This document shows, one piece after another, positions 1 through 64,000 of a DNA stretch of 64,000 nt; position 1 is the stretch's first letter, and each line of letters opens with the position of its first letter. Made by a program: the position numbers and the translations under genes. The notes beneath the pieces were generated by a model. It was not told where the DNA came from. It worked only from the letters and a program-made list of their open reading frames with translations, and did no database searches. This DNA comes from a virus (taxonomy: Duplodnaviria > Caudoviricetes), in IMG/VR virus record IMGVR_UViG_3300032319_000936, positions 1-64,000 of that record; one strand, written 5' to 3'.

Positions 1-1
1 C

Positions 2-709
2 AACCAGCTTGCCTCCCTGGAGGGAGCGCCCCAGCAAGTGGGGGATTCTTTCTATTGTATTAACAACCAGCTCACCTCACTCGAGGGAGCACCCCAGCAA
101 GTGGGAGGTAGTTTCGATTGCTACAACAACCAGCTCACCTCCCTGGAGGGAGCACCCCAGGAAGTGGGATGGGATTTCGATTGCTCCGACAACCAGCTCA
201 CCTCCCTGGAGGGAGCACCGCAGGAGGTGGGAGGTAGTTTCGATTGCTCCAACAACCAGCTTGCTTCTTTAGAGGGAGCGCCCCAGCAAGTGGGGGATTC
301 TTTCTATTGTATTAACAACCAGCTCACCTCACTCGAGGGAGCACCCCAGCAAGTGGAAGGGAATTTCGATTGCTCCAAAAACCAGCTCACCTCCCTGGAG
401 GGAGCACCCCAGCAAGTGGAAGGGAATTTCGATTGCTCCGACAACCAGCTCACCTCCCTGGAGGGAGCACCGCAGGAGGTGGGAGGAAATTTTAATTGCT
501 CCGATAATACTGTTCCGGAATCAGTTCTAAAAGCTCTCTATAAGAAGATGCAATCAGGCATGAGCTGGCCAGATGCAGTGGCCAGTTACTGGAGGCACAT
601 TAAATCCGAAGAAGACAGGATTCTGTTGGCTCCTTATAACCACACTCTGTCTCCTGAGGAGCTAAAGGGCTACCAGGCACTAGGGAGATTAAGAAAAAGA
701 ATACTATGA
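2..709 (+). CDS. 21-aa LRR-like repeat protein (5' truncated by window)
   Basis: Frame open from window start; at least 8 NQLTSLEGAPQxVGxxFxCxx repeats (63 bp period) and the family C-terminal cap. Confidence 0.9.
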   Translation, partial: NQLASLEGAPQQVGDSFYCINNQLTSLEGAPQQVGGSFDCYNNQLTSLEGAPQEVGWDFDCSDNQLTSLEGAPQEVGGSFDCSNNQLASLEGAPQQVGDSFYCINNQLTSLEGAPQQVEGNFDCSKNQLTSLEGAPQQVEGNFDCSDNQLTSLEGAPQEVGGNFNCSDNTVPESVLKALYKKMQSGMSWPDAVASYWRHIKSEEDRILLAPYNHTLSPEELKGYQALGRLRKRIL

Positions 710-1320
710 AACACATTAAGAGATATAAAGAACTATTCGAGAGCCAAACAGAGCTAACACAGGAGCAAATCAAGTGGCTGGATGAGTACGCTATGGGCAG
801 GTGGACACTTAATCCGGAAACAGGACTGGTGGATGTGAGAGGAAGTTTCGATTGCTCGCTACAGAAGCTGGCCGATTTTAAAGGTGTGAGATTTGGAGAG
901 GTGACCGTGAGTTTCGATTGCTCGCATACCTCGCTCACTTCTCTAGAGGGAGCACCCCAAATAGTGGGAGGTGCTTTCTATTGCAATCATAACCAGCTCA
1001 CGTCACTAAAGGGAGCACCACAAAAGGTGTGGGCGAGTTTTAATTGCGAACACAACGGACTCGTCTCACTAGAGGGAGCGCCCCTTTCGGTTGGGAGGTA
1101 TTTCTACTGCTCCGGCAATCCGGTCTCCGAATCGGTGCTAGAAGCTCTCTATAAGAAGATGCAGTCAGGCATGAGCTGGCCGAATGCTGTAGCCAGTTAC
1201 TGGAGGTACATTAGATCTAACGAGGACAAGATCCTATTGGCTCCTAGCAATCCAAATCTCACACCAGAAGATGTAAAAGGATATGAGGCACTAGGCAGAG
1301 TAAGTAAAAGAATCATATGA
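706..1320 (+). CDS. LRR-like repeat protein, 3 repeats
   Basis: MKHIKRYKELFE leader, WxLNPETGLVDV N-cap, ATGA overlap with previous gene. Confidence 0.9.
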   Translation: MKHIKRYKELFESQTELTQEQIKWLDEYAMGRWTLNPETGLVDVRGSFDCSLQKLADFKGVRFGEVTVSFDCSHTSLTSLEGAPQIVGGAFYCNHNQLTSLKGAPQKVWASFNCEHNGLVSLEGAPLSVGRYFYCSGNPVSESVLEALYKKMQSGMSWPNAVASYWRYIRSNEDKILLAPSNPNLTPEDVKGYEALGRVSKRII

Positions 1321-2120
1321 GACACATTAAGGCATATAGTCAACTATTCGAGAACCAAACAGAGCTCTCACCCGAGCAGATCGAGTGGTTGGATGAATCA
1401 TCCCGCGGAATTTGGGAGCTTAATCCACAAACTGGACTGGTTGATATGGATGGCGATTTCGATTGTACTAATAAGGGTCTGGCAAATCTCAGGGGTATCA
1501 GATTCGGTGAAGTGAGTGGTTCTTTCTATTGTGATTATAATCAGCTCACCTCACTAAAGGGAGCGCCTCAGAAGGTTGGTTCTTTCTTCTGTAATGACAA
1601 TCAGCTCATCTCTTTAGAGGGAGCACCTCAGATCGTTTTCGGTAGTTTCTTTTGTTATGCTAATCGACTCACCTCACTCGAGGGAGCACCCCAGAGCGTT
1701 GGCGGTGGTTTCTTTTGTAATGACAACCAGCTCACCTCACTCGAGGGAGCACCTCAGACCATTAGAGGGGATTTCTCTTGTGCTGGCAATCAGCTCACCA
1801 CACTAAAGGGAGCACCCCGAAGCGTTGGTCGTGGTTTCACTTGTGATTACAACCAGCTCACAAGTCTAGAGGGCGCACCTAAGACCGTTGACGGGAATTT
1901 CTATTGTAGTGACAATCCAGTCTCCGAAAAGACTTTAAAAGCCATTTTTAAGCTAATGAGAAATGGAATGGTGTATCAGCAGGCTCTAGAAGAATACTGG
2001 CCGGAGATGGGAGATGAAGATAGAGTGTTAGTGTATAAAGAAATGCCGAATCTACCCCAGGAAGATGCGAGAAAGTACAAGGCTCTAGCCACATACAGTA
2101 AAATAAAGGGATATTTATAA
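1317..2120 (+). CDS. LRR-like repeat protein, 6 repeats
   Basis: Same leader/N-cap/repeat/C-cap architecture. Confidence 0.9.
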   Translation: MRHIKAYSQLFENQTELSPEQIEWLDESSRGIWELNPQTGLVDMDGDFDCTNKGLANLRGIRFGEVSGSFYCDYNQLTSLKGAPQKVGSFFCNDNQLISLEGAPQIVFGSFFCYANRLTSLEGAPQSVGGGFFCNDNQLTSLEGAPQTIRGDFSCAGNQLTTLKGAPRSVGRGFTCDYNQLTSLEGAPKTVDGNFYCSDNPVSEKTLKAIFKLMRNGMVYQQALEEYWPEMGDEDRVLVYKEMPNLPQEDARKYKALATYSKIKGYL

Positions 2121-2952
2121 TGAGACACATTAAGCCGTATGGCCAACTATTTGAAGCCAGTGCAGAACTTACAGCAGAGCAGATTGACTGGCTGAATCAA
2201 TGCACATCCGGCAGCTGGGAGCTTAACACTTCTACAGGGCTTGTTGATGTGAAAGGAAATTTCAATTGTAGCTCAATGAATTTAGAAGATCTTAAAGGGA
2301 TTAAATTCGGGAAAGTTGATGGTGATTTCTATTGTGCTAACAATCAGCTCACCACACTAGAGGGAGCACCTCAGAGCGTTGGCTCTAGTTTCTATTGCTA
2401 TGGTAATCAGCTCACCACACTAGAGGGAGCACCTCAGAGCGTTGGTGGTGGTTTCTATTGCTATGGTAATCAGCTCACCACACTAGAGGGAGCACCTCAG
2501 AGCGTTGGTGGTGGTTTCTTTTGTAATGACAATCAGCTCACCACACTAAAGGGAGCACCTCAGACCCTTAGAGGGTATTTCTCTTGTGCTGGCAATCGAC
2601 TCACCACACTAGAGGGAGCGCCCCAGAAAGTTGGCGGTGTTTTCGCTTTCGATAAGAATCAAATCACTTCACTCGAAGGAGCACCACAGGAGATCGGATG
2701 GGGTTCCTCTTTGGGTTTCTCTTGTAGTGACAATCCAGTCTCTGAAAAGACTTTAAAAGCCATTTTTGAGCTAATGCTAAAAGGAATGGGATATCAGCAG
2801 GCTCTAGAAGAATACTGGCCTAAGATGGGAGATGAAGATAGGGCGGTAATGTATAAAGAAATGCCGAATCTACCCCCGGAAGATGCAAGAAAGTACAAGG
2901 CTCTAGCCACATACAGTAAAATAAAGGGGTATTTATAATGAGACACATTAAG
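1904..2952 (+). repeat. ~230 bp near-identical direct repeat (1904..2134 and 2722..2952) covering LRR C-cap and next start codon
   Basis: Direct visual alignment, offset 818 bp. Confidence 0.85.
2120..2938 (+). CDS. LRR-like repeat protein, 6 repeats
   Basis: Same architecture; C-terminal ~70 aa almost identical to 1317..2120. Confidence 0.9.
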   Translation: MRHIKPYGQLFEASAELTAEQIDWLNQCTSGSWELNTSTGLVDVKGNFNCSSMNLEDLKGIKFGKVDGDFYCANNQLTTLEGAPQSVGSSFYCYGNQLTTLEGAPQSVGGGFYCYGNQLTTLEGAPQSVGGGFFCNDNQLTTLKGAPQTLRGYFSCAGNRLTTLEGAPQKVGGVFAFDKNQITSLEGAPQEIGWGSSLGFSCSDNPVSEKTLKAIFELMLKGMGYQQALEEYWPKMGDEDRAVMYKEMPNLPPEDARKYKALATYSKIKGYL

Positions 2953-3615
2953 TCATATTTGGACCTCCTCGAGACACAAACCAGGCTAACAGCAGAGCAG
3001 ATGGTGTGGCTCAATGAATCATCCAATGGAATTTGGGAGATAAATCCACAGACTGGACTGGTTGACGTCAGGGGATTTTTTGAATGCTCAGGACAGAGAC
3101 TGACAGATTTCAAGGGTGTAAGGTTTGGAAATATCTGGAAGGGTTTCTATTGCGAGAATAACTCTCTCACTTCCTTAGCGGGAGCACCACAGAAAGTGGG
3201 CGGTAATTTCTTCTGCTCCTCTAACTCTCTTACCACTCTCGAAGGGGCACCAGAGACAGTGGATGGTGATTTCTACTGTGACCGTAACCGCCTCTCTTCA
3301 CTAGAGGGAAGTCCCGAGATAGTCGGTGGCGGGTTCTCCTGTTGTGATAACTACATCACTTCCTTAGATGGGGCGCCTCAGGTAGTGGAAGGCTATTTCT
3401 ACTGCGAGGGCAACCCGATATCTGAAGAGTCTATGAAAGTTGTGCTTCAGACGATGAGCAAGGAAGGACTCACTCTAGAAGAGGCTGTGAGCAAGTGCTG
3501 GCCCGATATTCCGGAGGAGGATAGAGCCTATCTGGCTGGACATAAACCTGATCTCTCACAGGAAGAGAGAAGAGGGTACGAGGCGCTAGCGAGATTAAAG
3601 AAAAGAGTTATGTGA
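2938..3615 (+). CDS. LRR-like repeat protein, 4 repeats
   Basis: Same architecture. Confidence 0.9.
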   Translation: MRHIKSYLDLLETQTRLTAEQMVWLNESSNGIWEINPQTGLVDVRGFFECSGQRLTDFKGVRFGNIWKGFYCENNSLTSLAGAPQKVGGNFFCSSNSLTTLEGAPETVDGDFYCDRNRLSSLEGSPEIVGGGFSCCDNYITSLDGAPQVVEGYFYCEGNPISEESMKVVLQTMSKEGLTLEEAVSKCWPDIPEEDRAYLAGHKPDLSQEERRGYEALARLKKRVM

Positions 3616-3731
3616 GAAACCTATGAATATAAAGAACCCCACTTGAGAAAAGACTATATCTAGGGGTTCCTAAAAAAGGGGTCCTCTAAGGAATATGCAT
3701 TAAAATCACAGTTAACTATTTTTTTCCAGTT

Positions 3732-3739
3732 GATATATA
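3732..3739 (+). promoter_or_regulatory. GATATATA putative late promoter
   Basis: Motif recurs shortly upstream of ~17 gene starts in the window. Confidence 0.7.
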
Positions 3740-3756
3740 ATAGGATCAGCATAATC

Positions 3757-3981
3757 ATGAATAAACAAAGGTACGTATCCAATCAACTCAATCTCAATTC
3801 TAACATTCAGCAGGCCGAGATTGAACGCAAGTGGAGAATGTTTGAAGAGGAGCAGGCGCAAATGGAACTAGCGATGAGAATAGCACAAAACATAAGCTCA
3901 ATGTCCGGAACTTTCGTACTAAGAGAGCTATTATACATGGATGTTGGTTACATGGAGGACGAATTAAATTACGTGGAATAA
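3757..3981 (+). CDS. hypothetical (putative structural) protein
   Basis: ATG 17 nt after GATATATA; coupled to next gene by TAATG. Confidence 0.7.
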   Translation: MNKQRYVSNQLNLNSNIQQAEIERKWRMFEEEQAQMELAMRIAQNISSMSGTFVLRELLYMDVGYMEDELNYVE

Positions 3982-6035
3982 TGGGAATAACAACAAGACA
4001 ATATGGCCCATACGCTAAGGGCAGTAGGTTAAATACTGCGGAGATGGATGAGAACTTCAACTATCTTTTAGGACTGGCCTCTAACGTGGGTGCCACTGGA
4101 GCAACTGGACCTACTGGAGCAGCCGGAGCAGCTGGAGCAACTGGACCAAGTGGATCAAACATTTACAATGCTGACGGAACATTAACGGGAGCAAGAACAT
4201 TAACACTAAACAGCAACACGTTAACAATAGCAGGAGGCACCTCATCCTCTCGCTTTTTTGCAAATGGTAACTTTGGTATTGGTACAACAGCGGACGCTGG
4301 ATACAAAGCGGACATAAACGGTACTGCTAGAATTAATAACGTACTCACAACTGTTGGTACTGCAACTTCTGACAACCCTACTGTAAGTTCTGAATTAGCA
4401 ACAACTGCATCAGGTACTAATTGGTCGGGAACTTCATTACCTTCGGGATATGCTCACACCACAGGTTCAACTGCTAACTTAACATCATCACTCAATGCTG
4501 TTGTTGGTACTACATATTTAATCACTTACACATTAGGTTTAGACCCTGATGTAGGTACAGGGTCAATAGGTACATTTACTTTTGGTGGTGTAGCAATACC
4601 AACAACTCAATACGATACTTCATTAAGTTTTTCTCTTGTAGCGACAACAACAGGAGCGTTAATAGTCACGCCAACTTCTGATTACAATGGAACAGTACAA
4701 GTTTCAATACAAAGTGTTACAGCATCAACCGCTTCAATTTTATACAAAAGAAGTGACGGAACAACGGTAAATGAATTTAGAGCAAATAGTTTAAGTTCAA
4801 ATGTATTTTTTGGTAACGTAGCAGGAGCAAACTCCTATAATGCAGGGCAAAATACTTTTATTGGCTCACTTGCAGGTCAATATAATGTAATAGGTGCGAG
4901 TTGCACATTTGTTGGATATTCAGCAGGAAATAAAAACGCAAGTTCTTTTAATAGTTTTTTTGGTAGTTTATCAGGTGTTTTTAACTCATCAGGTTACGAA
5001 AATACATTTTCAGGTTGCCAATCGGGATATTTGAATACAACAGGTTATCAAAATGTTTTTATTGGTTTTGCGAGTGGAAGAAATCAAACTTCGGGTTACA
5101 ATAATGCGTTTTTTGGGCATCAAACAGGATATAACAATACAACAGGATATGCAAACACTTATCTTGGTAATAATGCAGGGAAACAAAACATAACAGGCGC
5201 ACAAAATGTTTGTGTGGGTGCATTAGCAGGAATACTTAATACCGCAAGTAACAATATATTTATAGGGTATTCATCAGCATATAGCAATACATCAGGTACA
5301 TCAAACACAGTCATTGGATATTCAGCCGCATATCAAAACGCAACAAGTAGTTCAATAACAGCAATAGGTTATCAAGCAGGTTATAGTAATACAGGCGCAC
5401 AAAATACCTTTGTTGGTGCAGAAGCAGGATATGGTAATCAAAGTTATACAGCAAACACTTATATAGGATATAGGTCAGGTTATGGTAGTGGTGGTAGTGG
5501 TGGTGGAAGTAGTAATACTTATGTTGGTTTTTCCATAGCAATAAACCAAACATCGGCTACTTTTAATTCTATTTTAGGTTCAAGTGCGGCGGCAAATATA
5601 AATGCCGTCAGCGGTATGGTAGCAATAGGTTATTCTGCGGCAAGATATTATGGTACTTTAAATAACCTTAATACAGGAGGTGGTGGTAATAGTATATATA
5701 TTGGTCAGCAAACAAATACAGGAACTAATAGTTCAAGCAACGAAATTGTTATTGGTGCTTTTGGATTAGGATTAGGTACAAATACAACTCTTATAGGTGG
5801 TGCTTCTACAACACTAACAGCATTAAAAGGTAGTGTCATAATTGGTGCAACAGTTATTAATGCAGCGGCTATTTTACAAACCGATAGCACTACACAAGGT
5901 TTTTTACCACCAAGAATGACCACTGCTCAAAAAAATGCAATATCTTCACCACCCGCAGGTCTTGTTATATACGACACAACTCTAAACAAATTGTGTGTAT
6001 ATACAACAGCGTGGCAAACAATTACATCAGTATAA
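3981..6035 (+). CDS. tail fibre / adhesin-like protein
   Basis: Short collagen-like GATGATGPTG stretch, NTxxGxxAG YadA-head-like repeats, C-terminal STTQGFLPPRMTTAQKNAISSP motif typical of Bacteroidota phage fibres. Confidence 0.8.
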   Translation: MGITTRQYGPYAKGSRLNTAEMDENFNYLLGLASNVGATGATGPTGAAGAAGATGPSGSNIYNADGTLTGARTLTLNSNTLTIAGGTSSSRFFANGNFGIGTTADAGYKADINGTARINNVLTTVGTATSDNPTVSSELATTASGTNWSGTSLPSGYAHTTGSTANLTSSLNAVVGTTYLITYTLGLDPDVGTGSIGTFTFGGVAIPTTQYDTSLSFSLVATTTGALIVTPTSDYNGTVQVSIQSVTASTASILYKRSDGTTVNEFRANSLSSNVFFGNVAGANSYNAGQNTFIGSLAGQYNVIGASCTFVGYSAGNKNASSFNSFFGSLSGVFNSSGYENTFSGCQSGYLNTTGYQNVFIGFASGRNQTSGYNNAFFGHQTGYNNTTGYANTYLGNNAGKQNITGAQNVCVGALAGILNTASNNIFIGYSSAYSNTSGTSNTVIGYSAAYQNATSSSITAIGYQAGYSNTGAQNTFVGAEAGYGNQSYTANTYIGYRSGYGSGGSGGGSSNTYVGFSIAINQTSATFNSILGSSAAANINAVSGMVAIGYSAARYYGTLNNLNTGGGGNSIYIGQQTNTGTNSSSNEIVIGAFGLGLGTNTTLIGGASTTLTALKGSVIIGATVINAAAILQTDSTTQGFLPPRMTTAQKNAISSPPAGLVIYDTTLNKLCVYTTAWQTITSV

Positions 6036-6045
6036 AACTAAAATT

Positions 6046-6294
6046 ATGATACAAATAGAACCACTAGTTTTCCCCTTGAATCAGGGAACAGCAACGCAAA
6101 TGATTTTAACATTTCGCAATTTCACAACAACAGATACTTCTTGTGTTGTGCATTACCAAATTTTGACAGAAGATAAAACAGTTTTGTCCACAGGTGATTA
6201 TGCTTTAACAGAAGAGCAATATGCTCAATGGAGTACTGACAATGCCTTTGTGGAACAATGTGTGGCATCTTATCTAGGATTAACAATAATTTAA
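6046..6294 (+). CDS. putative fibre assembly/chaperone protein
   Basis: Small ORF directly after fibre; ATG after A-rich tract. Confidence 0.6.
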   Translation: MIQIEPLVFPLNQGTATQMILTFRNFTTTDTSCVVHYQILTEDKTVLSTGDYALTEEQYAQWSTDNAFVEQCVASYLGLTII

Positions 6295-6305
6295 AAACAA
6301 AAAAA

Positions 6306-6476
6306 ATGATTTTAAACGAAGAACAAATCAAAGAGTTAGACAGCTTTATTGCCGAAATGCCTTTAAAATACGGCCTCCCTCTACTGCAATTTTTTAATAA
6401 AATTCACGACGAGCAAAAAGCAAGCGAAGAAATGAAAACTGGTGGTTCAATTTCTGATTTCCCATTAAAAAGATAA
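6306..6476 (+). CDS. small hypothetical protein
   Basis: ATG after poly-A tract; typical post-fibre ORF. Confidence 0.6.
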   Translation: MILNEEQIKELDSFIAEMPLKYGLPLLQFFNKIHDEQKASEEMKTGGSISDFPLKR

Positions 6477-6634
6477 AAAAATAGGGGTAATCTTTTTTTT
6501 AATTTTCTATTAGTATAGTTTAATTCATATAGTGATAGTAGACTAGCTATTTGGTGATCTGTATCCTTCTGGATATCCTCTGAAACCTCCTCCTTCCCTT
6601 TCGATATATAGCGTACCAGCATATCACTAGACCC

Positions 6635-6752
6635 ATGGAGAAAAACCCTTACGAGAAGAATAAGTATTAAACGCACTGCTGCATCAACTGCTGCGAGGTT
6701 AATATTAACATCAGCACCAAATAACTGGACAATCGTAGACGGAGGAATATAA
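6635..6752 (+). pseudogene. remnant of BspA/DUF285-like surface protein gene
   Basis: GATATATA at 6603, 11-codon MEKNPYEKNKY* at 6635, then in another frame SIKRTAASTAARLILTSAPNNWTIVDGGI*, resembling the WTIxDGG C-terminus of DUF285 proteins. Confidence 0.55.
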
Positions 6753-6753
6753 T

Positions 6754-7017
6754 ATGAAATACTACTTAGCAACAAATGAGGTGGATGTATTCCACTATGG
6801 AGAAATGGCAGACACATCTGTGTTTACAACAGGTCAGCCAGTGTCCTTTGTGTATGTCACAAAGGCGGAACTAATAGCAAAACTGGCAGAGTATGGTCAG
6901 GAGTATCAGGAGCCACAAGAAGTGAGTGTTCCTGTCTCTGAAGCTCCTACTCAGGAACCACCCGTACCTGGACTACCGCTAGACGAAATACCCGTAGTCG
7001 ATCCGGGTGAAATATAA
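6754..7017 (+). CDS. hypothetical protein, Pro/Glu-rich tail
   Basis: ORF with plausible start directly after the remnant stop codon. Confidence 0.7.
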   Translation: MKYYLATNEVDVFHYGEMADTSVFTTGQPVSFVYVTKAELIAKLAEYGQEYQEPQEVSVPVSEAPTQEPPVPGLPLDEIPVVDPGEI

Positions 7018-7027
7018 CTATAGCTGA

Positions 7028-7768
7028 ATGAAGCATATTAAGGAATACCAAGAGCTTTTTGAAGCTCAGTCGCCATTAACTCGTGAGCAGAAGGACTGGC
7101 TCGATATGGGATCCAGCGGAACTTGGTTTCGTAATTCTGAAACAGGATTAGTTGATATAGTGGGTAATTTCATGGCTCATAGAGAGGGACTCACTGATTT
7201 TAAAGGAGTGAGGTTTGGAAAGGTGACTCACAATTTCATTTGCACATATAACTCTCTCTCCTCTCTAGACGGTGCACCACAGGAAGTGGGAGGAAATTTC
7301 TATTGCTATGACAATCAGCTCACCTCTCTAGAAGGAGGACCTACTATTGTTAAGGGAGATTATAATTGCGCAAGGAATCAGCTCACAACCCTAAAGGGAG
7401 CACCCGAGGTGGTTAAAGGTTATTTTGACTGCTGTAGAAACTTGCTTACCTCCTTGGAGGGTGCTCCGGAAAGTGTTGGTGGATATTTCGCTTGTTCACG
7501 TAACCAGATCACTTCTTTAGAAGGCTTGCCCAAATATATTGGAAGGAGTTTAGAATTACAGGACAACCCGGTTTCTCCTCCAGCCCTAAAATGGATCTAT
7601 GTTGGCATGAAGGCGGGATACAGCTTTACAGAAGCACTGGTCAGATACTGGAAGGAGATAAAGAACCCAGAAGACCTAGCCATATTGGCTCCTTATAATT
7701 CCACTCTATCTTCAGAGGAGCTAAAGGGATACGAAGCACTAGGTAGATTTAAAAAGAGAATACTATGA
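7028..7768 (+). CDS. LRR-like repeat protein, 5 repeats
   Basis: Family architecture. Confidence 0.9.
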   Translation: MKHIKEYQELFEAQSPLTREQKDWLDMGSSGTWFRNSETGLVDIVGNFMAHREGLTDFKGVRFGKVTHNFICTYNSLSSLDGAPQEVGGNFYCYDNQLTSLEGGPTIVKGDYNCARNQLTTLKGAPEVVKGYFDCCRNLLTSLEGAPESVGGYFACSRNQITSLEGLPKYIGRSLELQDNPVSPPALKWIYVGMKAGYSFTEALVRYWKEIKNPEDLAILAPYNSTLSSEELKGYEALGRFKKRIL

Positions 7769-8754
7769 GACACGTCAAGAAATATCAAGAGCTTTTTGAA
7801 GCTCGAACCCCATTAACACCAGAGCAGATCGAGTGGCTCGATGAGTGCACAAGAGGAACGTGGATGCGTAATCCAGAAACTGGACTTGTTGATGTGGCCG
7901 GCGGTTTCAATTGCGATGAAAAGGGTCTGACTGATTTCAAAGGGGTTAAATTTGGAGAGGTGAGTGGTGATTTCTTCTGCTCGAACAACGGGCTCACTTC
8001 ACTGGAAGGAGCTCCACAGCAGGTTGGACGAGGATTCTTTTGCTACCGAAATAAACTCACGTCTCTAGACGGGGCACCGCAGCGGATTGGAAAGTCTTTC
8101 GATTGTTCGGATAATCAGCTTACCTCACTGGTGAATGCGCCACAGGAGGTTGGGGAACATTTCAGTTGCTCTGATAACTACATCACGTCACTGGTAGGAG
8201 CACCGCAGAAAATTTGGTTGGATTTCTATTGTGGTAACAACCAGCTCACCTCACTGGATGGAGCTCCTCAACAGGTTGGAGGTAATTTCTGGTGTGAAGA
8301 TAACCAGATCACCACACTAGAGGGAGCTCCGCAGCGGGTTGGTGAGAATTTCAAGTGTTCTGATAATCAGCTCATCACATTAGAGGGAGCACCCCAGACT
8401 GTTGGTGGTAGATTCAATTGTTCACGTAACCAGCTCATCTCACTAGAAGGGACACTCCAGAAAGTTGGGACAGATCTCAATTGTGCGGACAATCAGCTCA
8501 TCTCACTAGAGGGGGTACCGAAAAAGATTGGTGGTGATCTTTATTGTGAGGGAAATCAAGTTTCTGGACCCATGCTTAAATCTCTCTATAGGAAGATGAA
8601 ATCAGGCATGTCCTGGGACGAAGCTGTTGAGATGCATTGGGACGATATGGATGAAGACGATAGGGCACTACTTGCTCAGTATAACCCAAGACTCTCACAG
8701 GAGGAGATAAGAGGGTATCAAGCACTAGCTAGGCTAAAGAAAAGAGTGATATGA
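7765..8754 (+). CDS. LRR-like repeat protein, 9 repeats
   Basis: Family architecture. Confidence 0.9.
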   Translation: MRHVKKYQELFEARTPLTPEQIEWLDECTRGTWMRNPETGLVDVAGGFNCDEKGLTDFKGVKFGEVSGDFFCSNNGLTSLEGAPQQVGRGFFCYRNKLTSLDGAPQRIGKSFDCSDNQLTSLVNAPQEVGEHFSCSDNYITSLVGAPQKIWLDFYCGNNQLTSLDGAPQQVGGNFWCEDNQITTLEGAPQRVGENFKCSDNQLITLEGAPQTVGGRFNCSRNQLISLEGTLQKVGTDLNCADNQLISLEGVPKKIGGDLYCEGNQVSGPMLKSLYRKMKSGMSWDEAVEMHWDDMDEDDRALLAQYNPRLSQEEIRGYQALARLKKRVI

Positions 8755-9809
8755 GACACGTAAAGAGATTTATAGACCTATTTGAGAATGTGCATGAGCT
8801 CAACAGGGAACAGAGAGAGTGGCTTGACGAGTGCATAAAAGGAACATGGGAGATCAATCCAGAGACTGGACTTGTTGATATCGATGGTGATTTTAGATGC
8901 TCCTGGGGAAATCTGACAGATTTTAAAGGAGTGAGATTTGGTAACGTTACTAGGCATTTCGCTTTCCCTAATAATTATCTCACCTCCCTGGAAGGAGCAC
9001 CTCTAAAAGTAATTAGAGGAGGTTTCGATTGCAGTAACAACAAACTCACCTCTCTAAAAGGAGCACCTCAAGAAGTGGGCGGGCATTTTTATTGTTCCGG
9101 TAACAAACTAGTATCCTTAGAGGGAGCACCTCGGAAGATAGGTGGCAATTTAAATTTCTCCTATAATTCAATCACATCTTTAGAGAAAGCACCGCTGAGC
9201 GTGGGAGGTGCGTACAGTTGTTCTGATAACTTGCTCACTTCTCTAAAGGGAGTACCTCAGACTATAGAAAATAGTTTCGATTGCTCCAGAAATCCTCTCA
9301 CCTCTCTAAAAGGGGCACCACAGATTATAAAGGGAACTTTTGAATGCTCAGGTGACAATCTTAAATCATTAGAAGGAGGTCCACAGAGAGTAGATGGAGG
9401 ATATAAGTGTTCTAAAAACCAGCTTACCTCCTTAGATGGGGCACCGGAAATAATAAACTCGTATTTTGATTGCTCCAGCAACTCGCTTACCTCTTTAAAG
9501 GGTGCGCCACGAATTATAAAGGGTTCTTTTTATTGCAGAGAAAATAACATTACCTCTTTGGAGGGAGCACCCCAGATTGTGGAAGGAGAAATATACTTCT
9601 CAGCCAATCCGATCACTCAAGCTGCTGTCCAGAAGATTTTTTTATCCATGGAGGAAGAAAATATTACTTTTGAGGAGGCAGTGGCACTGTGCTGGAATGA
9701 TATTCCAGAGGAGGACCAAATCTACTTAGCCAAACATAACCAAGATTTATCTCCTGATGAGAAGAAAGGATATGAGGCATTATCTAGGTATAGAGGAAGA
9801 ATCATATAA
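8751..9809 (+). CDS. LRR-like repeat protein, 10 repeats
   Basis: Family architecture. Confidence 0.9.
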   Translation: MRHVKRFIDLFENVHELNREQREWLDECIKGTWEINPETGLVDIDGDFRCSWGNLTDFKGVRFGNVTRHFAFPNNYLTSLEGAPLKVIRGGFDCSNNKLTSLKGAPQEVGGHFYCSGNKLVSLEGAPRKIGGNLNFSYNSITSLEKAPLSVGGAYSCSDNLLTSLKGVPQTIENSFDCSRNPLTSLKGAPQIIKGTFECSGDNLKSLEGGPQRVDGGYKCSKNQLTSLDGAPEIINSYFDCSSNSLTSLKGAPRIIKGSFYCRENNITSLEGAPQIVEGEIYFSANPITQAAVQKIFLSMEEENITFEEAVALCWNDIPEEDQIYLAKHNQDLSPDEKKGYEALSRYRGRII

Positions 9810-9823
9810 AAACATTGGACACA

Positions 9824-9851
9824 AAAAAAGCAATCAATTGATTGCTTTTTT
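9824..9851. terminator. bidirectional intrinsic terminator
   Basis: AAAAAAGCAATC-AATT-GATTGCTTTTTT between convergent genes. Confidence 0.8.
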
Positions 9852-9878
9852 AATACTATCTGTAGCTTATACTAGGAA

Positions 9879-10112
9879 TTATGCATATAGTGCTGTTAGT
9901 CTAGCCTGAACGTCTGCGTCAGTCCATTGTCCAGCCGCGTCATATGCTGCTCCTTCCCATAGTACTACTGGCTCGTCAAGCTCTTCGATAAAGCATCTTA
10001 CCATTTTCTTCTTTGGTAGGTCAACAATTCTCTCGATTGTGATTGTGCTGATTGTTTTACTTTTCTCTTCTTGTAAAACAACTTTCTTTGGATTTTCTAG
10101 GTTAATTTGCAT
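9879..10112 (-). CDS. small hypothetical protein
   Basis: GATATATA at 10139..10132 upstream. Confidence 0.75.
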   Translation of the reverse strand: MQINLENPKKVVLQEEKSKTISTITIERIVDLPKKKMVRCFIEELDEPVVLWEGAAYDAAGQWTDADVQARLTALYA

Positions 10113-10226
10113 GATGTGTTTTTATTTTCTCTATATATCAATACCAGGAAATAATCCGCCCAAGTGGACAAATTTCTAAATAAAATGATACCTGAATACT
10201 CCTTTCCCGCTCTGATATATAGGGAT

Positions 10227-10619
10227 ATGAAACATCTAAAGAGATACAAAGAATTGTTTGAAGAACTGGAGCCGAAAGACTTTATCGAGCTTGAAGATTT
10301 TGCGGACGAACTGTTTTCTGAACTTGGCTTAGATATAGTACTCACTAATCACTTCAAGCAAAGGGTCAACGACTGGAGAGAGAATAGAAAACCGATCACC
10401 TTTGAAGAGCTTGAACAGTTCTTTCTGAAAGCATATAAGAATGCAGGAAAAGACATCAAGAAGCTGCCGCATAACAAGGAGGTGGTTCTTAGAGATCACT
10501 GGACCAAATTGAACAGCCCCATTATAGTCAAGGATAGAGGTAGTGAGAAAGACGTTCTTATGCAGACCATAATGAGAAAGAAGGACTTTGGCAGTCCAGA
10601 TCCAATCATCACGATATAA
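10227..10619 (+). CDS. hypothetical protein with CTS-like leader
   Basis: Start moved to MKHLKRYKELFE, 5 nt after GATATATA (10214..10221). Confidence 0.8.
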   Translation: MKHLKRYKELFEELEPKDFIELEDFADELFSELGLDIVLTNHFKQRVNDWRENRKPITFEELEQFFLKAYKNAGKDIKKLPHNKEVVLRDHWTKLNSPIIVKDRGSEKDVLMQTIMRKKDFGSPDPIITI

Positions 10620-10627
10620 TCTAAAAT

Positions 10628-11377
10628 TTATTTGGCTAGCAACTTCGCTTGCTCTAAATCTCTAACCCCGAATTTTTGAGCTTGTTTAAGATATCCGCTC
10701 GAAGAGAATTTGTCTGGGTTATCCTTCACCATCCTATTCCACCCATTGTATTTCGTGGTGTAATTCCAGATTTCATCTGTTGAGTCTAAATTAGGATTCA
10801 CTTTCTTGGTGTAAAAATACCCTCCGACATTACCACCAGTTCTATCTGCTCCATGAGCACAGTGTATTAGAGTGTTACCTCCTGAGAGTATCTCATTTAC
10901 TTTATCCTGATCTTTTGTTGAGGATAGCTTATTGAATTTGATACCTAAGCTGTTGCATAGATTTTTCTCTTCCTGTATCGAAGTTCCAGGATCAGATTTT
11001 CTATGTCTGCTGTCGTTATCGTCGCCATTTAGCCTAATAACGTTTCTTATACCGTACTTCTCTAAGAAATACTTAAGATCTTTGAGTGGCATCTGTGCAC
11101 TTCTGTAATTAGGCTTGGTTGTGGATAGATTATCAGGTATAAGATGTATGTTGTAAGTTTTAGATAGGCCTGCATCTTCTTTCTCAGTATCAAATGAGCC
11201 AGAGCTAATAAAATCCCCGCTTATCTTTTCAGGATCAACTTTTGCTGGTTCCTTGTATTGTATCTCACCAGATCCGGATCCAACACCAGGATACATTTTA
11301 TTGAGTATATTGGACGGTATCTGCCTATCCCCCTCATTTAGTGCTTCAAATAGCTCGAATTTGCTAATTACCCTCAT
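10628..11377 (-). CDS. Cys-based (dual-specificity/tyrosine) phosphatase
   Basis: HCAHGADRTG CX5R motif, YRSAQ motif; leader MRVISKFELFE. Confidence 0.8.
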   Translation of the reverse strand: MRVISKFELFEALNEGDRQIPSNILNKMYPGVGSGSGEIQYKEPAKVDPEKISGDFISSGSFDTEKEDAGLSKTYNIHLIPDNLSTTKPNYRSAQMPLKDLKYFLEKYGIRNVIRLNGDDNDSRHRKSDPGTSIQEEKNLCNSLGIKFNKLSSTKDQDKVNEILSGGNTLIHCAHGADRTGGNVGGYFYTKKVNPNLDSTDEIWNYTTKYNGWNRMVKDNPDKFSSSGYLKQAQKFGVRDLEQAKLLAK

Positions 11378-11378
11378 A

Positions 11379-11699
11379 TTAAATAGAGATGTTACACTCA
11401 CTTAATAGGTCAAATATATTCAAGTCCTTTATCTCATTAGTGGTATCCCAAGTGATTACCTGTGAGCCGTTTTCGTATCCACCTGAGCATTTACCGTCCT
11501 TAAAAAAGATGATGATAGATGAGGAATTATCCTCATCTGGTAATTCAAGTTCGCTTAGGCCTGGTAATATATGGATGCAATCTGAAAGTGATTCTGATTC
11601 TAGAACTAATCCGTTTGAATCACAGAATAATACTTTGAATGATCTCTCCTTGCTCTTTCCCATGATATTAAAAAACTCGTAAAGTTCAATGTTTTTCAT
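11379..11699 (-). CDS. hypothetical protein
   Basis: GATATATA at 11713..11706; leader MKNIELYEFF. Confidence 0.7.
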   Translation of the reverse strand: MKNIELYEFFNIMGKSKERSFKVLFCDSNGLVLESESLSDCIHILPGLSELELPDEDNSSSIIIFFKDGKCSGGYENGSQVITWDTTNEIKDLNIFDLLSECNISI

Positions 11700-11766
11700 A
11701 TGATCTATATATCAATTAAGGGAATGTTGAATAGCACACTATCGTGTCAAATTGATGTGGTGATAA

Positions 11767-12411
11767 TCATATTGATATGGTCCCGTCCGGGTTTTCACTT
11801 CCAACTGCAAGCAACTCTTTAGCTTTAGCTGCGTCTATTAGTTTTCCGCTTTTCACCATCTGTGTTGCTTCGATATCCTTAGCTGTATAAAATTTAGCTA
11901 TGTACGGAATTAGTATTGTTAAAGCGTAAGTTCCTGTCTTCTTAATGTCACCATCAGAAACACCAGTTTTCTTTAAAATATCAATAGCTGCTGTTATGTA
12001 TTTGTCTATATCCCCGATTTTATATTTGTAAGTAACTTCACCAGGTACAGATCCTTTTGTGGTTTCTTCCACCCACTGTGTAAGTGTCTTTGTGTCTAGA
12101 AGTCCCTTAGCTGGATCTAGAAAGTACTGCATTAAATTTTGAACTGTCTGAGGCTTGTTGCATGTTCCATTTACATCTTCCTTTTTAGCTCCACCGAATT
12201 TAACGCAAGATTTTCTGAATATAGTTTTATACTCTTCTATCCAGCTTTTTTGGTCCTTCATATCTGCATCCATCATTTTCTTGATAGCTGGAAGTATCGA
12301 TAAAATAAACGGGTCAGTTACCGCTTTAGAAAATAACTTAATTTTACCAAGTCCTAAAGAATCAAAGACCCCCTCGTTGATAAAATTTTCAAATATCTTT
12401 ACGTGTTTCAT
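11767..12411 (-). CDS. hypothetical protein with CTS-like leader
   Basis: MKHVKIFENFINE. Confidence 0.75.
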   Translation of the reverse strand: MKHVKIFENFINEGVFDSLGLGKIKLFSKAVTDPFILSILPAIKKMMDADMKDQKSWIEEYKTIFRKSCVKFGGAKKEDVNGTCNKPQTVQNLMQYFLDPAKGLLDTKTLTQWVEETTKGSVPGEVTYKYKIGDIDKYITAAIDILKKTGVSDGDIKKTGTYALTILIPYIAKFYTAKDIEATQMVKSGKLIDAAKAKELLAVGSENPDGTISI

Positions 12412-12515
12412 AGATTTTCTATTCGATTATTGACTATATGGAGAGATAGTTACCTGATTTATGGCACCTGTTTAACTAGTAGATGGTGCCGTGTATTTAG
12501 TTGGATTAGGCATTT

Positions 12516-13772
12516 CTATAATAGGTTTTTCATGTTAAGATACCTCTCCATAGCTGAATAGTACTTAAAGTCTTCTTCCGATAGTAGATCTTTCACCTGT
12601 TTATATATTCTAACCTTTTCTCCGTCGGTCATTTTGTCCCACTCCTTGATAATGCCTTGCTCCCATGAGATTTTGTATGCATAGCATGTTTTTGCTATGT
12701 CTTTTAAAAATTCCTTTGGCATGTCGTCTTGATCAGTCATCCATATTGTTCTAGCTAGCTGAAATTTTGGATCCTCGTAATTAAATCCTTTTAGTGATTC
12801 AATAGGGTTGTCCTCTAGATCTATAGTTCCATCTATGAATTTTGATATACCAACCACGTCTTTAATTTCATTGCCTGAGCAATTGTATAAACCTATAACT
12901 TCTTCAGGTGAACCCTCTAGACTTGTTAATTTATTTTCAGAGACATTAAAGTAACCATTAACTATTCTAGGAGACCCATCTAGACTCTGTAGATCACATG
13001 ATGAAGCATCAAAATCTGCAGTTTCTTCAGGACAACCCGATAAAGACCTTAGATTGGAGTTCAGGTAAATCAGATAATTCATTGAGTTGTTACCCTTAGT
13101 AGGTCCTCCCTCTAAGCTAACCAGATCGTTTGAGTACATAATAAAATCACCTCCGATTTCTTTAGTACATCCTTTTAGATTCTTTATGTTGTTCTGAGCT
13201 AAGTTGAAACTGCCACCAACAAAATTTGGAGCACCCTCAACACTCTCTATACTGTTTAATGTACCCACAAAAGATCCTCCTACAATTTTAGGTCCTCCTT
13301 CCAGGGTGTAAATGAAATTACTTGAGAAATCAAAGTAACCTTTTACCTCTTCCGGTGATCCTTTTAGGGAATCTAAGCTACACAAATTGCAATAATAATG
13401 ACCGCCTACCTTTTTCGGACCAAATTCGAGGGACTCTAATCTTTTATTCCTTTTACACGAGAAATCACCTCCTACAACTTCTGGGCATCCCTTTAAAGTT
13501 TTTAGGTTATTAGATGATATTAAAAAAACTCCTGTGACAACACCAAATTCTATATCCTCTAGATCGTATAGTGAATAATCCCTCGCATCGAAATCCCCAT
13601 TGACGTCCACCTTTCCCGTTACATCGTTATATGTCCACGATCCTTTTTGTCTGCAGTGCAGATCTAAAAATTTAATCTGGTCCTCAGTTAGACCCCGGGA
13701 TTCCCCCTTATCTGATTCAGAATCCTGATATTCCTCAAATAGCTCTTTATATTTCTTAACTCTTTCTATCAT
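12516..13772 (-). CDS. divergent LRR-like repeat protein
   Basis: About 12 degenerate LxSLxGxPxxVGG repeats, same N-cap and C-cap as the + strand family. Confidence 0.85.
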   Translation of the reverse strand: MIERVKKYKELFEEYQDSESDKGESRGLTEDQIKFLDLHCRQKGSWTYNDVTGKVDVNGDFDARDYSLYDLEDIEFGVVTGVFLISSNNLKTLKGCPEVVGGDFSCKRNKRLESLEFGPKKVGGHYYCNLCSLDSLKGSPEEVKGYFDFSSNFIYTLEGGPKIVGGSFVGTLNSIESVEGAPNFVGGSFNLAQNNIKNLKGCTKEIGGDFIMYSNDLVSLEGGPTKGNNSMNYLIYLNSNLRSLSGCPEETADFDASSCDLQSLDGSPRIVNGYFNVSENKLTSLEGSPEEVIGLYNCSGNEIKDVVGISKFIDGTIDLEDNPIESLKGFNYEDPKFQLARTIWMTDQDDMPKEFLKDIAKTCYAYKISWEQGIIKEWDKMTDGEKVRIYKQVKDLLSEEDFKYYSAMERYLNMKNLL

Positions 13773-14251
13773 CTGAATTTAGGTTTCAATCTGTCCTCCC
13801 ATTTTCTAAGTCCAAGATTTCCTCTTAGATATGCATCAGCTTCTATCTCTTCAGCGGCTTTAGTAGAATCTTCGCCTAATCCTGTAACTGCGGGACTTAA
13901 ATCTAGCCCCTTATTGATATGCTGATCTGCGTGTATTAGCTCGTGAGCAATCGATCTCAGTATGTCCTTAAGTGCTCTACCTGTAACGAATATGTTTATG
14001 CAGTTGTCTTTAAAGTCATAGTACCCAGTTCTTTTGAAAGCTGGATGTGTATCTGGTTGTTCTTCCTCTATGAAAGCAACAGTGGGTATCGACTCTTCAG
14101 GGAAAGGCATATCCTGCATCATGTGTCCCATGAGAGAGCAGCATAATGGTGATATGTTCTCCCCGCCTATATTGAAAGAATTTCCACTGTTAACCTGTGG
14201 CATTATTTCTATCTGTGAGAGATAGTCACTGAATTTTTCTACCTTATGCAT
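13769..14251 (-). CDS. putative Zn-metallopeptidase
   Basis: LRSIAHELIH HExxH motif with downstream E. Confidence 0.6.
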   Translation of the reverse strand: MHKVEKFSDYLSQIEIMPQVNSGNSFNIGGENISPLCCSLMGHMMQDMPFPEESIPTVAFIEEEQPDTHPAFKRTGYYDFKDNCINIFVTGRALKDILRSIAHELIHADQHINKGLDLSPAVTGLGEDSTKAAEEIEADAYLRGNLGLRKWEDRLKPKFR

Positions 14252-14552
14252 TTTCGTAAACGTCTTCTAAATGTTTTATTTTGATTAAAGCCTTTTTACC
14301 GGCTAAGTGTGATTCTAATTCCTTTTCTACTCTTATGAAAAGTTCCAGAAGACTTCTCCATCCACTATTGGATGAGAAAAATGAAGGCTTAAATGAATCT
14401 ATCTTTTGATATGTGAGTGTTTTCCAATTCCCAACCAGTCTTTGTGCTGATTCCAATTGATCCGGCGTATTTACCGATTTAACTACTGATCTAATCCAGC
14501 ATCTGTGGCTTATTATATCATTCTTTATCTGTTCTATTTCCTTTATGCTCAT
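14244..14552 (-). CDS. hypothetical protein
   Basis: ORF in operon. Confidence 0.7.
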   Translation of the reverse strand: MSIKEIEQIKNDIISHRCWIRSVVKSVNTPDQLESAQRLVGNWKTLTYQKIDSFKPSFFSSNSGWRSLLELFIRVEKELESHLAGKKALIKIKHLEDVYENA

Positions 14553-14562
14553 GTTAATGGAA

Positions 14563-14715
14563 TTATCTTTTTGAACCTTGCCCTCTGTTAATCTTCTTCC
14601 ATAATTTAGAAGATTTTAGGTTGGATGCTTTTGTTTTCGAGTGGACGCCCGGTCTTTTTCTTCTAGGCTTTGCCTTGTGCTGCGTGGATGAGGAGGTGGT
14701 TGTTTTCTTGGCCAT
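14563..14715 (-). CDS. small basic protein (50 aa, not in ORF track)
   Basis: MAKKTTTSSSTQHKAKPRRKRPGVHSKTKAS...; fills intergenic gap. Confidence 0.65.
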   Translation of the reverse strand: MAKKTTTSSSTQHKAKPRRKRPGVHSKTKASNLKSSKLWKKINRGQGSKR

Positions 14716-14767
14716 GGTTAGTCTTTTTTTAGATTATATATTTACAGGACCAATATAATTCTGCCAG

Positions 14768-15067
14768 CTAATCGTTGGAATATGGCCAGTCGTAGCTATC
14801 GTCTATTATTTCGTGTTTGTGCATCGAGTTTTCTATAAAAAGTATGATTAGACTAACATCGCCTTTGGTCTTACACGTCCCTCCTAGAGTATAGTTTCCT
14901 ATAACATCTGGGTCGTCTATTATTCTAGAATTTATTAATTTGGAAGAATGCACTTCTTTTAAATTAGCTAAAGCTTTTTCAAGCTCATTCTTGTTTTCTG
15001 AAGTGACTGAGAACATCCATGCATTATTTGCAACGGATGGCCGAAAGGAAGATAGCGTTTTTACCAT
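14768..15067 (-). CDS. hypothetical protein
   Basis: ORF in operon. Confidence 0.65.
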   Translation of the reverse strand: MVKTLSSFRPSVANNAWMFSVTSENKNELEKALANLKEVHSSKLINSRIIDDPDVIGNYTLGGTCKTKGDVSLIILFIENSMHKHEIIDDSYDWPYSND

Positions 15068-15086
15068 TTTTGTTGATATAAGAAAA

Positions 15087-15112
15087 AAAAGATGACCCTA
15101 GGATCATCTTTT
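15087..15112. terminator. putative terminator hairpin
   Basis: AAAAGATGA...TCATCTTTT. Confidence 0.55.
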
Positions 15113-15130
15113 ATATCTGAATTTTGTTTT

Positions 15131-15961
15131 TTATTTCTTTGACATATTAACAAGCCAGCTATAAACAGTATCACCCGTTTTAGTTTTTAGCCACCCGCTC
15201 TTAAGTTCGTTAAGAGCCCAAAGATATCTCTGCATAACCCAAGAATATTTATCGTCCAGCAAAGGTCTTCCGCAGCATCCACATCTTACCATTTCATCAC
15301 CAGGATCTGGGCTTACCGGTTTAAGGACCTGTGTTGGAGGCTGGGGAAGTACTACTGCCACGTTATCTATAGGCTGTACCAAATCAAATTGATAATCATT
15401 CTGTTTATTTACAGGTATCCATATTAAATATACACACTGCTCAGCTAATGCTTCAGGTGAACCTTTTCTGGTTGCGCTTCCAACTATAGCATCCTTTGAA
15501 ATCTTTATGTACTTTGTTAGTGCTGACCAATCTAGATTAACGGTAACCTTTGTGTCTGGAGCTGTTGGTGGAGTGTTTTTATCAAACCACGTCTTCAAAG
15601 CAGCGACTAGATTGTTTGCTCTTCTCTGAGCTAAAGCGAAGTTATCATATCCTGAGCTAGAACCGACCGCTGATGCGGACCCTCTAACTATCAATTTGTT
15701 ATCCGCTTGTCCTGTTTGGTTGTAACGTTGTAACCATAGCCATCTTAGAAGCTGAACTGCATCTTGAAATGCTGTGGAATTGACATCTATTTTATCGATA
15801 CCTGTTCCGAAAAGATTAGCCGTTAGTTGAATTGGCTGACCTGCTACGAGTTTTGTACCCATTTTTTCGATCTCTGCCCAAGGGTGGGCATTTGCGAGTC
15901 CTGATAGATTATCCTCATTTAGTGATTGTGAAAAATCGGATAGTTTTTTAAATCTTTTCAT
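15131..15961 (-). CDS. OmpA-C-like (peptidoglycan-binding) domain protein
   Basis: GSASAVG...NFALAQRRA motif; leader MKRFKKLSDF..LNE; GATATATA upstream. Confidence 0.6.
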   Translation of the reverse strand: MKRFKKLSDFSQSLNEDNLSGLANAHPWAEIEKMGTKLVAGQPIQLTANLFGTGIDKIDVNSTAFQDAVQLLRWLWLQRYNQTGQADNKLIVRGSASAVGSSSGYDNFALAQRRANNLVAALKTWFDKNTPPTAPDTKVTVNLDWSALTKYIKISKDAIVGSATRKGSPEALAEQCVYLIWIPVNKQNDYQFDLVQPIDNVAVVLPQPPTQVLKPVSPDPGDEMVRCGCCGRPLLDDKYSWVMQRYLWALNELKSGWLKTKTGDTVYSWLVNMSKK

Positions 15962-15995
15962 TTTTTTGAATTATTTACAGAACTATATATCTAAA

Positions 15996-16604
15996 TCAAT
16001 CAAACAACCCGTTGATATCGCTTAGGCGTTTTAGTATCTCCTTTCCTTTCTTTATTTTGTACCAAACATCACCAACTTTACATCCAATTTCTTTTGCTAT
16101 CTCTTCGTGGGTGTAGTCCTTAAAGTACTTTAATTTAATAGCAGTGGCAACATCAGGTGGTAGCTTTTCAATAAGTAATCTCACTAGTTTGATAACCTGA
16201 GTGCGGTCGATATCTTCTATTGTGCTTTCAGATTGGCCAATCTCTCTAATTTCCATGCTAACCGTAGATACACCCTGGTAGCTTTCTGCGCTAATCCTCT
16301 TTTTACCTTTTGGTATAGCATTGACGTGATTGTGAAGACAAGCTATCATCCATGTGAAAAATTTGCTCTTATCCGGATCGTAAAGGTGTAGTGATATGAA
16401 ACACCTGCCCAAAACAGACATAACTATATCTTCTAGATCATCCTCCCCTTTACCGGGTAATCTTCTTTGAGCAGCTGTAAATAGAATCAGCTTATATTTT
16501 CTAGCGAGAATATTATACGATCTTTGATCGCCATCCATAGCCTGGATGACTAGTTGTTTATCCTCCTCGTGTGTGGTGTAAATTGGCTTCTCTTTCTTTG
16601 ACAT
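15996..16604 (-). CDS. ECF-type RNA polymerase sigma factor
   Basis: Region 2 (EDxxxxxxxR..YDPDKSKFFTW) and region 4 (LPP..AIKLKYF.DYTHEEIAKEIG); ~200 aa. Confidence 0.85.
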   Translation of the reverse strand: MSKKEKPIYTTHEEDKQLVIQAMDGDQRSYNILARKYKLILFTAAQRRLPGKGEDDLEDIVMSVLGRCFISLHLYDPDKSKFFTWMIACLHNHVNAIPKGKKRISAESYQGVSTVSMEIREIGQSESTIEDIDRTQVIKLVRLLIEKLPPDVATAIKLKYFKDYTHEEIAKEIGCKVGDVWYKIKKGKEILKRLSDINGLFD

Positions 16605-16609
16605 CAATC

Positions 16610-16638
16610 ATTATAGACGGATAGAGACTGGTAGTTTC
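16610..16638 (-). promoter_or_regulatory. ECF-like promoter GAAACT-N15-TCTATAAT
   Basis: Same spacing recurs at 22532..22505, 19632..19660 and nearly at 32558..32531. Confidence 0.55.
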
Positions 16639-16682
16639 TTATATTAAGAGAAGCTATGATACCTGCTATTGTGCCGCCTGGA

Positions 16683-17780
16683 TTATAATATCCTATTCTT
16701 CTGTCTTTTGACAGCAGCAATATCCTCATCAGTATATCCCAATTTGGAGAATATAAAATCCTTGATGCCTTTTATTCTTTCTGATGTGCTATCTAATAAA
16801 TCGATAGACATTGGATTTTCATCGAAGTATTTTAAAATAGAGTCTTCCTGCAGAATGGGAGCTGTTAATATTATAGATCTCGCGATGTCATTCTCTCGGT
16901 TTGTTGCAAACGTATTTTTACCTACAACGGTTCCATTTTGTGTCCAGTTTCTCGATAAACATCCATTTTCTAAGACTAGAAGACAATGCTTAACGTCATA
17001 GGGTATAGTGAAAAGATCTCCTATACCTAGATCCTGGCATTCTTGAATGCCCTCTAAGGATAATCTATTATAATAGTTTTCACCTCTTATAGAGATCGTT
17101 CCTTTAACCACGCCTAAACCTTCTAGATCTTCAAGTCTACCCCCTTGTATTAAAAAAGTAGTTCCCACGTAATCGGGTGCATAAACCAATGATCCAACTT
17201 CTCCGCTGTCAAAAGCTTGGTCCCCAAATGCTATAGTAAATTGGCTTTTAATTTTACCGAACCTAATTTCAGAGAGTGTTTCCTTTTCCTTTTTGTTAAA
17301 TATATTAATATCAATATTACCGTCCACATTAATCCTCCCGGTTGATTTGTCGTAATACCACTTCGCTCTAGTTCCGGAGGAAATTAATCTCACATGGCGC
17401 AGCCCTAAGTTTGACCCCTCTATGGAAGATAGCGTTTCCCCCATTTTTTTGAGATCCTTATCGTATCTTTGTATGAGATATGTGAGCATATCGTCTATCG
17501 CTGTAAGATCGTTTCTTACAAATCCTGATTTTGCTCCTTTATCTCGGATGTACCCTGACTTCTGTAGAACCACTCCCTCTGGATAAAACCAGGGAGATCC
17601 TGGATTCTGAATATGTAGGCTCTTATTCTTGGTCATAATGGGGCTTGTCACATTAACGAATCCTCTATTCTTCAGTTCTGCCCATAGAGGATTTGATTCT
17701 ATTGAATCGTAGTCAGCATTCCAGCTTGAATTTGTTTCATCCTGGCTTTCGAAAAGTGAAAAGCTTAATATATTGCGCAT
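16683..17780 (-). CDS. hypothetical protein with degenerate LRR-family N-cap
   Basis: Internal WYYDKSTGRINVDGN...IRFGKI; leader MRNILSFSLFE; ends KRQKNRIL. Confidence 0.8.
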   Translation of the reverse strand: MRNILSFSLFESQDETNSSWNADYDSIESNPLWAELKNRGFVNVTSPIMTKNKSLHIQNPGSPWFYPEGVVLQKSGYIRDKGAKSGFVRNDLTAIDDMLTYLIQRYDKDLKKMGETLSSIEGSNLGLRHVRLISSGTRAKWYYDKSTGRINVDGNIDINIFNKKEKETLSEIRFGKIKSQFTIAFGDQAFDSGEVGSLVYAPDYVGTTFLIQGGRLEDLEGLGVVKGTISIRGENYYNRLSLEGIQECQDLGIGDLFTIPYDVKHCLLVLENGCLSRNWTQNGTVVGKNTFATNRENDIARSIILTAPILQEDSILKYFDENPMSIDLLDSTSERIKGIKDFIFSKLGYTDEDIAAVKRQKNRIL

Positions 17781-17786
17781 CCTGAT

Positions 17787-17903
17787 TTATTTTTCTTTGG
17801 ACAGTGACTTTAAAACTTCTATATTTTTAGAAATTCTTTTGGTGTTCTTAGCCCAATTCTTTCTGTTTCTTCTCTTGGTCCCTTCTTTTCTTGCCTTTGC
17901 CAT
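17787..17903 (-). CDS. small basic protein (38 aa, not in ORF track)
   Basis: MAKARKEGTKRRNRKNWAKNTKRISKN...; fills the gap exactly. Confidence 0.6.
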   Translation of the reverse strand: MAKARKEGTKRRNRKNWAKNTKRISKNIEVLKSLSKEK

Positions 17904-17917
17904 ATTGTATTATTTTT

Positions 17918-18967
17918 TTATATAATCCTATTCGTCATCCTGAGTCTAGCAGTCAGATACTTTTTTTCGTCCTCCGGTATATTTAAACTAGAGCTTTCTC
18001 TAAAGAACCTTCTGGTTTCTTTTTTAATGGCAACGAGCGGACTGTCTGTGCTTATTTTATCACCTCTTCCTATTAATAGCTTAAGCTCGCTAGATATTTG
18101 TTTTCTCAAGATGCCATCTAGAGCTTTTATTAGCTCTCCCTCGTCGCTATAGCCCAATGTGATTATGTCCAGTCTTGCGCCTTTTTGCACAGCCGTTCCC
18201 TCTCCAGAAGCTGTTATTTTAATTCTACCAAAAGCGTGACCCTTAAGTCTAAAAATTAAACCAGCATAATAATTATCTGATTTAAGCATTTCAACCGCTC
18301 CCGTTTTTTCAATCACCTCCTTAAGATCCTCGAAAAATGGGGGTAATCCCAATTGGGCCTCACCTGGTAAAAGTCTGATCAATTTGAATGTGATCTCTAA
18401 ATCTTTACCATCGGCATCTATAGTAAATCCTTCCTGTTTTAAAAAATCAAGATACGGAGAGCTGATCCCTGATAGATCATGTATTATACCGGATCCTCCC
18501 GCTTCATGATCTTTTATAGCTTGGTATGCAGAGATCTGTCCGTTTCTAGGATACCCAACTGTGACATTAGGCTCTCTAAGAACTTTTAAAGAGATATCGT
18601 GATCCTCTAAAAATTTATCCAGCTCATTTCTTGGAATGGAGTTGTTTCCTTTTCTTATAGAGTCATAAACAAGTTCTCTTATTAATAGCTCCGGGGTTGA
18701 CATATACTTATGTCCATAATCTCTTCCTGCGCTACTGTACCAATAGATCCAGTTGCCACCTCTTTTTTCTATCTGTGTCTTAGATGGCAAATAAGAAGTT
18801 TTCAGGTAGATCCTACCGGTTCTCTTGGGCTCTATTGTAGCGTCCCTGCTTAATATCTTACCCCACTCGGAGTTTTCAAAAGCATCTTTAAACTCCTTTA
18901 CCTCAGGAAGTTCGGTAGTTTCTGATTCTTTAAGAATAAATTTTTTAAAGTCTAGAATAAATGACAT
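17918..18967 (-). CDS. hypothetical protein with CTS-like leader
   Basis: MSFILDFKKFILKE; ends RLRMTNRII. Confidence 0.8.
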   Translation of the reverse strand: MSFILDFKKFILKESETTELPEVKEFKDAFENSEWGKILSRDATIEPKRTGRIYLKTSYLPSKTQIEKRGGNWIYWYSSAGRDYGHKYMSTPELLIRELVYDSIRKGNNSIPRNELDKFLEDHDISLKVLREPNVTVGYPRNGQISAYQAIKDHEAGGSGIIHDLSGISSPYLDFLKQEGFTIDADGKDLEITFKLIRLLPGEAQLGLPPFFEDLKEVIEKTGAVEMLKSDNYYAGLIFRLKGHAFGRIKITASGEGTAVQKGARLDIITLGYSDEGELIKALDGILRKQISSELKLLIGRGDKISTDSPLVAIKKETRRFFRESSSLNIPEDEKKYLTARLRMTNRII

Positions 18968-18971
18968 ATGT

Positions 18972-18995
18972 CTTATATATCCTCCGATATATAAG
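18972..18995. promoter_or_regulatory. back-to-back divergent GATATATA promoters
   Basis: CTTATATATC-CTCC-GATATATAAG inverted repeat between divergent genes. Confidence 0.7.
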
Positions 18996-19020
18996 TCAGG
19001 ACCAATAAATAATAAAGCAT

Positions 19021-19629
19021 ATGAAATATCCTAAGAAATACTTAACTTCAAACCCGAATGTTATGAAAAGAGAGATTAAAAAACACGGTGAGAAAGCGGA
19101 TGATGATTCATCAGCATATGGACCATGGGATGCGGATTATAAAAGCAGAAAAGCAGGAAAGGGTAAGAAAGTGGAAACTAAATCTAGCAAATACACCAAG
19201 AAGTTTAAAGAAATGTACGGTGAAAGCGAAGAAATTCCATTAGAGGATAACCCCAATCTTTTGAAGCTGGATGAATTTAGTAAATTAATGGAGGAAGCTG
19301 CTTTCGAAGTTTTCGAGGATCTTTCAATAGAGCTGGATGAGGAAGAATTCGAGTCCATGACAGAAGACATTAACGAAGGGGGAAAGGCAGATACTGCTTT
19401 AAGAAACAAAGCTAAGAAAACAGGATTTCCCTTGGGGATCTTAAGACAGGTCTATAAACGCGGCTATGCAAGTTGGAAGCGAGGTCACACCCCAGGTGTG
19501 ACACCTCAGCAGTGGGCTATGGCAAGAATCAATTCTTTCGCAGTTGGTGGCAGAACAACTGAGGTTTCCGATGGTGCTCTTTACAGACAAGCTAAGAAAG
19601 CAAGAGCTGCGAGAAGGAAAAAGAAATAA
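19021..19629 (+). CDS. DUF5824-like protein
   Basis: LGILRQVYKRG..SW..GH.PG.TPQQWAMARINSF motif. Confidence 0.6.
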   Translation: MKYPKKYLTSNPNVMKREIKKHGEKADDDSSAYGPWDADYKSRKAGKGKKVETKSSKYTKKFKEMYGESEEIPLEDNPNLLKLDEFSKLMEEAAFEVFEDLSIELDEEEFESMTEDINEGGKADTALRNKAKKTGFPLGILRQVYKRGYASWKRGHTPGVTPQQWAMARINSFAVGGRTTEVSDGALYRQAKKARAARRKKK

Positions 19630-19665
19630 GAGAAACTTAATCCGTTCATTATTCTAAATAGAGTA

Positions 19666-20238
19666 ATGGAAAACAAAACGGATAGTAAGTTGGTGTGCAT
19701 AATAGGAGCCCCATCCTCGGGTAAAAGCACCTTAGCAACATCAGTGCATCATTCATTAAAGGTTCAGGGTAAGAATTCAATATTTGTTGGAGAGGCTGCT
19801 ACGGATTACATAGCAGAATGGGGAATACCCGACACACCTCTAGACCAGATAGTTATATTCTACCAACAGCTAGGAAGAGAAAAGATGTACCAGAACTCTA
19901 AGGAGTGGATAATCTGTGACTCTAGCACTATTCTAAATTACTTCTACTTTAGATCATTCTTTCAAGGCTCATTAACAAGAAAGGACATTGCTGTAATAAA
20001 TCACGTCCAAAAGGAAATACTCAAAACTCTAGATCAGTGGCACCGAATATATTACGTTCCACCAGTAGAGAATTTTTCCATAAAAGACGGAATAAGATTT
20101 CACAACAAAGAAGAAATAGGAAATCTTGATGCTATAATAAGAAGTTACCTAGTGATGGAAAAAATAGAATTTGTGGATCTCAGCAATATAGACATTGAAG
20201 ATCGCTCATCATTTATAATCAAAGACTTACTCAAATAA
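19666..20238 (+). CDS. NadR-C/AAA_28-like P-loop kinase
   Basis: GAPSSGKST Walker A, ICDSS, DGIR. Confidence 0.7.
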   Translation: MENKTDSKLVCIIGAPSSGKSTLATSVHHSLKVQGKNSIFVGEAATDYIAEWGIPDTPLDQIVIFYQQLGREKMYQNSKEWIICDSSTILNYFYFRSFFQGSLTRKDIAVINHVQKEILKTLDQWHRIYYVPPVENFSIKDGIRFHNKEEIGNLDAIIRSYLVMEKIEFVDLSNIDIEDRSSFIIKDLLK

Positions 20239-20239
20239 A

Positions 20240-20267
20240 AAAAGCCCCTTATTTCTAAGGGGCTTTT
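20240..20267. terminator. bidirectional terminator
   Basis: AAAAGCCCCTTA-TTTC-TAAGGGGCTTTT. Confidence 0.85.
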
Positions 20268-20284
20268 AGTTTATCTTTATATTG

Positions 20285-20596
20285 TTATCCTACATGACCA
20301 GTTGAAGCAGTATTTCCGTATGGATTTCCTGGTGAGAAACCAAATATCGTACCCGATAAAGCTGATCCTGTTTGGTATACTGATATCGGAAGATATACAC
20401 CAGTATTACCTGCTGCTATACTTATCTGATTTCTATTACCGTTAGCGTCAAAAAAATCTAGAGTTGCAGCTCCAGGAGCAACATAAACGCCGCATATTGG
20501 CATTTCTCCGTTTTGAGGACCTGCAGTAGCACCAGTACCACCTGGTCTATAGTTTGTGCTAGCTACTAATCTGTAGCAAATGTTTCCCTGTATCAT
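20285..20596 (-). CDS. small Gly-rich (putative structural) protein
   Basis: GATATATA at 20619..20612 upstream. Confidence 0.7.
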   Translation of the reverse strand: MIQGNICYRLVASTNYRPGGTGATAGPQNGEMPICGVYVAPGAATLDFFDANGNRNQISIAAGNTGVYLPISVYQTGSALSGTIFGFSPGNPYGNTASTGHVG

Positions 20597-20622
20597 TTTA
20601 AAATTTTTATTTATATATCAGT

Positions 20623-21057
20623 TTATTCGACAATCTCTATCTGGTTAATGATAGTGCCTGGTGTTATGTTCTGAATTGCACCTAGATTTTCAGTGATTCT
20701 TCCAAAGCAAGTGTGATTTCTATCCAGATGCTGCGTGTTCTGTCTATTGTGACAGACGAAGAATTGTGATCCGCCTGTGTTTCTACCAGCATGAGCCATT
20801 GATAAAACTCCAGTGTCATGGTATTGGTTACCACCACCTGTTTCGCATGGGATAGTGTATCCAGGTCCGCCTGCTCCGTTATTATTAGGGCATCCGCCCT
20901 GAGCAACAAATCCTGGAATCACTCTATGGAAAGAAAGTCCATTATAAAAACCCTTCTTAGAAAGATCCACAAAATTTTTAACTGTTCCTGGAGCATCTGT
21001 ATCGTAAAGATCGAATGGAAAATCTCCTTTGTCTGTTTTAATAATTCCTTTTGTCAT
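20623..21057 (-). CDS. cyclophilin-type peptidyl-prolyl isomerase
   Basis: [29 protein letters not shown]. Confidence 0.95.
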
Positions 21058-21074
21058 TTTATTGTTTTTTTAGT

Positions 21075-21434
21075 TTATTTTTCAACTCTAGCTATTAGTT
21101 TATCATATAGAGATTTAATCTCGTCCACACTTAAGTTTGATTTCTTGCCGTTTATATCGATTGTGCAAGAGACGACATTACCCTCAACGTACCCTTTGTT
21201 TGAATCCACTCTATCAAAGCTCATTGAGTACATGCCATCTTGCTCAAATTCTCTACCTGTATAGTAGCAAGTTTTGTAAGACATTAGCTTCCTAACTGTA
21301 TCGAAAGATAAGTTATAGTCTAATTTTCTGTCTACTGCACTCTGGTGGATCTTTATCATTTTTCTAGCCACCTCAAGATCCGATATAGAAGGCTCTATTA
21401 AGCGGGGTGCTTCTTTTTTCTTTCTGACTGCCAT
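21075..21434 (-). CDS. HNH-like nuclease-fold protein
   Basis: CYYTG...SFDRVDSNKGYVEGNVVSC...N..K. Confidence 0.6.
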   Translation of the reverse strand: MAVRKKKEAPRLIEPSISDLEVARKMIKIHQSAVDRKLDYNLSFDTVRKLMSYKTCYYTGREFEQDGMYSMSFDRVDSNKGYVEGNVVSCTIDINGKKSNLSVDEIKSLYDKLIARVEK

Positions 21435-22480
21435 TAGTTCTCAATCATTTTTTTCTCAGTAGCCGTGAGAATTAATGTTGTTAATGTTCCTAGAAGGAGA
21501 TATGGGTTAGCATTTGAAGCTGGCCTTCTGTCCTCTAGATATCCTTTAAATCCTTCCTCTTTTGTAGCTAGTGGGATCCTAATTGATGCACCTCTATCTG
21601 AAACGCCCCAGCTAAATTTATCTATGCTTTGTGTCTCGTGCTTTCCTGTTAATCTCATTTCATTGCCTGAACCGTATGAAGAGATCGATATGTCGTGATA
21701 TGTCTGAAGAGTTTCAAAGATTGAATTAAAAAGATCCTCTCCCCCTTCTTCTCTCATTTCTTCTGTTGAGAAGTTAGTGTGTAGTCCAGACCCGTTCCAG
21801 TCACCTTTTACCGGTTTAGCTGCCCATTCAATTTTATAGTTATACCTTTCAGCTACTCTTTCCAGGATGTATCTTGAGATCCATAGATTATCCGCAGCCT
21901 CTAGAGCATCCTTAGCAAAAAGCTGATATTCCCACTGGCCTAAAGCAACTTCAGCATTAGTCCCGGTGATCTCCAAACCACAGGAGAGGCAGTAGTCAAG
22001 ATGCTCTTCCACAATGCTTCTGCCTGCAACGTTTCCTGCTCCAACACCGCAATAATAATCACCCTGTGGTCTCATTTCAGAGCTATCTTTTTTCCACCCA
22101 AGAATATTACCCTCTAGTTCCCTTATAAAATACTCTTGCTCAAATCCCACCCACATATCGGTCTTAATGATGCTACCTCTATGGTTTGTCTCGTGTGGTG
22201 TACCGTCTGGATTTAAAACCTCGCAAAGAACGAGATATCCTAGATCCCTCAATGGATCTGGACACATTTTAACCGGGTTTAGTACAAGATCTGAAAAATT
22301 TCCGCTAGCTTGTCCGGTTGAGCTTCCATCAAATGTCCACTGTGGAAGGTCACTTAGCTCTGGTAGTCTTAAATGCATTCCATCTAGGCCTATAGAAGGA
22401 GAATAGATTCTTGTTTTAGATCTTAATTGGGGTTCTGGCCTTGTGCCATCCAACCAAATGTACTCTAATTTTATTTTCAT
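21434..22480 (-). CDS. glnA: glutamine synthetase (type II-like)
   Basis: EYIWLDG, FDGSST, GFEQEY, NAEV..GQWEYQ, DWNGSGLHTNFS, RLTGKHET, EDRRP. Confidence 0.95.
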   Translation of the reverse strand: MKIKLEYIWLDGTRPEPQLRSKTRIYSPSIGLDGMHLRLPELSDLPQWTFDGSSTGQASGNFSDLVLNPVKMCPDPLRDLGYLVLCEVLNPDGTPHETNHRGSIIKTDMWVGFEQEYFIRELEGNILGWKKDSSEMRPQGDYYCGVGAGNVAGRSIVEEHLDYCLSCGLEITGTNAEVALGQWEYQLFAKDALEAADNLWISRYILERVAERYNYKIEWAAKPVKGDWNGSGLHTNFSTEEMREEGGEDLFNSIFETLQTYHDISISSYGSGNEMRLTGKHETQSIDKFSWGVSDRGASIRIPLATKEEGFKGYLEDRRPASNANPYLLLGTLTTLILTATEKKMIEN

Positions 22481-22563
22481 ACTTTCTTTAGATTATTTTT
22501 TGTTATTATAGACGTCTCCCCTGTTAAAGTTCTTTTTTTTGTTTTATGGATATATAATTCACT

Positions 22564-22764
22564 ATGAAAAACATTAAAATTTACGAGACCTACATCGCGG
22601 AGAAGAAAGGAATTCACCCCGCTATTTACTCCCACCTTGAAAAGTTCTTTAAAAAGAACGCTAAGGGAACTTTCGCAGAGGCAAAGGAATACTTAAAACC
22701 TAAAATGAAAGACTGGAATCTTTCCAAGGATGACTACACGGAAGCTAAGAGAATATTCTGCTAA
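22564..22764 (+). CDS. small protein with CTS-like leader
   Basis: MKNIKIYETYIAE; GATATATA at 22549. Confidence 0.8.
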   Translation: MKNIKIYETYIAEKKGIHPAIYSHLEKFFKKNAKGTFAEAKEYLKPKMKDWNLSKDDYTEAKRIFC

Positions 22765-22765
22765 T

Positions 22766-23350
22766 ATGAGACACATAAAGATATACGAAGACTTTGATCT
22801 TGATAGATTTCTGGAGGATCCTTATAGTGAGATTCACGGTGACGATGACGTGATCGATATTGGATCTTATGTTGATTCATATAGAGGACCTGGTCAGGTA
22901 ATAGATCTAGACGGCAATTTCTGGGTGATTCAGCCTATAGGTTCATCATCTGATAGATCATTCAGAATACCTAAAGAAAGCGCAGAAAAAATGAAGTTAG
23001 AAGACGTTCAAAAGTTAGTCTCTGCTTCTAGCTCAGCTTCCAACACAAAAGCAGAAATCGATAAGATAAACTCTGATGTTGAGGACTTCATGGAGGGATC
23101 AATTAGTGACGAGGATGGGGAATGGAAGTATAGAGGTAATATCAATACCGCTATAGAATTTATAGAAGAGATTGTTGTAGATTTATATTCTCTTAACAAA
23201 AGAGACTCTAATATGAAATTCACGGACTCTTTCGCTAAGCTAATTTCTAATCTAGCTATACTATTTGATAATATAGTGGAAGCTTCCGAGGATAAAGCGG
23301 AAATGGAGGACACTATAAAAAGACTTATTGGTGAGATACAATCTTTTTAA
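22766..23350 (+). CDS. acidic hypothetical protein with CTS-like leader
   Basis: Start moved to MRHIKIYEDF. Confidence 0.8.
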   Translation: MRHIKIYEDFDLDRFLEDPYSEIHGDDDVIDIGSYVDSYRGPGQVIDLDGNFWVIQPIGSSSDRSFRIPKESAEKMKLEDVQKLVSASSSASNTKAEIDKINSDVEDFMEGSISDEDGEWKYRGNINTAIEFIEEIVVDLYSLNKRDSNMKFTDSFAKLISNLAILFDNIVEASEDKAEMEDTIKRLIGEIQSF

Positions 23351-23370
23351 CACTAATCATATTAAATAAA

Positions 23371-23393
23371 AAAAGGAGCTTTTAGCTCCTTTT
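23371..23393. terminator. bidirectional terminator
   Basis: AAAAGGAGCT-TTT-AGCTCCTTTT. Confidence 0.85.
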
Positions 23394-23411
23394 CTTTTGT
23401 GTGTTCGTTTC

Positions 23412-24944
23412 CTATTTGATTCTAGCCTTTATAGCTTTAAGAAACTCGTCCTTTCTATCGATTACCTCTTTTAAAACCTCTGCGTCTTCTTTCTTTATAC
23501 CAACACCTTTCTTCTTAAACATCTGGTAGATGAGCTCTATATCATCATATCCCTCATTGGATGCTCTATAGATCTTCTCCATGTCATCTTTTGCGTATGC
23601 GTTTCCGATAATCTCATCGAATACGTTCCACATAGATTCTGTGAATATCCCATTGTCTTTAAAGAATTCGAGGAAATCGGATGGCTTCAGCCCCATTTCA
23701 TCAAAGATCAATCTAGATACATCTGCAGATATCTCTTCCCATTCCTCTGGAGTCATTATACCCTTTGCAATGTTTTGGTTCATTGACACTAGTGATGTAA
23801 CGATCTTTCTAGGATTTAGAGAGTTTGCAGAATCGTCTGAGAACTTGTGGAAATTCTCCATTGCCAATCTTAGCTTAACCTCTTTTGGAAAATCTTCCTT
23901 TACCGTGTTAATAAATTTAGCTGGATATCCCAGTTTTTCAAACACTGTCCAAAAATAAGATCCCTTTGCATCCGGTATTGCGCTATTGAACTTGTCTGCA
24001 CTATCTGTCACCTTACCGTCTGTTGAGATAGTCATACCAATTAAGCTATACTTATCTGTGACTGGCTTTGTGAAATTGAAGGTGTTAAGCTGGATTTTTC
24101 CACCTCCATAGGTCCAGAATGTGGAAGTTGCTCTGCCAATACACCATTTATCTCCAAATAGCTTAGCTTGTGCTTTACCCGTTCTGGTTGAAATCGATAG
24201 ATAATCTTTATCCCTATAAAGAACCTTAACCGAACTGCCAAGTTCATTTATTTCTTCGGAGTATATTGGAGCTTCGTCCATATCCTCTTGTGCATTGGTT
24301 AGCTTATCGTAGTTTTCTAGAAACTGGTTGGATGAATCTATAAAATCCTGTACAGTTTTGTAAATTCTGAGGTTGTATTTTTGAGTCTCTGGATTATATC
24401 CTAGCATTTGCTTGAAACAATCCTCGCCTCTCTCTTTAGCTCTATTGGATATGTCCATTAAAGCATTTACCTGGTCTTTCGTGGCTTTCTTGTAATCGTC
24501 TTTTAGTTCCGAAGCAAATTCATTAGTGAGATCCTTTAAAGCTCTCTTTTGCTCTACTATATTTAGATCATCCTCCAATCTCTCCCATCCAGGTCTTGAA
24601 TCATCTGGTGTCTTCTCTATCTTAGAGTATTGATCTACTGTCATCGGAAGCTCGTTAAGATTCTGTTTGAATCTCAAAAGTTTCTCGTGGATAGATTTAA
24701 CCATATCCATAGTAGCTCCTTCTTCGAAGAAAAACTTTGTTAATAGGTATGTGTATCCTGGAGTCTTAGCATTTAGGTCTCTAATCTCAATCCAATCTGG
24801 ATTTCTGAGAATGTCCTTTTTAATATCTTCGTCTAAGTCCTTTACTTCTTTTCTGTATTTCTTAGCGTATTCCTTATAGAGGAAATCTTTTGCCTGTTGA
24901 ACGTTCTCAAATAGAGAGTTGTAGGTTATCTTTTTAGTGTACAT
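23412..24944 (-). CDS. hypothetical protein
   Basis: 510 aa ORF; leader ending LFE; shares palindromic GATATATATC at 24968. Confidence 0.85.
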   Translation of the reverse strand: MYTKKITYNSLFENVQQAKDFLYKEYAKKYRKEVKDLDEDIKKDILRNPDWIEIRDLNAKTPGYTYLLTKFFFEEGATMDMVKSIHEKLLRFKQNLNELPMTVDQYSKIEKTPDDSRPGWERLEDDLNIVEQKRALKDLTNEFASELKDDYKKATKDQVNALMDISNRAKERGEDCFKQMLGYNPETQKYNLRIYKTVQDFIDSSNQFLENYDKLTNAQEDMDEAPIYSEEINELGSSVKVLYRDKDYLSISTRTGKAQAKLFGDKWCIGRATSTFWTYGGGKIQLNTFNFTKPVTDKYSLIGMTISTDGKVTDSADKFNSAIPDAKGSYFWTVFEKLGYPAKFINTVKEDFPKEVKLRLAMENFHKFSDDSANSLNPRKIVTSLVSMNQNIAKGIMTPEEWEEISADVSRLIFDEMGLKPSDFLEFFKDNGIFTESMWNVFDEIIGNAYAKDDMEKIYRASNEGYDDIELIYQMFKKKGVGIKKEDAEVLKEVIDRKDEFLKAIKARIK

Positions 24945-24967
24945 TTAAAATATAGATTATTTGTCTG

Positions 24968-24977
24968 GATATATATC
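24968..24977. promoter_or_regulatory. palindromic GATATATATC, bidirectional late-type promoter
   Basis: One site gives GATATATA on both strands between divergent genes. Confidence 0.65.
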
Positions 24978-24996
24978 AAACAAATAAATAACAAAA

Positions 24997-25260
24997 ATGA
25001 ATAAGGTTACAACAAAAATCGACGAGTTTGTGCAGATGTCGGAGCCAAAGCCCACAACGGCACCTCCAAAAACTACACCATCGCCGAGCACAACGCCTTC
25101 TAGACCAAGTCCAATTAGAAGGGATAAACCAGCAGTAGAACCTAAACCGCAGGCTAAGGTAGAGGACACAGTTAATAGATTCATGGAAGAACTTAAAAAA
25201 GTTAGCAAACCATTCAATCTTGATCTTAAAAAACTAAAACAAGTATATGGCAACTATTAA
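24997..25260 (+). CDS. Pro/Thr-rich small protein
   Basis: ORF after promoter. Confidence 0.75.
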   Translation: MNKVTTKIDEFVQMSEPKPTTAPPKTTPSPSTTPSRPSPIRRDKPAVEPKPQAKVEDTVNRFMEELKKVSKPFNLDLKKLKQVYGNY

Positions 25261-26677
25261 AAATTTCGAAGAGTATTTAAACGAAGCTTCCTTAAGAGGA
25301 AATGCTGGAATCCCTGGTGAATCTGAGGATGGAGGTGGAAAATACCTATCTGACGTTGAGAGAAGAGCTAAAGAGAGATTAGATCAACTTAAAAGAACAC
25401 ATGGCGCAGAAATCGGTAGATTCATGGGAATGGTTGGTGAATCTAGAAGACTTCAGGAACCCTATAAAAAAGAACTAGAACAAATAGCAAAAGATGCTAT
25501 TTTGAATTTGTATTCTGAAATATTGGATGGTGTTAACCTTGATATCAAATTTGCCAAGAAAGGTGAGATTCAGGACACGATGGAAAAAACACCAGAGGAG
25601 CCACAATTCCCAGAATTAGAAGAACTGAAGGATAAAGGTATTATCAGTGCTATCCAAATGAGAAAGATTGGTAATAACATCGGACAGGGAGAAGCTAAAT
25701 CGGTTAAAAAAGCATTGAATCTTCCTGAGACAAGAGATGCTATATTAGGTCTAATGGGCCAGACAGACGGAAAGAAATACATCGAGCTTTTAAATAAGAT
25801 AACAGAAATAGCGGATTTTTTCGATTGGTCAATACCAATGGAGGTTCAAAAAGAAATGTGGAAAGCCAATAAAGATGGGTTTTCGGGATCTGCTGAGGTT
25901 TCATGGGACGAGAAGAAAGAAAATCCAGATAAGGAAGAAGAACTAGAGGATTTCCTAAAGAATCTAGAAAAAGGAAACATTGAGGATGAGGAGGATAATC
26001 TATCAGATCTTATGGGAGTTAGCGTTATAGCAAGAGGTCATGATTTTGCTATGCTTTTACACGAAGCAATTAAAGGAATATGGCAGTTGATTCTGGCTAA
26101 TAACATTCCTTCAGATGAAGAGACAGCTGGAATAGTAGTTATGAACACAGATACACTAGCAGATGAACTAGAGGATCTTAGATATGGTCCTTATATAGCT
26201 GCAGACTTAAGGGAGTTTATCAACTCTTTCAAGGAGTCCAGGGAGATGGAGAATCTTAAAGAAAGAGTAGCAGGTGAGCTTATGGTTATGGAACCTGCTA
26301 AATTCTTAGAACTTTTTAGAAACATATTAAATGGTTTCGTGCTAGGCGATGCAAAGGCACTAGATATAGCTAAGAGAGAAACACAGAAGATCATAGATTC
26401 CATAAAGGAAGAGCTTAGCAAATATGATCTTGCTCAAGCGGGAATAGAGACATACGCAGAGGAGCCTGTAGAAGTTGAAATGGCCGATGATGTAAAAGAC
26501 GATAATTATTACACTAGCCTCTCGAAAAGAGAAATCGAGAAGGAAATAGATGCAGCTTTAGATGCTGGTGATTTCGAGAAGGTTAAGATGTTATCTAAAT
26601 TTATCAATGAATCATTAAAGGTCAAGATAGCTAAAAAATTATATCCAGATCAAGGATATCCAATTTTCGATCTATAA
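25247..26677 (+). CDS. hypothetical protein with CTS-like leader
   Basis: MATIKNFEEYLNE; 476 aa. Confidence 0.85.
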   Translation: MATIKNFEEYLNEASLRGNAGIPGESEDGGGKYLSDVERRAKERLDQLKRTHGAEIGRFMGMVGESRRLQEPYKKELEQIAKDAILNLYSEILDGVNLDIKFAKKGEIQDTMEKTPEEPQFPELEELKDKGIISAIQMRKIGNNIGQGEAKSVKKALNLPETRDAILGLMGQTDGKKYIELLNKITEIADFFDWSIPMEVQKEMWKANKDGFSGSAEVSWDEKKENPDKEEELEDFLKNLEKGNIEDEEDNLSDLMGVSVIARGHDFAMLLHEAIKGIWQLILANNIPSDEETAGIVVMNTDTLADELEDLRYGPYIAADLREFINSFKESREMENLKERVAGELMVMEPAKFLELFRNILNGFVLGDAKALDIAKRETQKIIDSIKEELSKYDLAQAGIETYAEEPVEVEMADDVKDDNYYTSLSKREIEKEIDAALDAGDFEKVKMLSKFINESLKVKIAKKLYPDQGYPIFDL

Positions 26678-26700
26678 TAAGTTACAGGTCGGATAATAAA

Positions 26701-26724
26701 AAAGGAGTCTATTTAGACTCCTTT
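26701..26724. terminator. bidirectional terminator
   Basis: AAAGGAGTCT-ATTT-AGACTCCTTT. Confidence 0.8.
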
Positions 26725-26730
26725 ATTTTT

Positions 26731-27099
26731 TTAAAAATCTCCCAATCGTTTTATGGAAGATTCTGTTAATTTCTGGTTGACGCCTAGAGCAGATCTTGCC
26801 CATGACGTGTAAGACATACCTGGTAAGTCATCAGTCTTTTTAAAATCCCCTTCATCTTCTTCGCCATCCTCTGTTAATTGCTCAGTCGGAGTTCCGTATT
26901 CTTTATTGAATGTTGTAATTAGTGTATCCTCGTCGTAATCTGGAAAATTAGACATTAGAAGATCGTAGATCTGTTCCCATAGTTCCTCAGAAGCCATGCT
27001 ATCTATATCTCCTTTGTTGGCATAGATAAATTCCTTCACATCATTTTTTACCTGTGAATCCCTGTATCTTGCGTCCTCGTATAGCCTTTTAATTTTCAT
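26731..27099 (-). CDS. hypothetical protein
   Basis: GATATATA at 27125..27118; MKIKRLYE. Confidence 0.75.
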   Translation of the reverse strand: MKIKRLYEDARYRDSQVKNDVKEFIYANKGDIDSMASEELWEQIYDLLMSNFPDYDEDTLITTFNKEYGTPTEQLTEDGEEDEGDFKKTDDLPGMSYTSWARSALGVNQKLTESSIKRLGDF

Positions 27100-27184
27100 T
27101 TTATACTTATTTTATCTTATATATCAGAATTACGGGAAGGACTTGCTATACCGTTCAAATGATGCTCTACATATATACTATACT

Positions 27185-27364
27185 ATGAACAGTGAATACA
27201 TCAAGGCAATTGCAGACAAGTTGGATAAATTGAAAGCTGCTAGTGGGGAAGTCAATTTACCGAAGGAACATTTAGGGAATTCATTTGATCCTTTTATGGA
27301 CCAAGGAAATGCAGCAATTGCTTATCTTAAGAAGATAGGAAAGTGGCCTATTAATGGGGGTTAA
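27185..27364 (+). CDS. small hypothetical protein
   Basis: ATG start MNSEYIKAIA. Confidence 0.5.
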   Translation: MNSEYIKAIADKLDKLKAASGEVNLPKEHLGNSFDPFMDQGNAAIAYLKKIGKWPINGG

Positions 27365-27588
27365 CCCTCATATGGATTCCAAACTAGACTATCAGCAGTG
27401 GATTCCCTAGCCAATGCTATGCATTCGCCATTTTCTTTTGCAATAGCTACCAAGCCACATCCCTCACAGATAGAATCAATCTCTAGCATGTAACCCTCGT
27501 TAAGGGATTCAAAAATTTTTTCTATGTCAATATCAGGTTTTCCAGGAAATCCTTTCTCGTGATGACACTTAGTACAAAAATCTGCCAT
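27361..27588 (-). CDS. putative Zn-binding small protein
   Basis: CxxC ... CEGCG. Confidence 0.65.
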   Translation of the reverse strand: MADFCTKCHHEKGFPGKPDIDIEKIFESLNEGYMLEIDSICEGCGLVAIAKENGECIALARESTADSLVWNPYEG

Positions 27589-27656
27589 AATATTTTAGAA
27601 CTTTTTAGTTTATATGAGTAAAATTATTTCAAATCACCGTAGGATATATAAGGAAT

Positions 27657-29450
27657 ATGGAAAAACATTTGTTAAATTTTAGTAGATTCTTCAAGATCTC
27701 GTCAGAAAAAAGAGTAAACGAGGGAAGAATAGAGGGATTTCATTCCTTTAAATCGTTAAACGAAGCATCCTCTAATAGACCTAAGGCGGCAGTAGTAGGA
27801 GATAATCTAGCTTCTTTTTTCAATACCATAATAGCTAGAATATTCAGTGGGGGATCAAGGGCCGGAAGTATAGACGGAGACAAGATAAAACCAGGAATAT
27901 GGTCTTCTGGTAATATCTCTACTCCAGATTATCTGAAAATGATAGAGCAGTATAAAGAGCAGCATCCGGATGTGCCATATGTTTTTCTTTCCCTTGGTTT
28001 GGGCGACAAGTATCAATATTCAGAGGAGATGCTACAAGATGCTAGGGATATTAAGACAGAGTTAAAGAGAATATTCCCTAATGCTTCTAAATTTTTCATA
28101 ATTCCCGGAAGCGGTTGGGGTTATAACACAGAGGATAAAGCAGAAATGCCTACGTGGATGTGGGAGAGTGGAAATATAGAAAATGGTGCTACAGTTCAAG
28201 AACCATCGGAGATAAATGAATATTATAAGGAAGTATGGGACAAGTTAGGATTTGATAGATTGCCGGTTAGAATAGGTATTAAAAAAGGAAAGGATAAGTT
28301 TGCGGAGCCTCTTAGCAAAAGCACACCAGATATGGAAAAGCTAACTGAGTTTATAGATGGTGTAATTAAAGGCGAAATTCCTGTTCAAATAGAAGACATA
28401 GAAAATGGAGAAACCGTACAGGGTCTGGATACAGATTCTAGCACGAGAGAATTCTATGATGTCATACAGAATGCTATCAACAATAACGAGTCCAAAACCA
28501 AACAGAGACCATCAAATTACACATACGATCCTGTAGTGGAAAGAGTTCAGATAGGACTTAAGTTCCTAGGATTTGACCTACCTATACACGGCGCAGATGG
28601 ACTATATGGTCCTGAGACTGAGAGATCAGTATCTGATTTCAAACGAAAATACAACGTAACTGGGGAAGGATCTGTAATGGATCTAGCTTTCCTTTCCTCT
28701 TTAATCGCTAGATTAAGAGAGAATGGATTTAGTGGGAAAGACCTTAGTAAAGTAGTACAGAGAAGTCAAGATATGGCAGGATCTGATATCGTTATAGGGG
28801 ACACTAGATTGGGAGACGGTGAGACCTCTTGGGTTTATTGGTTATCACACAATCAAGGATCTGCTGGAGCTGCAGAGCTTTTAAAAGTTGCTTTGGGAGC
28901 TAAACCAGAATTTTCATCTAATGGAAAAAAATGGTTCATGAGTGGATGGGCAGGCAAAAGTAACCACATAAAGGGAAACGTTGGAGATAGAGGATGGGAT
29001 GGTGAATATAAGACTAGAATAAAAGCAGCTTATGACCAAGGTAACGATCAGCTAGTTGCTAAATTATTTACAGAGTATCAGAAGAAGAAATTCGACCAAA
29101 TGCTAGAAAGGGGTAGAAGAGATTTACCAAAGCATCCTGAAATAAAAGCAATACTCCAAAAATATGCAAACGTTTTCCCTCTTGATTTCTTAGCAGCAGT
29201 AGCGTCTCAGGAATCCGGGTTCAATCCTAGATCAGGAAATAATAAATACAAAGGTCTTTTCGCTCTAGATCCAAACTCTGGATACGGCAAGAAATATGGA
29301 TTGACCGCAGCAAATGTTCATGATCCTGAAAAGAATGCTGAAGTAGCTGTTAAATTCTGGAATGATAATAGAAAGGAATTCAATTCTTTAATGTCATCTA
29401 ACGAGCTAGCAGCTCTTGGCTTGGACAAATCCTCTGGTAATATGGCTTAA
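27657..29450 (+). CDS. multidomain lytic transglycosylase (PG-binding + SLT)
   Basis: VQ..L..LG...GADGLYGPET PG-binding motif; AAVASQESGFNP...GLF SLT motif; GATATATA at 27643. Confidence 0.8.
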   Translation: MEKHLLNFSRFFKISSEKRVNEGRIEGFHSFKSLNEASSNRPKAAVVGDNLASFFNTIIARIFSGGSRAGSIDGDKIKPGIWSSGNISTPDYLKMIEQYKEQHPDVPYVFLSLGLGDKYQYSEEMLQDARDIKTELKRIFPNASKFFIIPGSGWGYNTEDKAEMPTWMWESGNIENGATVQEPSEINEYYKEVWDKLGFDRLPVRIGIKKGKDKFAEPLSKSTPDMEKLTEFIDGVIKGEIPVQIEDIENGETVQGLDTDSSTREFYDVIQNAINNNESKTKQRPSNYTYDPVVERVQIGLKFLGFDLPIHGADGLYGPETERSVSDFKRKYNVTGEGSVMDLAFLSSLIARLRENGFSGKDLSKVVQRSQDMAGSDIVIGDTRLGDGETSWVYWLSHNQGSAGAAELLKVALGAKPEFSSNGKKWFMSGWAGKSNHIKGNVGDRGWDGEYKTRIKAAYDQGNDQLVAKLFTEYQKKKFDQMLERGRRDLPKHPEIKAILQKYANVFPLDFLAAVASQESGFNPRSGNNKYKGLFALDPNSGYGKKYGLTAANVHDPEKNAEVAVKFWNDNRKEFNSLMSSNELAALGLDKSSGNMA

Positions 29451-29475
29451 TCTTATTATTTTTGAGCAATAAAAA

Positions 29476-29496
29476 AAGGGATCTATATGATCCCTT
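29476..29496. terminator. terminator hairpin
   Basis: AAGGGATC-TATAT-GATCCCTT. Confidence 0.7.
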
Positions 29497-29514
29497 AATT
29501 TTTGTAGTGATTTT

Positions 29515-29973
29515 TCAATCTCCGTATTTGTCTCTTACTCGGACTCTGATATGTCTATACCATAGTCTTTCATGTAGAAAATAGATAATTGGTTTAAGTA
29601 TAAGTTCACCTATACCCAATAGTGAAGATAGTTGAATTGATGCACCTAGTGAATAAGCTACTGCTACCGTAGTTATAGTTCCAAGTATTCTATAGGAGAT
29701 TGTTTTTAGGATGTGTCTAGTTAAAACTGATTCCTCTTTAACTGTTGTCACATAGGCAATGTTATTCCTGATGCTACAGAATCCCTCACAGCTTATGTGC
29801 CATTTATAATCGTTTATCTCTTCTAGCCAATCTTTTGTTGTGTAGACGTGACCGTTTACCACGATATCCGAAACTAGTGTTTCTTTACCGTCTTCGATGA
29901 GTCTCCATCTGTCATCTTCAGAAGTGGAAACCGTGTTAAATCTAATCTGAAATTTCTTAGATTTCTCTTTCAT
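29515..29973 (-). CDS. DUF2061 membrane protein with extra N-terminal domain
   Basis: RHILKTISYRILGT...IYFLHERLW. Confidence 0.75.
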   Translation of the reverse strand: MKEKSKKFQIRFNTVSTSEDDRWRLIEDGKETLVSDIVVNGHVYTTKDWLEEINDYKWHISCEGFCSIRNNIAYVTTVKEESVLTRHILKTISYRILGTITTVAVAYSLGASIQLSSLLGIGELILKPIIYFLHERLWYRHIRVRVRDKYGD

Positions 29974-30368
29974 AACTTGCCCTCCGATTTCATTTTTTCT
30001 CTGATCTTAGTTGCTGATATATCGTGGATATCCTGCGGTGGAACATGCTCTATTAAATCGTAACCTACCCCTCTTCCCCAGTTTATGCTTTCGATATCTG
30101 GAATGATTCTTAACTTAACTCTTCCCTCAGATATAAGATCAGCTAAAGACACCATTAGATTCTCGTGTATCTGTTGGGCAGTCCATGGATTTTTCTCATC
30201 AACTGCAACGTCTCTAATGCACAACAACACATTCTTTCCTTCGTCTAAACTCTGATCAATGAGCCACTGATGTCCATCGTGCCAAGGCTGCCATCTGCCA
30301 ACATACATTGCATATACATTATCAGTGATTGATGTTTTTTTATCTGCTTTAGCTATATAGTTCTTCAT
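29970..30368 (-). CDS. HxGH nucleotidyltransferase (cytidyltransferase-like; candidate minimal ATP sulfurylase)
   Basis: GRWQPWHDGH and ISATKIR motifs. Confidence 0.75.
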   Translation of the reverse strand: MKNYIAKADKKTSITDNVYAMYVGRWQPWHDGHQWLIDQSLDEGKNVLLCIRDVAVDEKNPWTAQQIHENLMVSLADLISEGRVKLRIIPDIESINWGRGVGYDLIEHVPPQDIHDISATKIREKMKSEGKL

Positions 30369-30820
30369 ATTTCTGATATTTTGTTTGCGATGATGTTAGT
30401 ACACTCTTCTAATGAATTGGAGGTGTCTATTAAGATATAATTTGATTTAGGTGGCTGGTAGTTTTCAACGTGAAAATTCTCCCTGCCTCTTATCTGGTCA
30501 GTTGTGATGTAGTATTCTAGAATGGAATTCCCCATCTTAGATTTGAATTCTTCTCTCTGATCCTCGTATGGAGAAACTAGAGAAACTAAAACCATCTTAC
30601 CCTTTGATTGGATATAGTGAGCAAGGTGCTGAGCTAGCTCAATATTCTTCCTCCTCCCAGCCTCTGAATAATCCTTGTTCTGGTAGATTTCTCTGATATC
30701 GTCTCCATCTATATGAAAGGCATCTTTGTAGATCTTCATCAGTTCTTGACACAGTGTTGTTTTTCCGTGCCCTGGCTGTCCTGTTAGCCATACTATTACG
30801 TTTTTTTCTTGATTCATCAT
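30365..30820 (-). CDS. cysC: adenylyl-sulfate (APS) kinase
   Basis: WLTGQPGHGKTT, IDGDDIR, YSEAGRRKNI, VSLVSPY. Confidence 0.85.
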   Translation of the reverse strand: MMNQEKNVIVWLTGQPGHGKTTLCQELMKIYKDAFHIDGDDIREIYQNKDYSEAGRRKNIELAQHLAHYIQSKGKMVLVSLVSPYEDQREEFKSKMGNSILEYYITTDQIRGRENFHVENYQPPKSNYILIDTSNSLEECTNIIANKISEI

Positions 30821-31635
30821 TTGTATTGAAAATAGTCATAAAACCACTTGTAGTTATTTTTAATCCAGTCTGCAGGTGCCTTACCTAGTACCTGGTTATA
30901 GTCTGCAGGAATAAATTCAATCTTGCTCTTGATCTTGTGATCCCCATAGATTCCATAGACTGAATCATCCTCCTGTGTTATCTGCTCGACGGATTCGAAA
31001 TCGTGCTGGAAGTGTGGCACTCCAAGATAGGAATAAATTCTCTCCATTTCCTTATTTGGATTCTTTGTGAAATCCTCAAATTTAACAAATAACATTTTCT
31101 GATCAGTACCCTCTTTTAGGATCTGGTAAAGTCTCTCGAAAGCTAAACCAACCGGAGGTGATTGCACCCACGAGTCAATTCTTTTTTCAGTGGTTGTTCC
31201 TCTCATTTCTGAGTGATCCACCATCCCGGAATCAAGATGCTGGTTTTTTCTAAAGTTCTTCTCCATTGAAGCAAATATTGATCTTGGATCTCTAACCATG
31301 CAGATTATCTTTGGATCTGGATAAAAGAAATTTAGGAATTGATAATGCACTCCCCATCCTCTGCTTTTATCCATTACGTAAGGCTTTTCTGTGATTGCAT
31401 CAAAGAAACCCATTACTCCTCCGTGACAAAAGTTTCTAAAACCATTCATCATCAGATCTCCATCTTGAGCCTTAAACTCCGGGGATCCGGTATAATTAGA
31501 TCTAGCTGCATAGACCAACTCTAATACTCCTGATGTCGGTGTGACGTAGAAATCTGGGTTTTGACCCATCACATTCTGTAAGAGAGTCGAGCCTGATCTC
31601 GGAAGTGAGGATTGAAAAAATATCTTTTTCTTCAT
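30817..31635 (-). CDS. PAPS-dependent sulfotransferase
   Basis: LPRSGSTLL 5'-PSB loop, RDPRSIFAS 3'-PB motif. Confidence 0.9.
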   Translation of the reverse strand: MKKKIFFQSSLPRSGSTLLQNVMGQNPDFYVTPTSGVLELVYAARSNYTGSPEFKAQDGDLMMNGFRNFCHGGVMGFFDAITEKPYVMDKSRGWGVHYQFLNFFYPDPKIICMVRDPRSIFASMEKNFRKNQHLDSGMVDHSEMRGTTTEKRIDSWVQSPPVGLAFERLYQILKEGTDQKMLFVKFEDFTKNPNKEMERIYSYLGVPHFQHDFESVEQITQEDDSVYGIYGDHKIKSKIEFIPADYNQVLGKAPADWIKNNYKWFYDYFQYK

Positions 31636-32526
31636 TTATTTTAGGGTTTTAATAATTTCTTCTATTCTAAATATATCGTTGGATAAATAAGGGCACTCGT
31701 GTATGCTACCAGCAAAATTGTAATCGAAAAGATAGCTGTCTGGCAGATTATGAAGTTGCGGATCGTCTGCAACTATATTGGTGTGCATATCGTAGCCAAA
31801 TAACTTAGGTGAGGTTCCAACCCAAAGAACTGTGGATGGCATCCCTAATGCTGCCGCTGCATGTTGCAAACACGAGTCTATCAATAGTCTTTTCTGTGAA
31901 GCTGCAACTAAACTGAATAGCTCCATATTAGAAAGCTGCTGCGAGACGTGCTCAACCCCTTCTATTGGTATGAAGTTGTCCTGGTTTCTGCAAACCTGAA
32001 TCACGTGATGGGTCTCCATCATTTCTCTAGCTACCTCTTCCGCTATATGAGGTGGCATATCCCTTGTCCAAGCGTAGCTGTAAGGCTGCTCCGAGATAGC
32101 TCCTCCGTTTGTATGGATAAGAAAAATAGGTTTTTCCCTTCTCCAGAGCTGTACGCCTCTCTGGACCTGCCTGAAATTGAAACCTAGCTCTGGTAACTCC
32201 CCATTGTAAACAAGGTTGTGCATGTTACACCAGCTGTTTATTAGACTTTTTCTTTTGTGGATGTGATCCGTTGTGAAATAAGGCTCTCCTTTAAATATTA
32301 ATGAGTCTTTGTCTTTGATAAAATTGGAATAGAAGTGTGGGGTCACACCGATGCGATAAACCTGATACACGAAATCTAGATTTATGTATAGTCCAGGATA
32401 GGCGCAAACGACAATTAATTTTCTATCCGGGTGATTGTTTTTTATGCACCTAGCAACTGCTGTAGCTGCTACGTGTTTTCCTAAGCCTCCTTCGAGGTGG
32501 AAAATAGAATATTTCTCGCTAGTCAT
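31636..32526 (-). CDS. GT9-like glycosyltransferase
   Basis: GGLGK..AT..A..IK..HP N-terminus, IDSCLQHAAAALGMPSTVLW motif. Confidence 0.75.
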   Translation of the reverse strand: MTSEKYSIFHLEGGLGKHVAATAVARCIKNNHPDRKLIVVCAYPGLYINLDFVYQVYRIGVTPHFYSNFIKDKDSLIFKGEPYFTTDHIHKRKSLINSWCNMHNLVYNGELPELGFNFRQVQRGVQLWRREKPIFLIHTNGGAISEQPYSYAWTRDMPPHIAEEVAREMMETHHVIQVCRNQDNFIPIEGVEHVSQQLSNMELFSLVAASQKRLLIDSCLQHAAAALGMPSTVLWVGTSPKLFGYDMHTNIVADDPQLHNLPDSYLFDYNFAGSIHECPYLSNDIFRIEEIIKTLK

Positions 32527-32564
32527 GCATATTATATGAGACTAGAGAGATAAGTTTCTAATTT

Positions 32565-35500
32565 TTAAGGTACAATATTTAACACAGTACCAAGTCTATA
32601 CACAGCTCCACTAGGTAATCCTGCTGCTGATGTTGGTATGTTTGTCAGAGATAGATTTTCAGTAAAGAGTGTTTTTACTCTATTTGCTACGATGTTTTGC
32701 CCGAAGACATACACTAAATTATTTCCGTTGTCGCAACTATTCAATCCGTAAACAAAACTATATGCTCCACTTGCGGTTGTACAACAGCCCGATGCGGTGG
32801 AAAAATTACCACTTGCGGTTGTTCTATTTCCCGATGCGGTAGATAAATATCCACTTGCGGTTGTTCTATTTCCCGATGCGGTGGAAAAGTTACCACTTGC
32901 GGTTGCCCCAACTCCCGATGCGGTGGAACAATAGCCACTTGCGATTGTGCATCTTCCCGATGCGGTGGAATAATAGCCGCTTGCGGTTGTACAATATCCC
33001 GATGCGGTGGAAAAAGTCCTACTTGCGGTTGTGCAATACCCCGATGCAATAGAATAATTACCACTTGCGTTATTACAATAACCATTCAAAACACTTGAAT
33101 AAAAACCACTCGCGCTATTCTGAAATCCGTTACCGATAAACGAATGACATCCCGAATCTACGGGTGTTGGAGCGACTGACCAAGAAGTTCCCGTCCAAGT
33201 TCCTCCTGTAGTATTGTTCGCGTTTCCGTTGACAACAACTCCGTAGTTTGCGTAGGCAGAACAAGTAGAGTTTCCGATGTGATTATAAAGTCCATTGTGA
33301 ACACTTGCAAAACAATATCCACTCGCGGTTGTACATTTTCCCGATGCGGTGGAAAATGAACCACTTGCGGTTGTACATTTTCCCGATGCGGTGGAATAAC
33401 TACCGCTTGCGGTTGTGCAATATCCCGATGCGGTGGATTTACTATTACTTGCGGTTGTGTATCTTCCCGATGCGGTGGAATAATTAGCACTTGCGGTTGT
33501 GCAATATCCCGATGCGGTGGAAAAATAGCCACTTGCGGTTGTGTATCTTCCCGATGCGGTGGAATGAGAATTACTTGCGATTGTGCAGTATCCCGATGCG
33601 GTGGAAAAACATCCACTTGCGGTTGTATTATATCCCAATGCGGTGGAATAATTACCACTTGCGATAGTGCTACATCCCAATGCGGTGGAATATGAACAAC
33701 TTGCGTTTGCGCCATTTCCTGATGCGATAGAGTAGTCACCACTTGCGGTTGTGACACATCCCGATGCGGTGGAATGATTACCACTTGCAGTCACGGTAAA
33801 TCCAGAGGCATTAGCATATTCACCACTTGCATTTACGAATTGTCCAGAAGCCCTAGAAAAATTATTACTAGCATTGGCATATCTTCCAACTAAAACACTT
33901 GAATATGAGCCACTTGCGCCATTCTGAAATCCGTTTCCGATGAAAGAATGATACCCCGAATCTATGGGTGTTGGAGCGACTGACCAATATGTTCCCGACC
34001 ACGTTCCTCCCGTAGTATTGTTTGCATTTCCGTTTACAACCACTCCGTAGTTAGCGTATGCCGAACAAGTAGAATTTCCGATGTGATTGTAAAGTCCATT
34101 ATGAACACTTGCGAAACGATATCCACTTGCGGTTGTGTAAAATCCCGATGCGGTGGAATTATAACCACTTGCGGTTGTGCAATACCCCGATGCGGTGGAA
34201 TAACCCCCACTTGCAGTTGTGTTTCTTCCCGATGCGGTGGAATAATTACAACTTGCGGTTGTGTTTCTTCCCGATGCGGTGGAATAATTACTACTTGCGG
34301 TTGTGAAAACTCCCGATGCGGTGGAATGATAACCACTTGCGGTTGTGCAAAGTCCCGATGCGGTGGAATAATCACCACTTGCTATATTTGTAGAGCCATT
34401 CAAAACAATTGAATAGTTACCACTTGCAGTGTTACAATATCCTCCGCTTATAGTTGAGTGGAGTCCGGTTGCATAGTTGTACTGTCCTCCCCCTATTGAC
34501 GAACCGCAACCACTTGCGGTGCTACCTTGCCCACCACTTACGGTTGAATAATTACAACTTGCAATGTTACCATATCCACCACTTACGGTTGAATTATATC
34601 CACTTGCGATGTTAGCACCTCCACCACTCACGGTTGTGTAATATCCACTTGCGCTGTTACTTTCTCCACCACCTACGGTTGACCTATTACCACTTGCGGT
34701 GTTACGATATCCACCACTTACTGTTGAGTTTGGTCCGGTTGCATAGTTACATTGTCCACCACCTACTGTCGAGCAATTGCTACTTGCGGTGTTACAAAAT
34801 CCACCACCTATGGTTGAATAATTACAACTTGCGGTGTTATAGCATCCTCCGCTTACTGTTGCATAATCACAGGTTGCAGAGTTGCGTCTTCCCCCACCTA
34901 TTGTTGCATAAGGGCCTGTTGCATAGTTACAATATCCTCCACTTAGTGTTGAGGCATATGCACTTGCGGTGTTGCAATATCCACCACTTACTGTTGAGTA
35001 ATTACCACTTGCTGTGCTACAACGTCCACCACCAACTGTTGCGCTAGTACCGGTTGAGAAGTTCTCCCTTCCCCCACCGACTGTTGATCGATTACCTGTT
35101 GCCTGGTTCGATAAACCTCCACTTACGGTTGAGTAATTACTACTTGCGGTGTTACAAAATCCACCGCTTACTGTTGAACTATAAGAACTTGCTGTGTTAT
35201 TAAATCCGCCACTTACGGTTGAATAATTACAACTTGCGGTGTTATAGCATCCCCCACTTACTGTTGCATAATCACAGGTTGCAGAGTTGTGCCTTCCCCC
35301 GCTTATAGTTGAATAATTACAACTTGCGGTGTTTTCTCCTCCCCCAGAAATAGTTGAGGCATATCCACTTGCGGTATTGTGATATCCTCCGCTGATCGTT
35401 GTGGCATAATCACTTGCGGTATTGTAATATCCTCCGCTTACTGTAGAGTATAGGCAGCTTGCGGTGTTATTTCTACCTCCTGATACTGTTGAACAGTCAT

Positions 35501-36068
35501 CACTTGCGGTGTTAGATTGTCCTCCACTTACTGTTGAATAAGCACCCCCTGCTGAATTACCGTTGCCTATTCTAAGAGTACTTTGATTGCCTGTTCCTGT
35601 AGAAAATATGGAAGATCCACCGGATCCTCCGAAAGCAGCTGTCATTCCATTTGAATCTATTACAGCTAATGTTCCATTGTCGAATATTAGTTGAACACCA
35701 GTAGCACCGTTAGGGTCAGCTATAGTGTAAGCGCTTGCTTGAATGCCGTCATTCGGTGCTTGTGATATCTGAGCTGTTCCTATATAGATAGTTGCAGAGT
35801 CGGTGTAAACTGTACCAAAGTAGCCATCCTTCCATCTAAGTGAAGCGGATCCTATATTATAGGTGCTATCCAAAGCAGGCAATATGTCCTGATTCAACTC
35901 AGATAGACCAGTATTAAGATAAGGAAGGGCGGACCAGTTGCTCTGACCGTCTCCTATCTTTAATCTACCTGTGTCTGTAACAAACCCCGCTTCTCCACTT
36001 AAAAGAACTGGTTCATTATAATTCCAGTTTATAAGGGTGTCTCTCCTGAGAAGTATTCTATAAGCCAT
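32565..36068 (-). CDS. tail fibre/adhesin with Mtd-N-like domain and YadA-head-like repeats
   Basis: RRDT..NW...PVL..GE.G..TDT...KIGDG...W..LPY N-terminus; 15-aa and 14-aa Ser/Thr/Gly/Cys repeats; GATATATA at 36097..36090. Confidence 0.85.
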   Translation of the reverse strand: MAYRILLRRDTLINWNYNEPVLLSGEAGFVTDTGRLKIGDGQSNWSALPYLNTGLSELNQDILPALDSTYNIGSASLRWKDGYFGTVYTDSATIYIGTAQISQAPNDGIQASAYTIADPNGATGVQLIFDNGTLAVIDSNGMTAAFGGSGGSSIFSTGTGNQSTLRIGNGNSAGGAYSTVSGGQSNTASDDCSTVSGGRNNTASCLYSTVSGGYYNTASDYATTISGGYHNTASGYASTISGGGENTASCNYSTISGGRHNSATCDYATVSGGCYNTASCNYSTVSGGFNNTASSYSSTVSGGFCNTASSNYSTVSGGLSNQATGNRSTVGGGRENFSTGTSATVGGGRCSTASGNYSTVSGGYCNTASAYASTLSGGYCNYATGPYATIGGGRRNSATCDYATVSGGCYNTASCNYSTIGGGFCNTASSNCSTVGGGQCNYATGPNSTVSGGYRNTASGNRSTVGGGESNSASGYYTTVSGGGANIASGYNSTVSGGYGNIASCNYSTVSGGQGSTASGCGSSIGGGQYNYATGLHSTISGGYCNTASGNYSIVLNGSTNIASGDYSTASGLCTTASGYHSTASGVFTTASSNYSTASGRNTTASCNYSTASGRNTTASGGYSTASGYCTTASGYNSTASGFYTTASGYRFASVHNGLYNHIGNSTCSAYANYGVVVNGNANNTTGGTWSGTYWSVAPTPIDSGYHSFIGNGFQNGASGSYSSVLVGRYANASNNFSRASGQFVNASGEYANASGFTVTASGNHSTASGCVTTASGDYSIASGNGANASCSYSTALGCSTIASGNYSTALGYNTTASGCFSTASGYCTIASNSHSTASGRYTTASGYFSTASGYCTTASANYSTASGRYTTASNSKSTASGYCTTASGSYSTASGKCTTASGSFSTASGKCTTASGYCFASVHNGLYNHIGNSTCSAYANYGVVVNGNANNTTGGTWTGTSWSVAPTPVDSGCHSFIGNGFQNSASGFYSSVLNGYCNNASGNYSIASGYCTTASRTFSTASGYCTTASGYYSTASGRCTIASGYCSTASGVGATASGNFSTASGNRTTASGYLSTASGNRTTASGNFSTASGCCTTASGAYSFVYGLNSCDNGNNLVYVFGQNIVANRVKTLFTENLSLTNIPTSAAGLPSGAVYRLGTVLNIVP
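32760..35540 (-). repeat. intragenic 42-bp and 45-bp tandem repeats
   Basis: CCCGATGCGGTGGA and ACTTGCGGT recur at 42/45 bp periods. Confidence 0.9.
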
Positions 36069-36114
36069 TTATTCCGAATTCTTTTCTTGTATATATCAGA
36101 TCGGAAAAATAGGA

Positions 36115-36435
36115 CTATTGATTTTTCAGGAGAAAGTAATTTGAATCTTTTAAATAGGCATATAATCCCTCTAAATCCTTGCAGATTTCTTTCTCGCCAT
36201 CCCAAGCATTCATGTCTTCTCTTAGCTTACCTGATACGTAATCCTTCTCATAAAGGAACCAAGAAAGCCAATCTGCTCCCTCGTCTGTTAGGATTTCACC
36301 CCATAGCATTTCCACTACTCTTTCTAATTCATCGAAGGTATGTAAAACATCAACCTTTAACTCATATAAAGCATGTAACCTCTTATGGTGGTCCACTTGA
36401 AGATCTACTATCTCCTTGAATTTCTCAAATTCCAT
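36115..36435 (-). CDS. hypothetical protein
   Basis: ORF at end of long minus-strand block. Confidence 0.75.
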   Translation of the reverse strand: MEFEKFKEIVDLQVDHHKRLHALYELKVDVLHTFDELERVVEMLWGEILTDEGADWLSWFLYEKDYVSGKLREDMNAWDGEKEICKDLEGLYAYLKDSNYFLLKNQ

Positions 36436-36589
36436 TTTTTTCTAATAGGTCATTGTAAAGAAAACACCAAACGAAAGTGGTGAAAGCAAAACCTGCATAG
36501 CTGTAGTTGCCATCAATAACCCCAGTTATCATTCCGATTATGGATCCTGTATAGGTCAGCCACTTAGATATTCCGTTTATTCCTCGCAT
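36425..36589 (-). CDS. small membrane protein (54 aa, not in ORF track)
   Basis: MRGINGISKWLTYTGSIIG..., two hydrophobic segments, fills gap. Confidence 0.5.
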   Translation of the reverse strand: MRGINGISKWLTYTGSIIGMITGVIDGNYSYAGFAFTTFVWCFLYNDLLEKNGI

Positions 36590-36905
36590 CTTGTCTGTCT
36601 TTTATTTCTATTTTTCTTAGAGCATCTGATAGGTCATCAAATCTAAATTCCCTATAGTCTCTATATTTTTTGTTGTAATACTCTATTATTTTACCTAAGT
36701 GATCTCTTAGGTCCTGATATGCCGAGACCTTCCCTAGATAGTAAGATGGATCATTAGAAACCTCAGATAGCTGCTGAGCCTCTTCTATCTCTCTTGAGAC
36801 GAAATCCTCTATTGATTCTACCTGACTTCCGTCTAGAATATCTTTTATGCGATCACCCCAGAAATTATCAAATTCCGTTTTAATTGTTTGTTCTTTCTTA
36901 GCCAT
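36564..36905 (-). CDS. hypothetical protein
   Basis: ORF in operon. Confidence 0.7.
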   Translation of the reverse strand: MAKKEQTIKTEFDNFWGDRIKDILDGSQVESIEDFVSREIEEAQQLSEVSNDPSYYLGKVSAYQDLRDHLGKIIEYYNKKYRDYREFRFDDLSDALRKIEIKDRQDARNKRNI

Positions 36906-36908
36906 ATG

Positions 36909-37298
36909 TCAATAATGTAGATCTATGTAAAGATTATCATCATCCTTATATTTCAAACAACTGAAGGCTGGATGATATTGTTCCTTCATTGAGTCCCCTA
37001 ATTCTACAATGTGTTTTGACGGGTCCTCCGTATCATACTTCGGGTGTTCCCCGTTCTTTCTCCTCCGAATTTCCTCTTCCATTCGAATGTTATGGGTTTT
37101 ATTCATTTGATAATGATAGCCCTCCTTTAGTACGACACCCCATCCATTCTTCTCGTAATACCTATCCTCAACTCTTTGTATTAAAACATTCGCATCATCA
37201 GGCAGTTCTGGGTGTTGCTCCAAATACTTTCTTAATTTTCCAACAGTAAGGTAATTCTTATAGCTGCTTAAATCTTCAAGAACTTTTATTTCACTCAT
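36909..37298 (-). CDS. hypothetical protein
   Basis: ORF in operon. Confidence 0.7.
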   Translation of the reverse strand: MSEIKVLEDLSSYKNYLTVGKLRKYLEQHPELPDDANVLIQRVEDRYYEKNGWGVVLKEGYHYQMNKTHNIRMEEEIRRRKNGEHPKYDTEDPSKHIVELGDSMKEQYHPAFSCLKYKDDDNLYIDLHY

Positions 37299-37611
37299 AG
37301 CATTAATTTTTTTCTTAATATCTTAAGTTCTTCCCTATATGGCTGAAATTCATCTTGGTTGTGAGCTTTATGTCCTTTAGACACTGCCTCAGTCACAATC
37401 ATTTCTAATTCAACAATCCTTGAAATGATTTCTTGCTGCGTCATTTTCTTTTTATTACCCATAATCCAAAATCAAAACATAAAAAATTAATCCCAAAGTT
37501 ATAAGTATTTTCGTAACTCTTGGTTAGGAATATTGTTGGTATCAGAGCGATTTGTTTAAAATCTTCACTCCAGGTTTTAAAAAAGAATGCTGTTATTTTC
37601 ATATTATTATA

Positions 37612-38427
37612 CTAGTCTCTAAACCACCATATATTTCCATCCGAAAGAGCATCTCCGTGATTTATACTACCATAATCTCTGGACTCTTCTATATCGTTTC
37701 TTTCCCAGTCCAACTCTTCATCACCAGATCCAGATATAAGTGCATTCTCGTCTTTTTTAATCTCTTCCCAATTAATCGGTGTCACCTTAGTTTTTCTTCT
37801 CCCCAATTCAGACCACCATAGCTCCGGAGTCATATATGAAAAATCTGGATATATCCTGATCTCACCTGGCTCGTGTCCTGGTGAAACCGTTGCTGGTAAG
37901 TTATAGTACCATATCTTTCTATCTATTTCCTTTTCCGGATCAAGGAAGTTATAAGGATGAGAAGATATTTTTTCTATAATTGCTTGAGCACTCGTTAATG
38001 CTGAATTAAGATCCCAGTTTCTGATAGTGTAAACCTCCTTTCCGTTTGCTGTTATTTTGCAGACCCCAGAGAATCGGAGATTCAATTCTCCCCACTTGTG
38101 CTTTGTGGTGTTTCTCTGAGTGTAATTCACACCCCAGCAAATTCTATGGACCCCTTTATCTATATAGGGAGCTAAAGGTCTTTCCTCTTTCACGCCAGTT
38201 TCTGGATCCGCCTTGCTGTGATCGAGCCACCAAGTTGCTGGACATTCGTTCTGTTTCCCGTATTCGTGCTCATATCCTTCTATATCGTAAACCGGATATA
38301 GCTCGTCCCAGATCATAATATCAAATATCTTACGGAAAGGAATACCTACTGTTTTCTCCTTCTTCTTTCCGTATTTTTCTAAAGCCTCCTTGAGGGTAAG
38401 CTCTCTTTTATCCTCGCTTATTTTCAT
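37612..38427 (-). CDS. hypothetical protein
   Basis: 271 aa ORF. Confidence 0.8.
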   Translation of the reverse strand: MKISEDKRELTLKEALEKYGKKKEKTVGIPFRKIFDIMIWDELYPVYDIEGYEHEYGKQNECPATWWLDHSKADPETGVKEERPLAPYIDKGVHRICWGVNYTQRNTTKHKWGELNLRFSGVCKITANGKEVYTIRNWDLNSALTSAQAIIEKISSHPYNFLDPEKEIDRKIWYYNLPATVSPGHEPGEIRIYPDFSYMTPELWWSELGRRKTKVTPINWEEIKKDENALISGSGDEELDWERNDIEESRDYGSINHGDALSDGNIWWFRD

Positions 38428-38428
38428 A

Positions 38429-38776
38429 TCAGTTATCTAGCTCCGTATCATTTAATAATATCCCATCCGTTATCGCTCCGGCTTCCATTAGAAGTTTTAG
38501 AAAAACACCTACTTCTGCATGGTGCAGGGAGATACTTTGGCTTCCCCCTTTAGCCTTGTCAACAAAGAGATCGTACCCTTCTCCGTTTCCCCATTCGGTA
38601 ACTTGATAGTAGTCGTTCTTTTTGGTAAAAACGCAATCCTCAGTTATATAAATGGAATACGTGGAAACTTTCACCTTCTCTAACTCGTATTTTTTAACAA
38701 AATACGGAACGTAATTATCACAAATGTTTTTGGATTTCTTTGACCCGGTGTTTTTTATTTTTATTTTACTTGACAT
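38429..38776 (-). CDS. hypothetical protein
   Basis: ORF in operon. Confidence 0.7.
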   Translation of the reverse strand: MSSKIKIKNTGSKKSKNICDNYVPYFVKKYELEKVKVSTYSIYITEDCVFTKKNDYYQVTEWGNGEGYDLFVDKAKGGSQSISLHHAEVGVFLKLLMEAGAITDGILLNDTELDN

Positions 38777-38801
38777 TTTGTGAAGATTTTATTTGGCACT
38801 T

Positions 38802-39398
38802 TTAATATTTGTTATAATTTAGATCTATTACTGTCTTACTTAGTTTTAGTAAAGCTTCAGTGAAATATTCCTCATTAAATCCCGTTTTGTTTCTCGGAGA
38901 GGACAGAACGTGGACAAAATGGTTTCTCTGCCTGTAGAGCATATCGCTATCGTCATCGATAATAATATAGTTGCCAATACAGGATTTTTTGATAATTTCA
39001 TCTTGGGTTTCTCTATCCCAATTGCAATGGTAGAATTCATTATCTCTCAACCATTTTTCAATTTCGCAACCTCTAGGTATAGTATATCCATTAATATCTC
39101 CTCTGAAGTTTGGTGTTAGACCTATGATTTCTCCGCTCATGCCTTCTAGATTCCAGACCTCCCTCATAAACTCAATCCCGCTATGCCTCCAGGTTGAGGA
39201 TATGACAATCTCTGCACCTGTTTCGTCAATGAGCATATTTAATAGATCCTTGCTTCTCTTACAGAAGCTCTGGTAGTGATCCTTATCCCCGTTCTTTGAA
39301 GTAAACTCGGCATACTGGCACTCGCCAGATCTATAGGCATCCTCACAGTTGAGAACGCCATCGATATCCAGGAATATTATCTTTCTAAGCTTTTTCAT
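38802..39398 (-). CDS. HAD phosphatase (Swiss-army-knife RNA repair-like)
   Basis: FLDIDGVL, IVISSTWR, IIDDDSDM. Confidence 0.85.
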   Translation of the reverse strand: MKKLRKIIFLDIDGVLNCEDAYRSGECQYAEFTSKNGDKDHYQSFCKRSKDLLNMLIDETGAEIVISSTWRHSGIEFMREVWNLEGMSGEIIGLTPNFRGDINGYTIPRGCEIEKWLRDNEFYHCNWDRETQDEIIKKSCIGNYIIIDDDSDMLYRQRNHFVHVLSSPRNKTGFNEEYFTEALLKLSKTVIDLNYNKY

Positions 39399-39678
39399 AT
39401 ATTGACTCTTCTATCAGTTCTGCTACTAGATCATCAAGTCCCTCTACTTCCCTGAATCTACTTGCTAACCACTGGGGCTCTGCAAATACCTCAACACCAT
39501 TGAGGGTTCCTTTAATATTTGGGTTTATAATCTCAACCAGGAGGAGTCCGACCTTGCCTGAATTGACGATCTCACGAATCGTGTAGTGTTCCCCAAACTT
39601 CGGTGCGTTTAGACAGTGCATATAAACCTTTTCTGGATACCTATCATCTATACACTGTACTATTGTTCCAACTTTCAT
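39385..39678 (-). CDS. hypothetical protein
   Basis: ORF in operon. Confidence 0.7.
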   Translation of the reverse strand: MKVGTIVQCIDDRYPEKVYMHCLNAPKFGEHYTIREIVNSGKVGLLLVEIINPNIKGTLNGVEVFAEPQWLASRFREVEGLDDLVAELIEESIYEKA

Positions 39679-39690
39679 TTTGCTAATCTA

Positions 39691-40104
39691 TTAATTAACT
39701 CCGGAGTTTCCCTGATACTTTTCAAAATGAAAAACTATGGGTGCTAGGTCCTCTTTAACAAGTCCATATTTCTTGGCCATCTTATACTGAGTGTTTCTCT
39801 CGTTTAGATGTTTCATGTAACCGAGAATAGCTTTTCTAAATTCCTCTAAACTAAAATCGTGCTTGTTAATATTGCACTGAGCACAGGCAGGGAATTGGTT
39901 ATCAATGTGCATCCTTTCGGGGTGACGCATTGGGTTAGTTTTGCTTTGCACGTGTTTACCCTTGCCACGATCGTAATAATAATTCCTTCTAACAGGCATC
40001 ACTTCATCCACGTGCCATCCCCTTTCAGGAAGATCCTCCCCGCAGTAGGCACACTTGCCACCAAACTTATTCTTGATAATTTCCCTGTCCTTCTTGCTCG
40101 CCAT
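39691..40104 (-). CDS. HNH endonuclease family protein
   Basis: GKCAYCG...WHVDE...PACAQCNINK (the usual DH reads DE). Confidence 0.8.
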   Translation of the reverse strand: MASKKDREIIKNKFGGKCAYCGEDLPERGWHVDEVMPVRRNYYYDRGKGKHVQSKTNPMRHPERMHIDNQFPACAQCNINKHDFSLEEFRKAILGYMKHLNERNTQYKMAKKYGLVKEDLAPIVFHFEKYQGNSGVN

Positions 40105-40106
40105 GC

Positions 40107-40832
40107 TTACTTATCTAAAACTTCTTTTTTATAATAAGCATCAAATCCTTTTAGCATCTGAGTGATGTTAATGTCCTTGGTTCTTCCTACCACCTCGTCG
40201 ATCAATCCAAATTCCAAAGCCTCGTCTGAAGTGTACCATCTGTCTCTTCTTGAGAATTCTAAAACCTCTTCGAATGTTTTTCCTGAGTTCTTAGCTAGCA
40301 TCTTGAATAGGATGTAGTTGTACTTCTCCGCTTCCATTTGGTCGATTCTAGTGTCCTGCACGTTGCCATGTGTGCCGTGGCTAACCTGGTGCGTCATAAC
40401 CTTAGAATGTATAAGAGAAGATCTCTTTCCTTTCGTTCCTGATGATAGGAGGATGGATCCCATGGAGGCACACATCCCGATATTTGTTGTTGCCACATCG
40501 GACTTAATGTAGTTCATTAAATCGACTATACCCAACCCATGAAGGACAGAGCCTCCTGGGGAATTAATATACAAAGTAATGTCCTTGTTGTCAACCGAGT
40601 CTAAGAATAACAATTGGGCCTGAACTATATCAGACATTCTGTCATCAACCTCTCCAGAGACCCAGAGGATTCTCTCCATCATTAATCGGGAGAAGATGTC
40701 CATTTGAGTTGCTCTCATTTCTCTCTCCTCTAGAATATATGGGGTTAAAGAATTTTGGAAGCTGTCCAACGTCATGGAAGCTATACCGTTCGATCTTGCG
40801 AATTTTCTAAAATCTGTTCCTAGTTTATTCAT
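40107..40832 (-). CDS. clpP: Clp protease proteolytic subunit
   Basis: DIFSRL, YINSPGGSV, CASMGS, MTHQ, RDRW. Confidence 0.95.
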   Translation of the reverse strand: MNKLGTDFRKFARSNGIASMTLDSFQNSLTPYILEEREMRATQMDIFSRLMMERILWVSGEVDDRMSDIVQAQLLFLDSVDNKDITLYINSPGGSVLHGLGIVDLMNYIKSDVATTNIGMCASMGSILLSSGTKGKRSSLIHSKVMTHQVSHGTHGNVQDTRIDQMEAEKYNYILFKMLAKNSGKTFEEVLEFSRRDRWYTSDEALEFGLIDEVVGRTKDINITQMLKGFDAYYKKEVLDK

Positions 40833-40841
40833 ATTTGTTTA

Positions 40842-41309
40842 TTAAGCCAATTTAAAATTTTTCAAAAAAGATCGGAGCCAAATAATACGGTCAGCTTCTT
40901 TTTCTGTCTCAGCGAACTTCATTTTCCATTCATAATAGGGTCCTATCATTTCAGGTCCATCAAAATCTGGCCAAGCCTCTTTGTCAAATACTCGATCATC
41001 TACCAGGAAAACGAATGCTGTGAGCTGGTCGCCCAGGTCGGGTTCGCTAAATTCGCCAACAGGGATACCTTGCTCTATCATTTCGGTGAGGTAAAGATTA
41101 AGGGTTCCTTCTTTTAGCCTAGTGTTGTTAGTGGTTCCACCATTTAGAATAATGAAGGTCTTATCATTTTTGGCCCACTGCTGGTATTCCTCGTCACGGA
41201 AATGATCGTTTGCATATTCAACTACTGCATGGCCAAATTGAATTCCCTTTTGAATACCCGATAGCTGGTAGTTAACCATACCGTACATCCTGTAATTTCT
41301 GTTTGTCAT
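40842..41309 (-). CDS. peptidyl-tRNA hydrolase 2-like protein
   Basis: IQFGHA ... FSEPDL..QLTA pattern of phage PTH2-like proteins. Confidence 0.55.
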   Translation of the reverse strand: MTNRNYRMYGMVNYQLSGIQKGIQFGHAVVEYANDHFRDEEYQQWAKNDKTFIILNGGTTNNTRLKEGTLNLYLTEMIEQGIPVGEFSEPDLGDQLTAFVFLVDDRVFDKEAWPDFDGPEMIGPYYEWKMKFAETEKEADRIIWLRSFLKNFKLA

Positions 41310-41344
41310 ATCTATTGTATTGTATTTGTACCGGAATTATCCGT

Positions 41345-42541
41345 TTATTTAGAATAAAATTTTCTTCTGATGTCTACCAGGATGCCATGAACTAAACCTG
41401 GATCCACAGAGTCGGGAAGATTTGAGTCAGCAAAGACTGAATCAAGATCTCTGATCATTTTCTCGGACTCGTCAATCAGAGTTTTCAAATCAACCTCTCC
41501 CCTTCTTATGGCCAATAGATCCTGCGCATTCGGTCTTCTAACTAGGATGCCTTCACCCCTACCAATTTCAATCGACATTTCCAGGAGTCTCTTGCAGTGC
41601 ATCATATTCTTACCGTCGATTTTCTGTCCATGTGATTCAACATCCACCCATCTTTGTTCGTTTCTGTTAGTTAACCACTCCTGATAAGAGTTGTAATCTT
41701 TACAGTGCATGGTGTAGCCGTCCTTATTGTAAATGATGTTACAAATAGGTGTTTCAATCCTAGGAATAGAAGAGAGACGTAACTGGTTTGATTCAGCTGC
41801 ATTTGCGCCTTCCCCAGTTTTTACGAGACCTTTGTACCCCAAACCCATTGGTTTACCAGATTCTTTAACCCTTGTCTTATTCAATTCTTTGTGTTCATCA
41901 GCAAGTTTATCTGAAAAGCATGAGTAAGCATCACCATCAAAATAAACAGCATAGACATCTCTAGCATTGGGTACGTTTACAACGCCACAGAACTTTTCAT
42001 CGTAACCTTTGAATTCATTCCATTCTTTCCAAGGTATAGACCTTTCTCTTTCGATTACATAGCAAAAATCCAAAACATCCTTACGGGTAACCTTCTCCTT
42101 CTCCCAGTTCTGCTTCTTGTCTTGACCCCTGGCTTTCTTGATCTGCTGAATTGCATAACCTCCAAATGAGTTTGCACAAACCTTGGAGATGAATTCGTTC
42201 TTTCTTTCTAGGATGGCATCGAAGATTGGGTCCTTATAAATAATGCAGTCCTCGGGTGTGTTAAGAAGTTCCAATATCGTTGGATTGTTGGAAGCAGTGA
42301 GCTGCAGAAATCTTTTGATCTCATAGAACACGGTGTCATTCTTGGAGTCGTTGATCTGCTCTTTATATGCGGTTCCGTAGATATCAGATTCCGTCTGGAT
42401 ATAAACACCAGCATAATCCGTATCTGAAGTTGGTGTTGCAGTTCCATATGCTTGTGATCCTCTAATCACAATAAGAAGAGGTTTAGCCCCTGGACATTTC
42501 TCCTCTATAAAATCCTCAAATTGTTTTTTCAATTCTTTCAT
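41345..42541 (-). CDS. DNA pol beta-like nucleotidyltransferase
   Basis: GSQAYG..TPTSDTDY.GV, NNP.ILE, K...H..RLL. Confidence 0.85.
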   Translation of the reverse strand: MKELKKQFEDFIEEKCPGAKPLLIVIRGSQAYGTATPTSDTDYAGVYIQTESDIYGTAYKEQINDSKNDTVFYEIKRFLQLTASNNPTILELLNTPEDCIIYKDPIFDAILERKNEFISKVCANSFGGYAIQQIKKARGQDKKQNWEKEKVTRKDVLDFCYVIERERSIPWKEWNEFKGYDEKFCGVVNVPNARDVYAVYFDGDAYSCFSDKLADEHKELNKTRVKESGKPMGLGYKGLVKTGEGANAAESNQLRLSSIPRIETPICNIIYNKDGYTMHCKDYNSYQEWLTNRNEQRWVDVESHGQKIDGKNMMHCKRLLEMSIEIGRGEGILVRRPNAQDLLAIRRGEVDLKTLIDESEKMIRDLDSVFADSNLPDSVDPGLVHGILVDIRRKFYSK

Positions 42542-42580
42542 GTCGCAATAATAATTAAATAAGCCGCGGTAACAACGATT

Positions 42581-43105
42581 TTACTTCTGAAATTCATATA
42601 CCTCGTGTTGATCCAAAGGAACTCTTGGCTCGGATGAAATAAGATTAAAATTCTTGCACTGTCTCAGGATGTACTCGGAATGGTCTAGATTTTTTTCATT
42701 GACAAATCCCAGAGTCAAATGAAAGGCAAAGTACGGTTCTCTAGTAAGCCCAATAGATTCTCTAATTGACTCTGCTTCTGGACAGTGAACTCTAAGCCAC
42801 CAGTGTTCCCCGTTTGATCTCGGCTCAATCTCGTAGTAGAAGTCTATCTCCCTGTCATGGAACATTGCAGCAACTTCGTCCCAATTAGCCGGATCGAACC
42901 TATCTGCTATGAATGAGATATGTGATCCCCTTAGAGTCTTGTTTAACTTAAGTCCAAATCTTGTTTCTATAAACCAAGCATAATATCTCTCTAGATCACA
43001 AGATGTCTCAATCAGAGCATGAACTTTCCATGAAGCCTGTGCCTCGTGTTTCCTTGTTTTTTTCTCAGGAAAGAAATTTAATTTACCCCTAGCCTTGATT
43101 ACCAT
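42581..43105 (-). CDS. 2H phosphoesterase family protein
   Basis: Two Hx(S/T) motifs: HISF and HLTL. Confidence 0.65.
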   Translation of the reverse strand: MVIKARGKLNFFPEKKTRKHEAQASWKVHALIETSCDLERYYAWFIETRFGLKLNKTLRGSHISFIADRFDPANWDEVAAMFHDREIDFYYEIEPRSNGEHWWLRVHCPEAESIRESIGLTREPYFAFHLTLGFVNEKNLDHSEYILRQCKNFNLISSEPRVPLDQHEVYEFQK

Positions 43106-43109
43106 AGTG

Positions 43110-43132
43110 CAAAGATAAACAAAAAACCCGTA
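43110..43132 (-). promoter_or_regulatory. TACGGG-N9-TATCTTTG promoter
   Basis: Bacteroidota -7 element plus fixed-distance upstream box; 8 copies in window. Confidence 0.7.
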
Positions 43133-43149
43133 GAAACTCTACGGGTTTT
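43123..43149. terminator. terminator hairpin overlapping promoter box
   Basis: AAAACCCGTAG-AAACT-CTACGGGTTTT. Confidence 0.75.
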
Positions 43150-43168
43150 ATGGAATGCTTATCTAAAT

Positions 43169-43471
43169 TTAATTATTTACTTTTTTATATGTGAAATATA
43201 CTATACTGTCACCAATCTGATAGTGGTGTCTAGTTTTAATTACAGATCCGTCATCCAAAGTGACGTCGTACATTAGATTTATCTCCTCGTGGACACCAAC
43301 CGGACGATGTACATCTACGTTAGCTACTCCCTTTACCATTCTTTCTTTCGTCACTATATTTTCATCCGATTTTGATGCGAGTATAAAGATGACGCAAATT
43401 GTGAAAAGCACGATAAGTATACCGGCTATCGTGGCTAATTCATTTCTTTTATTTTCAGACGTTTGTTCCAT
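43169..43471 (-). CDS. membrane-anchored hypothetical protein
   Basis: N-terminal hydrophobic helix. Confidence 0.7.
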   Translation of the reverse strand: MEQTSENKRNELATIAGILIVLFTICVIFILASKSDENIVTKERMVKGVANVDVHRPVGVHEEINLMYDVTLDDGSVIKTRHHYQIGDSIVYFTYKKVNN

Positions 43472-43500
43472 TTGTAATTTTTTAGTAAATGTATATCATG

Positions 43501-43698
43501 TTATTGCCATTTAAAAGGATTAGCTGAATCTATCTGATCTTTTATTCCGATAAACCCGAACATTAATATTCCCATAATTAAAGCTAATCCTGCAACCAAA
43601 TAAGATAGAGGATTCCACGGGTTAAACCTTCTTACCCTTCTATTCTTCAGAGTTCTTTTCTCCTGGATGATCCAGGCCAATTTTAATAATTTTCTCAT
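43501..43698 (-). CDS. small membrane protein
   Basis: Single TM segment. Confidence 0.6.
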   Translation of the reverse strand: MRKLLKLAWIIQEKRTLKNRRVRRFNPWNPLSYLVAGLALIMGILMFGFIGIKDQIDSANPFKWQ

Positions 43699-43759
43699 TT
43701 TCTTTATTTTTCTAAATAAAATTCTATAACTCCTTGCACTTTTTCCTGTGTGAATTATT

Positions 43760-44494
43760 TTAATGTTTAAAAGATGGCTCCAAATGTAATCCGTTTTTAA
43801 ATATCATTTTCATAAGTCCTGGAATATGAGATTCCATATCATTTAATAATTTAAGAGATTCTATAGTGTCATGCTTAAACATTTTAAATAATTCTTCTCT
43901 TATTCTTTCTCCGGAAACAGTACTTTCTAATTTTTCAAGAATACCTGGCTGTTTAATAGCTTCTAAAATTGATGGATCTATAATAAATCCTTTAGTGATA
44001 GAAAATCTCCAACTCCTCAAGATTCTTAATGGATCGTCCATCATTGTAATTCTAGGATCTAATGGAGTTTTCAATATTTTTGATTTAAGATCGTCTACAC
44101 CACCAAATAAATCTATTAGATTCCCATCTTCGTCCTCGGCCATAGCATTGAGGGTAAAGTCTCTTCGGATAAGGTCATCTTCTAGTGTTCCAAGAGCCAA
44201 GATAGGCTTTCTTGTTCCCTCGAAGTATCCTATTTCTTTTCTAGCCATTACAAAGTCAGCTACAAGCTTTTCATTCTCGCTACCCTTTGGAAACTTAGCT
44301 CTTATAGTGAAGCAATCCGGAGTGGAAAGGAATATCTCGAATCCTTCTCTCGTCATCCATTCGGTCATCTCCTGGAATCCTTCTTCAACTGTCTTATCGA
44401 GTTCATCTAGAACAAACGTGAAGTCTATGTCCTTAGAGTGAACACCTAATAGCTTATCCCTAACCGAGCCACCCACTTTAAATATCTTTGGCAT
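43760..44494 (-). CDS. tRNA nucleotidyltransferase (CCA-adding/PolyA_pol class II), short form
   Basis: VGGSVRD, DIDF, DLIRRDFTLNAM, DDPLRILR, SGERIREEL. Confidence 0.9.
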   Translation of the reverse strand: MPKIFKVGGSVRDKLLGVHSKDIDFTFVLDELDKTVEEGFQEMTEWMTREGFEIFLSTPDCFTIRAKFPKGSENEKLVADFVMARKEIGYFEGTRKPILALGTLEDDLIRRDFTLNAMAEDEDGNLIDLFGGVDDLKSKILKTPLDPRITMMDDPLRILRSWRFSITKGFIIDPSILEAIKQPGILEKLESTVSGERIREELFKMFKHDTIESLKLLNDMESHIPGLMKMIFKNGLHLEPSFKH

Positions 44495-44523
44495 TTTCTT
44501 TTGTTTAATAGATCAAATGTAAA

Positions 44524-45114
44524 TCAATCTTCCGTAGGTGTTCCGATAGGTTCTGATACTTCTTTATCAGCAAGTTGTTTTTCTATGTAGTCTGCAATTG
44601 TCATAATTGCATCGTCGCCAATCCACCAGTGCTCCTTCCCGTTAATGGTCACTGAGAAGTCTCCATCGGTTGGATCAAGAACAACTGCATTGAACTCGAT
44701 GACTGGATTGTGTCTCCCCTTATTATCTTTCTCTAGTCTTTCCAACATTTCGGTCATCACCCTAGATTTGCGTACCCCTGGAAGTTTTTTATCCGCCCTC
44801 TCCTCCTCTCGCTTTCTCCATGCAAGTACTTTATCGTGATTATAGTACTCTGTAGTTACCCCAGATTGACCATGGGTTACGATAAGGTTAAGATCAGACC
44901 AGTCAGTTACCTTCTTCCAGTTGTTTAGAATATATGACTTGGCTATGTTAGCAATATGATCCATTGCTGCCATGTGCTTACGATACTCTTCCATGTAGTT
45001 TTTTTCCACATAGAAAATACTCTCCTTATACGCATTTTCAAAATCATCCTCTGTCATAAAACAGGGTGTGAAAAGTCCTCCGATTGTGTTTTCCATTTCT
45101 ACCATTTTTTCCAA
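44524..45114 (-). CDS. hypothetical protein
   Basis: ORF in operon. Confidence 0.7.
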   Translation of the reverse strand: MEKMVEMENTIGGLFTPCFMTEDDFENAYKESIFYVEKNYMEEYRKHMAAMDHIANIAKSYILNNWKKVTDWSDLNLIVTHGQSGVTTEYYNHDKVLAWRKREEERADKKLPGVRKSRVMTEMLERLEKDNKGRHNPVIEFNAVVLDPTDGDFSVTINGKEHWWIGDDAIMTIADYIEKQLADKEVSEPIGTPTED

Positions 45115-45365
45115 TCTGTTAAATCTAATTCTTCATCTGTGCACTCGTCCTTCACCGTCTTAATTGTTCCTAATCCAGTTGGTGTAAACATAAAAGTCCA
45201 TCTTTCTCCAGCTGCTGTCGTAGCTGGATTTTTTTTCTTCTGTTCTACACTCCATTCCTCAAATTTTATTATCTCCTCTGGATCTAGTTCAAATTTATAC
45301 ATCCCCTTATAAATTGAATAATTTTCTCCATAGTGGTTTTTTTCCAATCCTAAGATTCTCCGCAT
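45099..45365 (-). CDS. hypothetical protein
   Basis: ORF in operon; true start may be downstream. Confidence 0.65.
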   Translation of the reverse strand: MRRILGLEKNHYGENYSIYKGMYKFELDPEEIIKFEEWSVEQKKKNPATTAAGERWTFMFTPTGLGTIKTVKDECTDEELDLTDWKKW

Positions 45366-46200
45366 AATAGAACACGCTTGGGTTATTTCCTACCCCGATA
45401 ATAGCATGTCTAGAAACTAGAAGGCATTTGTGGGCTCTTACCATTTCATCAGCTACCTTAAGGAATTCGTTTTTGTGTTCGCAATAATAAACGCCCGGCT
45501 CTTGCTCTAGAGGTGTTCTGCCAATAACAATTTGCTCAGAATTCCACGGATCTATATTTGATATGTAGATTTCTATATTGGGTAGGTGACCAACTAATGT
45601 ATATCCTGTTGTCGACATCGAATCTCTTGATCCAGCAAAGACATAACGCGGGTCATTTTGGATTTCTGTTAATATCAATCGGCTCACTATTGCAAAGTTA
45701 GCTTGACCCAGATGTCCATCTGCTCCGATGCGATTTGATAGAACAAGCAATCTGGATGCTATTGATTCGGAGTAGTTCGGTAAACTTGTCTTAAACACTT
45801 TCTCGATCCATTTGAGCCAATTTGATTTCTTTGACTCTGCATTTACAGTTCCTAATTCAACATACTTTCGGTACAAACTCTTTTCAATTCCAAGACGCAT
45901 TTCATTACATAATGTGGGATAAAGTTCTTCAATAATATTTATATTATGGTAGGTTAGTATATCATTGAGCTGTTCATCTGACACCTCCGACGATACTCGA
46001 AATTCCTCAGCCTGTACATGTCTTGTAAACATTTTTAGATCTAGTCTAGACATAGGAAAATCTTCCGAGCTTGTTTCCATCTGGTTTTCTGTCTGCGTAA
46101 AATCCATATAGAAGATAGCTGCTGTTGGATTAGGCATAGTAAGGCGTAGTGCTGTATTGATTAGGCCACCCTCCATTTTTACATTTTGTGATTCTTTCAT
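45307..46200 (-). CDS. degenerate T4 gp23-like major capsid protein paralogue
   Basis: MPNPTAAIFYMDF, EQLNDILTYHNINIIEEL...NEMRLGIEK, GQANFAIVS, VG.L..I..Y resemble gp23 core segments. Confidence 0.6.
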   Translation of the reverse strand: MKESQNVKMEGGLINTALRLTMPNPTAAIFYMDFTQTENQMETSSEDFPMSRLDLKMFTRHVQAEEFRVSSEVSDEQLNDILTYHNINIIEELYPTLCNEMRLGIEKSLYRKYVELGTVNAESKKSNWLKWIEKVFKTSLPNYSESIASRLLVLSNRIGADGHLGQANFAIVSRLILTEIQNDPRYVFAGSRDSMSTTGYTLVGHLPNIEIYISNIDPWNSEQIVIGRTPLEQEPGVYYCEHKNEFLKVADEMVRAHKCLLVSRHAIIGVGNNPSVFYYAENLRIGKKPLWRKLFNL

Positions 46201-46228
46201 TTTTTTATTTGTTTATTGTTTTATTTAT

Positions 46229-47863
46229 TTAGATATTAGATTGAACTCTCTGACGAATAGTTGCTAGATCTGTGGTGTTGTGGAATTCGCCGTTCAGGTA
46301 GATCTCTTGAAGTAGGCCTGTCTTTTCTGTTGCCCATTGAACTTTATCATATAGACCGATCTTTCCATCATGCTCTTCCACGCAAAGTAATCCAGTTGCA
46401 GATTTCTTAGTTCCGTCATCTGTGATAGGGTCTTTAAAGATCTCCCGACCTTCTGTTGCAGAAGCTGGACTTCCCGATTCAGCTGAATGTATAATTTCAA
46501 CATAGGTTGCTTTCATTGCAAAGCCAAATGTGTCACGAGTGTTGTATTGGTAAGTGAATGAACCTATACCTAATACTACGTTGGTAGAAGCAAATCCTTT
46601 AGCAGCAAGCCTTTCGCAAATTTCATTGGCACGGTCGATAGTAATTGAGTCGCCATAGATTGCTCCAATATGGGAGTCAAGAACTTTGTAACCTTGTTCG
46701 TTTATAGTACCTCCGAAAACATCCCATAGTAATTCAATAACACCTTTTCTAGATGGTTCTACCGCAATCTGAATCGCTTTACATTGATCAGTTCCCACCA
46801 CTTCGACTAGCTTAAAAGTTTCGCCTTTACTGTTTTGATAAACCGCAGTATTTAATGCTCGGCCTTGTCTAGAAAAAACTAATCCATCTACTAAGCTTTC
46901 ATCATAGAACGTGTCGTATTCTCTACCGGTCCCACAAAGAATGTCAACTGGATCTCCAGAGTCAGGACGAATAACCAGTTTACCTTCACGAGCAAGAATT
47001 TCTTCTTTCAAGGTAACAATGTGCTTAGTGCACACGTCCCAGATATTCCATGTATCTGAAACCACGCTTAGTATTCCCTTTGGGTACATCCCTAATAATC
47101 TAAGGAATGTAGCAACCTCATCTTCTTTGCCCCCCGCCGCCATTACCGAATGCTCAGTTGCAGGAACAGAGCCAGCAACAAATCCTTCCGCTCCATAGTA
47201 CTTACGAGCTCCGTAGATTGCAGGAAGTGAATCAGATCCTGAGAAGGATGTCAAGTGACCCAAGCCAGATGAAATGACTGCTTCAGCGGAGTCCATACCT
47301 CGCATAGAGAAGTCATGTCCTTGCCAGTCTATGAACCATGCATTCGACGGGTCTGTCTTTCTCATCCAGCCAGTAAGAACCTTGCGGTATTGGTGAGCAA
47401 TCGTAGCGGAGGTCATCGGTTTCCATAACAAGTTAGAAAGGATTGTCTCTAAATAGTTGGTTAACCAATAGAAGTCCGGATGCGTGTTATAGATCGTAAG
47501 AACTGGAACCTTAATAGGAACCATTGTTCCTTCAGGAAGAGATTTAACCGCGATTGGTAAGTAGCCGAGATCATGTAGCTTTTCAAAGTGGGTCACATCA
47601 TAGTCCATACCCAAATACATGGAGAGTTCTTCCCTCATCTGTCCGCAAACTACCTCTTTAGGTTGTGAGAAGAAATCCTTTTGGAATGCTTCGTGGATCT
47701 GTTGCATTACCATTTGTTGTCCAAACGATACTACGTGATCACAACCTTTAGGAGCATACCTGTTTGAACGAGGTGTGAAATTTGAATACACCAAAGTTGT
47801 TCCCTCTGGATACATTTTGTTGTGGCCAGTTTTATAGCCGTCGGTTAAAAATAATGGATTCAT
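46229..47863 (-). CDS. nicotinamide phosphoribosyltransferase-like protein (Nampt/Namat)
   Basis: TDGYK.GH, HDFSMRG, VPATEHSVM, SVVSDT, VIRPDSGDP, IYGDSIT, TRDTFGFAMK. Confidence 0.93.
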   Translation of the reverse strand: MNPLFLTDGYKTGHNKMYPEGTTLVYSNFTPRSNRYAPKGCDHVVSFGQQMVMQQIHEAFQKDFFSQPKEVVCGQMREELSMYLGMDYDVTHFEKLHDLGYLPIAVKSLPEGTMVPIKVPVLTIYNTHPDFYWLTNYLETILSNLLWKPMTSATIAHQYRKVLTGWMRKTDPSNAWFIDWQGHDFSMRGMDSAEAVISSGLGHLTSFSGSDSLPAIYGARKYYGAEGFVAGSVPATEHSVMAAGGKEDEVATFLRLLGMYPKGILSVVSDTWNIWDVCTKHIVTLKEEILAREGKLVIRPDSGDPVDILCGTGREYDTFYDESLVDGLVFSRQGRALNTAVYQNSKGETFKLVEVVGTDQCKAIQIAVEPSRKGVIELLWDVFGGTINEQGYKVLDSHIGAIYGDSITIDRANEICERLAAKGFASTNVVLGIGSFTYQYNTRDTFGFAMKATYVEIIHSAESGSPASATEGREIFKDPITDDGTKKSATGLLCVEEHDGKIGLYDKVQWATEKTGLLQEIYLNGEFHNTTDLATIRQRVQSNI

Positions 47864-47928
47864 GTTTTTTTAATTATAGTGCAAAAATAAAAAAGGATCT
47901 CGTAGGATCCTTGAAGTTAATTGAATTT

Positions 47929-48420
47929 TTATCTCGTTAGCCAATTCCTATTAGCGGAAACCACATGTATCTTTGTCATTAAAGCTCCCCATGCTTCCTC
48001 CAGATCGTTGAACATTGGAATATCGTATCTTGTGCAGAAGATCTCTACGTTTCCCTTTCTCCAAAATCCATCGGGACAGCAAACTATCATTTTACCTGAA
48101 CTGCCATAGGAGCCAAGCTCTAAAAGAGAAATTGGACTCTGCGTCCCTGGTGAGAAGTACATGAAGACGATGTCTGCTTTATCTAAGGAATCCATCTCCC
48201 AGTTTACCTGGTAGTTGAACTGCGGGTTCTTTTGTTCTTGTTTCCAGGATGAATCCCAATCATCTCTTCTGGGATTAAGGAACGTAATAGGGAAGTCCTT
48301 GAAGTTTTCGGTCATTCTGGTTTGCCAATCCTCACATTGACCCATCTCAATTGAGCCCGCGCAGAAAACTGATAAGCCTTCTATGATTTGATCGTTTGAG
48401 TTTGGTTTAATTACTTTCAT
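47929..48420 (-). CDS. nucleoside 2-deoxyribosyltransferase-like protein
   Basis: FCAGSI, NPRR..W, QVNWE, SPISLLELG. Confidence 0.85.
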   Translation of the reverse strand: MKVIKPNSNDQIIEGLSVFCAGSIEMGQCEDWQTRMTENFKDFPITFLNPRRDDWDSSWKQEQKNPQFNYQVNWEMDSLDKADIVFMYFSPGTQSPISLLELGSYGSSGKMIVCCPDGFWRKGNVEIFCTRYDIPMFNDLEEAWGALMTKIHVVSANRNWLTR

Positions 48421-48425
48421 TTTTT

Positions 48426-48779
48426 TTATTTTAAGAATTCGCTTTCGTTTACATCGTACTCCATATACTCGATTGGTATATCGTGATCCCTTGCTATAGA
48501 CATCTCCTCTTCTACACCTCTGGATTTATCCCAGCCTTCCATTTTAACAACAAGAAGTTTATCACACTTATATAGAATCTGAGCGCAGAAGTTCTGCCAG
48601 AACTGCCAATCCGATGGCATCTTTTTGAAATCCAATAGGGTGTGACCGTATGTTATTGGCGAAATAGCAACGTGTCCCTCTGAGACAAGCTTAGCCGCTA
48701 CTCTACTTATCTTTCTAAAGTTCTCCTCCACCACTGCTGGATCGGTGTGACTGTATGGTGATGCTAGATATATTACCAT
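48426..48779 (-). CDS. DUF1937 / NDT-like protein
   Basis: IYLASPYS, SPI..GH, GWDKS.GV.EE. Confidence 0.8.
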   Translation of the reverse strand: MVIYLASPYSHTDPAVVEENFRKISRVAAKLVSEGHVAISPITYGHTLLDFKKMPSDWQFWQNFCAQILYKCDKLLVVKMEGWDKSRGVEEEMSIARDHDIPIEYMEYDVNESEFLK

Positions 48780-48780
48780 T

Positions 48781-49182
48781 TTAATAAGTTACCGTTTCAA
48801 ATCTTTTCTTCGACTTCTCCCTTAATGCGGAAACCCAGTTGTAAGCCTCTGTGTTACTATCGAAGTCTTTTGTTACCGTGTATTCGTGTTCGAGATAAAC
48901 AGTGACATGAGACTTATTGTAAACAGTTTTAGTCAATTCGTCCACTAGATAGTCGCTATCCGTTAATTCCTTAGCGCTGTTAGCGTAAGCATCATAGCAG
49001 CTACCTTCGAACCACTCATAATAGCATCCATTACTATAATAGCCTTCTGCGTGCCATGCGTTTCTTTTGATCAATCCAAAGAAGAAAGTCTTTTGCTTTC
49101 TAGGTAACCATCTGTAACTGGTTTTAGTAATACCCCTTAATTCAATACCGATAATTCGGCTTATGTCAAAGTGTTGCTCCAT
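48781..49182 (-). CDS. hypothetical protein
   Basis: ORF in operon. Confidence 0.7.
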   Translation of the reverse strand: MEQHFDISRIIGIELRGITKTSYRWLPRKQKTFFFGLIKRNAWHAEGYYSNGCYYEWFEGSCYDAYANSAKELTDSDYLVDELTKTVYNKSHVTVYLEHEYTVTKDFDSNTEAYNWVSALREKSKKRFETVTY

Positions 49183-49366
49183 GGTTATTTTTTATTTCTC
49201 TTAAAGTTAGCTCTAGATTAGTTATCACGGAATGCATAAGATTTGTAGGTTTACTTTCATATTCAGCCTTTGCTAAACGAATAGAAGCTAAGATATTTCC
49301 TTCAATTGCTTCCGAATATGAAGTTTCATTCTTAACTTCGTTGGTTTCTTCTTTTTTCTTTGCCAT
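49166..49366 (-). CDS. small hypothetical protein
   Basis: ORF in operon. Confidence 0.6.
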   Translation of the reverse strand: MAKKKEETNEVKNETSYSEAIEGNILASIRLAKAEYESKPTNLMHSVITNLELTLREIKNNHGATL

Positions 49367-49378
49367 TTTATTTTTTAT

Positions 49379-49804
49379 TTATTTGTGAAATTTGCTAAAA
49401 GTCTTATCGTATTCTTCCCAATACTTGACCAACTGATGCTCTTCTAGATCAAAGAGTAGATTGTTTTCTACCCAGCGGTACATGTGATAGCCAAAACGTA
49501 AATCTCTTAGATATCCTGAGCAATAGTCTCCGCTTTCGGATTGCTTACACATCAAGGCACTACAACAGCCTTCCTCCCCACAAGCCTCGCATTCCCGACA
49601 GTATGGACCGTAAGTATCCTCTGCTGCCTCATAGGCACCATCAGGTCCTATCTGGAAATCATCAGATACCCTTGGCTCTATATTTTTGATGCTCTCAGCT
49701 AGTTTATTGCTGTGCCATTTGAGCCACTCCTGATATGTCCAGTGTGCATTTTCAGGATTGCTTTCTATGAAGAGTTTATATTGAGATTCTAGTGTCATTT
49801 TCAT
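49379..49804 (-). CDS. Cys-rich hypothetical protein
   Basis: CxxCxxCGEEGCC. Confidence 0.7.
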   Translation of the reverse strand: MKMTLESQYKLFIESNPENAHWTYQEWLKWHSNKLAESIKNIEPRVSDDFQIGPDGAYEAAEDTYGPYCRECEACGEEGCCSALMCKQSESGDYCSGYLRDLRFGYHMYRWVENNLLFDLEEHQLVKYWEEYDKTFSKFHK

Positions 49805-50291
49805 TTGGTTTTGCGTCAGCTAATAACTTTGTTTTTACTAAAGTTAGAGCTTGTCCCAGTAGGTTAAGACCCTGCCAGTATGACGGATCGTCTATACCCT
49901 CAGCATCCTCGGCTAAGCCAATACCCCAGATCGTATCAAATGGTGAGGCTTCAACGAAAATTCTATTCTCTGCCGATAGCATCTGTTCTTTTAGCTCGGG
50001 ATTTTGTGAAAATTTCGCTAGATTTCCTTCGTAGACAATTGCTAAACAATTCTTATCCCAGGTTGCCTTATCGAATCCTTTAATCATTCGACCGTATTTC
50101 TTTTGCTCCTTGGGATTAGATTCGTTCATAATCAATTCAGCAATTTCGGAATCCCCAAATAGCAATGCTTTTTGGTGCATCATGTACTGCTCACAAGAAT
50201 TGTATTCGATATTATCGACTGTCATCGGGGCTTTGTGCCATTGGGAATATATGCCATTCCAAAAGAAGACGTGCTTATCTGTAATTTTCAT
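49776..50291 (-). CDS. NADAR (YbiA-like) ADP-ribosylhydrolase
   Basis: EQYMM..KA..F.D, KFSQN, VEASP.D.IWGIG, G.NLLG. Confidence 0.92.
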   Translation of the reverse strand: MKITDKHVFFWNGIYSQWHKAPMTVDNIEYNSCEQYMMHQKALLFGDSEIAELIMNESNPKEQKKYGRMIKGFDKATWDKNCLAIVYEGNLAKFSQNPELKEQMLSAENRIFVEASPFDTIWGIGLAEDAEGIDDPSYWQGLNLLGQALTLVKTKLLADAKPNENDTRISI

Positions 50292-50293
50292 AA

Positions 50294-50812
50294 TTATGGT
50301 TTATAGTTTACTATTGTCACTAAGCAGTCTTTTAGCTCTCCCTTTATTATTTGTTCTATTCTATCCCAATCTCCACCTGCTAATCCAGATCCTATTTTTC
50401 CCATGCCAATGTGTTTACCCTTGAACACTCTATTCATCTTCCTCATGCAGATCGTGAAAGCATCATAGTCGAAAGGCTGTGCCACACCATCAGAGTGGTT
50501 TCTGCCATAACTATATTGCGTGTAGGCATTCACAACAACGAGCTCTGTTCCTTTATCGGGATTGCTTTCTCCGAGGTCAATAGTAAATGCGTTGTTCTTT
50601 TCGAGAAGAAAAGTTTTCCAGTCAATGTTTCCTAGCTTATCAATGCTAGGTCCCCACATTTCCATTTCGAACTTATCGCATCCAAAAGCTGCTGCCATCT
50701 GTGGAGCAATCCCGCTTTTCATAACCGAAAGACAGTTACAACCATGTGCTATCACATCAAATTTTGCTTCTTTAGCAAGCTTAATTAAGTCTCCGTCTAT
50801 GTACTTTATCAT
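50294..50812 (-). CDS. macro domain protein
   Basis: GDL, IAHGCNC...M.SGIA, NAYTQ, IGSGLAGGDW. Confidence 0.9.
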   Translation of the reverse strand: MIKYIDGDLIKLAKEAKFDVIAHGCNCLSVMKSGIAPQMAAAFGCDKFEMEMWGPSIDKLGNIDWKTFLLEKNNAFTIDLGESNPDKGTELVVVNAYTQYSYGRNHSDGVAQPFDYDAFTICMRKMNRVFKGKHIGMGKIGSGLAGGDWDRIEQIIKGELKDCLVTIVNYKP

Positions 50813-50857
50813 ATTGTTTCAATTTTAGTGAGGCACCCCTCACAATTGGTCTGTATA

Positions 50858-51754
50858 TTAAAATGAGTTAAATTGCATTAAGTAATCTTTACCTACTGTG
50901 TAGTCACTGTGATGCTCTACGTCAATGTCAGAATAGCTGTTTGAAGAGTAAACCTTCTTGATGTGCTTGCTCAATTCATAAAAGCTGTTACTAAAGATGC
51001 CGTGTGTAACGATCAAGTAAACCTCGGCTGTGGGTCTGCTATCATGGATTGCCTTTGCCAACTCAATGAAAGTTCTTCCTCCATCGCAGATGTCATCAAC
51101 TATTACATATTTTAGATCCTCGTGTTGATCCAGCACAGGGATCTCGGTGTGTAGGATTTTGCCCGTTTTGATGTCTCTAACCTTAGTTGCTGTGATAATC
51201 TTTCTGATCTCGAACTTCTGAGCAACATCGAAGATCTTCTTGTAAGCCCCGGCGTCAGGTGATACTAGCACAATACGATCCTGTGCATCCCTCTTATTGT
51301 CAATATCGGTTAAAGCCTTCTTAACAATATCGTGATTGCTGACCTTAACGAAATTATCCAGACAAGCTTCCAAAACATCCGAGTGAGGATCCAGAATGGT
51401 CACGGACTCGAATTTTTGAGAGTTGATGATTGGGCAGATAACTTGCTTTAAGTAGTTAGCATCACCTTCTGTAAAACGACGATCCGAACGTGCACCCATG
51501 AAATATGGAGTGTAGAGCTGAATGTTTTGGATGCCAGTATTACGAAGTGCCGCAGTTGCACAGACGATTAATTCCAGATCCTTGAATGTGTTAAGACGGC
51601 TTTTGATCATCACGCCTCCTGCATGAACTGCAGCGAGGTGTGCCATGTCAACGATTAGCGTGACAGATTGCTGTCCATCAGGGAATCTGTTGATCATGAA
51701 ATCGATCTGTGAATTTTCTGGATAGGCCAGATTTAAAGTTTTGTAATTTGACAT
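50858..51754 (-). CDS. PRPP synthetase-like protein (candidate ADPR-PP synthetase)
   Basis: FPDG, PYFMGARSDR, DPHS, VSPDAGA, IVDDICDGGRTF, VTHGIFS. Confidence 0.9.
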   Translation of the reverse strand: MSNYKTLNLAYPENSQIDFMINRFPDGQQSVTLIVDMAHLAAVHAGGVMIKSRLNTFKDLELIVCATAALRNTGIQNIQLYTPYFMGARSDRRFTEGDANYLKQVICPIINSQKFESVTILDPHSDVLEACLDNFVKVSNHDIVKKALTDIDNKRDAQDRIVLVSPDAGAYKKIFDVAQKFEIRKIITATKVRDIKTGKILHTEIPVLDQHEDLKYVIVDDICDGGRTFIELAKAIHDSRPTAEVYLIVTHGIFSNSFYELSKHIKKVYSSNSYSDIDVEHHSDYTVGKDYLMQFNSF

Positions 51755-51757
51755 ATC

Positions 51758-52000
51758 TTATTCCTTATTATGAATTGGGTTTGTACAGTTTCCTTTGTGT
51801 GACAGATAGTTTGAATTGGGATCTCCACCTAAGTGTCCAATATACTGGCAACCATCGATAGTGTATTCAGTAATAATAACTCTTTGATTAGGCAAATCTA
51901 ACTCGTAGTGAGTTTGTTCCACGTGTTTGACCGATTCTATATCATCGCAAGATGCAAAGAAGATAGCAATAAATGTTAGAATAAATGTTTTGATTTTCAT
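51758..52000 (-). CDS. putative lipoprotein
   Basis: Start moved to MKIKTFILTFIAIFFASC (lipobox); promoter at 52021. Confidence 0.7.
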   Translation of the reverse strand: MKIKTFILTFIAIFFASCDDIESVKHVEQTHYELDLPNQRVIITEYTIDGCQYIGHLGGDPNSNYLSHKGNCTNPIHNKE

Positions 52001-52056
52001 ACTGCTTTTAATTATAACAGCAATATTAAGAAATGTTCCCGGAGAATACCAGATGA

Positions 52057-52332
52057 TTAGTTGGGAAAGTACATGTCCTTCCCAGAGCCAGTGACATACT
52101 TCACGCAAGCACCGTGTGGTGTTTTCAATTCAGCAAACATCGGATCCCCTGTTGGCAGACGCACCTCCATTCTATAACCTGTGACACTTATAGAAACCAG
52201 TGGATTTCTACTAGAACCAAGAAGAATAAGCTTGGCATCAGTTAGATCCAAATCTGAATCAAAGTTAACGATGACACACTCCTTAGAGATAGCAACCGCT
52301 TGAAAATCCACTATAAGAGGGTTTGTGTGCAT
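52057..52332 (-). CDS. hypothetical protein
   Basis: ORF in operon. Confidence 0.6.
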   Translation of the reverse strand: MHTNPLIVDFQAVAISKECVIVNFDSDLDLTDAKLILLGSSRNPLVSISVTGYRMEVRLPTGDPMFAELKTPHGACVKYVTGSGKDMYFPN

Positions 52333-52351
52333 ACGTTAATATCTATCCAGG

Positions 52352-52648
52352 TTACTCTACTATTTTACAGATTGGTATTTTAACAAATCCGGAATTTTCG
52401 TATCTATGTGGTTTTTCAACTATTCCGTTCCCGATTAGAAAATCTAGCATTCCCTCGTTCTCTGAATAGTCTTTAACCCCGACCTCCTCTTTAGACAGAC
52501 CCGGTATATTCACGGTGCACTTGGCAAACGGAAATCCATCCTCCATATCAATGAGTTCTAGTGCAGGAGTTTTTGTGTTGTAAACTCCTCTCTGTAGCAG
52601 GACATTATAATCTGTTCCTGATAGATTATAAACGTAACTTTTTTCCAT
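52352..52648 (-). CDS. DUF4313-like protein
   Basis: PFAK.TVN...VKDYSENEG..FL..NG...SGFV. Confidence 0.6.
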   Translation of the reverse strand: MEKSYVYNLSGTDYNVLLQRGVYNTKTPALELIDMEDGFPFAKCTVNIPGLSKEEVGVKDYSENEGMLDFLIGNGIVEKPHRYENSGFVKIPICKIVE

Positions 52649-52649
52649 G

Positions 52650-53300
52650 TTATCTTTCTTCTAAGTGGTGATCGTTATTGAATAGTGAGCAGACAGGTCT
52701 GTCCTCCATGATGTCCAGAATCTCGTCCAATGAGTAAGGTCTAAATTCCTCAGACCCATCGAATCCGACATCCATCATCTTGCCTGGACCCAACTTCTGC
52801 TCTGGAGAGAAGTGCACGTGACCGTGCAGGTGAATAACACCCTGGTTCATATCGTGCCAGCTAGCTATCGGAAAGTGACACAAGACCATTCTGATCTTAA
52901 TCACCTTCTCCCCTTTAGGTGCCTCCCTGGTGATTGTAAGGTACTCGTATTTAGAAACGTGTTTAAAGAGGGATCTGACCCCTTCTTTATCACGATCTAT
53001 ATGGTGGTCGTGGTTGCCTAGAATAAGGTAAACATTCTTGCAGTTGATTCTATCACGGAATTCCTTAACGGCTTCAAATCCACCAAATGCCCAATCTCCC
53101 AAATGAATTAGATGGTCATTCTCGCCCACCCTTGAATTGATGGATTCAACTATAGCATCGTTCATAGACTCCAATGAAGGGAAATCCCTTGTCTTGGATT
53201 CTGCTGGCCAGTTTGATAAAGCCTTAACCAGGTTAGAATGATTGTAGTGCGAATCCGAGGTCCAGTAGATGTTTTGATTCTTTCCTAATGTTATTTTCAT
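52650..53300 (-). CDS. calcineurin-like metallophosphoesterase
   Basis: SDSH, HLGD, GNHD, HGHVH. Confidence 0.9.
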   Translation of the reverse strand: MKITLGKNQNIYWTSDSHYNHSNLVKALSNWPAESKTRDFPSLESMNDAIVESINSRVGENDHLIHLGDWAFGGFEAVKEFRDRINCKNVYLILGNHDHHIDRDKEGVRSLFKHVSKYEYLTITREAPKGEKVIKIRMVLCHFPIASWHDMNQGVIHLHGHVHFSPEQKLGPGKMMDVGFDGSEEFRPYSLDEILDIMEDRPVCSLFNNDHHLEER

Positions 53301-54187
53301 ATTTCGAATTTTTGAGAAGATTTTAACCTTCTACCTCTAATTTTTAATTTTTGCATGGCTTTATTGTATGTTCTAACAGCCCATGGTCCAGACTCACCAA
53401 ATTGTTCGCCTATGAATGGGAAGGATCTTATAAATCCCTCGTTCTTGCCCATTCTATCCATTACAACCTTTTTCTCTATTGGAGTTAAAGTCCTAAGTAG
53501 CTTTTCAGTAATAAACTGAACGTCACTTTCATTAACAAAATCCTCCACGTTAGGTTCCGATTCAAGCCATGAGATTGGAGCTTTTACCTCGTCCTCACTC
53601 TCACCGTTTCTAAGTTCTAGAGATATATTAAATGAGTCAGCAGCCATGGCATTCCTAATGGTTTCCATATTTTTGGTTATCCATTTCTTATCTGTCATTT
53701 CAGCTAATCTATCCCTGATCTCGGCAGTGGTAGCGTCCCTCTCGTATTTCTGGTTGTACTCGATGTGTATCTTTTTAATTGCAGCTAAACAAGTGATGAC
53801 ATTCCTAGGAACTTTTATTGTTCTGGAATGGACGCTTATATAATCCAATATATTTTTTCGGATTCTCCAGACAGCATACGATATAAACTTAAATCCTGTG
53901 GATGGATCGAAACTTTCCGCTGACTCTATCAGCCCAATGTTTCCCTGCGATATAAGATCCATCAGTGGAAATTTAGGTCCGGCATATGCCTTTGCAACAG
54001 AGACGACAAATTTGAGATTTGATCTTATTAATTTCTCCTTCGCAATCTCGTCTCCATTTCTTACCCTAATGGCTAGCTCATTCTCCTCTTCTGGTGATAG
54101 AACCGGTATTCTAGTAATATCGGAAAAATATTTATCTAGTGCCGATGTCCTGTCTGTTTTTCTTTCAGTTATCTTGAATTGTCTCAT
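53297..54187 (-). CDS. sigma70 family (RpoD/RpoS-like) sigma factor
   Basis: LSPEEE..LA, NLKFVVSVAK, DLISQGNIGL, FDP..GFKFISYAVWRI. Confidence 0.92.
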   Translation of the reverse strand: MRQFKITERKTDRTSALDKYFSDITRIPVLSPEEENELAIRVRNGDEIAKEKLIRSNLKFVVSVAKAYAGPKFPLMDLISQGNIGLIESAESFDPSTGFKFISYAVWRIRKNILDYISVHSRTIKVPRNVITCLAAIKKIHIEYNQKYERDATTAEIRDRLAEMTDKKWITKNMETIRNAMAADSFNISLELRNGESEDEVKAPISWLESEPNVEDFVNESDVQFITEKLLRTLTPIEKKVVMDRMGKNEGFIRSFPFIGEQFGESGPWAVRTYNKAMQKLKIRGRRLKSSQKFEI

Positions 54188-54267
54188 ACTGCAAAGCTAA
54201 ATGAAATCCCCGCGTTTTTCCAGATGGCTACATTGAAACATTAGAAATTTTGTGCGATATATAAAGC

Positions 54268-55338
54268 ATGTCTAAAATTTTAAAATTCTCACAGTTTATA
54301 TTTGAGTCAGAGGAAGCTATCTATAGCACTCCAGGTGACCCCTACCAATATAAAATTGTTAACGGGATATGGATGACAAAGGGACTAAGCATCAAAAACT
54401 GGACTTCTCTAGAGGGAAACAAAAAAGCTAAAGATATACTTGATGCTAGACACCCCGAGGCTAGAGCATCCCAAAGTGCCACAGTACAGACCCCGGAATA
54501 CCAAAGCGAGGTCGTTGCGGTGGATCCAAAAACTGAGTACATTTCAAATTCTAATACTAAGACATTAATCTGTGCTCACGCTGGAAAATGGGACGGAGCA
54601 GGTGCTTCCAGGGCGGAAAACTGTCTTAAGAATATCGAGTTGAATATCAAGGGTGGAACAGATATGATAGAGATAGACATACAGATCACATCCGATGGTG
54701 TGCCTGTTTTATTTCACGATGGCACTCTAGATTCTAAGACTAACGGTAGTGGCAAGATTCAAAATATGAAATGGGATCAGGTTAAAACGATATCCTATGA
54801 TTCAGATCCCGCACAGAAGATATGCTCGCTACAAGATGTTGTCAGTCTAATTAAAGGATACAAATCAAGAGCTATATTACAATTGGATAAGTGCGATGCA
54901 GCAGAACTAGCGGTAATAAATAAGACGGGTATCCTTAAAGGTATAGAAGGACAGGTGGTAGCAAAGGGAACTAGTTTCACTCCTCCTTCTATAGTCAGTT
55001 CTATGGGTATAAAATGGATGCCTATTCTTCCTAGTAGCAATGTTGGTAAAATGACATCTAAAAAGGCAGTAGATGATGTGGTTTCTAAAGTCAAGCCTGG
55101 ATTCTTCGAATATCAATTCAGTGACTCTGATTCCTATATAGTAAATGGTTATATGTCTGACGCTCTAAGGGGTAAGAGTGTTTCTCCTATGGTTGTAGCT
55201 GTTGGAGGAACAAAAGATACTAACGGTGCCTCTTATAGAGGAGATTCTAAAAATGCTTGGAAGAAGATAATAGATGACATAAAGCCTAGCCTAATCATGA
55301 CTAATAGACCAAGTCAACTAAGATCTTATCTAGGCTAA
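54268..55338 (+). CDS. glycerophosphodiester phosphodiesterase-like protein with CTS-like leader
   Basis: AHAG..EN, EIDIQITSDGVPVLFHD, IMTNRP; GATATATA at 54256. Confidence 0.8.
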   Translation: MSKILKFSQFIFESEEAIYSTPGDPYQYKIVNGIWMTKGLSIKNWTSLEGNKKAKDILDARHPEARASQSATVQTPEYQSEVVAVDPKTEYISNSNTKTLICAHAGKWDGAGASRAENCLKNIELNIKGGTDMIEIDIQITSDGVPVLFHDGTLDSKTNGSGKIQNMKWDQVKTISYDSDPAQKICSLQDVVSLIKGYKSRAILQLDKCDAAELAVINKTGILKGIEGQVVAKGTSFTPPSIVSSMGIKWMPILPSSNVGKMTSKKAVDDVVSKVKPGFFEYQFSDSDSYIVNGYMSDALRGKSVSPMVVAVGGTKDTNGASYRGDSKNAWKKIIDDIKPSLIMTNRPSQLRSYLG

Positions 55339-55403
55339 GCATAAAAATTGATCGGAATCTATTTTTAGGATGGATATATAAGTAAATAAATAAAACAAGA
55401 AAA

Positions 55404-56054
55404 ATGCATATTAAAAAATTCACACAGTTTATCGTTGAAAATGAACATTACGGATCTATCAACGAGGGGGATATCATACCAGGAGTACCTTATAATACGG
55501 GGTTTGAAATGACTGATAAGGATACTAATAAAATGTCGGTTAATACCGATAACGGAAAGCAAATGTCAATTAGTTTTCACAGAGATTCTGGTAGTCGAAA
55601 TGTTTCCCTCATCTTTGAACCTACTAATGAACCGCTTACCCTAAAACAGGGAGCTTCGTATGCTTATGTGGTTGTAAACAAAGAAAAAGAGGAGAGTTTT
55701 CCTGTAGCAGTTACAAAAATCGATGGTTTCGTTGCAGACAAATCCACTCGAATCTATGATAATGCGAATTCTATAGATCTTCTTGGAGAGTTTATTGCGA
55801 CTTCCGGTATCTCTTCTGATGCTGCTTCGGGTATAAAGCTAGCAAAAGTTATAGCTAAACTTTTATTGGATACCCAATACAATAGCAAGGTAACTGATAC
55901 ATTTAAAAAATTCGCAAATAACATTGTCATGAATATTAGGAATGGTAAATTCATACCTAATATGACACAGGATCTTGTTAGTTATAAGTCAACCCCAGGC
56001 ATGAAAGCATTCGTAGCTGAATTACCAAAAAGTTATGATGCTCTTAAATCTTAA
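55404..56054 (+). CDS. hypothetical protein with CTS-like leader (paralogue A1)
   Basis: MHIKKFTQFIVE; paralogue of 56823..57503. Confidence 0.85.
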   Translation: MHIKKFTQFIVENEHYGSINEGDIIPGVPYNTGFEMTDKDTNKMSVNTDNGKQMSISFHRDSGSRNVSLIFEPTNEPLTLKQGASYAYVVVNKEKEESFPVAVTKIDGFVADKSTRIYDNANSIDLLGEFIATSGISSDAASGIKLAKVIAKLLLDTQYNSKVTDTFKKFANNIVMNIRNGKFIPNMTQDLVSYKSTPGMKAFVAELPKSYDALKS

Positions 56055-56083
56055 AAAAAGCATAATCGTTTGAATCTTAAACT

Positions 56084-56110
56084 AAAAAGCCAGCTATAAG
56101 CTGGCTTTTT
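56084..56110. terminator. bidirectional terminator
   Basis: AAAAAGCCAGCT-ATA-AGCTGGCTTTTT. Confidence 0.85.
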
Positions 56111-56122
56111 TTATGAATTATT

Positions 56123-56638
56123 CTATTCCTCGGATATTGAGGATATCCTGTTATAATTCCCACAAATCCAATAGCTTTTATAGAATTCACCATTTTTAAA
56201 TAGGGTATAGTGCTCTTGGACAGTTCCGTCTTCCTGAGTTAAAACCTCATATTCATATCTGTCGTATTCTATATTCTTAAGGGTATTATCGTAATATGAA
56301 TCCACAGTGCTCTTTATAAAAATTGATTCGTACCAAATGCTATCCTTGGTAGAAAGATCCCATTCTACCCCGGGAGCAAAAACAGCAATATAGCTTCCAT
56401 CATTCTTCGTGATAAGTTTTTTCCATAAAACGGGATCCTTAATCGCATCTAGAAATTTACCCTCACCTCTAAACTCAGGCTGATCATAATATAGATCGTG
56501 CATATGCTCTCTTAATGAATCTATATCCAAGGAAGCAAATACGCTAGCAAAAGATTCTGTGCCTTCATTCTGAGATAGAGCGGTTACACTTGTTCCTAGT
56601 ATGAATAGGAAAATAAATGCTAATTTTAGATTTTTCAT
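56123..56638 (-). CDS. signal-peptide protein (paralogue B1)
   Basis: MKNLKLAFIFLFILGTSVTALS|Q Sec signal. Confidence 0.85.
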   Translation of the reverse strand: MKNLKLAFIFLFILGTSVTALSQNEGTESFASVFASLDIDSLREHMHDLYYDQPEFRGEGKFLDAIKDPVLWKKLITKNDGSYIAVFAPGVEWDLSTKDSIWYESIFIKSTVDSYYDNTLKNIEYDRYEYEVLTQEDGTVQEHYTLFKNGEFYKSYWICGNYNRISSISEE

Positions 56639-56822
56639 AGGTGATAGTGTTATTGTTACAGTTACAAATATATGTCGAATCCTCGTAAAAAAGAAGAAGG
56701 ATTAAAAAAATATTTACTTACTAAAATACAAAGAACAAAAAAAGATTAGATGATCGCGCTTTTAATATAACGAAATCTATTCAGAAAACGGATATATAAG
56801 TAAATAAATAAAACAAGAAAAA

Positions 56823-57503
56823 ATGCAAATTAAAAAATTCACGCAGTTTATACTCGAAAATGAGTATTACGACACTATCAACGAAGGAGATATCGTATCA
56901 GGTGTATCTTATAATTCTTCATCTTCGAGCGAAAATGGTACAATGTCCGTTGTTGCAAAAACAGGGGAACCGACAGAAATTTATTTTTTAAGAAATAATG
57001 GTGCTGATGATAAAGCTCGTGTTAGATTCATACTAAAATTTGTACCCTCTACAAAACCATACGAGATTAAAGAATCTGATGTAAATGCATATGCCTTTAT
57101 AGTAAAAGATGAAGGAGGCTCTGAAGGAGGTTCGCTTGCTTACCCTGTAGCAATTACAAAAATGGATAATTTCTATGCAGATAAATCGGGGTCACGTTTA
57201 CAATCAAATTCTATAGATCTTCTTGGACAGTTTATTGCATATTGTGGTGCTAACAATGCTGCTCTAGGTTCAAATTTAGCAAAAGTTATAGCTACACTTT
57301 TATTGGATAATAAATATAATCTTGTGGTAGCCGATACATTCAAAAAATTCGCAAATAGCATTATCATGAATGTAAGGAATCAAACATTCCTTCCCACTAT
57401 GGGGAAGGATCTTGCTAGTTATAAGTCACAACCAGGTATGAAAGCATTCGTAACTCAATTACCAAAAAGTTGTGATGCTCTTAAACCACCTAAAAAAGTA
57501 TAG
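56823..57503 (+). CDS. hypothetical protein with CTS-like leader (paralogue A2)
   Basis: MQIKKFTQFILE. Confidence 0.85.
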   Translation: MQIKKFTQFILENEYYDTINEGDIVSGVSYNSSSSSENGTMSVVAKTGEPTEIYFLRNNGADDKARVRFILKFVPSTKPYEIKESDVNAYAFIVKDEGGSEGGSLAYPVAITKMDNFYADKSGSRLQSNSIDLLGQFIAYCGANNAALGSNLAKVIATLLLDNKYNLVVADTFKKFANSIIMNVRNQTFLPTMGKDLASYKSQPGMKAFVTQLPKSCDALKPPKKV

Positions 57504-57522
57504 TAGGATAAAAAATAAAGGT

Positions 57523-57548
57523 AAAAGCCAGCTTAAAGCTGGCTTTTT
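57523..57548. terminator. bidirectional terminator
   Basis: AAAAGCCAGCT-TAA-AGCTGGCTTTT. Confidence 0.85.
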
Positions 57549-57560
57549 TTATGAATTATT

Positions 57561-58076
57561 CTATTCCTCAGATATGACTCCTATCTTGTTATAATGCCCG
57601 CAAATCCAATAGCTTCTATAGAATTCACCGTTTTTAAATAGAGTATAGTGCTCTTGGACAGTCCCGTCGTCCTGAGTTAAAACCTCATATTCATATCTGT
57701 CATATTCCAGATTCTTAAGGGTATTATCGTAATATGAATCCACCGTGCTCTTTATAAAAATTGGATGATATATTATATTATCACTCGTAGAAAGATCCCA
57801 TTCTACCCCTGGAGCAAAAACACCAATATAGTTTCCATCCTTCTGCGTGATAAGTTTTTTCCATAAAATGGGATCCTTAATAGCATCTAAAAATTTACCT
57901 TTGCCTCTAAACTCAGGCTGATCGTATAATGGATCGTACATATGCTCTCTTAATGAATCTATATCCAAAGAAGCAAGTACGCTAGCAAAAGATTCCGTGC
58001 CTTCATTCTGTGATAAGGCTGTTACACTTGTTCCTAGTATGAATAGGAAAATAAATGCTAATTTTAGATTTTTCAT
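57561..58076 (-). CDS. signal-peptide protein (paralogue B2)
   Basis: Near-identical to 56123..56638. Confidence 0.85.
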   Translation of the reverse strand: MKNLKLAFIFLFILGTSVTALSQNEGTESFASVLASLDIDSLREHMYDPLYDQPEFRGKGKFLDAIKDPILWKKLITQKDGNYIGVFAPGVEWDLSTSDNIIYHPIFIKSTVDSYYDNTLKNLEYDRYEYEVLTQDDGTVQEHYTLFKNGEFYRSYWICGHYNKIGVISEE

Positions 58077-58187
58077 AGGTGATAGTGTTATTGTTACAGA
58101 TACAAATATAATTAGAACCCCCGTAAAAAATCAGAGAAATTAGAAAATGTTTAATCAGGAAATACAATGTGGATTAGCTTTTAAATT

Positions 58188-58829
58188 TCAGGAATTTAGT
58201 ATTTTGTGTATATCCCTATGTAGCTTATTTGTCTTGTGCTTATTAATACCAAGCGACAGAATTTTTGAATTGTGGCCGTACATTAAATAAGCATGGATCT
58301 CGTCTTCGATCACTGGTTCCGAATATCCTCCCTTCAATAGGTTTTGCTTCATCACCTCTAATATTTCGATATCTATACTTCTAACAAATGCCAATGCTTT
58401 TTGTTTGTACTCTTCATCAATGCAAAACCTAGCGTGACACACCTCATGATCAAAAGTACCACCTTGATTATTTTCTGTACCGATAATGTATGCCTTTCCC
58501 TCGGACTTCATTGATTGGATTGATTCATAGATGCTAACCATTTCAGAATCATAGGGGGTCTCGATTTTGCTTACCCTAATGCACTCTTCTAAAACATCAA
58601 AAGGTATATTAAAGCCACTCCAGTCAGCAGGGTATGTGAATGATCCTTTAAATTCGGAGTACCATTCCATATAATCCCAGATACTAAAAGATTTACCTCT
58701 GAAATCTTCATTCGGGGATTCGTAAAACTCTTGAACCCTACAAAACAGCATCGGTAAATGATAAGAGTCGGATAATGTAACTGAAAATATGTTAGGTTTT
58801 ACTTGCTCTATTTTATAACTCAGTTCCAT
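58188..58829 (-). CDS. hypothetical protein, HExxH motif
   Basis: DHEVCHA...DEIHAY. Confidence 0.75.
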   Translation of the reverse strand: MELSYKIEQVKPNIFSVTLSDSYHLPMLFCRVQEFYESPNEDFRGKSFSIWDYMEWYSEFKGSFTYPADWSGFNIPFDVLEECIRVSKIETPYDSEMVSIYESIQSMKSEGKAYIIGTENNQGGTFDHEVCHARFCIDEEYKQKALAFVRSIDIEILEVMKQNLLKGGYSEPVIEDEIHAYLMYGHNSKILSLGINKHKTNKLHRDIHKILNS

Positions 58830-58872
58830 TGCTTTTATTTTTTAATCTGCCCATATCCAGTATCCTACTTTT

Positions 58873-59142
58873 TTACCCATTTTTACCACCGTAAGTTTCG
58901 TCGTAGTATTGTTCTACTTTTAAATGAGCAGTTCTAATATCTGTATCTAATGCTTTATCTAAACATCTTTTAGAAAAATCAATCTTCTGCTCCTTCTCCA
59001 TTTCCTTGGCTTTACTACAAGCAAATTCCTTAATGTGATTAAGCGCATGAATTGCATGTAAGTCCATTGGCTGCATACGATATTTGTTTATCTCTTTTTG
59101 GATATAATCTTCCAACCATTCAACCGCAGTTTGTTTACTCAT
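58873..59142 (-). CDS. KQTAVEW-family small protein
   Basis: Start moved to MSKQTAVEW; AKEMEKEQ..ETYGG. Confidence 0.75.
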   Translation of the reverse strand: MSKQTAVEWLEDYIQKEINKYRMQPMDLHAIHALNHIKEFACSKAKEMEKEQKIDFSKRCLDKALDTDIRTAHLKVEQYYDETYGGKNG

Positions 59143-59380
59143 TGCCACCCCCATAAGTTTCTTTGTAGTATTGTTCTGCATCTTTAGCACTTCCCCAATC
59201 TGAGCAGCCATATTTTACGGCATCTTGAATCTGCTCCCTTTCCATTTGCTTGGCTTGTTCAAGTAATTCTTGTTTTTTAATATGATATTCACCTAATGAA
59301 ATTTCTTTATTAAATGCCATATCCCCATACAAATTTAATTGTGTATTATACCATTCTACCGCAGTTTGTTTCTTTTCCAT
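59135..59380 (-). CDS. KQTAVEW-family small protein
   Basis: MEKKQTAVEW. Confidence 0.8.
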   Translation of the reverse strand: MEKKQTAVEWYNTQLNLYGDMAFNKEISLGEYHIKKQELLEQAKQMEREQIQDAVKYGCSDWGSAKDAEQYYKETYGGGNE

Positions 59381-59386
59381 AGTTGT

Positions 59387-59566
59387 TCAGGTGTTTGGTA
59401 AAAAATTTATAGTAAGTGATACTAATTGACCATCTTCTTGTTTAGTCCAAGAGATACTTTCTACACTTACAAGGTTTATCCCAATGTTGTTTGGAATAAC
59501 ATTAATAGGTAGCGGACAATATGCTCCATTAATAATTTCTTCAATTGTTTTAGTTACTGTTTCCAT
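59387..59566 (-). CDS. small hypothetical protein (59 aa, not in track)
   Basis: AACTATGGAA start module; METVTKTIEEI... Confidence 0.6.
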   Translation of the reverse strand: METVTKTIEEIINGAYCPLPINVIPNNIGINLVSVESISWTKQEDGQLVSLTINFLPNT

Positions 59567-59568
59567 AG

Positions 59569-59766
59569 TTATTTAGTTTTAGCTATGTCAGTCCACTCCC
59601 AGCCTAAACACACCTTCATCATTGTGCGATGAAAGAGGTTAGGCTTTTTTTCAAACGAAATACACATTCCACTTTTACCTCCTAGACAATAACAGCCTAC
59701 GTATTTAGAAGATGTCTTAAGTTCCAATGATGGAGGCAGTAATTCTGATTGTCTTTTCTTTTCCAT
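59569..59766 (-). CDS. small hypothetical protein
   Basis: Shared start module. Confidence 0.7.
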   Translation of the reverse strand: MEKKRQSELLPPSLELKTSSKYVGCYCLGGKSGMCISFEKKPNLFHRTMMKVCLGWEWTDIAKTK

Positions 59767-59780
59767 AGTTATTTATTTTT

Positions 59781-59900
59781 TTATTTTGTTATTAATCCTA
59801 TTAACCAGGATAGTCCGAATGATATCCCCCAAATTAAGAGTATAACAAATACTATCTGTCCTAATACTTCTGTTGGCATGCCTTCTCTTCTATTTTCCAT
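59781..59900 (-). CDS. small membrane peptide (39 aa, not in track)
   Basis: Shared start module; single TM segment. Confidence 0.55.
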   Translation of the reverse strand: MENRREGMPTEVLGQIVFVILLIWGISFGLSWLIGLITK

Positions 59901-59928
59901 AGTTATTTAGTTTTTAGTTGAAATATTT

Positions 59929-60120
59929 TTACACATCAAACATATCCTCTATTTTGTTGATGATCTCCCTAAACTCATCTTGTTTATCTTTTGGCATTTG
60001 TAAAGTTTTCATTCCTCTAAATTGCCTATGTTTTATTATCGTTTTTATTTCATCAATGGTAAAAATACTAAACATAGCATCAGATAAATGTAATTTTTCA
60101 CTCGATATTTCGTTATGCAT
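59929..60120 (-). CDS. small hypothetical protein
   Basis: ORF in array. Confidence 0.6.
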   Translation of the reverse strand: MHNEISSEKLHLSDAMFSIFTIDEIKTIIKHRQFRGMKTLQMPKDKQDEFREIINKIEDMFDV

Positions 60121-60478
60121 AATTTTTTATTGTTTCGTTATCGTATGCTAGTGTGATTAGTTTGTCTGGTACACCTAACTTATCCAAATTTTCGTCAGTT
60201 GCAAATTCAAATAACAAATCTAATTTATCCTCGGTTAGGTATCTTGGATGGATATCATATCTTTCTATCAAACTCAACTCTCGTTCTTCAATCTTTAATC
60301 CCCACTTTTCAGAGAACTTTGTATCTGTTTTACATTTGTCGATGAACTCTTCTTGTGTTAATGTATAACCTAACTCAGTCATTTTTTCTTTTGACATATT
60401 AGGTAATATCCTACCATCTTCGATCAGATAGTTCTTATAAACATCCTCAATAATTTGATTGTATCTTTCGTTATTCAT
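60113..60478 (-). CDS. hypothetical protein
   Basis: ORF in array. Confidence 0.7.
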   Translation of the reverse strand: MNNERYNQIIEDVYKNYLIEDGRILPNMSKEKMTELGYTLTQEEFIDKCKTDTKFSEKWGLKIEERELSLIERYDIHPRYLTEDKLDLLFEFATDENLDKLGVPDKLITLAYDNETIKNYA

Positions 60479-60483
60479 AATTT

Positions 60484-60678
60484 TTATTTTTCAGATTTAA
60501 ATTCACGTGTTGTTCGGTTAAATACGTCATCTATTACACTTTCAGCATGACCATCCAGTTTTAATGCTAATTCAAAAGCCTCCCTGATTGCGTAAGGATA
60601 ATTGCAATGTTTAGTGTCAATAGTTACAATAGCGGATTGTCTTGAATCCCCATTGTTGTTGTTAATTGTAATTTTCAT
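60484..60678 (-). CDS. small hypothetical protein
   Basis: TAAATAACTATG start. Confidence 0.65.
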   Translation of the reverse strand: MKITINNNNGDSRQSAIVTIDTKHCNYPYAIREAFELALKLDGHAESVIDDVFNRTTREFKSEK

Positions 60679-60684
60679 AGTTAT

Positions 60685-61005
60685 TTATTTTTTAGAGTTT
60701 ATATTAATGTAAGTTTGACAGTCTGTAAGGCTTCCTTGAAACCACACATTACCTTCTGATTCTACTTGATAAGTACCACCTTGTAAATGAGTCAAATCAA
60801 ATTTTACTTGAGTAAGTTTAGATGTTTTTGGAAATTCTGGGTCATAGTTTTCAATGCCTTTCAAATACATCTCTTTCATCTGCTCCTTCTCCATTTCTAA
60901 AGCTATTTGAACTTCATTGTAGTAATCCGCTAAATCATTTGTAGAAAATCCAATTCTTTCGAGTTGCTCTACAAGATATTCAACCGCGGTTTGTTTCTTT
61001 TCCAT
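60685..61005 (-). CDS. KQTAVE-family protein
   Basis: MEKKQTAVEY..EMEKEQ. Confidence 0.75.
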   Translation of the reverse strand: MEKKQTAVEYLVEQLERIGFSTNDLADYYNEVQIALEMEKEQMKEMYLKGIENYDPEFPKTSKLTQVKFDLTHLQGGTYQVESEGNVWFQGSLTDCQTYININSKK

Positions 61006-61017
61006 AGTTATCCAGTT

Positions 61018-61191
61018 TTAGATTATGTGAATGGTCTCTATTTGGAATTTACCAACAAGTCTGCCGATAAAATCTTTAGCGTCTTCGAGTGTTTCAAATA
61101 GATAAGCCGAGTGGGCTGAAGACCAACCAAAATCCCAACCCTGATAATAAAGTCCGTTTTCAAAGTTTTTTACCACGAATCTCTTTTCCAT
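61018..61191 (-). CDS. small hypothetical protein (57 aa, not in track)
   Basis: Shared start module; MEKRFVVKNF... Confidence 0.6.
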   Translation of the reverse strand: MEKRFVVKNFENGLYYQGWDFGWSSAHSAYLFETLEDAKDFIGRLVGKFQIETIHII

Positions 61192-61203
61192 AGTTATTCA
61201 GTT

Positions 61204-61404
61204 TTAGAGTTTTTCAATTTCTTGTTTAACTTCTTCCCAATAAGTTACTTCGGCTTGTGAATCATTGTAAAATGACGCTACTTTTAATATCTCATCTACT
61301 GCTATCAAGGCACTTTCTTTTAAGTGCTGATGCTTTTTGAAAGGTGCTTTAAATAACGAGTCATATCTTGTGTACAATTCTTCTGCTTTTTCTTTTGGTG
61401 TCAT
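61204..61404 (-). CDS. small hypothetical protein (MTPKEKA type)
   Basis: ALIAVDEI..YWEEVKQEI. Confidence 0.7.
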   Translation of the reverse strand: MTPKEKAEELYTRYDSLFKAPFKKHQHLKESALIAVDEILKVASFYNDSQAEVTYWEEVKQEIEKL

Positions 61405-61406
61405 AG

Positions 61407-61793
61407 TTAGTTCTTTTTTATTAGATGATACTCAGTAAATTCTTCAAACCACTCTGTGATATCTTCTTTGCCTTCAAAGGTAGTAGGCCAAGAATTCATC
61501 TCTATTAGTAAGTTTAAGACTTCTTCCTTACTATACATTTGTTTGGCTTGCCATTCAGCACCTCCATAAGTTTCATTGAAGTATTGCTCAGCATTTTTAG
61601 CACTTCCCCAATCTGAGTAACCATATTTTACAGCATCAATCATCTGCTCCTTCTCCATTTGTTTGGCTTGAATTTTCAGTTTAGCAACCTCATCATTAAA
61701 CAGACTCAAACCTATAATACCTTCAGAAAGTTTATCACCAAGAATTTGTTCTTGCTCAATGTACCATTCAACCGCAGTTTGTTTCTTTTCCAT
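61407..61793 (-). CDS. KQTAVEW-family protein with C-terminal extension
   Basis: Shares DAVKYG.SDWGSAK.AEQY with 59135..59380. Confidence 0.8.
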   Translation of the reverse strand: MEKKQTAVEWYIEQEQILGDKLSEGIIGLSLFNDEVAKLKIQAKQMEKEQMIDAVKYGYSDWGSAKNAEQYFNETYGGAEWQAKQMYSKEEVLNLLIEMNSWPTTFEGKEDITEWFEEFTEYHLIKKN

Positions 61794-61795
61794 AG

Positions 61796-62182
61796 TTATT
61801 TAGTTTTAAAAATCTCTATCAGCTTTTGTAGGCAAGCTAATTCAGCCTCTTCGTAGTTTAAAAAATTTACAGCATCATCAACATACACACCGTCTTTAAA
61901 AATGTAATACACATAAGATTCATCGGGTAAAAATGGTTTGCCGTTTTGTTTTTCAGATACAAATGGTTGTACCCAAGCATCAATATTATGTTTCTCTCTA
62001 AACCATCTAAATGCCTGTGAGAAGATTGGTGCCGCAATATTTTCAGATACTCTGTTGGTGTATACTCTGCTTGTCCTCAACTCCCTGTTGTCCAAATGAC
62101 TGAAACATCCATAACAACACTCGTTAAATCCAAGTTGCTTCAACTCCCAAGCCAACTCATAGGGTACAAATTCTTTTTCCAT
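61796..62182 (-). CDS. hypothetical protein
   Basis: MEKEFVPYELA.ELKQLGF. Confidence 0.75.
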   Translation of the reverse strand: MEKEFVPYELAWELKQLGFNECCYGCFSHLDNRELRTSRVYTNRVSENIAAPIFSQAFRWFREKHNIDAWVQPFVSEKQNGKPFLPDESYVYYIFKDGVYVDDAVNFLNYEEAELACLQKLIEIFKTK

Positions 62183-62188
62183 AGTTAT

Positions 62189-62437
62189 TTAGTTTTTATT
62201 TTCTCCGTAAGTTTCGTTGTAGTAATCCTCGAATGACTTTTGCTCCACCTTAAATTCATCACCCATATCTTCTACTCTACTACTAAACCAAGTTTCTTCG
62301 TGTTGCTCCTTCTCCATTTGCTTGGCTTGTCTTTTTAATGACATAACAACTGTTGGATCTAACATACCATTATTTGTGATGTAATTTTTTTCAATTTCAT
62401 CTACCAACCAATCAACCGATGTTTTTTTCTTTTCCAT
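62189..62437 (-). CDS. KQTAVEW-family protein (variant)
   Basis: MEKKKTSVDW..QAKQMEKEQ..ETYG. Confidence 0.75.
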   Translation of the reverse strand: MEKKKTSVDWLVDEIEKNYITNNGMLDPTVVMSLKRQAKQMEKEQHEETWFSSRVEDMGDEFKVEQKSFEDYYNETYGENKN

Positions 62438-62455
62438 ACTTATTTAGTTTTTAGT

Positions 62456-62665
62456 TTAATAGTTTCTTCTTTCCTTTAATATGTCTAATTCTATCCATTC
62501 ATTATCAATCAACTCTTCAAAATCATTAAGTTTAACATCAATACCCAATGAAAGTATATCCGTTTCACAATGGAATATTACATCTTCTTGGAGTTCTATT
62601 GGTATTGCACCTACTTTTAGAATTGCGGAGCATTTTGCTTTATAAACGTGAGTTTGCTTACTCAT
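62456..62665 (-). CDS. small hypothetical protein
   Basis: ORF in array. Confidence 0.6.
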   Translation of the reverse strand: MSKQTHVYKAKCSAILKVGAIPIELQEDVIFHCETDILSLGIDVKLNDFEELIDNEWIELDILKERRNY

Positions 62666-63054
62666 TGACCCCCTATTGTTATTTCCGCACCCGTAAGAGC
62701 AAAGTATAGGTTTTGAAGTTGGTGAATATGTTTAACATGCTTCGTTAGTGTTCTGTATTGTTCCACCTGTAAACAAATATGACCTTCTGATTTTCGAAAT
62801 GATAATCTATCTGTACAAAATTCATGTATTGGAAGAAATTTTAGTAGCTTATCATTATCTGTATCATACTTAAATCCAAACTTCAACAACCATTCTTCGG
62901 TTAGTGGGATTGATTCAAATTCTTCTGCTTCAATCCAAGTATTTTCTTCTGCGTTTTGAACAGTAAATCCTTTTTCTTCTATAGAAACTATTGTAAAAAT
63001 AGTTCCGTCCAAAAGTTTAACCAAATTCCCAATCCTCATTTCATTTGCTTTCAT
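62662..63054 (-). CDS. YopX-like hypothetical protein
   Basis: MRIGN, IPLTEEWLLKFGF, HQLQNLYFALTG. Confidence 0.7.
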   Translation of the reverse strand: MKANEMRIGNLVKLLDGTIFTIVSIEEKGFTVQNAEENTWIEAEEFESIPLTEEWLLKFGFKYDTDNDKLLKFLPIHEFCTDRLSFRKSEGHICLQVEQYRTLTKHVKHIHQLQNLYFALTGAEITIGGQ

Positions 63055-63104
63055 AATTTTTAGTTCTTTATTTTTTTTTAGTTTTAAAGTTTTTGCAATA
63101 GATT

Positions 63105-63989
63105 TTAGTGGGAATCCCCTACATCGTGCTTTTCCCCGTAAATGGAATAATCTGGGTTAATTACCTTACCCACTTTGTTTCTCTCCCCTGTGTGGTGCTT
63201 GATAACAATACCCTCGTGTGGAATCTTTGTTCCTTCTATAAAGTTACCAAAGACATGCTTGTCCTGCACCTCCTGAGACCAAGCCCCGGTGTAAAGAACT
63301 TTGACGTGGGGAAGTAGAAGTAGGTTATCGCAGAAATATAGGGTTCTCATTGGATCTAGATATTCCCCATTCATAGTAATGTCAAACACCTCGAACTCAA
63401 TTTCTTCAAGTCCATAGTCATAGTTCTTCTGGATGCCCGGACCGAAGATCTCACCATAGATGACTATCCCGTTGTCTACCTGGTAAGCCCCAGTTGATTT
63501 AGCGACCTTGAATAGGTTCCATAATTTTTCTTTGAGTTCAAATTTATCAGCCACTTTCATCCAGACGTCAGCATCATAAAAACCTTGTGTATCTGAACCT
63601 TTCTCAACATTATGGGACCCATAGACATATTCGTACTCGATCCACTCGTCTGCTAGTCGGAAGAATTTCTTAAACTTGTCCCAGAATGAAAGCTTTAGCT
63701 TTTTCACGATGCCGTATCTAGCATTTGTACCGTGCATTTTTCTGGTGATCTGTACGTGATCTTCTTCATCAAACATATCAGGCACATTCTTTAGGTTTGG
63801 GAACTTATGGTAGACGTGGAAGTTTGGATTCTTCTGGTATCTGATCTTACGCCCTGATGCTAATTGTACTTGTACCACGGGTGGCTCGTACTTGAAGATC
63901 TTTAGCATATCCATCATGTCCTCGCCCTCGTCCCATTTTGTGTTAGCATACTTAGCAGCTTGACGAGCATATCTCAAAGGAATAATCAA
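63105..63989 (-). CDS. RNA ligase (Rnl2/DRB0094-like), probably 5' truncated by window
   Basis: TRKMHGTN motif I, IYGEIFG, FDI, HEGIV, KVINP. Confidence 0.85.
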   Translation of the reverse strand: MIIPLRYARQAAKYANTKWDEGEDMMDMLKIFKYEPPVVQVQLASGRKIRYQKNPNFHVYHKFPNLKNVPDMFDEEDHVQITRKMHGTNARYGIVKKLKLSFWDKFKKFFRLADEWIEYEYVYGSHNVEKGSDTQGFYDADVWMKVADKFELKEKLWNLFKVAKSTGAYQVDNGIVIYGEIFGPGIQKNYDYGLEEIEFEVFDITMNGEYLDPMRTLYFCDNLLLLPHVKVLYTGAWSQEVQDKHVFGNFIEGTKIPHEGIVIKHHTGERNKVGKVINPDYSIYGEKHDVGDSH

Positions 63990-64000
63990 ACACTCTGAGT

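What the first reader, a model, noticed from the sequence alone, without database searches (positions are those of the whole stretch)
1..13772. Tandem, mosaic repertoire of phage LRR proteins built like a variable-receptor library
SEEN: at least 8 paralogues on + (1-9809, mostly translationally coupled) and a ninth on - (12516..13772) share four modules: (i) an N-terminal leader, (ii) a fixed N-cap (WxxNPxTGLVDVxGxF..FKGVRFG), (iii) 3, 4, 5, 6, 6, 8+, 9, 10 or ~12 copies of a 21-aa repeat, and (iv) a helical C-cap. In the repeat, NQLTSLEGAP is near-constant while the residues around xFxCxxN vary strongly (Y/D/W/H/K/N). C-caps are shuffled: genes 1 and 2 share one type, genes 3 and 4 share ~230 bp near-identical DNA, 2938 and 8751 share a third, 7028 carries the tail of gene 1, and 7765 is a hybrid. 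KNOWN: in LRR solenoids the variable beta-strand residues form the binding face, as in VLRs and plant NLRs. INFERENCE: recombination between 63-bp units diversifies a set of protein binders. Given their leader they are probably packaged and injected, for example to neutralise varied host defence proteins. I know of no described phage system of this kind.
Basis: partly seen in the sequence, partly recalled or inferred. Interest (0 to 1): 0.9.

Follow-up and report, generated by a model that had tools for sequence, protein, structure and literature searches.

The report
Phage array of leader-tagged LRR binders
A lake jumbo phage related to T4 carries nine genes for small leucine-rich-repeat binding proteins that differ mainly on the predicted binding face, and each starts with a short tag like the one T4 uses to load proteins into its head, so they are probably cargo injected into the host, although neither packaging nor any target has been shown.

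Summary
The window starts a 181-kb, incomplete jumbo-phage contig. It holds nine paralogues built as a 12-aa leader, N-cap, 3 to about 12 repeats of 21 aa, and a four-helix C-cap. Variation sits at the canonical LRR concave-face positions. A model of one member (pLDDT 94.5) is a cysteine-ladder solenoid, closest to InlJ, YopM, SspH and IpaH.

It is an inherited multigene family, not a programmed VLR-like system. Most repeats are old, and orthologues in the nearest relative evolve under purifying selection. Even so, repeat units and whole genes come and go between related strains.

The "packaged" idea gains indirect support. The leader also heads 12 or more unrelated proteins. Its non-LRR form, [FY]xx[FY][LIV]xE, recurs 13 times in the T4-type protease-scaffold protein of a complete, collinear 290-kb relative. 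Three leader genes and the first LRR gene of the nearest relative's array start 4-7 nt after a GATATATA motif that also precedes both tail-fibre genes. Packaging, cleavage, targets and any anti-defence role remain untested.

The family is large (more than 5,000 homologues) and appears virus-only. I found no paper on it, but this scan has noted the same theme in at least eight other phage genomes.

The parts
2..709 (+). g0: LRR paralogue, 5' end cut by the contig start. At least 8 units plus a C-cap. It holds a 252-nt (4-unit) tandem duplication at 93% identity.
706..1320 (+). g1: leader, N-cap, 3 units and a C-cap of the g0 type.
1317..2120 (+). g2: 6 units. The 3' part, about 1617-1826 and 1898-2140, is about 80-97% identical to g3, against 66% in the first 195 nt.
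2120..2938 (+). g3: 6 units. Units at 2383-2445 and 2446-2508 match at 59 of 63 nt. One unit is missing from the orthologue in the nearest relative and from a contig of another sample.
2938..3615 (+). g4: 4 old, diverged units. The orthologue in the nearest relative is 88% identical in protein with the same unit count.
3732..6035 (+). Block inside the array: GATATATA motif (3732-3739), small ORF 3757-3981, and a 684-aa collagen-like tail-fibre or tail-spike-like gene (3981-6035). No fibre gene lies at this point of the array in the nearest relative, and the block is bridged in one contig of another sample.
6603..7017 (+). GATATATA motif (6603-6610) and ORF 6754-7017, which would head the g5-g7 run of genes if they form one transcription unit.
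7028..7768 (+). g5: 5 units, with a C-cap tail like that of g0.
7765..8754 (+). g6: 9 units. This gene was modelled (pLDDT 94.5); the first 10 residues are low-confidence. Its orthologue is 83% identical.
8751..9809 (+). g7: 10 units.
10214..10619 (+). GATATATA motif followed 5 nt later by a 130-aa non-LRR protein that carries the LRR-type leader (MKHLKRYKELFE).
10628..11377 (-). Leader-like N-terminus on a protein with a CX5R phosphatase-type motif (HCAHGADRTG). No Pfam hit.
11767..12411 (-). 214-aa non-LRR protein with the leader MKHVKIFENFINE.
12516..13772 (-). g8: divergent LRR paralogue of 418 aa with about 11-12 degenerate units and the leader MIERVKKYKELFE. It lies in a run of same-strand genes with other leader-bearing genes.
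13769..14251 (-). 160-aa leader-bearing protein with an HExxH motif.
15131..15991 (-). 276-aa protein with a leader-like N-terminus, preceded by GATATATA (15984-15991). It is the first gene of the same-strand run that contains g8.

Best explanation
This is an inherited multigene family of small, acidic, cysteine-ladder LRR binding proteins. It belongs to a lineage of freshwater jumbo myoviruses with a T4-type head.

Each gene has four modules: a portable 12-residue leader (M-[KR]-H-[IV]-K-x-[YF]-x-x-L-F-E), a fixed N-cap, a variable number of 21-residue repeats, and a four-helix C-cap. The core and convex side of each repeat are held constant, while the concave-face residues differ from unit to unit.

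The family grows and changes by gene duplication and loss, gain and loss of single 63-nt units, and unequal crossing-over or gene conversion between paralogues. Each established paralogue then keeps its own binding face under purifying selection. The result is a panel of different fixed specificities, not a programmed diversity generator.

The most likely role is inferred, not shown. The proteins would be made late, loaded into the prohead through the leader, trimmed after the Glu of L-F-E by the T4-type prohead protease, and ejected into the cell with the DNA. There, each would bind a different host or competitor protein.

My odds:
- Family anatomy and mode of evolution: about 0.9.
- Capsid loading: about 0.5.
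- Targets are defence proteins: about 0.25.
For: Anatomy and fold
- Gene structure, repeat register and per-position variability are shown.
- The model has pLDDT 94.5, with a low-confidence leader.
- The best solved matches are YopM, SspH1/2, IpaH and InlJ.

Evolution
- Synonymous differences between units are near saturation (pS 0.60-0.73), yet core dN/dS is 0.03.
- Against the nearest relative, orthologue dN/dS is 0.44 at variable positions and 0.16 at conserved positions.
- Recent events: a 252-nt duplication in g0 at 93% identity, a 63-nt duplication in g3 at 59 of 63 nt, and g2/g3 3' parts at about 80-97% against 66% in the first 195 nt.
- The relative's array differs in unit numbers, order and content.
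- Contigs from other samples join 1348 to 2164, 2387 to 2451 (63 nt), 2135 to 2954 (818 nt) and 3611 to 6603.
- In a related lineage, two contigs with LRR genes 99.7-100% identical differ by three LRR genes.

Leader
- 21 leader matches were found in this contig, 19 of them at the first Met of the ORF; 9 are LRR genes and 12 are not. About 20 N-terminal matches occur in the complete relative.
- The strict motif [FYW]xx[FYW][LIVM]xE starts within the first 13 residues of 12 ORFs. About 0.9 would be expected from 13 internal matches in 58,974 aa.
- In the 289,651-bp relative, 13 of the 39 internal matches lie in one protein. That protein is a fusion of a Peptidase_S77/S80 prohead protease with a scaffold, and it sits next to a Gp23-type capsid gene.
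- That relative is collinear with this contig: 111 ORFs match at a median 52% identity. The head module falls just beyond this contig's end.
- In the T4 capsid-targeting sequence, residues 4 and 7 target the protein and residues 8 and 10 direct cleavage. The tag works on foreign proteins (PMC9026906).

Expression
- GATATATA occurs 18 times in the window against 4 expected.
- 33 of the 34 sites in the contig have an ORF start within 80 nt. These ORFs include both tail-fibre genes, an SLT lysin and many leader-bearing genes.
- The same motif directly precedes the first LRR gene of the relative's array.

Distribution
- More than 5,336 homologues were found.
- Arrays of roughly 6 to 25 genes occur in every related viral contig examined.
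- The nearest ESM Atlas clusters are 100% viral.
- Only remote LRR relatives occur in cellular genomes, apart from one MAG contig at 56% identity that was not examined.
Against: - There is no direct evidence that any of these proteins is in a virion, is cleaved, or binds anything.
- The LRR leader (Y-x-x-L-F-E) is one residue shorter than the strict motif shared by the scaffold, the non-LRR leaders and T4, and it does not match that motif. Only the MKHIKxY prefix and an L-x-E remain.
- The prohead protease and capsid genes are not on this contig. They are inferred from a relative at a median 52% identity.
- The mature LRR proteins are acidic, with pI 4.6-6.2. The T4 relatives of IPI-III are described as basic proteins (PMC9026906).
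- LRR arrays in other lineages carry different N-termini.
- dN/dS below 1 gives no sign of an arms race on the binding face.
- The structural variants come from short-read contigs, which can mis-join repeats.
- That GATATATA marks late genes is inferred only from the genes it precedes.
Confidence: 0.5

Rival explanations
1. The LRR proteins act inside the infected cell and are never packaged. On this view the shared N-terminus has another role, such as a translation-initiation context, a folding helix, or a degradation tag read by the phage's own ClpP.
For: - The contig encodes a true ClpP (187 bits).
- The LRR leader does not match the strict scaffold-type motif.
- The proteins are acidic.
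- LRR arrays in other lineages have other N-termini.
Against: - The non-LRR leader motif is the repeat unit of the protease-scaffold protein of the collinear relative, and it matches the T4 capsid-targeting pattern.
- The same leader heads enzymes and unrelated proteins.
- GATATATA precedes both leader-bearing genes and tail-fibre genes.
Confidence: 0.27
2. The LRR proteins are external virion adhesins or accessory receptor-binding proteins. The constant ends would dock them to fibres or the baseplate, and the variable face would read host surface molecules.
For: - A tail-fibre-like gene sits inside the array.
- LRR or beta-helix modules are proposed host-recognition parts of phage Goslar.
- An LRR-like protein sits in the tail module of a vibriophage.
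Against: - No fibre gene lies between the LRR genes of the nearest relative's array, and the fibre block is bridged in another sample's contig.
- In the complete relative the arrays lie at 234-239 kb and 273-279 kb, far from the block collinear with this contig's baseplate and large-protein region (66-105 kb).
- The leader is shared with putative enzymes (a P-loop protein, and proteins with CX5R-phosphatase and HExxH motifs).
- No trimerisation or fibre-anchor domain was found.
Confidence: 0.12
3. This is a programmed hypervariation system: VLR-like cassette assembly or a diversity-generating retroelement rewrites the concave-face codons within a population.
For: - The layout of caps plus variable LRR modules resembles VLRs.
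- Unit-level and gene-level variants are seen between samples.
Against: - Every gene is complete, and there is no incomplete acceptor gene with donor cassettes.
- No reverse transcriptase is present in the 181 kb.
- The units are anciently diverged.
- Orthologues keep their variable residues, with dN/dS of 0.44.
Confidence: 0.03

Closest known systems
T4 internal proteins IPI, IPII, IPIII and Alt, with the capsid-targeting sequence, and the variable internal-protein loci of T-even phages (PMC9026906, PMC3012670)
   Same: - A short N-terminal tag of about 10-12 aa with two hydrophobic or aromatic residues three apart, followed by [LIV]-x-E.
- The tag is portable between unrelated proteins.
- Gene content at these loci varies greatly between relatives.
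- A complete relative has a T4-type S77 protease and a Gp23 capsid protein.
   Different: - The cargo here is a 9-gene panel of acidic LRR solenoids (roughly 6-25 genes in related contigs), not small basic proteins.
- The LRR leader is one residue shorter than the strict motif.
- No packaging, cleavage or function has been shown.
Listeria internalin J (PDB 3bz5), the 21-residue cysteine-ladder LRR, classed with IRREKO-type LRRs
   Same: - The 21-residue period.
- Cys in place of the second core Leu (46 of 49 units).
- Best sequence match among solved structures (E 3e-14).
   Different: InlJ is a secreted, cell-wall-anchored adhesin with its own cap and an Ig-like domain. The phage proteins have no signal peptide and have their own N-cap and C-cap.
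Type III secretion LRR effectors YopM, SspH1/2, IpaH and SlrP
   Same: - Short bacterial-type LRRs.
- Top structural matches.
- Injected proteins that bind host proteins through the LRR.
   Different: There is no NEL ubiquitin-ligase domain. The delivery route would be the phage head, not a secretion needle.
Lamprey variable lymphocyte receptors
   Same: - Constant caps.
- A variable number of LRR modules.
- Variation concentrated on the concave strand.
   Different: VLRs are assembled somatically from cassettes. Here complete genes are inherited, and orthologues are conserved.
LRR, ankyrin and FNIP multigene families of giant eukaryotic viruses
   Same: - Tandem paralogue expansions of repeat-protein binders in large viral genomes.
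- These families give the top viral fold matches.
   Different: The hosts, repeat type and caps all differ, and those families are not known to carry a leader.

Membership tests
LRR superfamily | Tandem LxxLxLxxNxL-type units | tested here: met
   49 exact 21-aa units have F5, C7, N10, L12 and L15 near-invariant.
LRR superfamily | Curved solenoid with a parallel beta-sheet on the concave side | tested here: met
   The model has pLDDT 94.5 with a short strand in each unit, and all Foldseek hits are LRR proteins.
LRR superfamily | Pfam LRR model above its gathering score | tested here: inconclusive
   LRR_4 passes for g0 (38.2 bits) and g6 (28.0 bits) against a cut-off of 27. g7 scores 23.2, and six genes give no hit.
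InlJ-type cysteine-ladder (21-residue) LRR | 21-residue period with Cys at the second core position | tested here: met
   Cys at position 7 in 46 of 49 units. InlJ is the best solved-structure match (E 3e-14).
Internalins | Signal peptide, internalin cap, Ig-like inter-repeat domain, cell-wall anchor | tested here: not met
   The N-terminus is a charged leader followed by an unrelated N-cap. The C-terminus is a helical cap of about 65 aa with no Pfam hit.
T4-type capsid-targeted cargo | N-terminal tag with residues spaced as Y4, F7, I8 and E10 in T4 | tested here: inconclusive
   12 non-LRR ORFs match [FYW]xx[FYW][LIVM]xE. The LRR leader, Y-x-x-L-F-E, keeps the MKHIKxY prefix and an L-x-E but is one residue shorter.
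T4-type capsid-targeted cargo | Tag is portable between unrelated proteins | tested here: met
   Twelve non-LRR ORFs match the leader pattern in this contig. The LRR-type leader also heads non-LRR proteins at 10227-10619 and in the relative.
T4-type capsid-targeted cargo | Genome encodes a gp21-type prohead protease and a gp23-type capsid protein | tested here: inconclusive
   Not found on this 66%-complete contig. Present in the complete collinear relative: S77 at 32 bits and Gp23 at 143 bits.
T4-type capsid-targeted cargo | Protein is present in virions and is processed at the N-terminus | not testable with these tools
   The phage is uncultured and no proteome is available.
VLR-like somatic assembly | Incomplete acceptor gene flanked by donor cassettes | tested here: not met
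   All nine genes are complete ORFs with caps, apart from the cut at the contig end.
Diversity-generating retroelement | Reverse transcriptase with template and variable repeats | tested here: not met
   No RVT_1 match in the 181 kb. The missing third of the genome was not searched.
IpaH/SspH NEL effectors | C-terminal NEL E3 ligase domain | tested here: not met
   The proteins end in a short helical cap and give no such Pfam hit.

The most novel reading that the evidence does not exclude
T4-related jumbo phages carry inherited, recombining panels of LRR effectors. The panels are loaded into the capsid by a tag that copies the scaffold's own repeat, and are injected with the DNA. Each effector would neutralise a different host immune or takeover-relevant protein. 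This would be a phage counterpart of the LRR effector sets of type III secretion systems, and a large, unexplored class of anti-defence proteins.
Probability: 0.25. Interest if true: 0.85.

Novelty: new variant of a known kind. Interest (0 to 1): 0.62.

Why it matters
If these proteins really are head cargo, then a family of more than 5,000 uncharacterised phage proteins becomes a ready-made catalogue of injected protein binders. That would extend the T4 internal-protein idea from a few small inhibitors to whole panels of modular binders.

The link between the scaffold repeat and the leader also suggests a simple, testable rule for how T4-type heads choose their cargo. The compact 21-residue scaffold, with its defined variable face, could also be useful for engineering binders.

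Tried and rejected
- Megablast of 1-14000 against cultured phages found nothing.
- A protein search there found only a leaderless Vibrio-phage LRR, uncultured huge phages, and weak hits in records named Listeria phage.
- The 'head maturation protease' PHROG hit at 40107-40832 is a true ClpP, not a prohead protease.
- PF03420 is absent from this contig. Collinearity with the complete relative suggests the head module lies beyond the contig end.
- A possible -35 element (GAAAC) upstream of GATATATA is not general: 3 sites were found.
- No reverse transcriptase was found.
- The alignment-based scan of cellular genomes could not run. The single-protein scan gave only remote LRR relatives, apart from one MAG contig at 56% identity that I did not examine further.
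- Literature searches found LRR modules only in Goslar DUF7941 proteins and a weak vibriophage case, not this family.
- The Matsushima 2021 survey of viral LRRs is not in the library.
I could not trace or verify this.
- A leader-bearing 476-aa protein has relatives only in uncultured huge phages, so no proteome evidence is available.
- I did not run a complex prediction of leader with protease or scaffold. A negative result would mean nothing, and enzyme-substrate pairs rarely pass.
- Parts of the stretch without contig cover in other samples are not evidence of absence.

Full report
**What the window is.** The window is the first 64 kb of a 180,758-bp IMG/VR virus contig that CheckV rates 66% complete. 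All 14 matches to LRR protein g6 lie in the first 14 kb, and the contig begins inside an LRR gene, so the assembly broke within the array. Parts of the stretch recur in freshwater metagenomes from several studies.

- Eight LRR genes lie on the + strand (g0 2-709, g1 706-1320, g2 1317-2120, g3 2120-2938, g4 2938-3615, g5 7028-7768, g6 7765-8754, g7 8751-9809). One divergent gene, g8, lies on the - strand at 12516-13772.
- Neighbouring genes overlap by 1 or 4 nt.
- The repeat anchors are spaced exactly 21 aa apart.
- Laid out in register, each protein is a leader (M-[KR]-H-[IV]-K-x-[YF]-x-x-L-F-E), an N-cap, 3 to about 12 units, and a helical C-cap of about 65 aa.
- Over 49 exact units, V1, F5, C7, N10, L12, L15, G17 and P19 are almost invariant. 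Positions 2, 3, 4, 6, 8, 9, 11 and 21 carry 2.2-3.0 bits of entropy and are rich in Y, D, N, S, R and H. Apart from position 21, these are the x positions of LxxLxLxxNxL.

**Fold.**
- An AlphaFold2 model of g6, built with 52 family members, has mean pLDDT 94.5. It shows a low-confidence leader (first ten residues, mean 58), a helix-plus-hairpin N-cap, one short strand at F5-x6 in each unit, and four C-terminal helices.
- The best solved matches are the short-repeat bacterial LRRs: YopM, SspH1/2, IpaH, SlrP and InlJ. By sequence, InlJ, the 21-residue cysteine-ladder LRR, is best at E 3e-14.
- Pfam recognises only two of the nine genes above its threshold.

**How the family evolves.**
- Between units, synonymous sites are near saturation (pS 0.60-0.73). 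dN/dS is 0.03 in the core, 0.16 on the convex side and about 0.6 at the variable sites. The constant 'NQLTSLEGAPQ' is therefore kept by selection on the protein, not by recent homogenisation.
- The nearest relative (locus L017, a 47-kb contig) has orthologues of g4, g5 and g6 with the same unit numbers, at 88, 74 and 83% protein identity. Pooled dN/dS is 0.44 at variable LRR positions, 0.16 at conserved positions, 0.33 in the N-module and 0.26 in the C-cap. The binding faces are less constrained, but they are not under detectable positive selection.
- The array is nonetheless dynamic:
  - g0 holds a 252-nt, four-unit duplication at 93% identity.
  - Two adjacent g3 units match at 59 of 63 nt.
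  - The 3' parts of g2 and g3 are about 80-97% identical (92% over the last 243 nt), against 66% in their first 195 nt.
  - The relative has a 3-unit gene where g0 has at least 8 units, and 5-unit genes where g2 and g3 have 6. Its gene order differs, and a 179-aa non-LRR gene sits where the window has the fibre block.
- Contigs from three other samples, 90-99% identical to the window, show further variants:
  - 1348 joined to 2164, which removes g2.
  - 2387 joined to 2451, which removes exactly one 63-nt unit of g3.
  - 2135 joined to 2954, which removes 818 nt, the spacing of the g2/g3 repeat.
  - 3611 joined to 6603, which removes the fibre block.
  These are short-read contigs, so mis-joins in repeats cannot be excluded. 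The 63-nt and g3-unit variants do agree with the independent relative.
- In another lineage, two contigs whose shared LRR genes are 99.7-100% identical differ by three extra LRR genes.
- No reverse transcriptase is present, and every gene is complete. This is birth-and-death evolution plus unequal recombination, not VLR-like or DGR-like programmed diversification.

**Distribution.**
- More than 5,336 database proteins match at E below 1e-5. Many have the same four modules.
- The five related viral contigs searched whole gave 4 to 29 LRR matches each, which I read as roughly 10, 25, 17 and at least 6 genes in the four largest arrays. Each lineage has its own constant N-terminal and C-terminal modules.
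- The nearest ESM Atlas clusters are 100% viral.
- Cellular genomes gave only remote LRR relatives at 25-38% identity, mostly in Bacteroidota, plus one MAG contig at 56% identity that I did not examine.

**The leader.**
- A leader pattern anchored on Met gave 21 matches in this contig, 19 of them at the first Met of the ORF; 9 are LRR genes and 12 are not. About 20 N-terminal matches occur in a complete relative.
- Matching or near-matching proteins include a P-loop protein, a protein with a CX5R phosphatase motif and one with an HExxH motif.
- The stricter motif [FYW]xx[FYW][LIVM]xE starts within the first 13 residues of 12 ORFs here. About 0.9 would be expected from its internal frequency of 13 in 58,974 aa.
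- That motif has the spacing of the T4 capsid-targeting sequence. In T4, residues 4 and 7 direct targeting, residues 8 and 10 direct cleavage, and ten residues suffice to load foreign proteins (PMC9026906).

**The head module of the relative.**
- The complete 289,651-bp relative shares 111 ORFs with this contig at a median 52% identity. It is collinear with the contig over about 90 kb, and by that alignment its head module falls just beyond this contig's end.
- It encodes a 676-aa fusion of a Peptidase_S77/S80 prohead protease with a scaffold, next to a Gp23-type capsid gene.
- The scaffold part of that protein holds 13 of the 39 internal matches to the leader motif in that genome.
- The non-LRR leaders therefore look like a single copy of the scaffold's own repeat, ending in the Glu after which proteases of this type cut.

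**Caveats on the leader.**
- The LRR leader shares the MKHIKxY prefix and an L-x-E, but it is one residue shorter and fails the strict motif.
- The LRR proteins are acidic, with pI 4.6-6.2.

**Expression context.**
- GATATATA occurs 18 times in the window against 4 expected.
- 33 of the 34 sites in the contig have an ORF start within 80 nt. These include both tail-fibre genes, an SLT/PG-binding lysin and many leader-bearing genes.
- In the window it precedes the g5-g7 run (6603) and heads the same-strand run of genes that contains g8 (15984). In the nearest relative it sits 5 nt before the first LRR gene of the array.
- This fits a late promoter, but the timing is inferred only from the genes it precedes.

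**Verdict.**
- The anatomy is as described, and the 'binding face varies' reading is sound.
- The 'library' is an inherited panel that changes by recombination over evolutionary time, not an active diversity generator.
- Capsid loading and injection is the best-supported mechanism (about 0.5), through the link between leader, scaffold and protease. It remains undemonstrated.
- An anti-defence role is speculation by analogy with T4 IPI.
- I found no paper describing this family. Earlier notes of this scan report the same theme in at least eight other phage genomes, so it is recurrent rather than unique to this window.

Noticed in passing
window 3732, 6603, 10132, 10214, 11706, 15984, 18974, 18986, 22549, 27643, 36090, 54256, 55373, 56791 and others: GATATATA is a promoter-like motif. 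It occurs 18 times against 4 expected. 33 of the 34 sites in the contig lie within 80 nt upstream of an ORF start, mostly 4-30 nt. The downstream genes include tail-fibre, lysin and leader-bearing genes.
   Followed up: partly
L039:3277-5307 (relative G001 43277-45307): Prohead protease (S77/S80) fused to a scaffold made of about 18 tandem 11-residue 'YS(E/K)YLAENLDxxI' repeats. The repeat matches the cargo-leader motif and the T4 capsid-targeting pattern.
   Followed up: partly
window 3981-6035: A 684-aa collagen-like (G-x-y run) tail-fibre or tail-spike-like gene sits inside the LRR array. GC over 4001-6000 is 38%, against 44-49% over the two bins that hold g0-g4. No fibre gene lies at this point of the relative's array.
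   Followed up: partly
window 40107-40832 (-): A true ClpP protease homologue (187 bits). PHROGs labels it as a head maturation protease.
   Followed up: yes
window 45307-46200 (-): A short (297-aa) Gp23-like capsid-protein paralogue lies next to the NAMPT gene, far from any head module. The complete relative has a similar short Gp23-like hit (G001 170687-171217).
   Followed up: no
window 38802-51754 (-): A cluster of RNA-repair and NAD-salvage genes: HAD_SAK_2, 2H-SAK, two nucleotidyltransferases, tRNA nucleotidyltransferase, NAMPT and PRPP synthetase.
   Followed up: no
window 15996-16607 (-) and 53297-54187 (-): Two phage-encoded sigma factors, one of them ECF-like with region 4.
   Followed up: no
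window 21434-22480 (-): A glutamine-synthetase-like gene (Gln-synt_C and Gln-synt_N domains) in a phage.
   Followed up: no
window 10628-11377 (-), 13769-14251 (-), 27657-29450 (+): Proteins with the leader or a leader-like N-terminus that look like enzymes: one with a CX5R phosphatase motif, one with an HExxH motif, and one with SLT lytic transglycosylase plus PG-binding domains.
   Followed up: partly
proteins P0008 and P0075; ESM Atlas structure row 5: The same 21-aa LRR type occurs on 540-565-aa proteins with large, unrelated N-terminal domains. One bacterial ESM Atlas cluster (535 aa) pairs it with a PcfJ-like domain, so the LRR block itself is portable.
   Followed up: no
L019 4197-15702 versus L021 1759-12346: Two near-identical contigs of another lineage have shared LRR genes 99.7-100% identical but differ by three inserted LRR genes.
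   Followed up: partly
L034:3015-4214: In the complete relative, the gene right after the capsid gene encodes a Lys/Glu-rich, probably coiled-coil protein. A leader-like 'MKNIPSFKEF...' sits at an internal Met, which may be the true start.
   Followed up: no

Follow-up and report, generated by a model that had tools for sequence, protein, structure and literature searches.

The closest described counterparts of the system analysed here come from sulfate activation and from the glycosylation of adhesins. PAPS synthases and Sat–CysC proteins, such as human PAPSS1 (1x6v), the Aquifex enzyme (2gks) and a Nitrospiraceae Sat–CysC fusion found in this study, couple a sulfate-adenylylating enzyme to APS kinase by adjacency or fusion. 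In rhizobial Nod-factor sulfation (NodPQ with NoeE or NodH), sulfate for a carbohydrate sulfotransferase is activated by a second system dedicated to that purpose. Glycosyltransferases of family GT9 use ADP-heptose, with the LPS core as their classic target, and TibC and Aah add heptose to TibA and AIDA-I, the Ser-rich beta-helix adhesins beside which they are encoded.

Here we describe a large phage from a lake in which a tight set of five genes sits directly behind a tail-fibre gene. One of the five encodes a small HxGH nucleotidyltransferase (hereafter NT) that, as judged from comparative genomics, probably represents a kind of ATP sulfurylase not recognised before and would perform the first step of sulfate activation; many bacteria also seem to depend on it for that step. 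All six open reading frames were verified on the minus strand of the window (the whole 64,000-nucleotide stretch of the phage record that was analysed), with the following layout from the fibre downstream:

32565..36068, minus strand: 1167-aa tail fibre/adhesin (Pfam, PHROG, composition and periodicity)
32527..32564, minus strand: 38-bp spacer between fibre and glycosyltransferase genes with a promoter-like match (consensus match only)
31636..32526, minus strand: 296-aa predicted GT-B glycosyltransferase of GT9 (heptosyltransferase-like) fold (AlphaFold and Foldseek)
30817..31635, minus strand: 272-aa putative PAPS-dependent sulfotransferase (Pfam, NoeE match, PHROG, motifs)
30365..30820, minus strand: 151-aa truncated APS kinase with a diverged C-terminal lid region (PF01583, PDB matches)
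29970..30368, minus strand: 132-aa HxGH nucleotidyltransferase (NT) of an unnamed family, candidate minimal ATP sulfurylase (motifs, comparative genomics)
29515..29973, minus strand: 152-aa DUF2061 protein (PF09834, hydropathy)
29476..29496, no strand assigned: terminator-like hairpin, bidirectional, separating the operon end from a convergent 597-aa SLT/PG-binding gene

The sequence-only reading had described five abutting or overlapping genes starting 38 bp past the fibre, and its spacings were reproduced: the glycosyltransferase and sulfotransferase genes are separated by 0 bp, and each of the three junctions that follow is a 4-bp overlap. The 38-bp spacer holds a promoter-like TAGAAA-N18-TATAAT ending 4 nt 5' of the glycosyltransferase start codon, such matches being no more numerous in the region than in shuffled sequence, and no terminator was predicted within it. 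The best explanation is that the fibre gene forms one minus-strand unit with the five genes downstream, closed by the hairpin. The operon had no blastn match in the phage collection. The reported lack of Sat and CysDN in the window extended to the whole 180,758-bp phage record (estimated 66% complete), where the PF01747 (Sat) and PF01507 profiles gave zero matches. To call the operon self-contained was too strong, since no gene for sugar-nucleotide synthesis, sulfate uptake or PAP phosphatase was identified within it.

The glycosyltransferase matched no Pfam family at E ≤ 0.01 and gave a weak NCBIfam match to RfaC (0.005). Its AlphaFold model (pLDDT 80) predicts a GT-B fold nearest to heptosyltransferases, the best Foldseek matches being GT9 enzymes (3tov, 1.1e-10; 1psw, 3.9e-10; 6dfe/2h1h; TibC 4rb4/4rap), with WaaF and WaaC among them. 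Pfam score and motifs together identify its neighbour as a putative PAPS-dependent sulfotransferase: it matches Sulfotransfer_3 (PF13469; 1.1e-21, 78.6 bits against a cut-off of 27), Sulfotransfer_1 (3.7e-15) and phrog_27463 (3e-39), and carries both the PSB loop PRSGST (residues 12–17) and the 3'-PB motif RDPRS (115–119). It also matches NoeE (4.9e-10), a likeness to Nod-factor sulfation; there, however, activation is by NodPQ, a CysDN/CysC-type system, and the acceptor is a lipochitooligosaccharide, which it is not in the phage. Small proteins with PRTGSS/GRAGST loops beside the kinase–NT pair in locus L082 looked like miniature sulfotransferases by eye, as did a 208-aa neighbour in L036; Pfam and NCBIfam were silent on them and they were left uncounted.

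The kinase belongs to the APS kinase family, from which APS phosphorylation may be inferred as its activity. Its match to PF01583 (2.5e-17) covers profile positions 2–110 of 152 only, and it scored 70.7 bits against TIGR00455, under the equivalog cut-off of 138.7, with the C-terminal lid left without a match. It retains the P-loop (14–22), DGDD (38–41), the Arg/Asn APS-binding segment RRKNI (56–60) and VSP (82–84); all its PDB matches were APS kinases (best 8a8h, 5e-12, over residues 3–106), and it was also aligned to 5cb6. This short type is the sole APS kinase found in 12 Marinimicrobia-type genomes of our panel. The DUF2061 protein (PF09834; 2.4e-14, 53.9 bits against a cut-off of 23.1) consists of an 85-aa N-terminal domain and a hydrophobic C-terminus of two helices (about 88–134, from hydropathy), and may serve as a membrane tether or a helper of sulfate entry. 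Its gene lies 3' of NT in 34/80 viral loci and is fused to it in P0159; longer proteins with a DUF2061 domain were also sought, with a single uninformative match as the outcome, and the Atlas returned viral DUF2061 clusters only.

NT itself does not resemble the ATP sulfurylases most closely. Its match to Pfam CTP_transf_like was at the cut-off (21 bits), and both its sequence and its fold place it nearest to NadM/archaeal NMNAT and PPAT rather than Sat (NadM-type 1f9a, 1ej2 and 2qjo; best Z 9.7; 1e-5 by phmmer against PDB chains). It shares with NadM the ATP-binding motifs GRxQPxHxGH and SxTxxR, here GRWQPWHDGH (24–33) and ISATKIR (117–123). PF01747 gave no match to NT at E ≤ 0.01, and when the NT family was aligned with five Sat sequences by hhalign, the probability was 27%, in the C-terminal motif only. 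Both the QTRNP (QxRNPxHxxH) and GRDHAG motifs were present in four of these five; NT has GRWQPWHDGH and YGRGVGY instead. It nevertheless shares with Sat the HIGH nucleotidyltransferase superfamily and the motif [IL]S[AG]TK[IV]R, and its fold fits the HIGH-type alpha/beta fold of ATP sulfurylase (Thermus Sat 1v47_B, Z 7.7 over 117 residues, rmsd 3.6; 1j70, 2gks and 1x6v, Z 6.2–6.3; VIA-align), although at ~110–130 residues it is far shorter than Sat (~390) and lacks the PUA-like domain. CysDN, which catalyses the reaction proposed for NT at the same position in the pathway, has an unrelated fold (PP-loop ATPase plus GTPase).

The case for sulfate activation comes from gene context and distribution. 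Related loci were searched for with a 10-sequence subset of a diverse 36-sequence NT alignment. An APS kinase gene lies directly upstream of NT in 79/80 viral loci and adjoins it in 38/80 cellular loci (strict tblastn), while Pfam identified a canonical CysC, adjacent or fused, in a further four; fusions occur in both orders, APSK–NT and NT–APSK. A Nitrospiraceae operon joins NT with sulfite reductase and CysH, and in Marinimicrobia APSK–NT adjoins Sulfotransfer_5, Poly_export and Polysacc_synt_2 genes. APS kinase was present in 40 genomes of a 42-genome NT panel, Sat in four and CysD in three; eight closed NT chromosomes had neither Sat nor CysD. In a phylum sample of 81 genomes, NT (59), Sat (11) and CysD-type enzymes (7) were mutually exclusive with zero overlap (none in four; Fisher 1.6e-14, with phylogeny left uncorrected), a complementary pattern that may stem partly from clade structure. 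A CysH-type reductase accompanied NT in 58 of these 59 genomes, and in genome G027 the CysH-type gene scores as an APS reductase and adjoins a sulfate permease gene. A second sample, from the phylum/order of G009, held only two NT-positive genomes above the completeness filter. Where CysH, CysC and sulfate permease occur in a genome that has no known sulfurylase, APS must still be supplied in some way. By comparative genomics (kinase linkage, two-way fusions, assimilatory operons and the phyletic pattern), the suggestion of a minimal, non-canonical ATP sulfurylase completing PAPS synthesis is well supported as a candidate role for NT; against it stand a sequence and fold that are NMNAT-like, not Sat-like.

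Three other roles for NT were weighed against this one. The resemblance to NadM and archaeal NMNAT could mean that NT is an ordinary adenylyltransferase of NMN or another mononucleotide serving phage NAD metabolism, with the kinase converting host APS to PAPS for the sulfotransferase. We consider this improbable, because NT fell well under the cut-offs for that family (26.3 against 181.2 bits for TIGR01527; 33.3 against 127 bits for PRK01153), whose profiles align residues 20–93 only. Its scores ranged over 26–37 bits, far under family cut-offs of 127–409 bits, with its N-terminal half alone aligned. It is also ~40 residues shorter than the NMNATs, carries its own conserved IPDIESVNYGRGVGY loop, and is near-universally linked or fused to APS kinase among sulfur genes (APS kinase, CysH, sulfite reductase, sulfotransferases), never NAD genes. 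Five closed NT genomes that were checked contain other strong CTP_transf_like genes of the sizes of CoaD, NadD and RibF, so the housekeeping roles look filled without NT. An HldC-like ADP-heptose synthase supplying the GT9-like enzyme is a very remote prospect. In its favour, two small HxGH enzymes, HldC and TagD, are comparable to NT in size, and the HldC structure 5x9q aligned with NT at Z 6.1, but NT and APS kinase occur without a matching glycosyltransferase in 65 viral and nearly all cellular loci, NT is found in a sulfite reductase–CysH operon, and no heptose-pathway genes were seen within the phage operon.

It is likewise unlikely, if marginally less so than a NadM-like role, that the joint product of NT and the APS-kinase-like enzyme is not PAPS but some other 3'-phospho-adenylyl compound, or that NT is accessory to the kinase in proofreading, channelling or acting on PAP. 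Such a role would accommodate the co-presence of Sat or CysDN in 7/42 NT genomes (with CysDN in Chitinophagales, Lewinellaceae and Acidobacteriota genomes), once within the same cluster, at the Acidobacteriota locus L128, where an NT–APSK fusion adjoins cysD-cysN (NCBIfam). It would also accommodate four near-complete phages with APSK–NT and no Pfam-recognised sulfotransferase or PAPS reductase, and the Xylella and Xanthomonas phage fusions located among DNA-metabolism genes. The co-presence, the L128 fusion and the four phages were counted against our proposal. The kinase, however, retains APS-binding residues and matches APS kinases exclusively in the PDB, a PAPS-type sulfotransferase is co-operonic with the pair in this phage, and the genomes equipped for sulfate assimilation but lacking a known sulfurylase would be left without APS.

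If NT is an ATP sulfurylase, it would adenylylate sulfate (ATP + sulfate -> APS + PPi), and the truncated kinase would convert APS to PAPS, pulling the unfavourable first step. The GT9-fold enzyme would then install a sugar and the sulfotransferase sulfate it with PAPS, as their families suggest. By analogy with TibC and Aah, the most likely acceptor would be Ser/Thr residues of the adjacent beta-solenoid fibre, although the phage glycosyltransferase is ~100 residues shorter and the sulfation step has no counterpart in those systems. The fibre matches Mtd_N (5.7e-12) and phrog_6049 tail fiber (8e-9) at its N-terminus, and its repeats are YadA-head and ice-binding-like beta-roll (YadA_head, 4.7e-11; LbR_Ice_bind, 3.8e-21). 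It is rich in Ser, Gly, Thr, Ala and Asn (S 17%, G 16%, T 13%), with Cys and Tyr, a 7/14–15-residue period and an internal duplication at residues 652 and 920.

Linkage of the cassette to fibre genes, whose loss had been named beforehand as a refutation, proved to be conserved where a sulfotransferase or glycosyltransferase is present: a fibre-like ORF, recognised by composition and Peptidase_S74 matches, lies just upstream in 10/11 such cassettes, as against 3/42 without either. These loci belong to related phages and the synteny may be inherited, which is one reason to take seriously the main alternative acceptor, a host envelope glycan (modified to mask the receptor or exclude superinfection), or some other product of the phage, with fibre adjacency marking an insertion site for accessory genes. 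A DUF2061 membrane protein in the operon, the resemblance to the carbohydrate sulfotransferase NoeE and the classic GT9 target would all suit such an acceptor, which we regard as a real possibility short of an even chance. Non-homologous fibres nonetheless occupy the same position, Mtd_N/YadA-like here and Peptidase_S74-bearing in L017 and L020, so that the cassette keeps its place though the fibre family changes, and glycosylation of beta-helix adhesins is an established activity of TibC-type GT9 enzymes. The membrane protein fits a cytoplasmic fibre substrate poorly, and this too was counted against the proposal. On balance, we consider the proposal as a whole, with NT as sulfurylase acting with the kinase, glycosyltransferase and sulfotransferase and the fibre as most likely acceptor, moderately likely. 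The bolder combination, in which NT is a third, minimal class of ATP sulfurylase and the sole source of APS in entire lineages seemingly devoid of sulfate activation (the phylum of G027, streamlined Marinimicrobia and marine group III archaea), and the phage also sulfates sugars on its own tail fibre to yield a sulfated virion glycoprotein, is doubtful.

A full-text literature search found no description of the NT enzyme family and no phage report of sulfated decoration of receptor-binding proteins or the host surface. The retention of a glycosylation and sulfation cassette beside fibre genes suggests that receptor-binding proteins or the host surface are sulfated. If NT is an ATP sulfurylase, its fused forms would constitute a PAPS synthase of about 250–330 residues, a compact tool for making PAPS. 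Genome-based inventories of the sulfur cycle would then be misreading many genomes, with numerous marine and freshwater bacteria, archaea and phages wrongly scored as unable to activate sulfate.

The six head-to-tail minus-strand ORFs described in the sequence-only reading were confirmed within a parent viral record of 180,758 bp (estimated completeness 66%), whose opening 64 kb form the window, and are laid out as follows:

32565-36068, minus strand: tail fibre, first of the six ORFs
31636-32526, minus strand: glycosyltransferase (GT), 38 bp from the fibre gene
30817-31635, minus strand: sulfotransferase (ST), 0 bp from the GT gene
30365-30820, minus strand: APS kinase (APSK), -4 bp from the ST gene
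29970-30368, minus strand: HxGH nucleotidyltransferase (NT), -4 bp from the APS kinase gene
29515-29973, minus strand: DUF2061 protein, -4 bp from the NT gene
29476-29496: hairpin and T-run, between the DUF2061 gene and the convergent gene for a 597-aa SLT/PG-binding protein

No terminator was predicted in the 38-bp spacer between fibre and GT, which holds a promoter-like TAGAAA-N18-TATAAT that is a match to consensus only. A second HxGH domain lies outside the window at ~129.3-131.3 kb of the same phage record, G000 (L165:1243-3183, minus strand), in a 646-aa ORF that also has a weak RNA-ligase match.

The NT carries the motifs GRWQPWHDGH and ISATKIR and is closest in sequence to NadM/archaeal NMNAT, across its N-terminal half only and far under family cut-offs. 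Its AlphaFold model (pLDDT 90) scored Z 9.7 against NMNAT, 9.6 against PPAT and 7.7 against Thermus ATP sulfurylase (117 residues). Membership of the Sat family was ruled out, as in a profile-profile alignment with five Sat sequences (27% probability) the sole segments paired were ISATxIR and LSGTKVRE. Given these limits of resemblance in sequence, fold and profile, the NT falls outside Sat and represents a small family of its own in the superfamily that Sat belongs to; a conserved loop particular to it, IPDIESVNYGRGVGY, contains an invariant Gly-Arg.

Chromosomal copies of the family occur in Marinimicrobia/Fidelibacterota, Marinoscillum, Flavobacteriales, Nitrospiraceae, Thermodesulfobacteriota/Dadabacteria and marine group III archaea, among others. 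Nitrospiraceae encode an operon of sulfite reductase, a CysH of APS-reductase type and NT; in Marinimicrobia a short APSK-NT pair adjoins Sulfotransfer_5, Poly_export and Polysacc_synt_2 genes; one Bacteroidota locus has canonical CysC followed by NT, and one Omnitrophica locus an NT-CysC fusion. Across 42 genomes with NT, APS kinase was found in 40, Sat in four and CysD in three, and neither Sat nor CysD was found in eight closed chromosomes (G009, G027, G033-G037, G039). Five of these closed genomes were checked and have, besides NT, strong CTP_transf_like genes the size of CoaD, NadD and RibF. When 81 genomes of G027's phylum were searched as one sample with three queries, NT was present in 59, Sat in 11 (within ~200 bp of CysH in eight) and a CysD-type gene in seven (one verified, as Sir-CysD-CysN), with no two of the three co-occurring in any genome. 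CysH is also missing from the four genomes with none of the three; a CysH-type gene accompanies NT in 58 of 59 cases. Fisher's exact test gave p = 1.6e-14, but the groups are probably clades, so this value exaggerates their independence. Nevertheless, a genome with CysH, CysC and sulfate permease needs a source of APS, which argues for the NT independently of that statistic; in G027 the CysH gene adjoins that of a sulfate permease.

Displacement of the known ATP sulfurylases by NT is not universal, however. Nitrospiraceae also carry, at a separate genomic location, a Sat-CysC fusion, Chitinophagales and Lewinellaceae genomes combine CysH-CysD-CysN with an APSK-NT fusion, and at an Acidobacteriota locus (L128) an NT-CysC fusion stands divergently beside cysD-cysN. 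Duplicate sulfate-activation systems do exist, such as rhizobial NodPQ beside CysDN. On sulfur-gene context and the complementary pattern, the proposal that the NT is an ATP sulfurylase remains the best available explanation of this protein, and one we consider likely.

In viruses, the family is tied to APS kinase, whose gene lies just upstream of NT on the same strand in 79 of 80 IMG/VR loci; DUF2061 occurs in 34 of the 80 (usually directly after NT), and ST and GT in 15 each. Metagenomes hold >2,800 close relatives, many ~70% identical, and the family comprises 1,088 clusters at 50% identity. Fusions take three forms: APSK-NT, NT-APSK and NT-DUF2061. Counting against the ATP-sulfurylase proposal, four phage records that are 95-100% complete have the APSK-NT pair and no Pfam-recognisable sulfotransferase or PAPS reductase.

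Several loci contain further genes around the pair. A 112-aa HAD-like phosphatase (Hydrolase_3, 1.4e-4) separates APS kinase from NT at L079:7657-7995, and a similar ORF, identified by sequence resemblance only, follows NT directly at L038:6110-6448; either could be a pyrophosphatase or PAP phosphatase aiding the pathway. At L079:6375-12789 and L081:6394-7188, APSK-NT-DUF2061 sits amid QueC-, QueD- and QueE-like genes, all under family cut-offs, adjoined in L079 by a NodU-like carbamoyltransferase (5e-37). Small proteins (184-208 aa) whose loops read PRTGSS, GRAGST or PDKTATS adjoin the pair at L082:9079-9633 and 10453-11064 and L036:6663-7289; they match nothing in Pfam or NCBIfam and may be mini-sulfotransferases. 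Just beyond the cassette in related phages, large opposite-strand ORFs (L005:8840-13355, L012:8840-11749) would be glycosyltransferases of GT4 or GT2 type, judging by their N-termini, and point to a glycan island more extensive than the one in the window.

Of the remaining cassette proteins, the GT has no Pfam match, and its model (pLDDT 80) best matches GT9 enzymes (3tov, 1.1e-10; WaaF; WaaC; the adhesin heptosyltransferase TibC). The ST belongs to Sulfotransfer_3 (1.1e-21), has both PAPS-binding motifs and is closest, among named families, to the carbohydrate sulfotransferase NoeE. PDB matches to the kinase are APS kinases only, across residues 3-106; P-loop, DGD, RRKNI and VSP motifs are retained and the lid region has diverged. 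The DUF2061 protein joins an 85-aa N-terminal domain to a hydrophobic two-helix C-terminus; these are independent modules, since at L020:8384-8826 and L038:6445-6889 the 85-aa domain is a separate small ORF directly before a 69-79-aa DUF2061 gene.

No homologue of the window's fibre was found in the viral loci by tblastn. Defining fibre-like ORFs as long, with >=45% Ser/Thr/Gly/Ala/Asn and ending within 4 kb upstream, we found one in 10 of 11 loci with ST or GT in the cassette (eight within 62 nt), although the phages concerned are related, but in only 3 of 42 loci without either. Two of these upstream fibres have a Peptidase_S74 chaperone domain, and a Flavobacteriaceae-binned contig (L084) encodes a homologous fibre in the layout fibre-ST-APSK-NT-DUF2061-GT. 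Fibre genes are thus tracked by the glycosylation and sulfation genes and not by the PAPS pair itself, so that the proposed linkage holds for the former alone. Together with the GT9/TibC resemblance, this would make the fibre a reasonable acceptor.

The fibre begins with an Mtd_N/PHROG tail-fibre domain and continues with YadA-head and ice-binding-like beta-roll repeats. Its composition (S 17%, G 16%, T 13%, A 11%, N 9%, Y 7.5%, C 3.7%), an internal duplication and 69 [ST][AVIL][SG]G motifs at intervals of 7 or 14-15 residues lead us to read the Ser/Thr richness first of all as a beta-solenoid signature, and not as evidence of glycosylation. A grass antifreeze beta-roll family is matched at 3.8e-21, and 43 Cys and 87 Tyr fall at recurring repeat positions; the fibre may be a disulfide-laddered, flat-faced solenoid.

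The full scheme, in which the NT acts as ATP sulfurylase within an operon-encoded pathway, we judge moderately likely. No publication describing this enzyme family was found in the full-text literature searched. APSK-NT fusions do occur in cultured Xylella, Xanthomonas, Stenotrophomonas and Clavibacter siphophages (e.g. Xylella phage Salvo gp32, L001), annotated 'kinase' or 'adenylylsulfate kinase'; they are located amid early/DNA-metabolism genes, and no sulfotransferase is annotated within 6 kb of them. These cultured siphophages offer convenient experimental material for the family.
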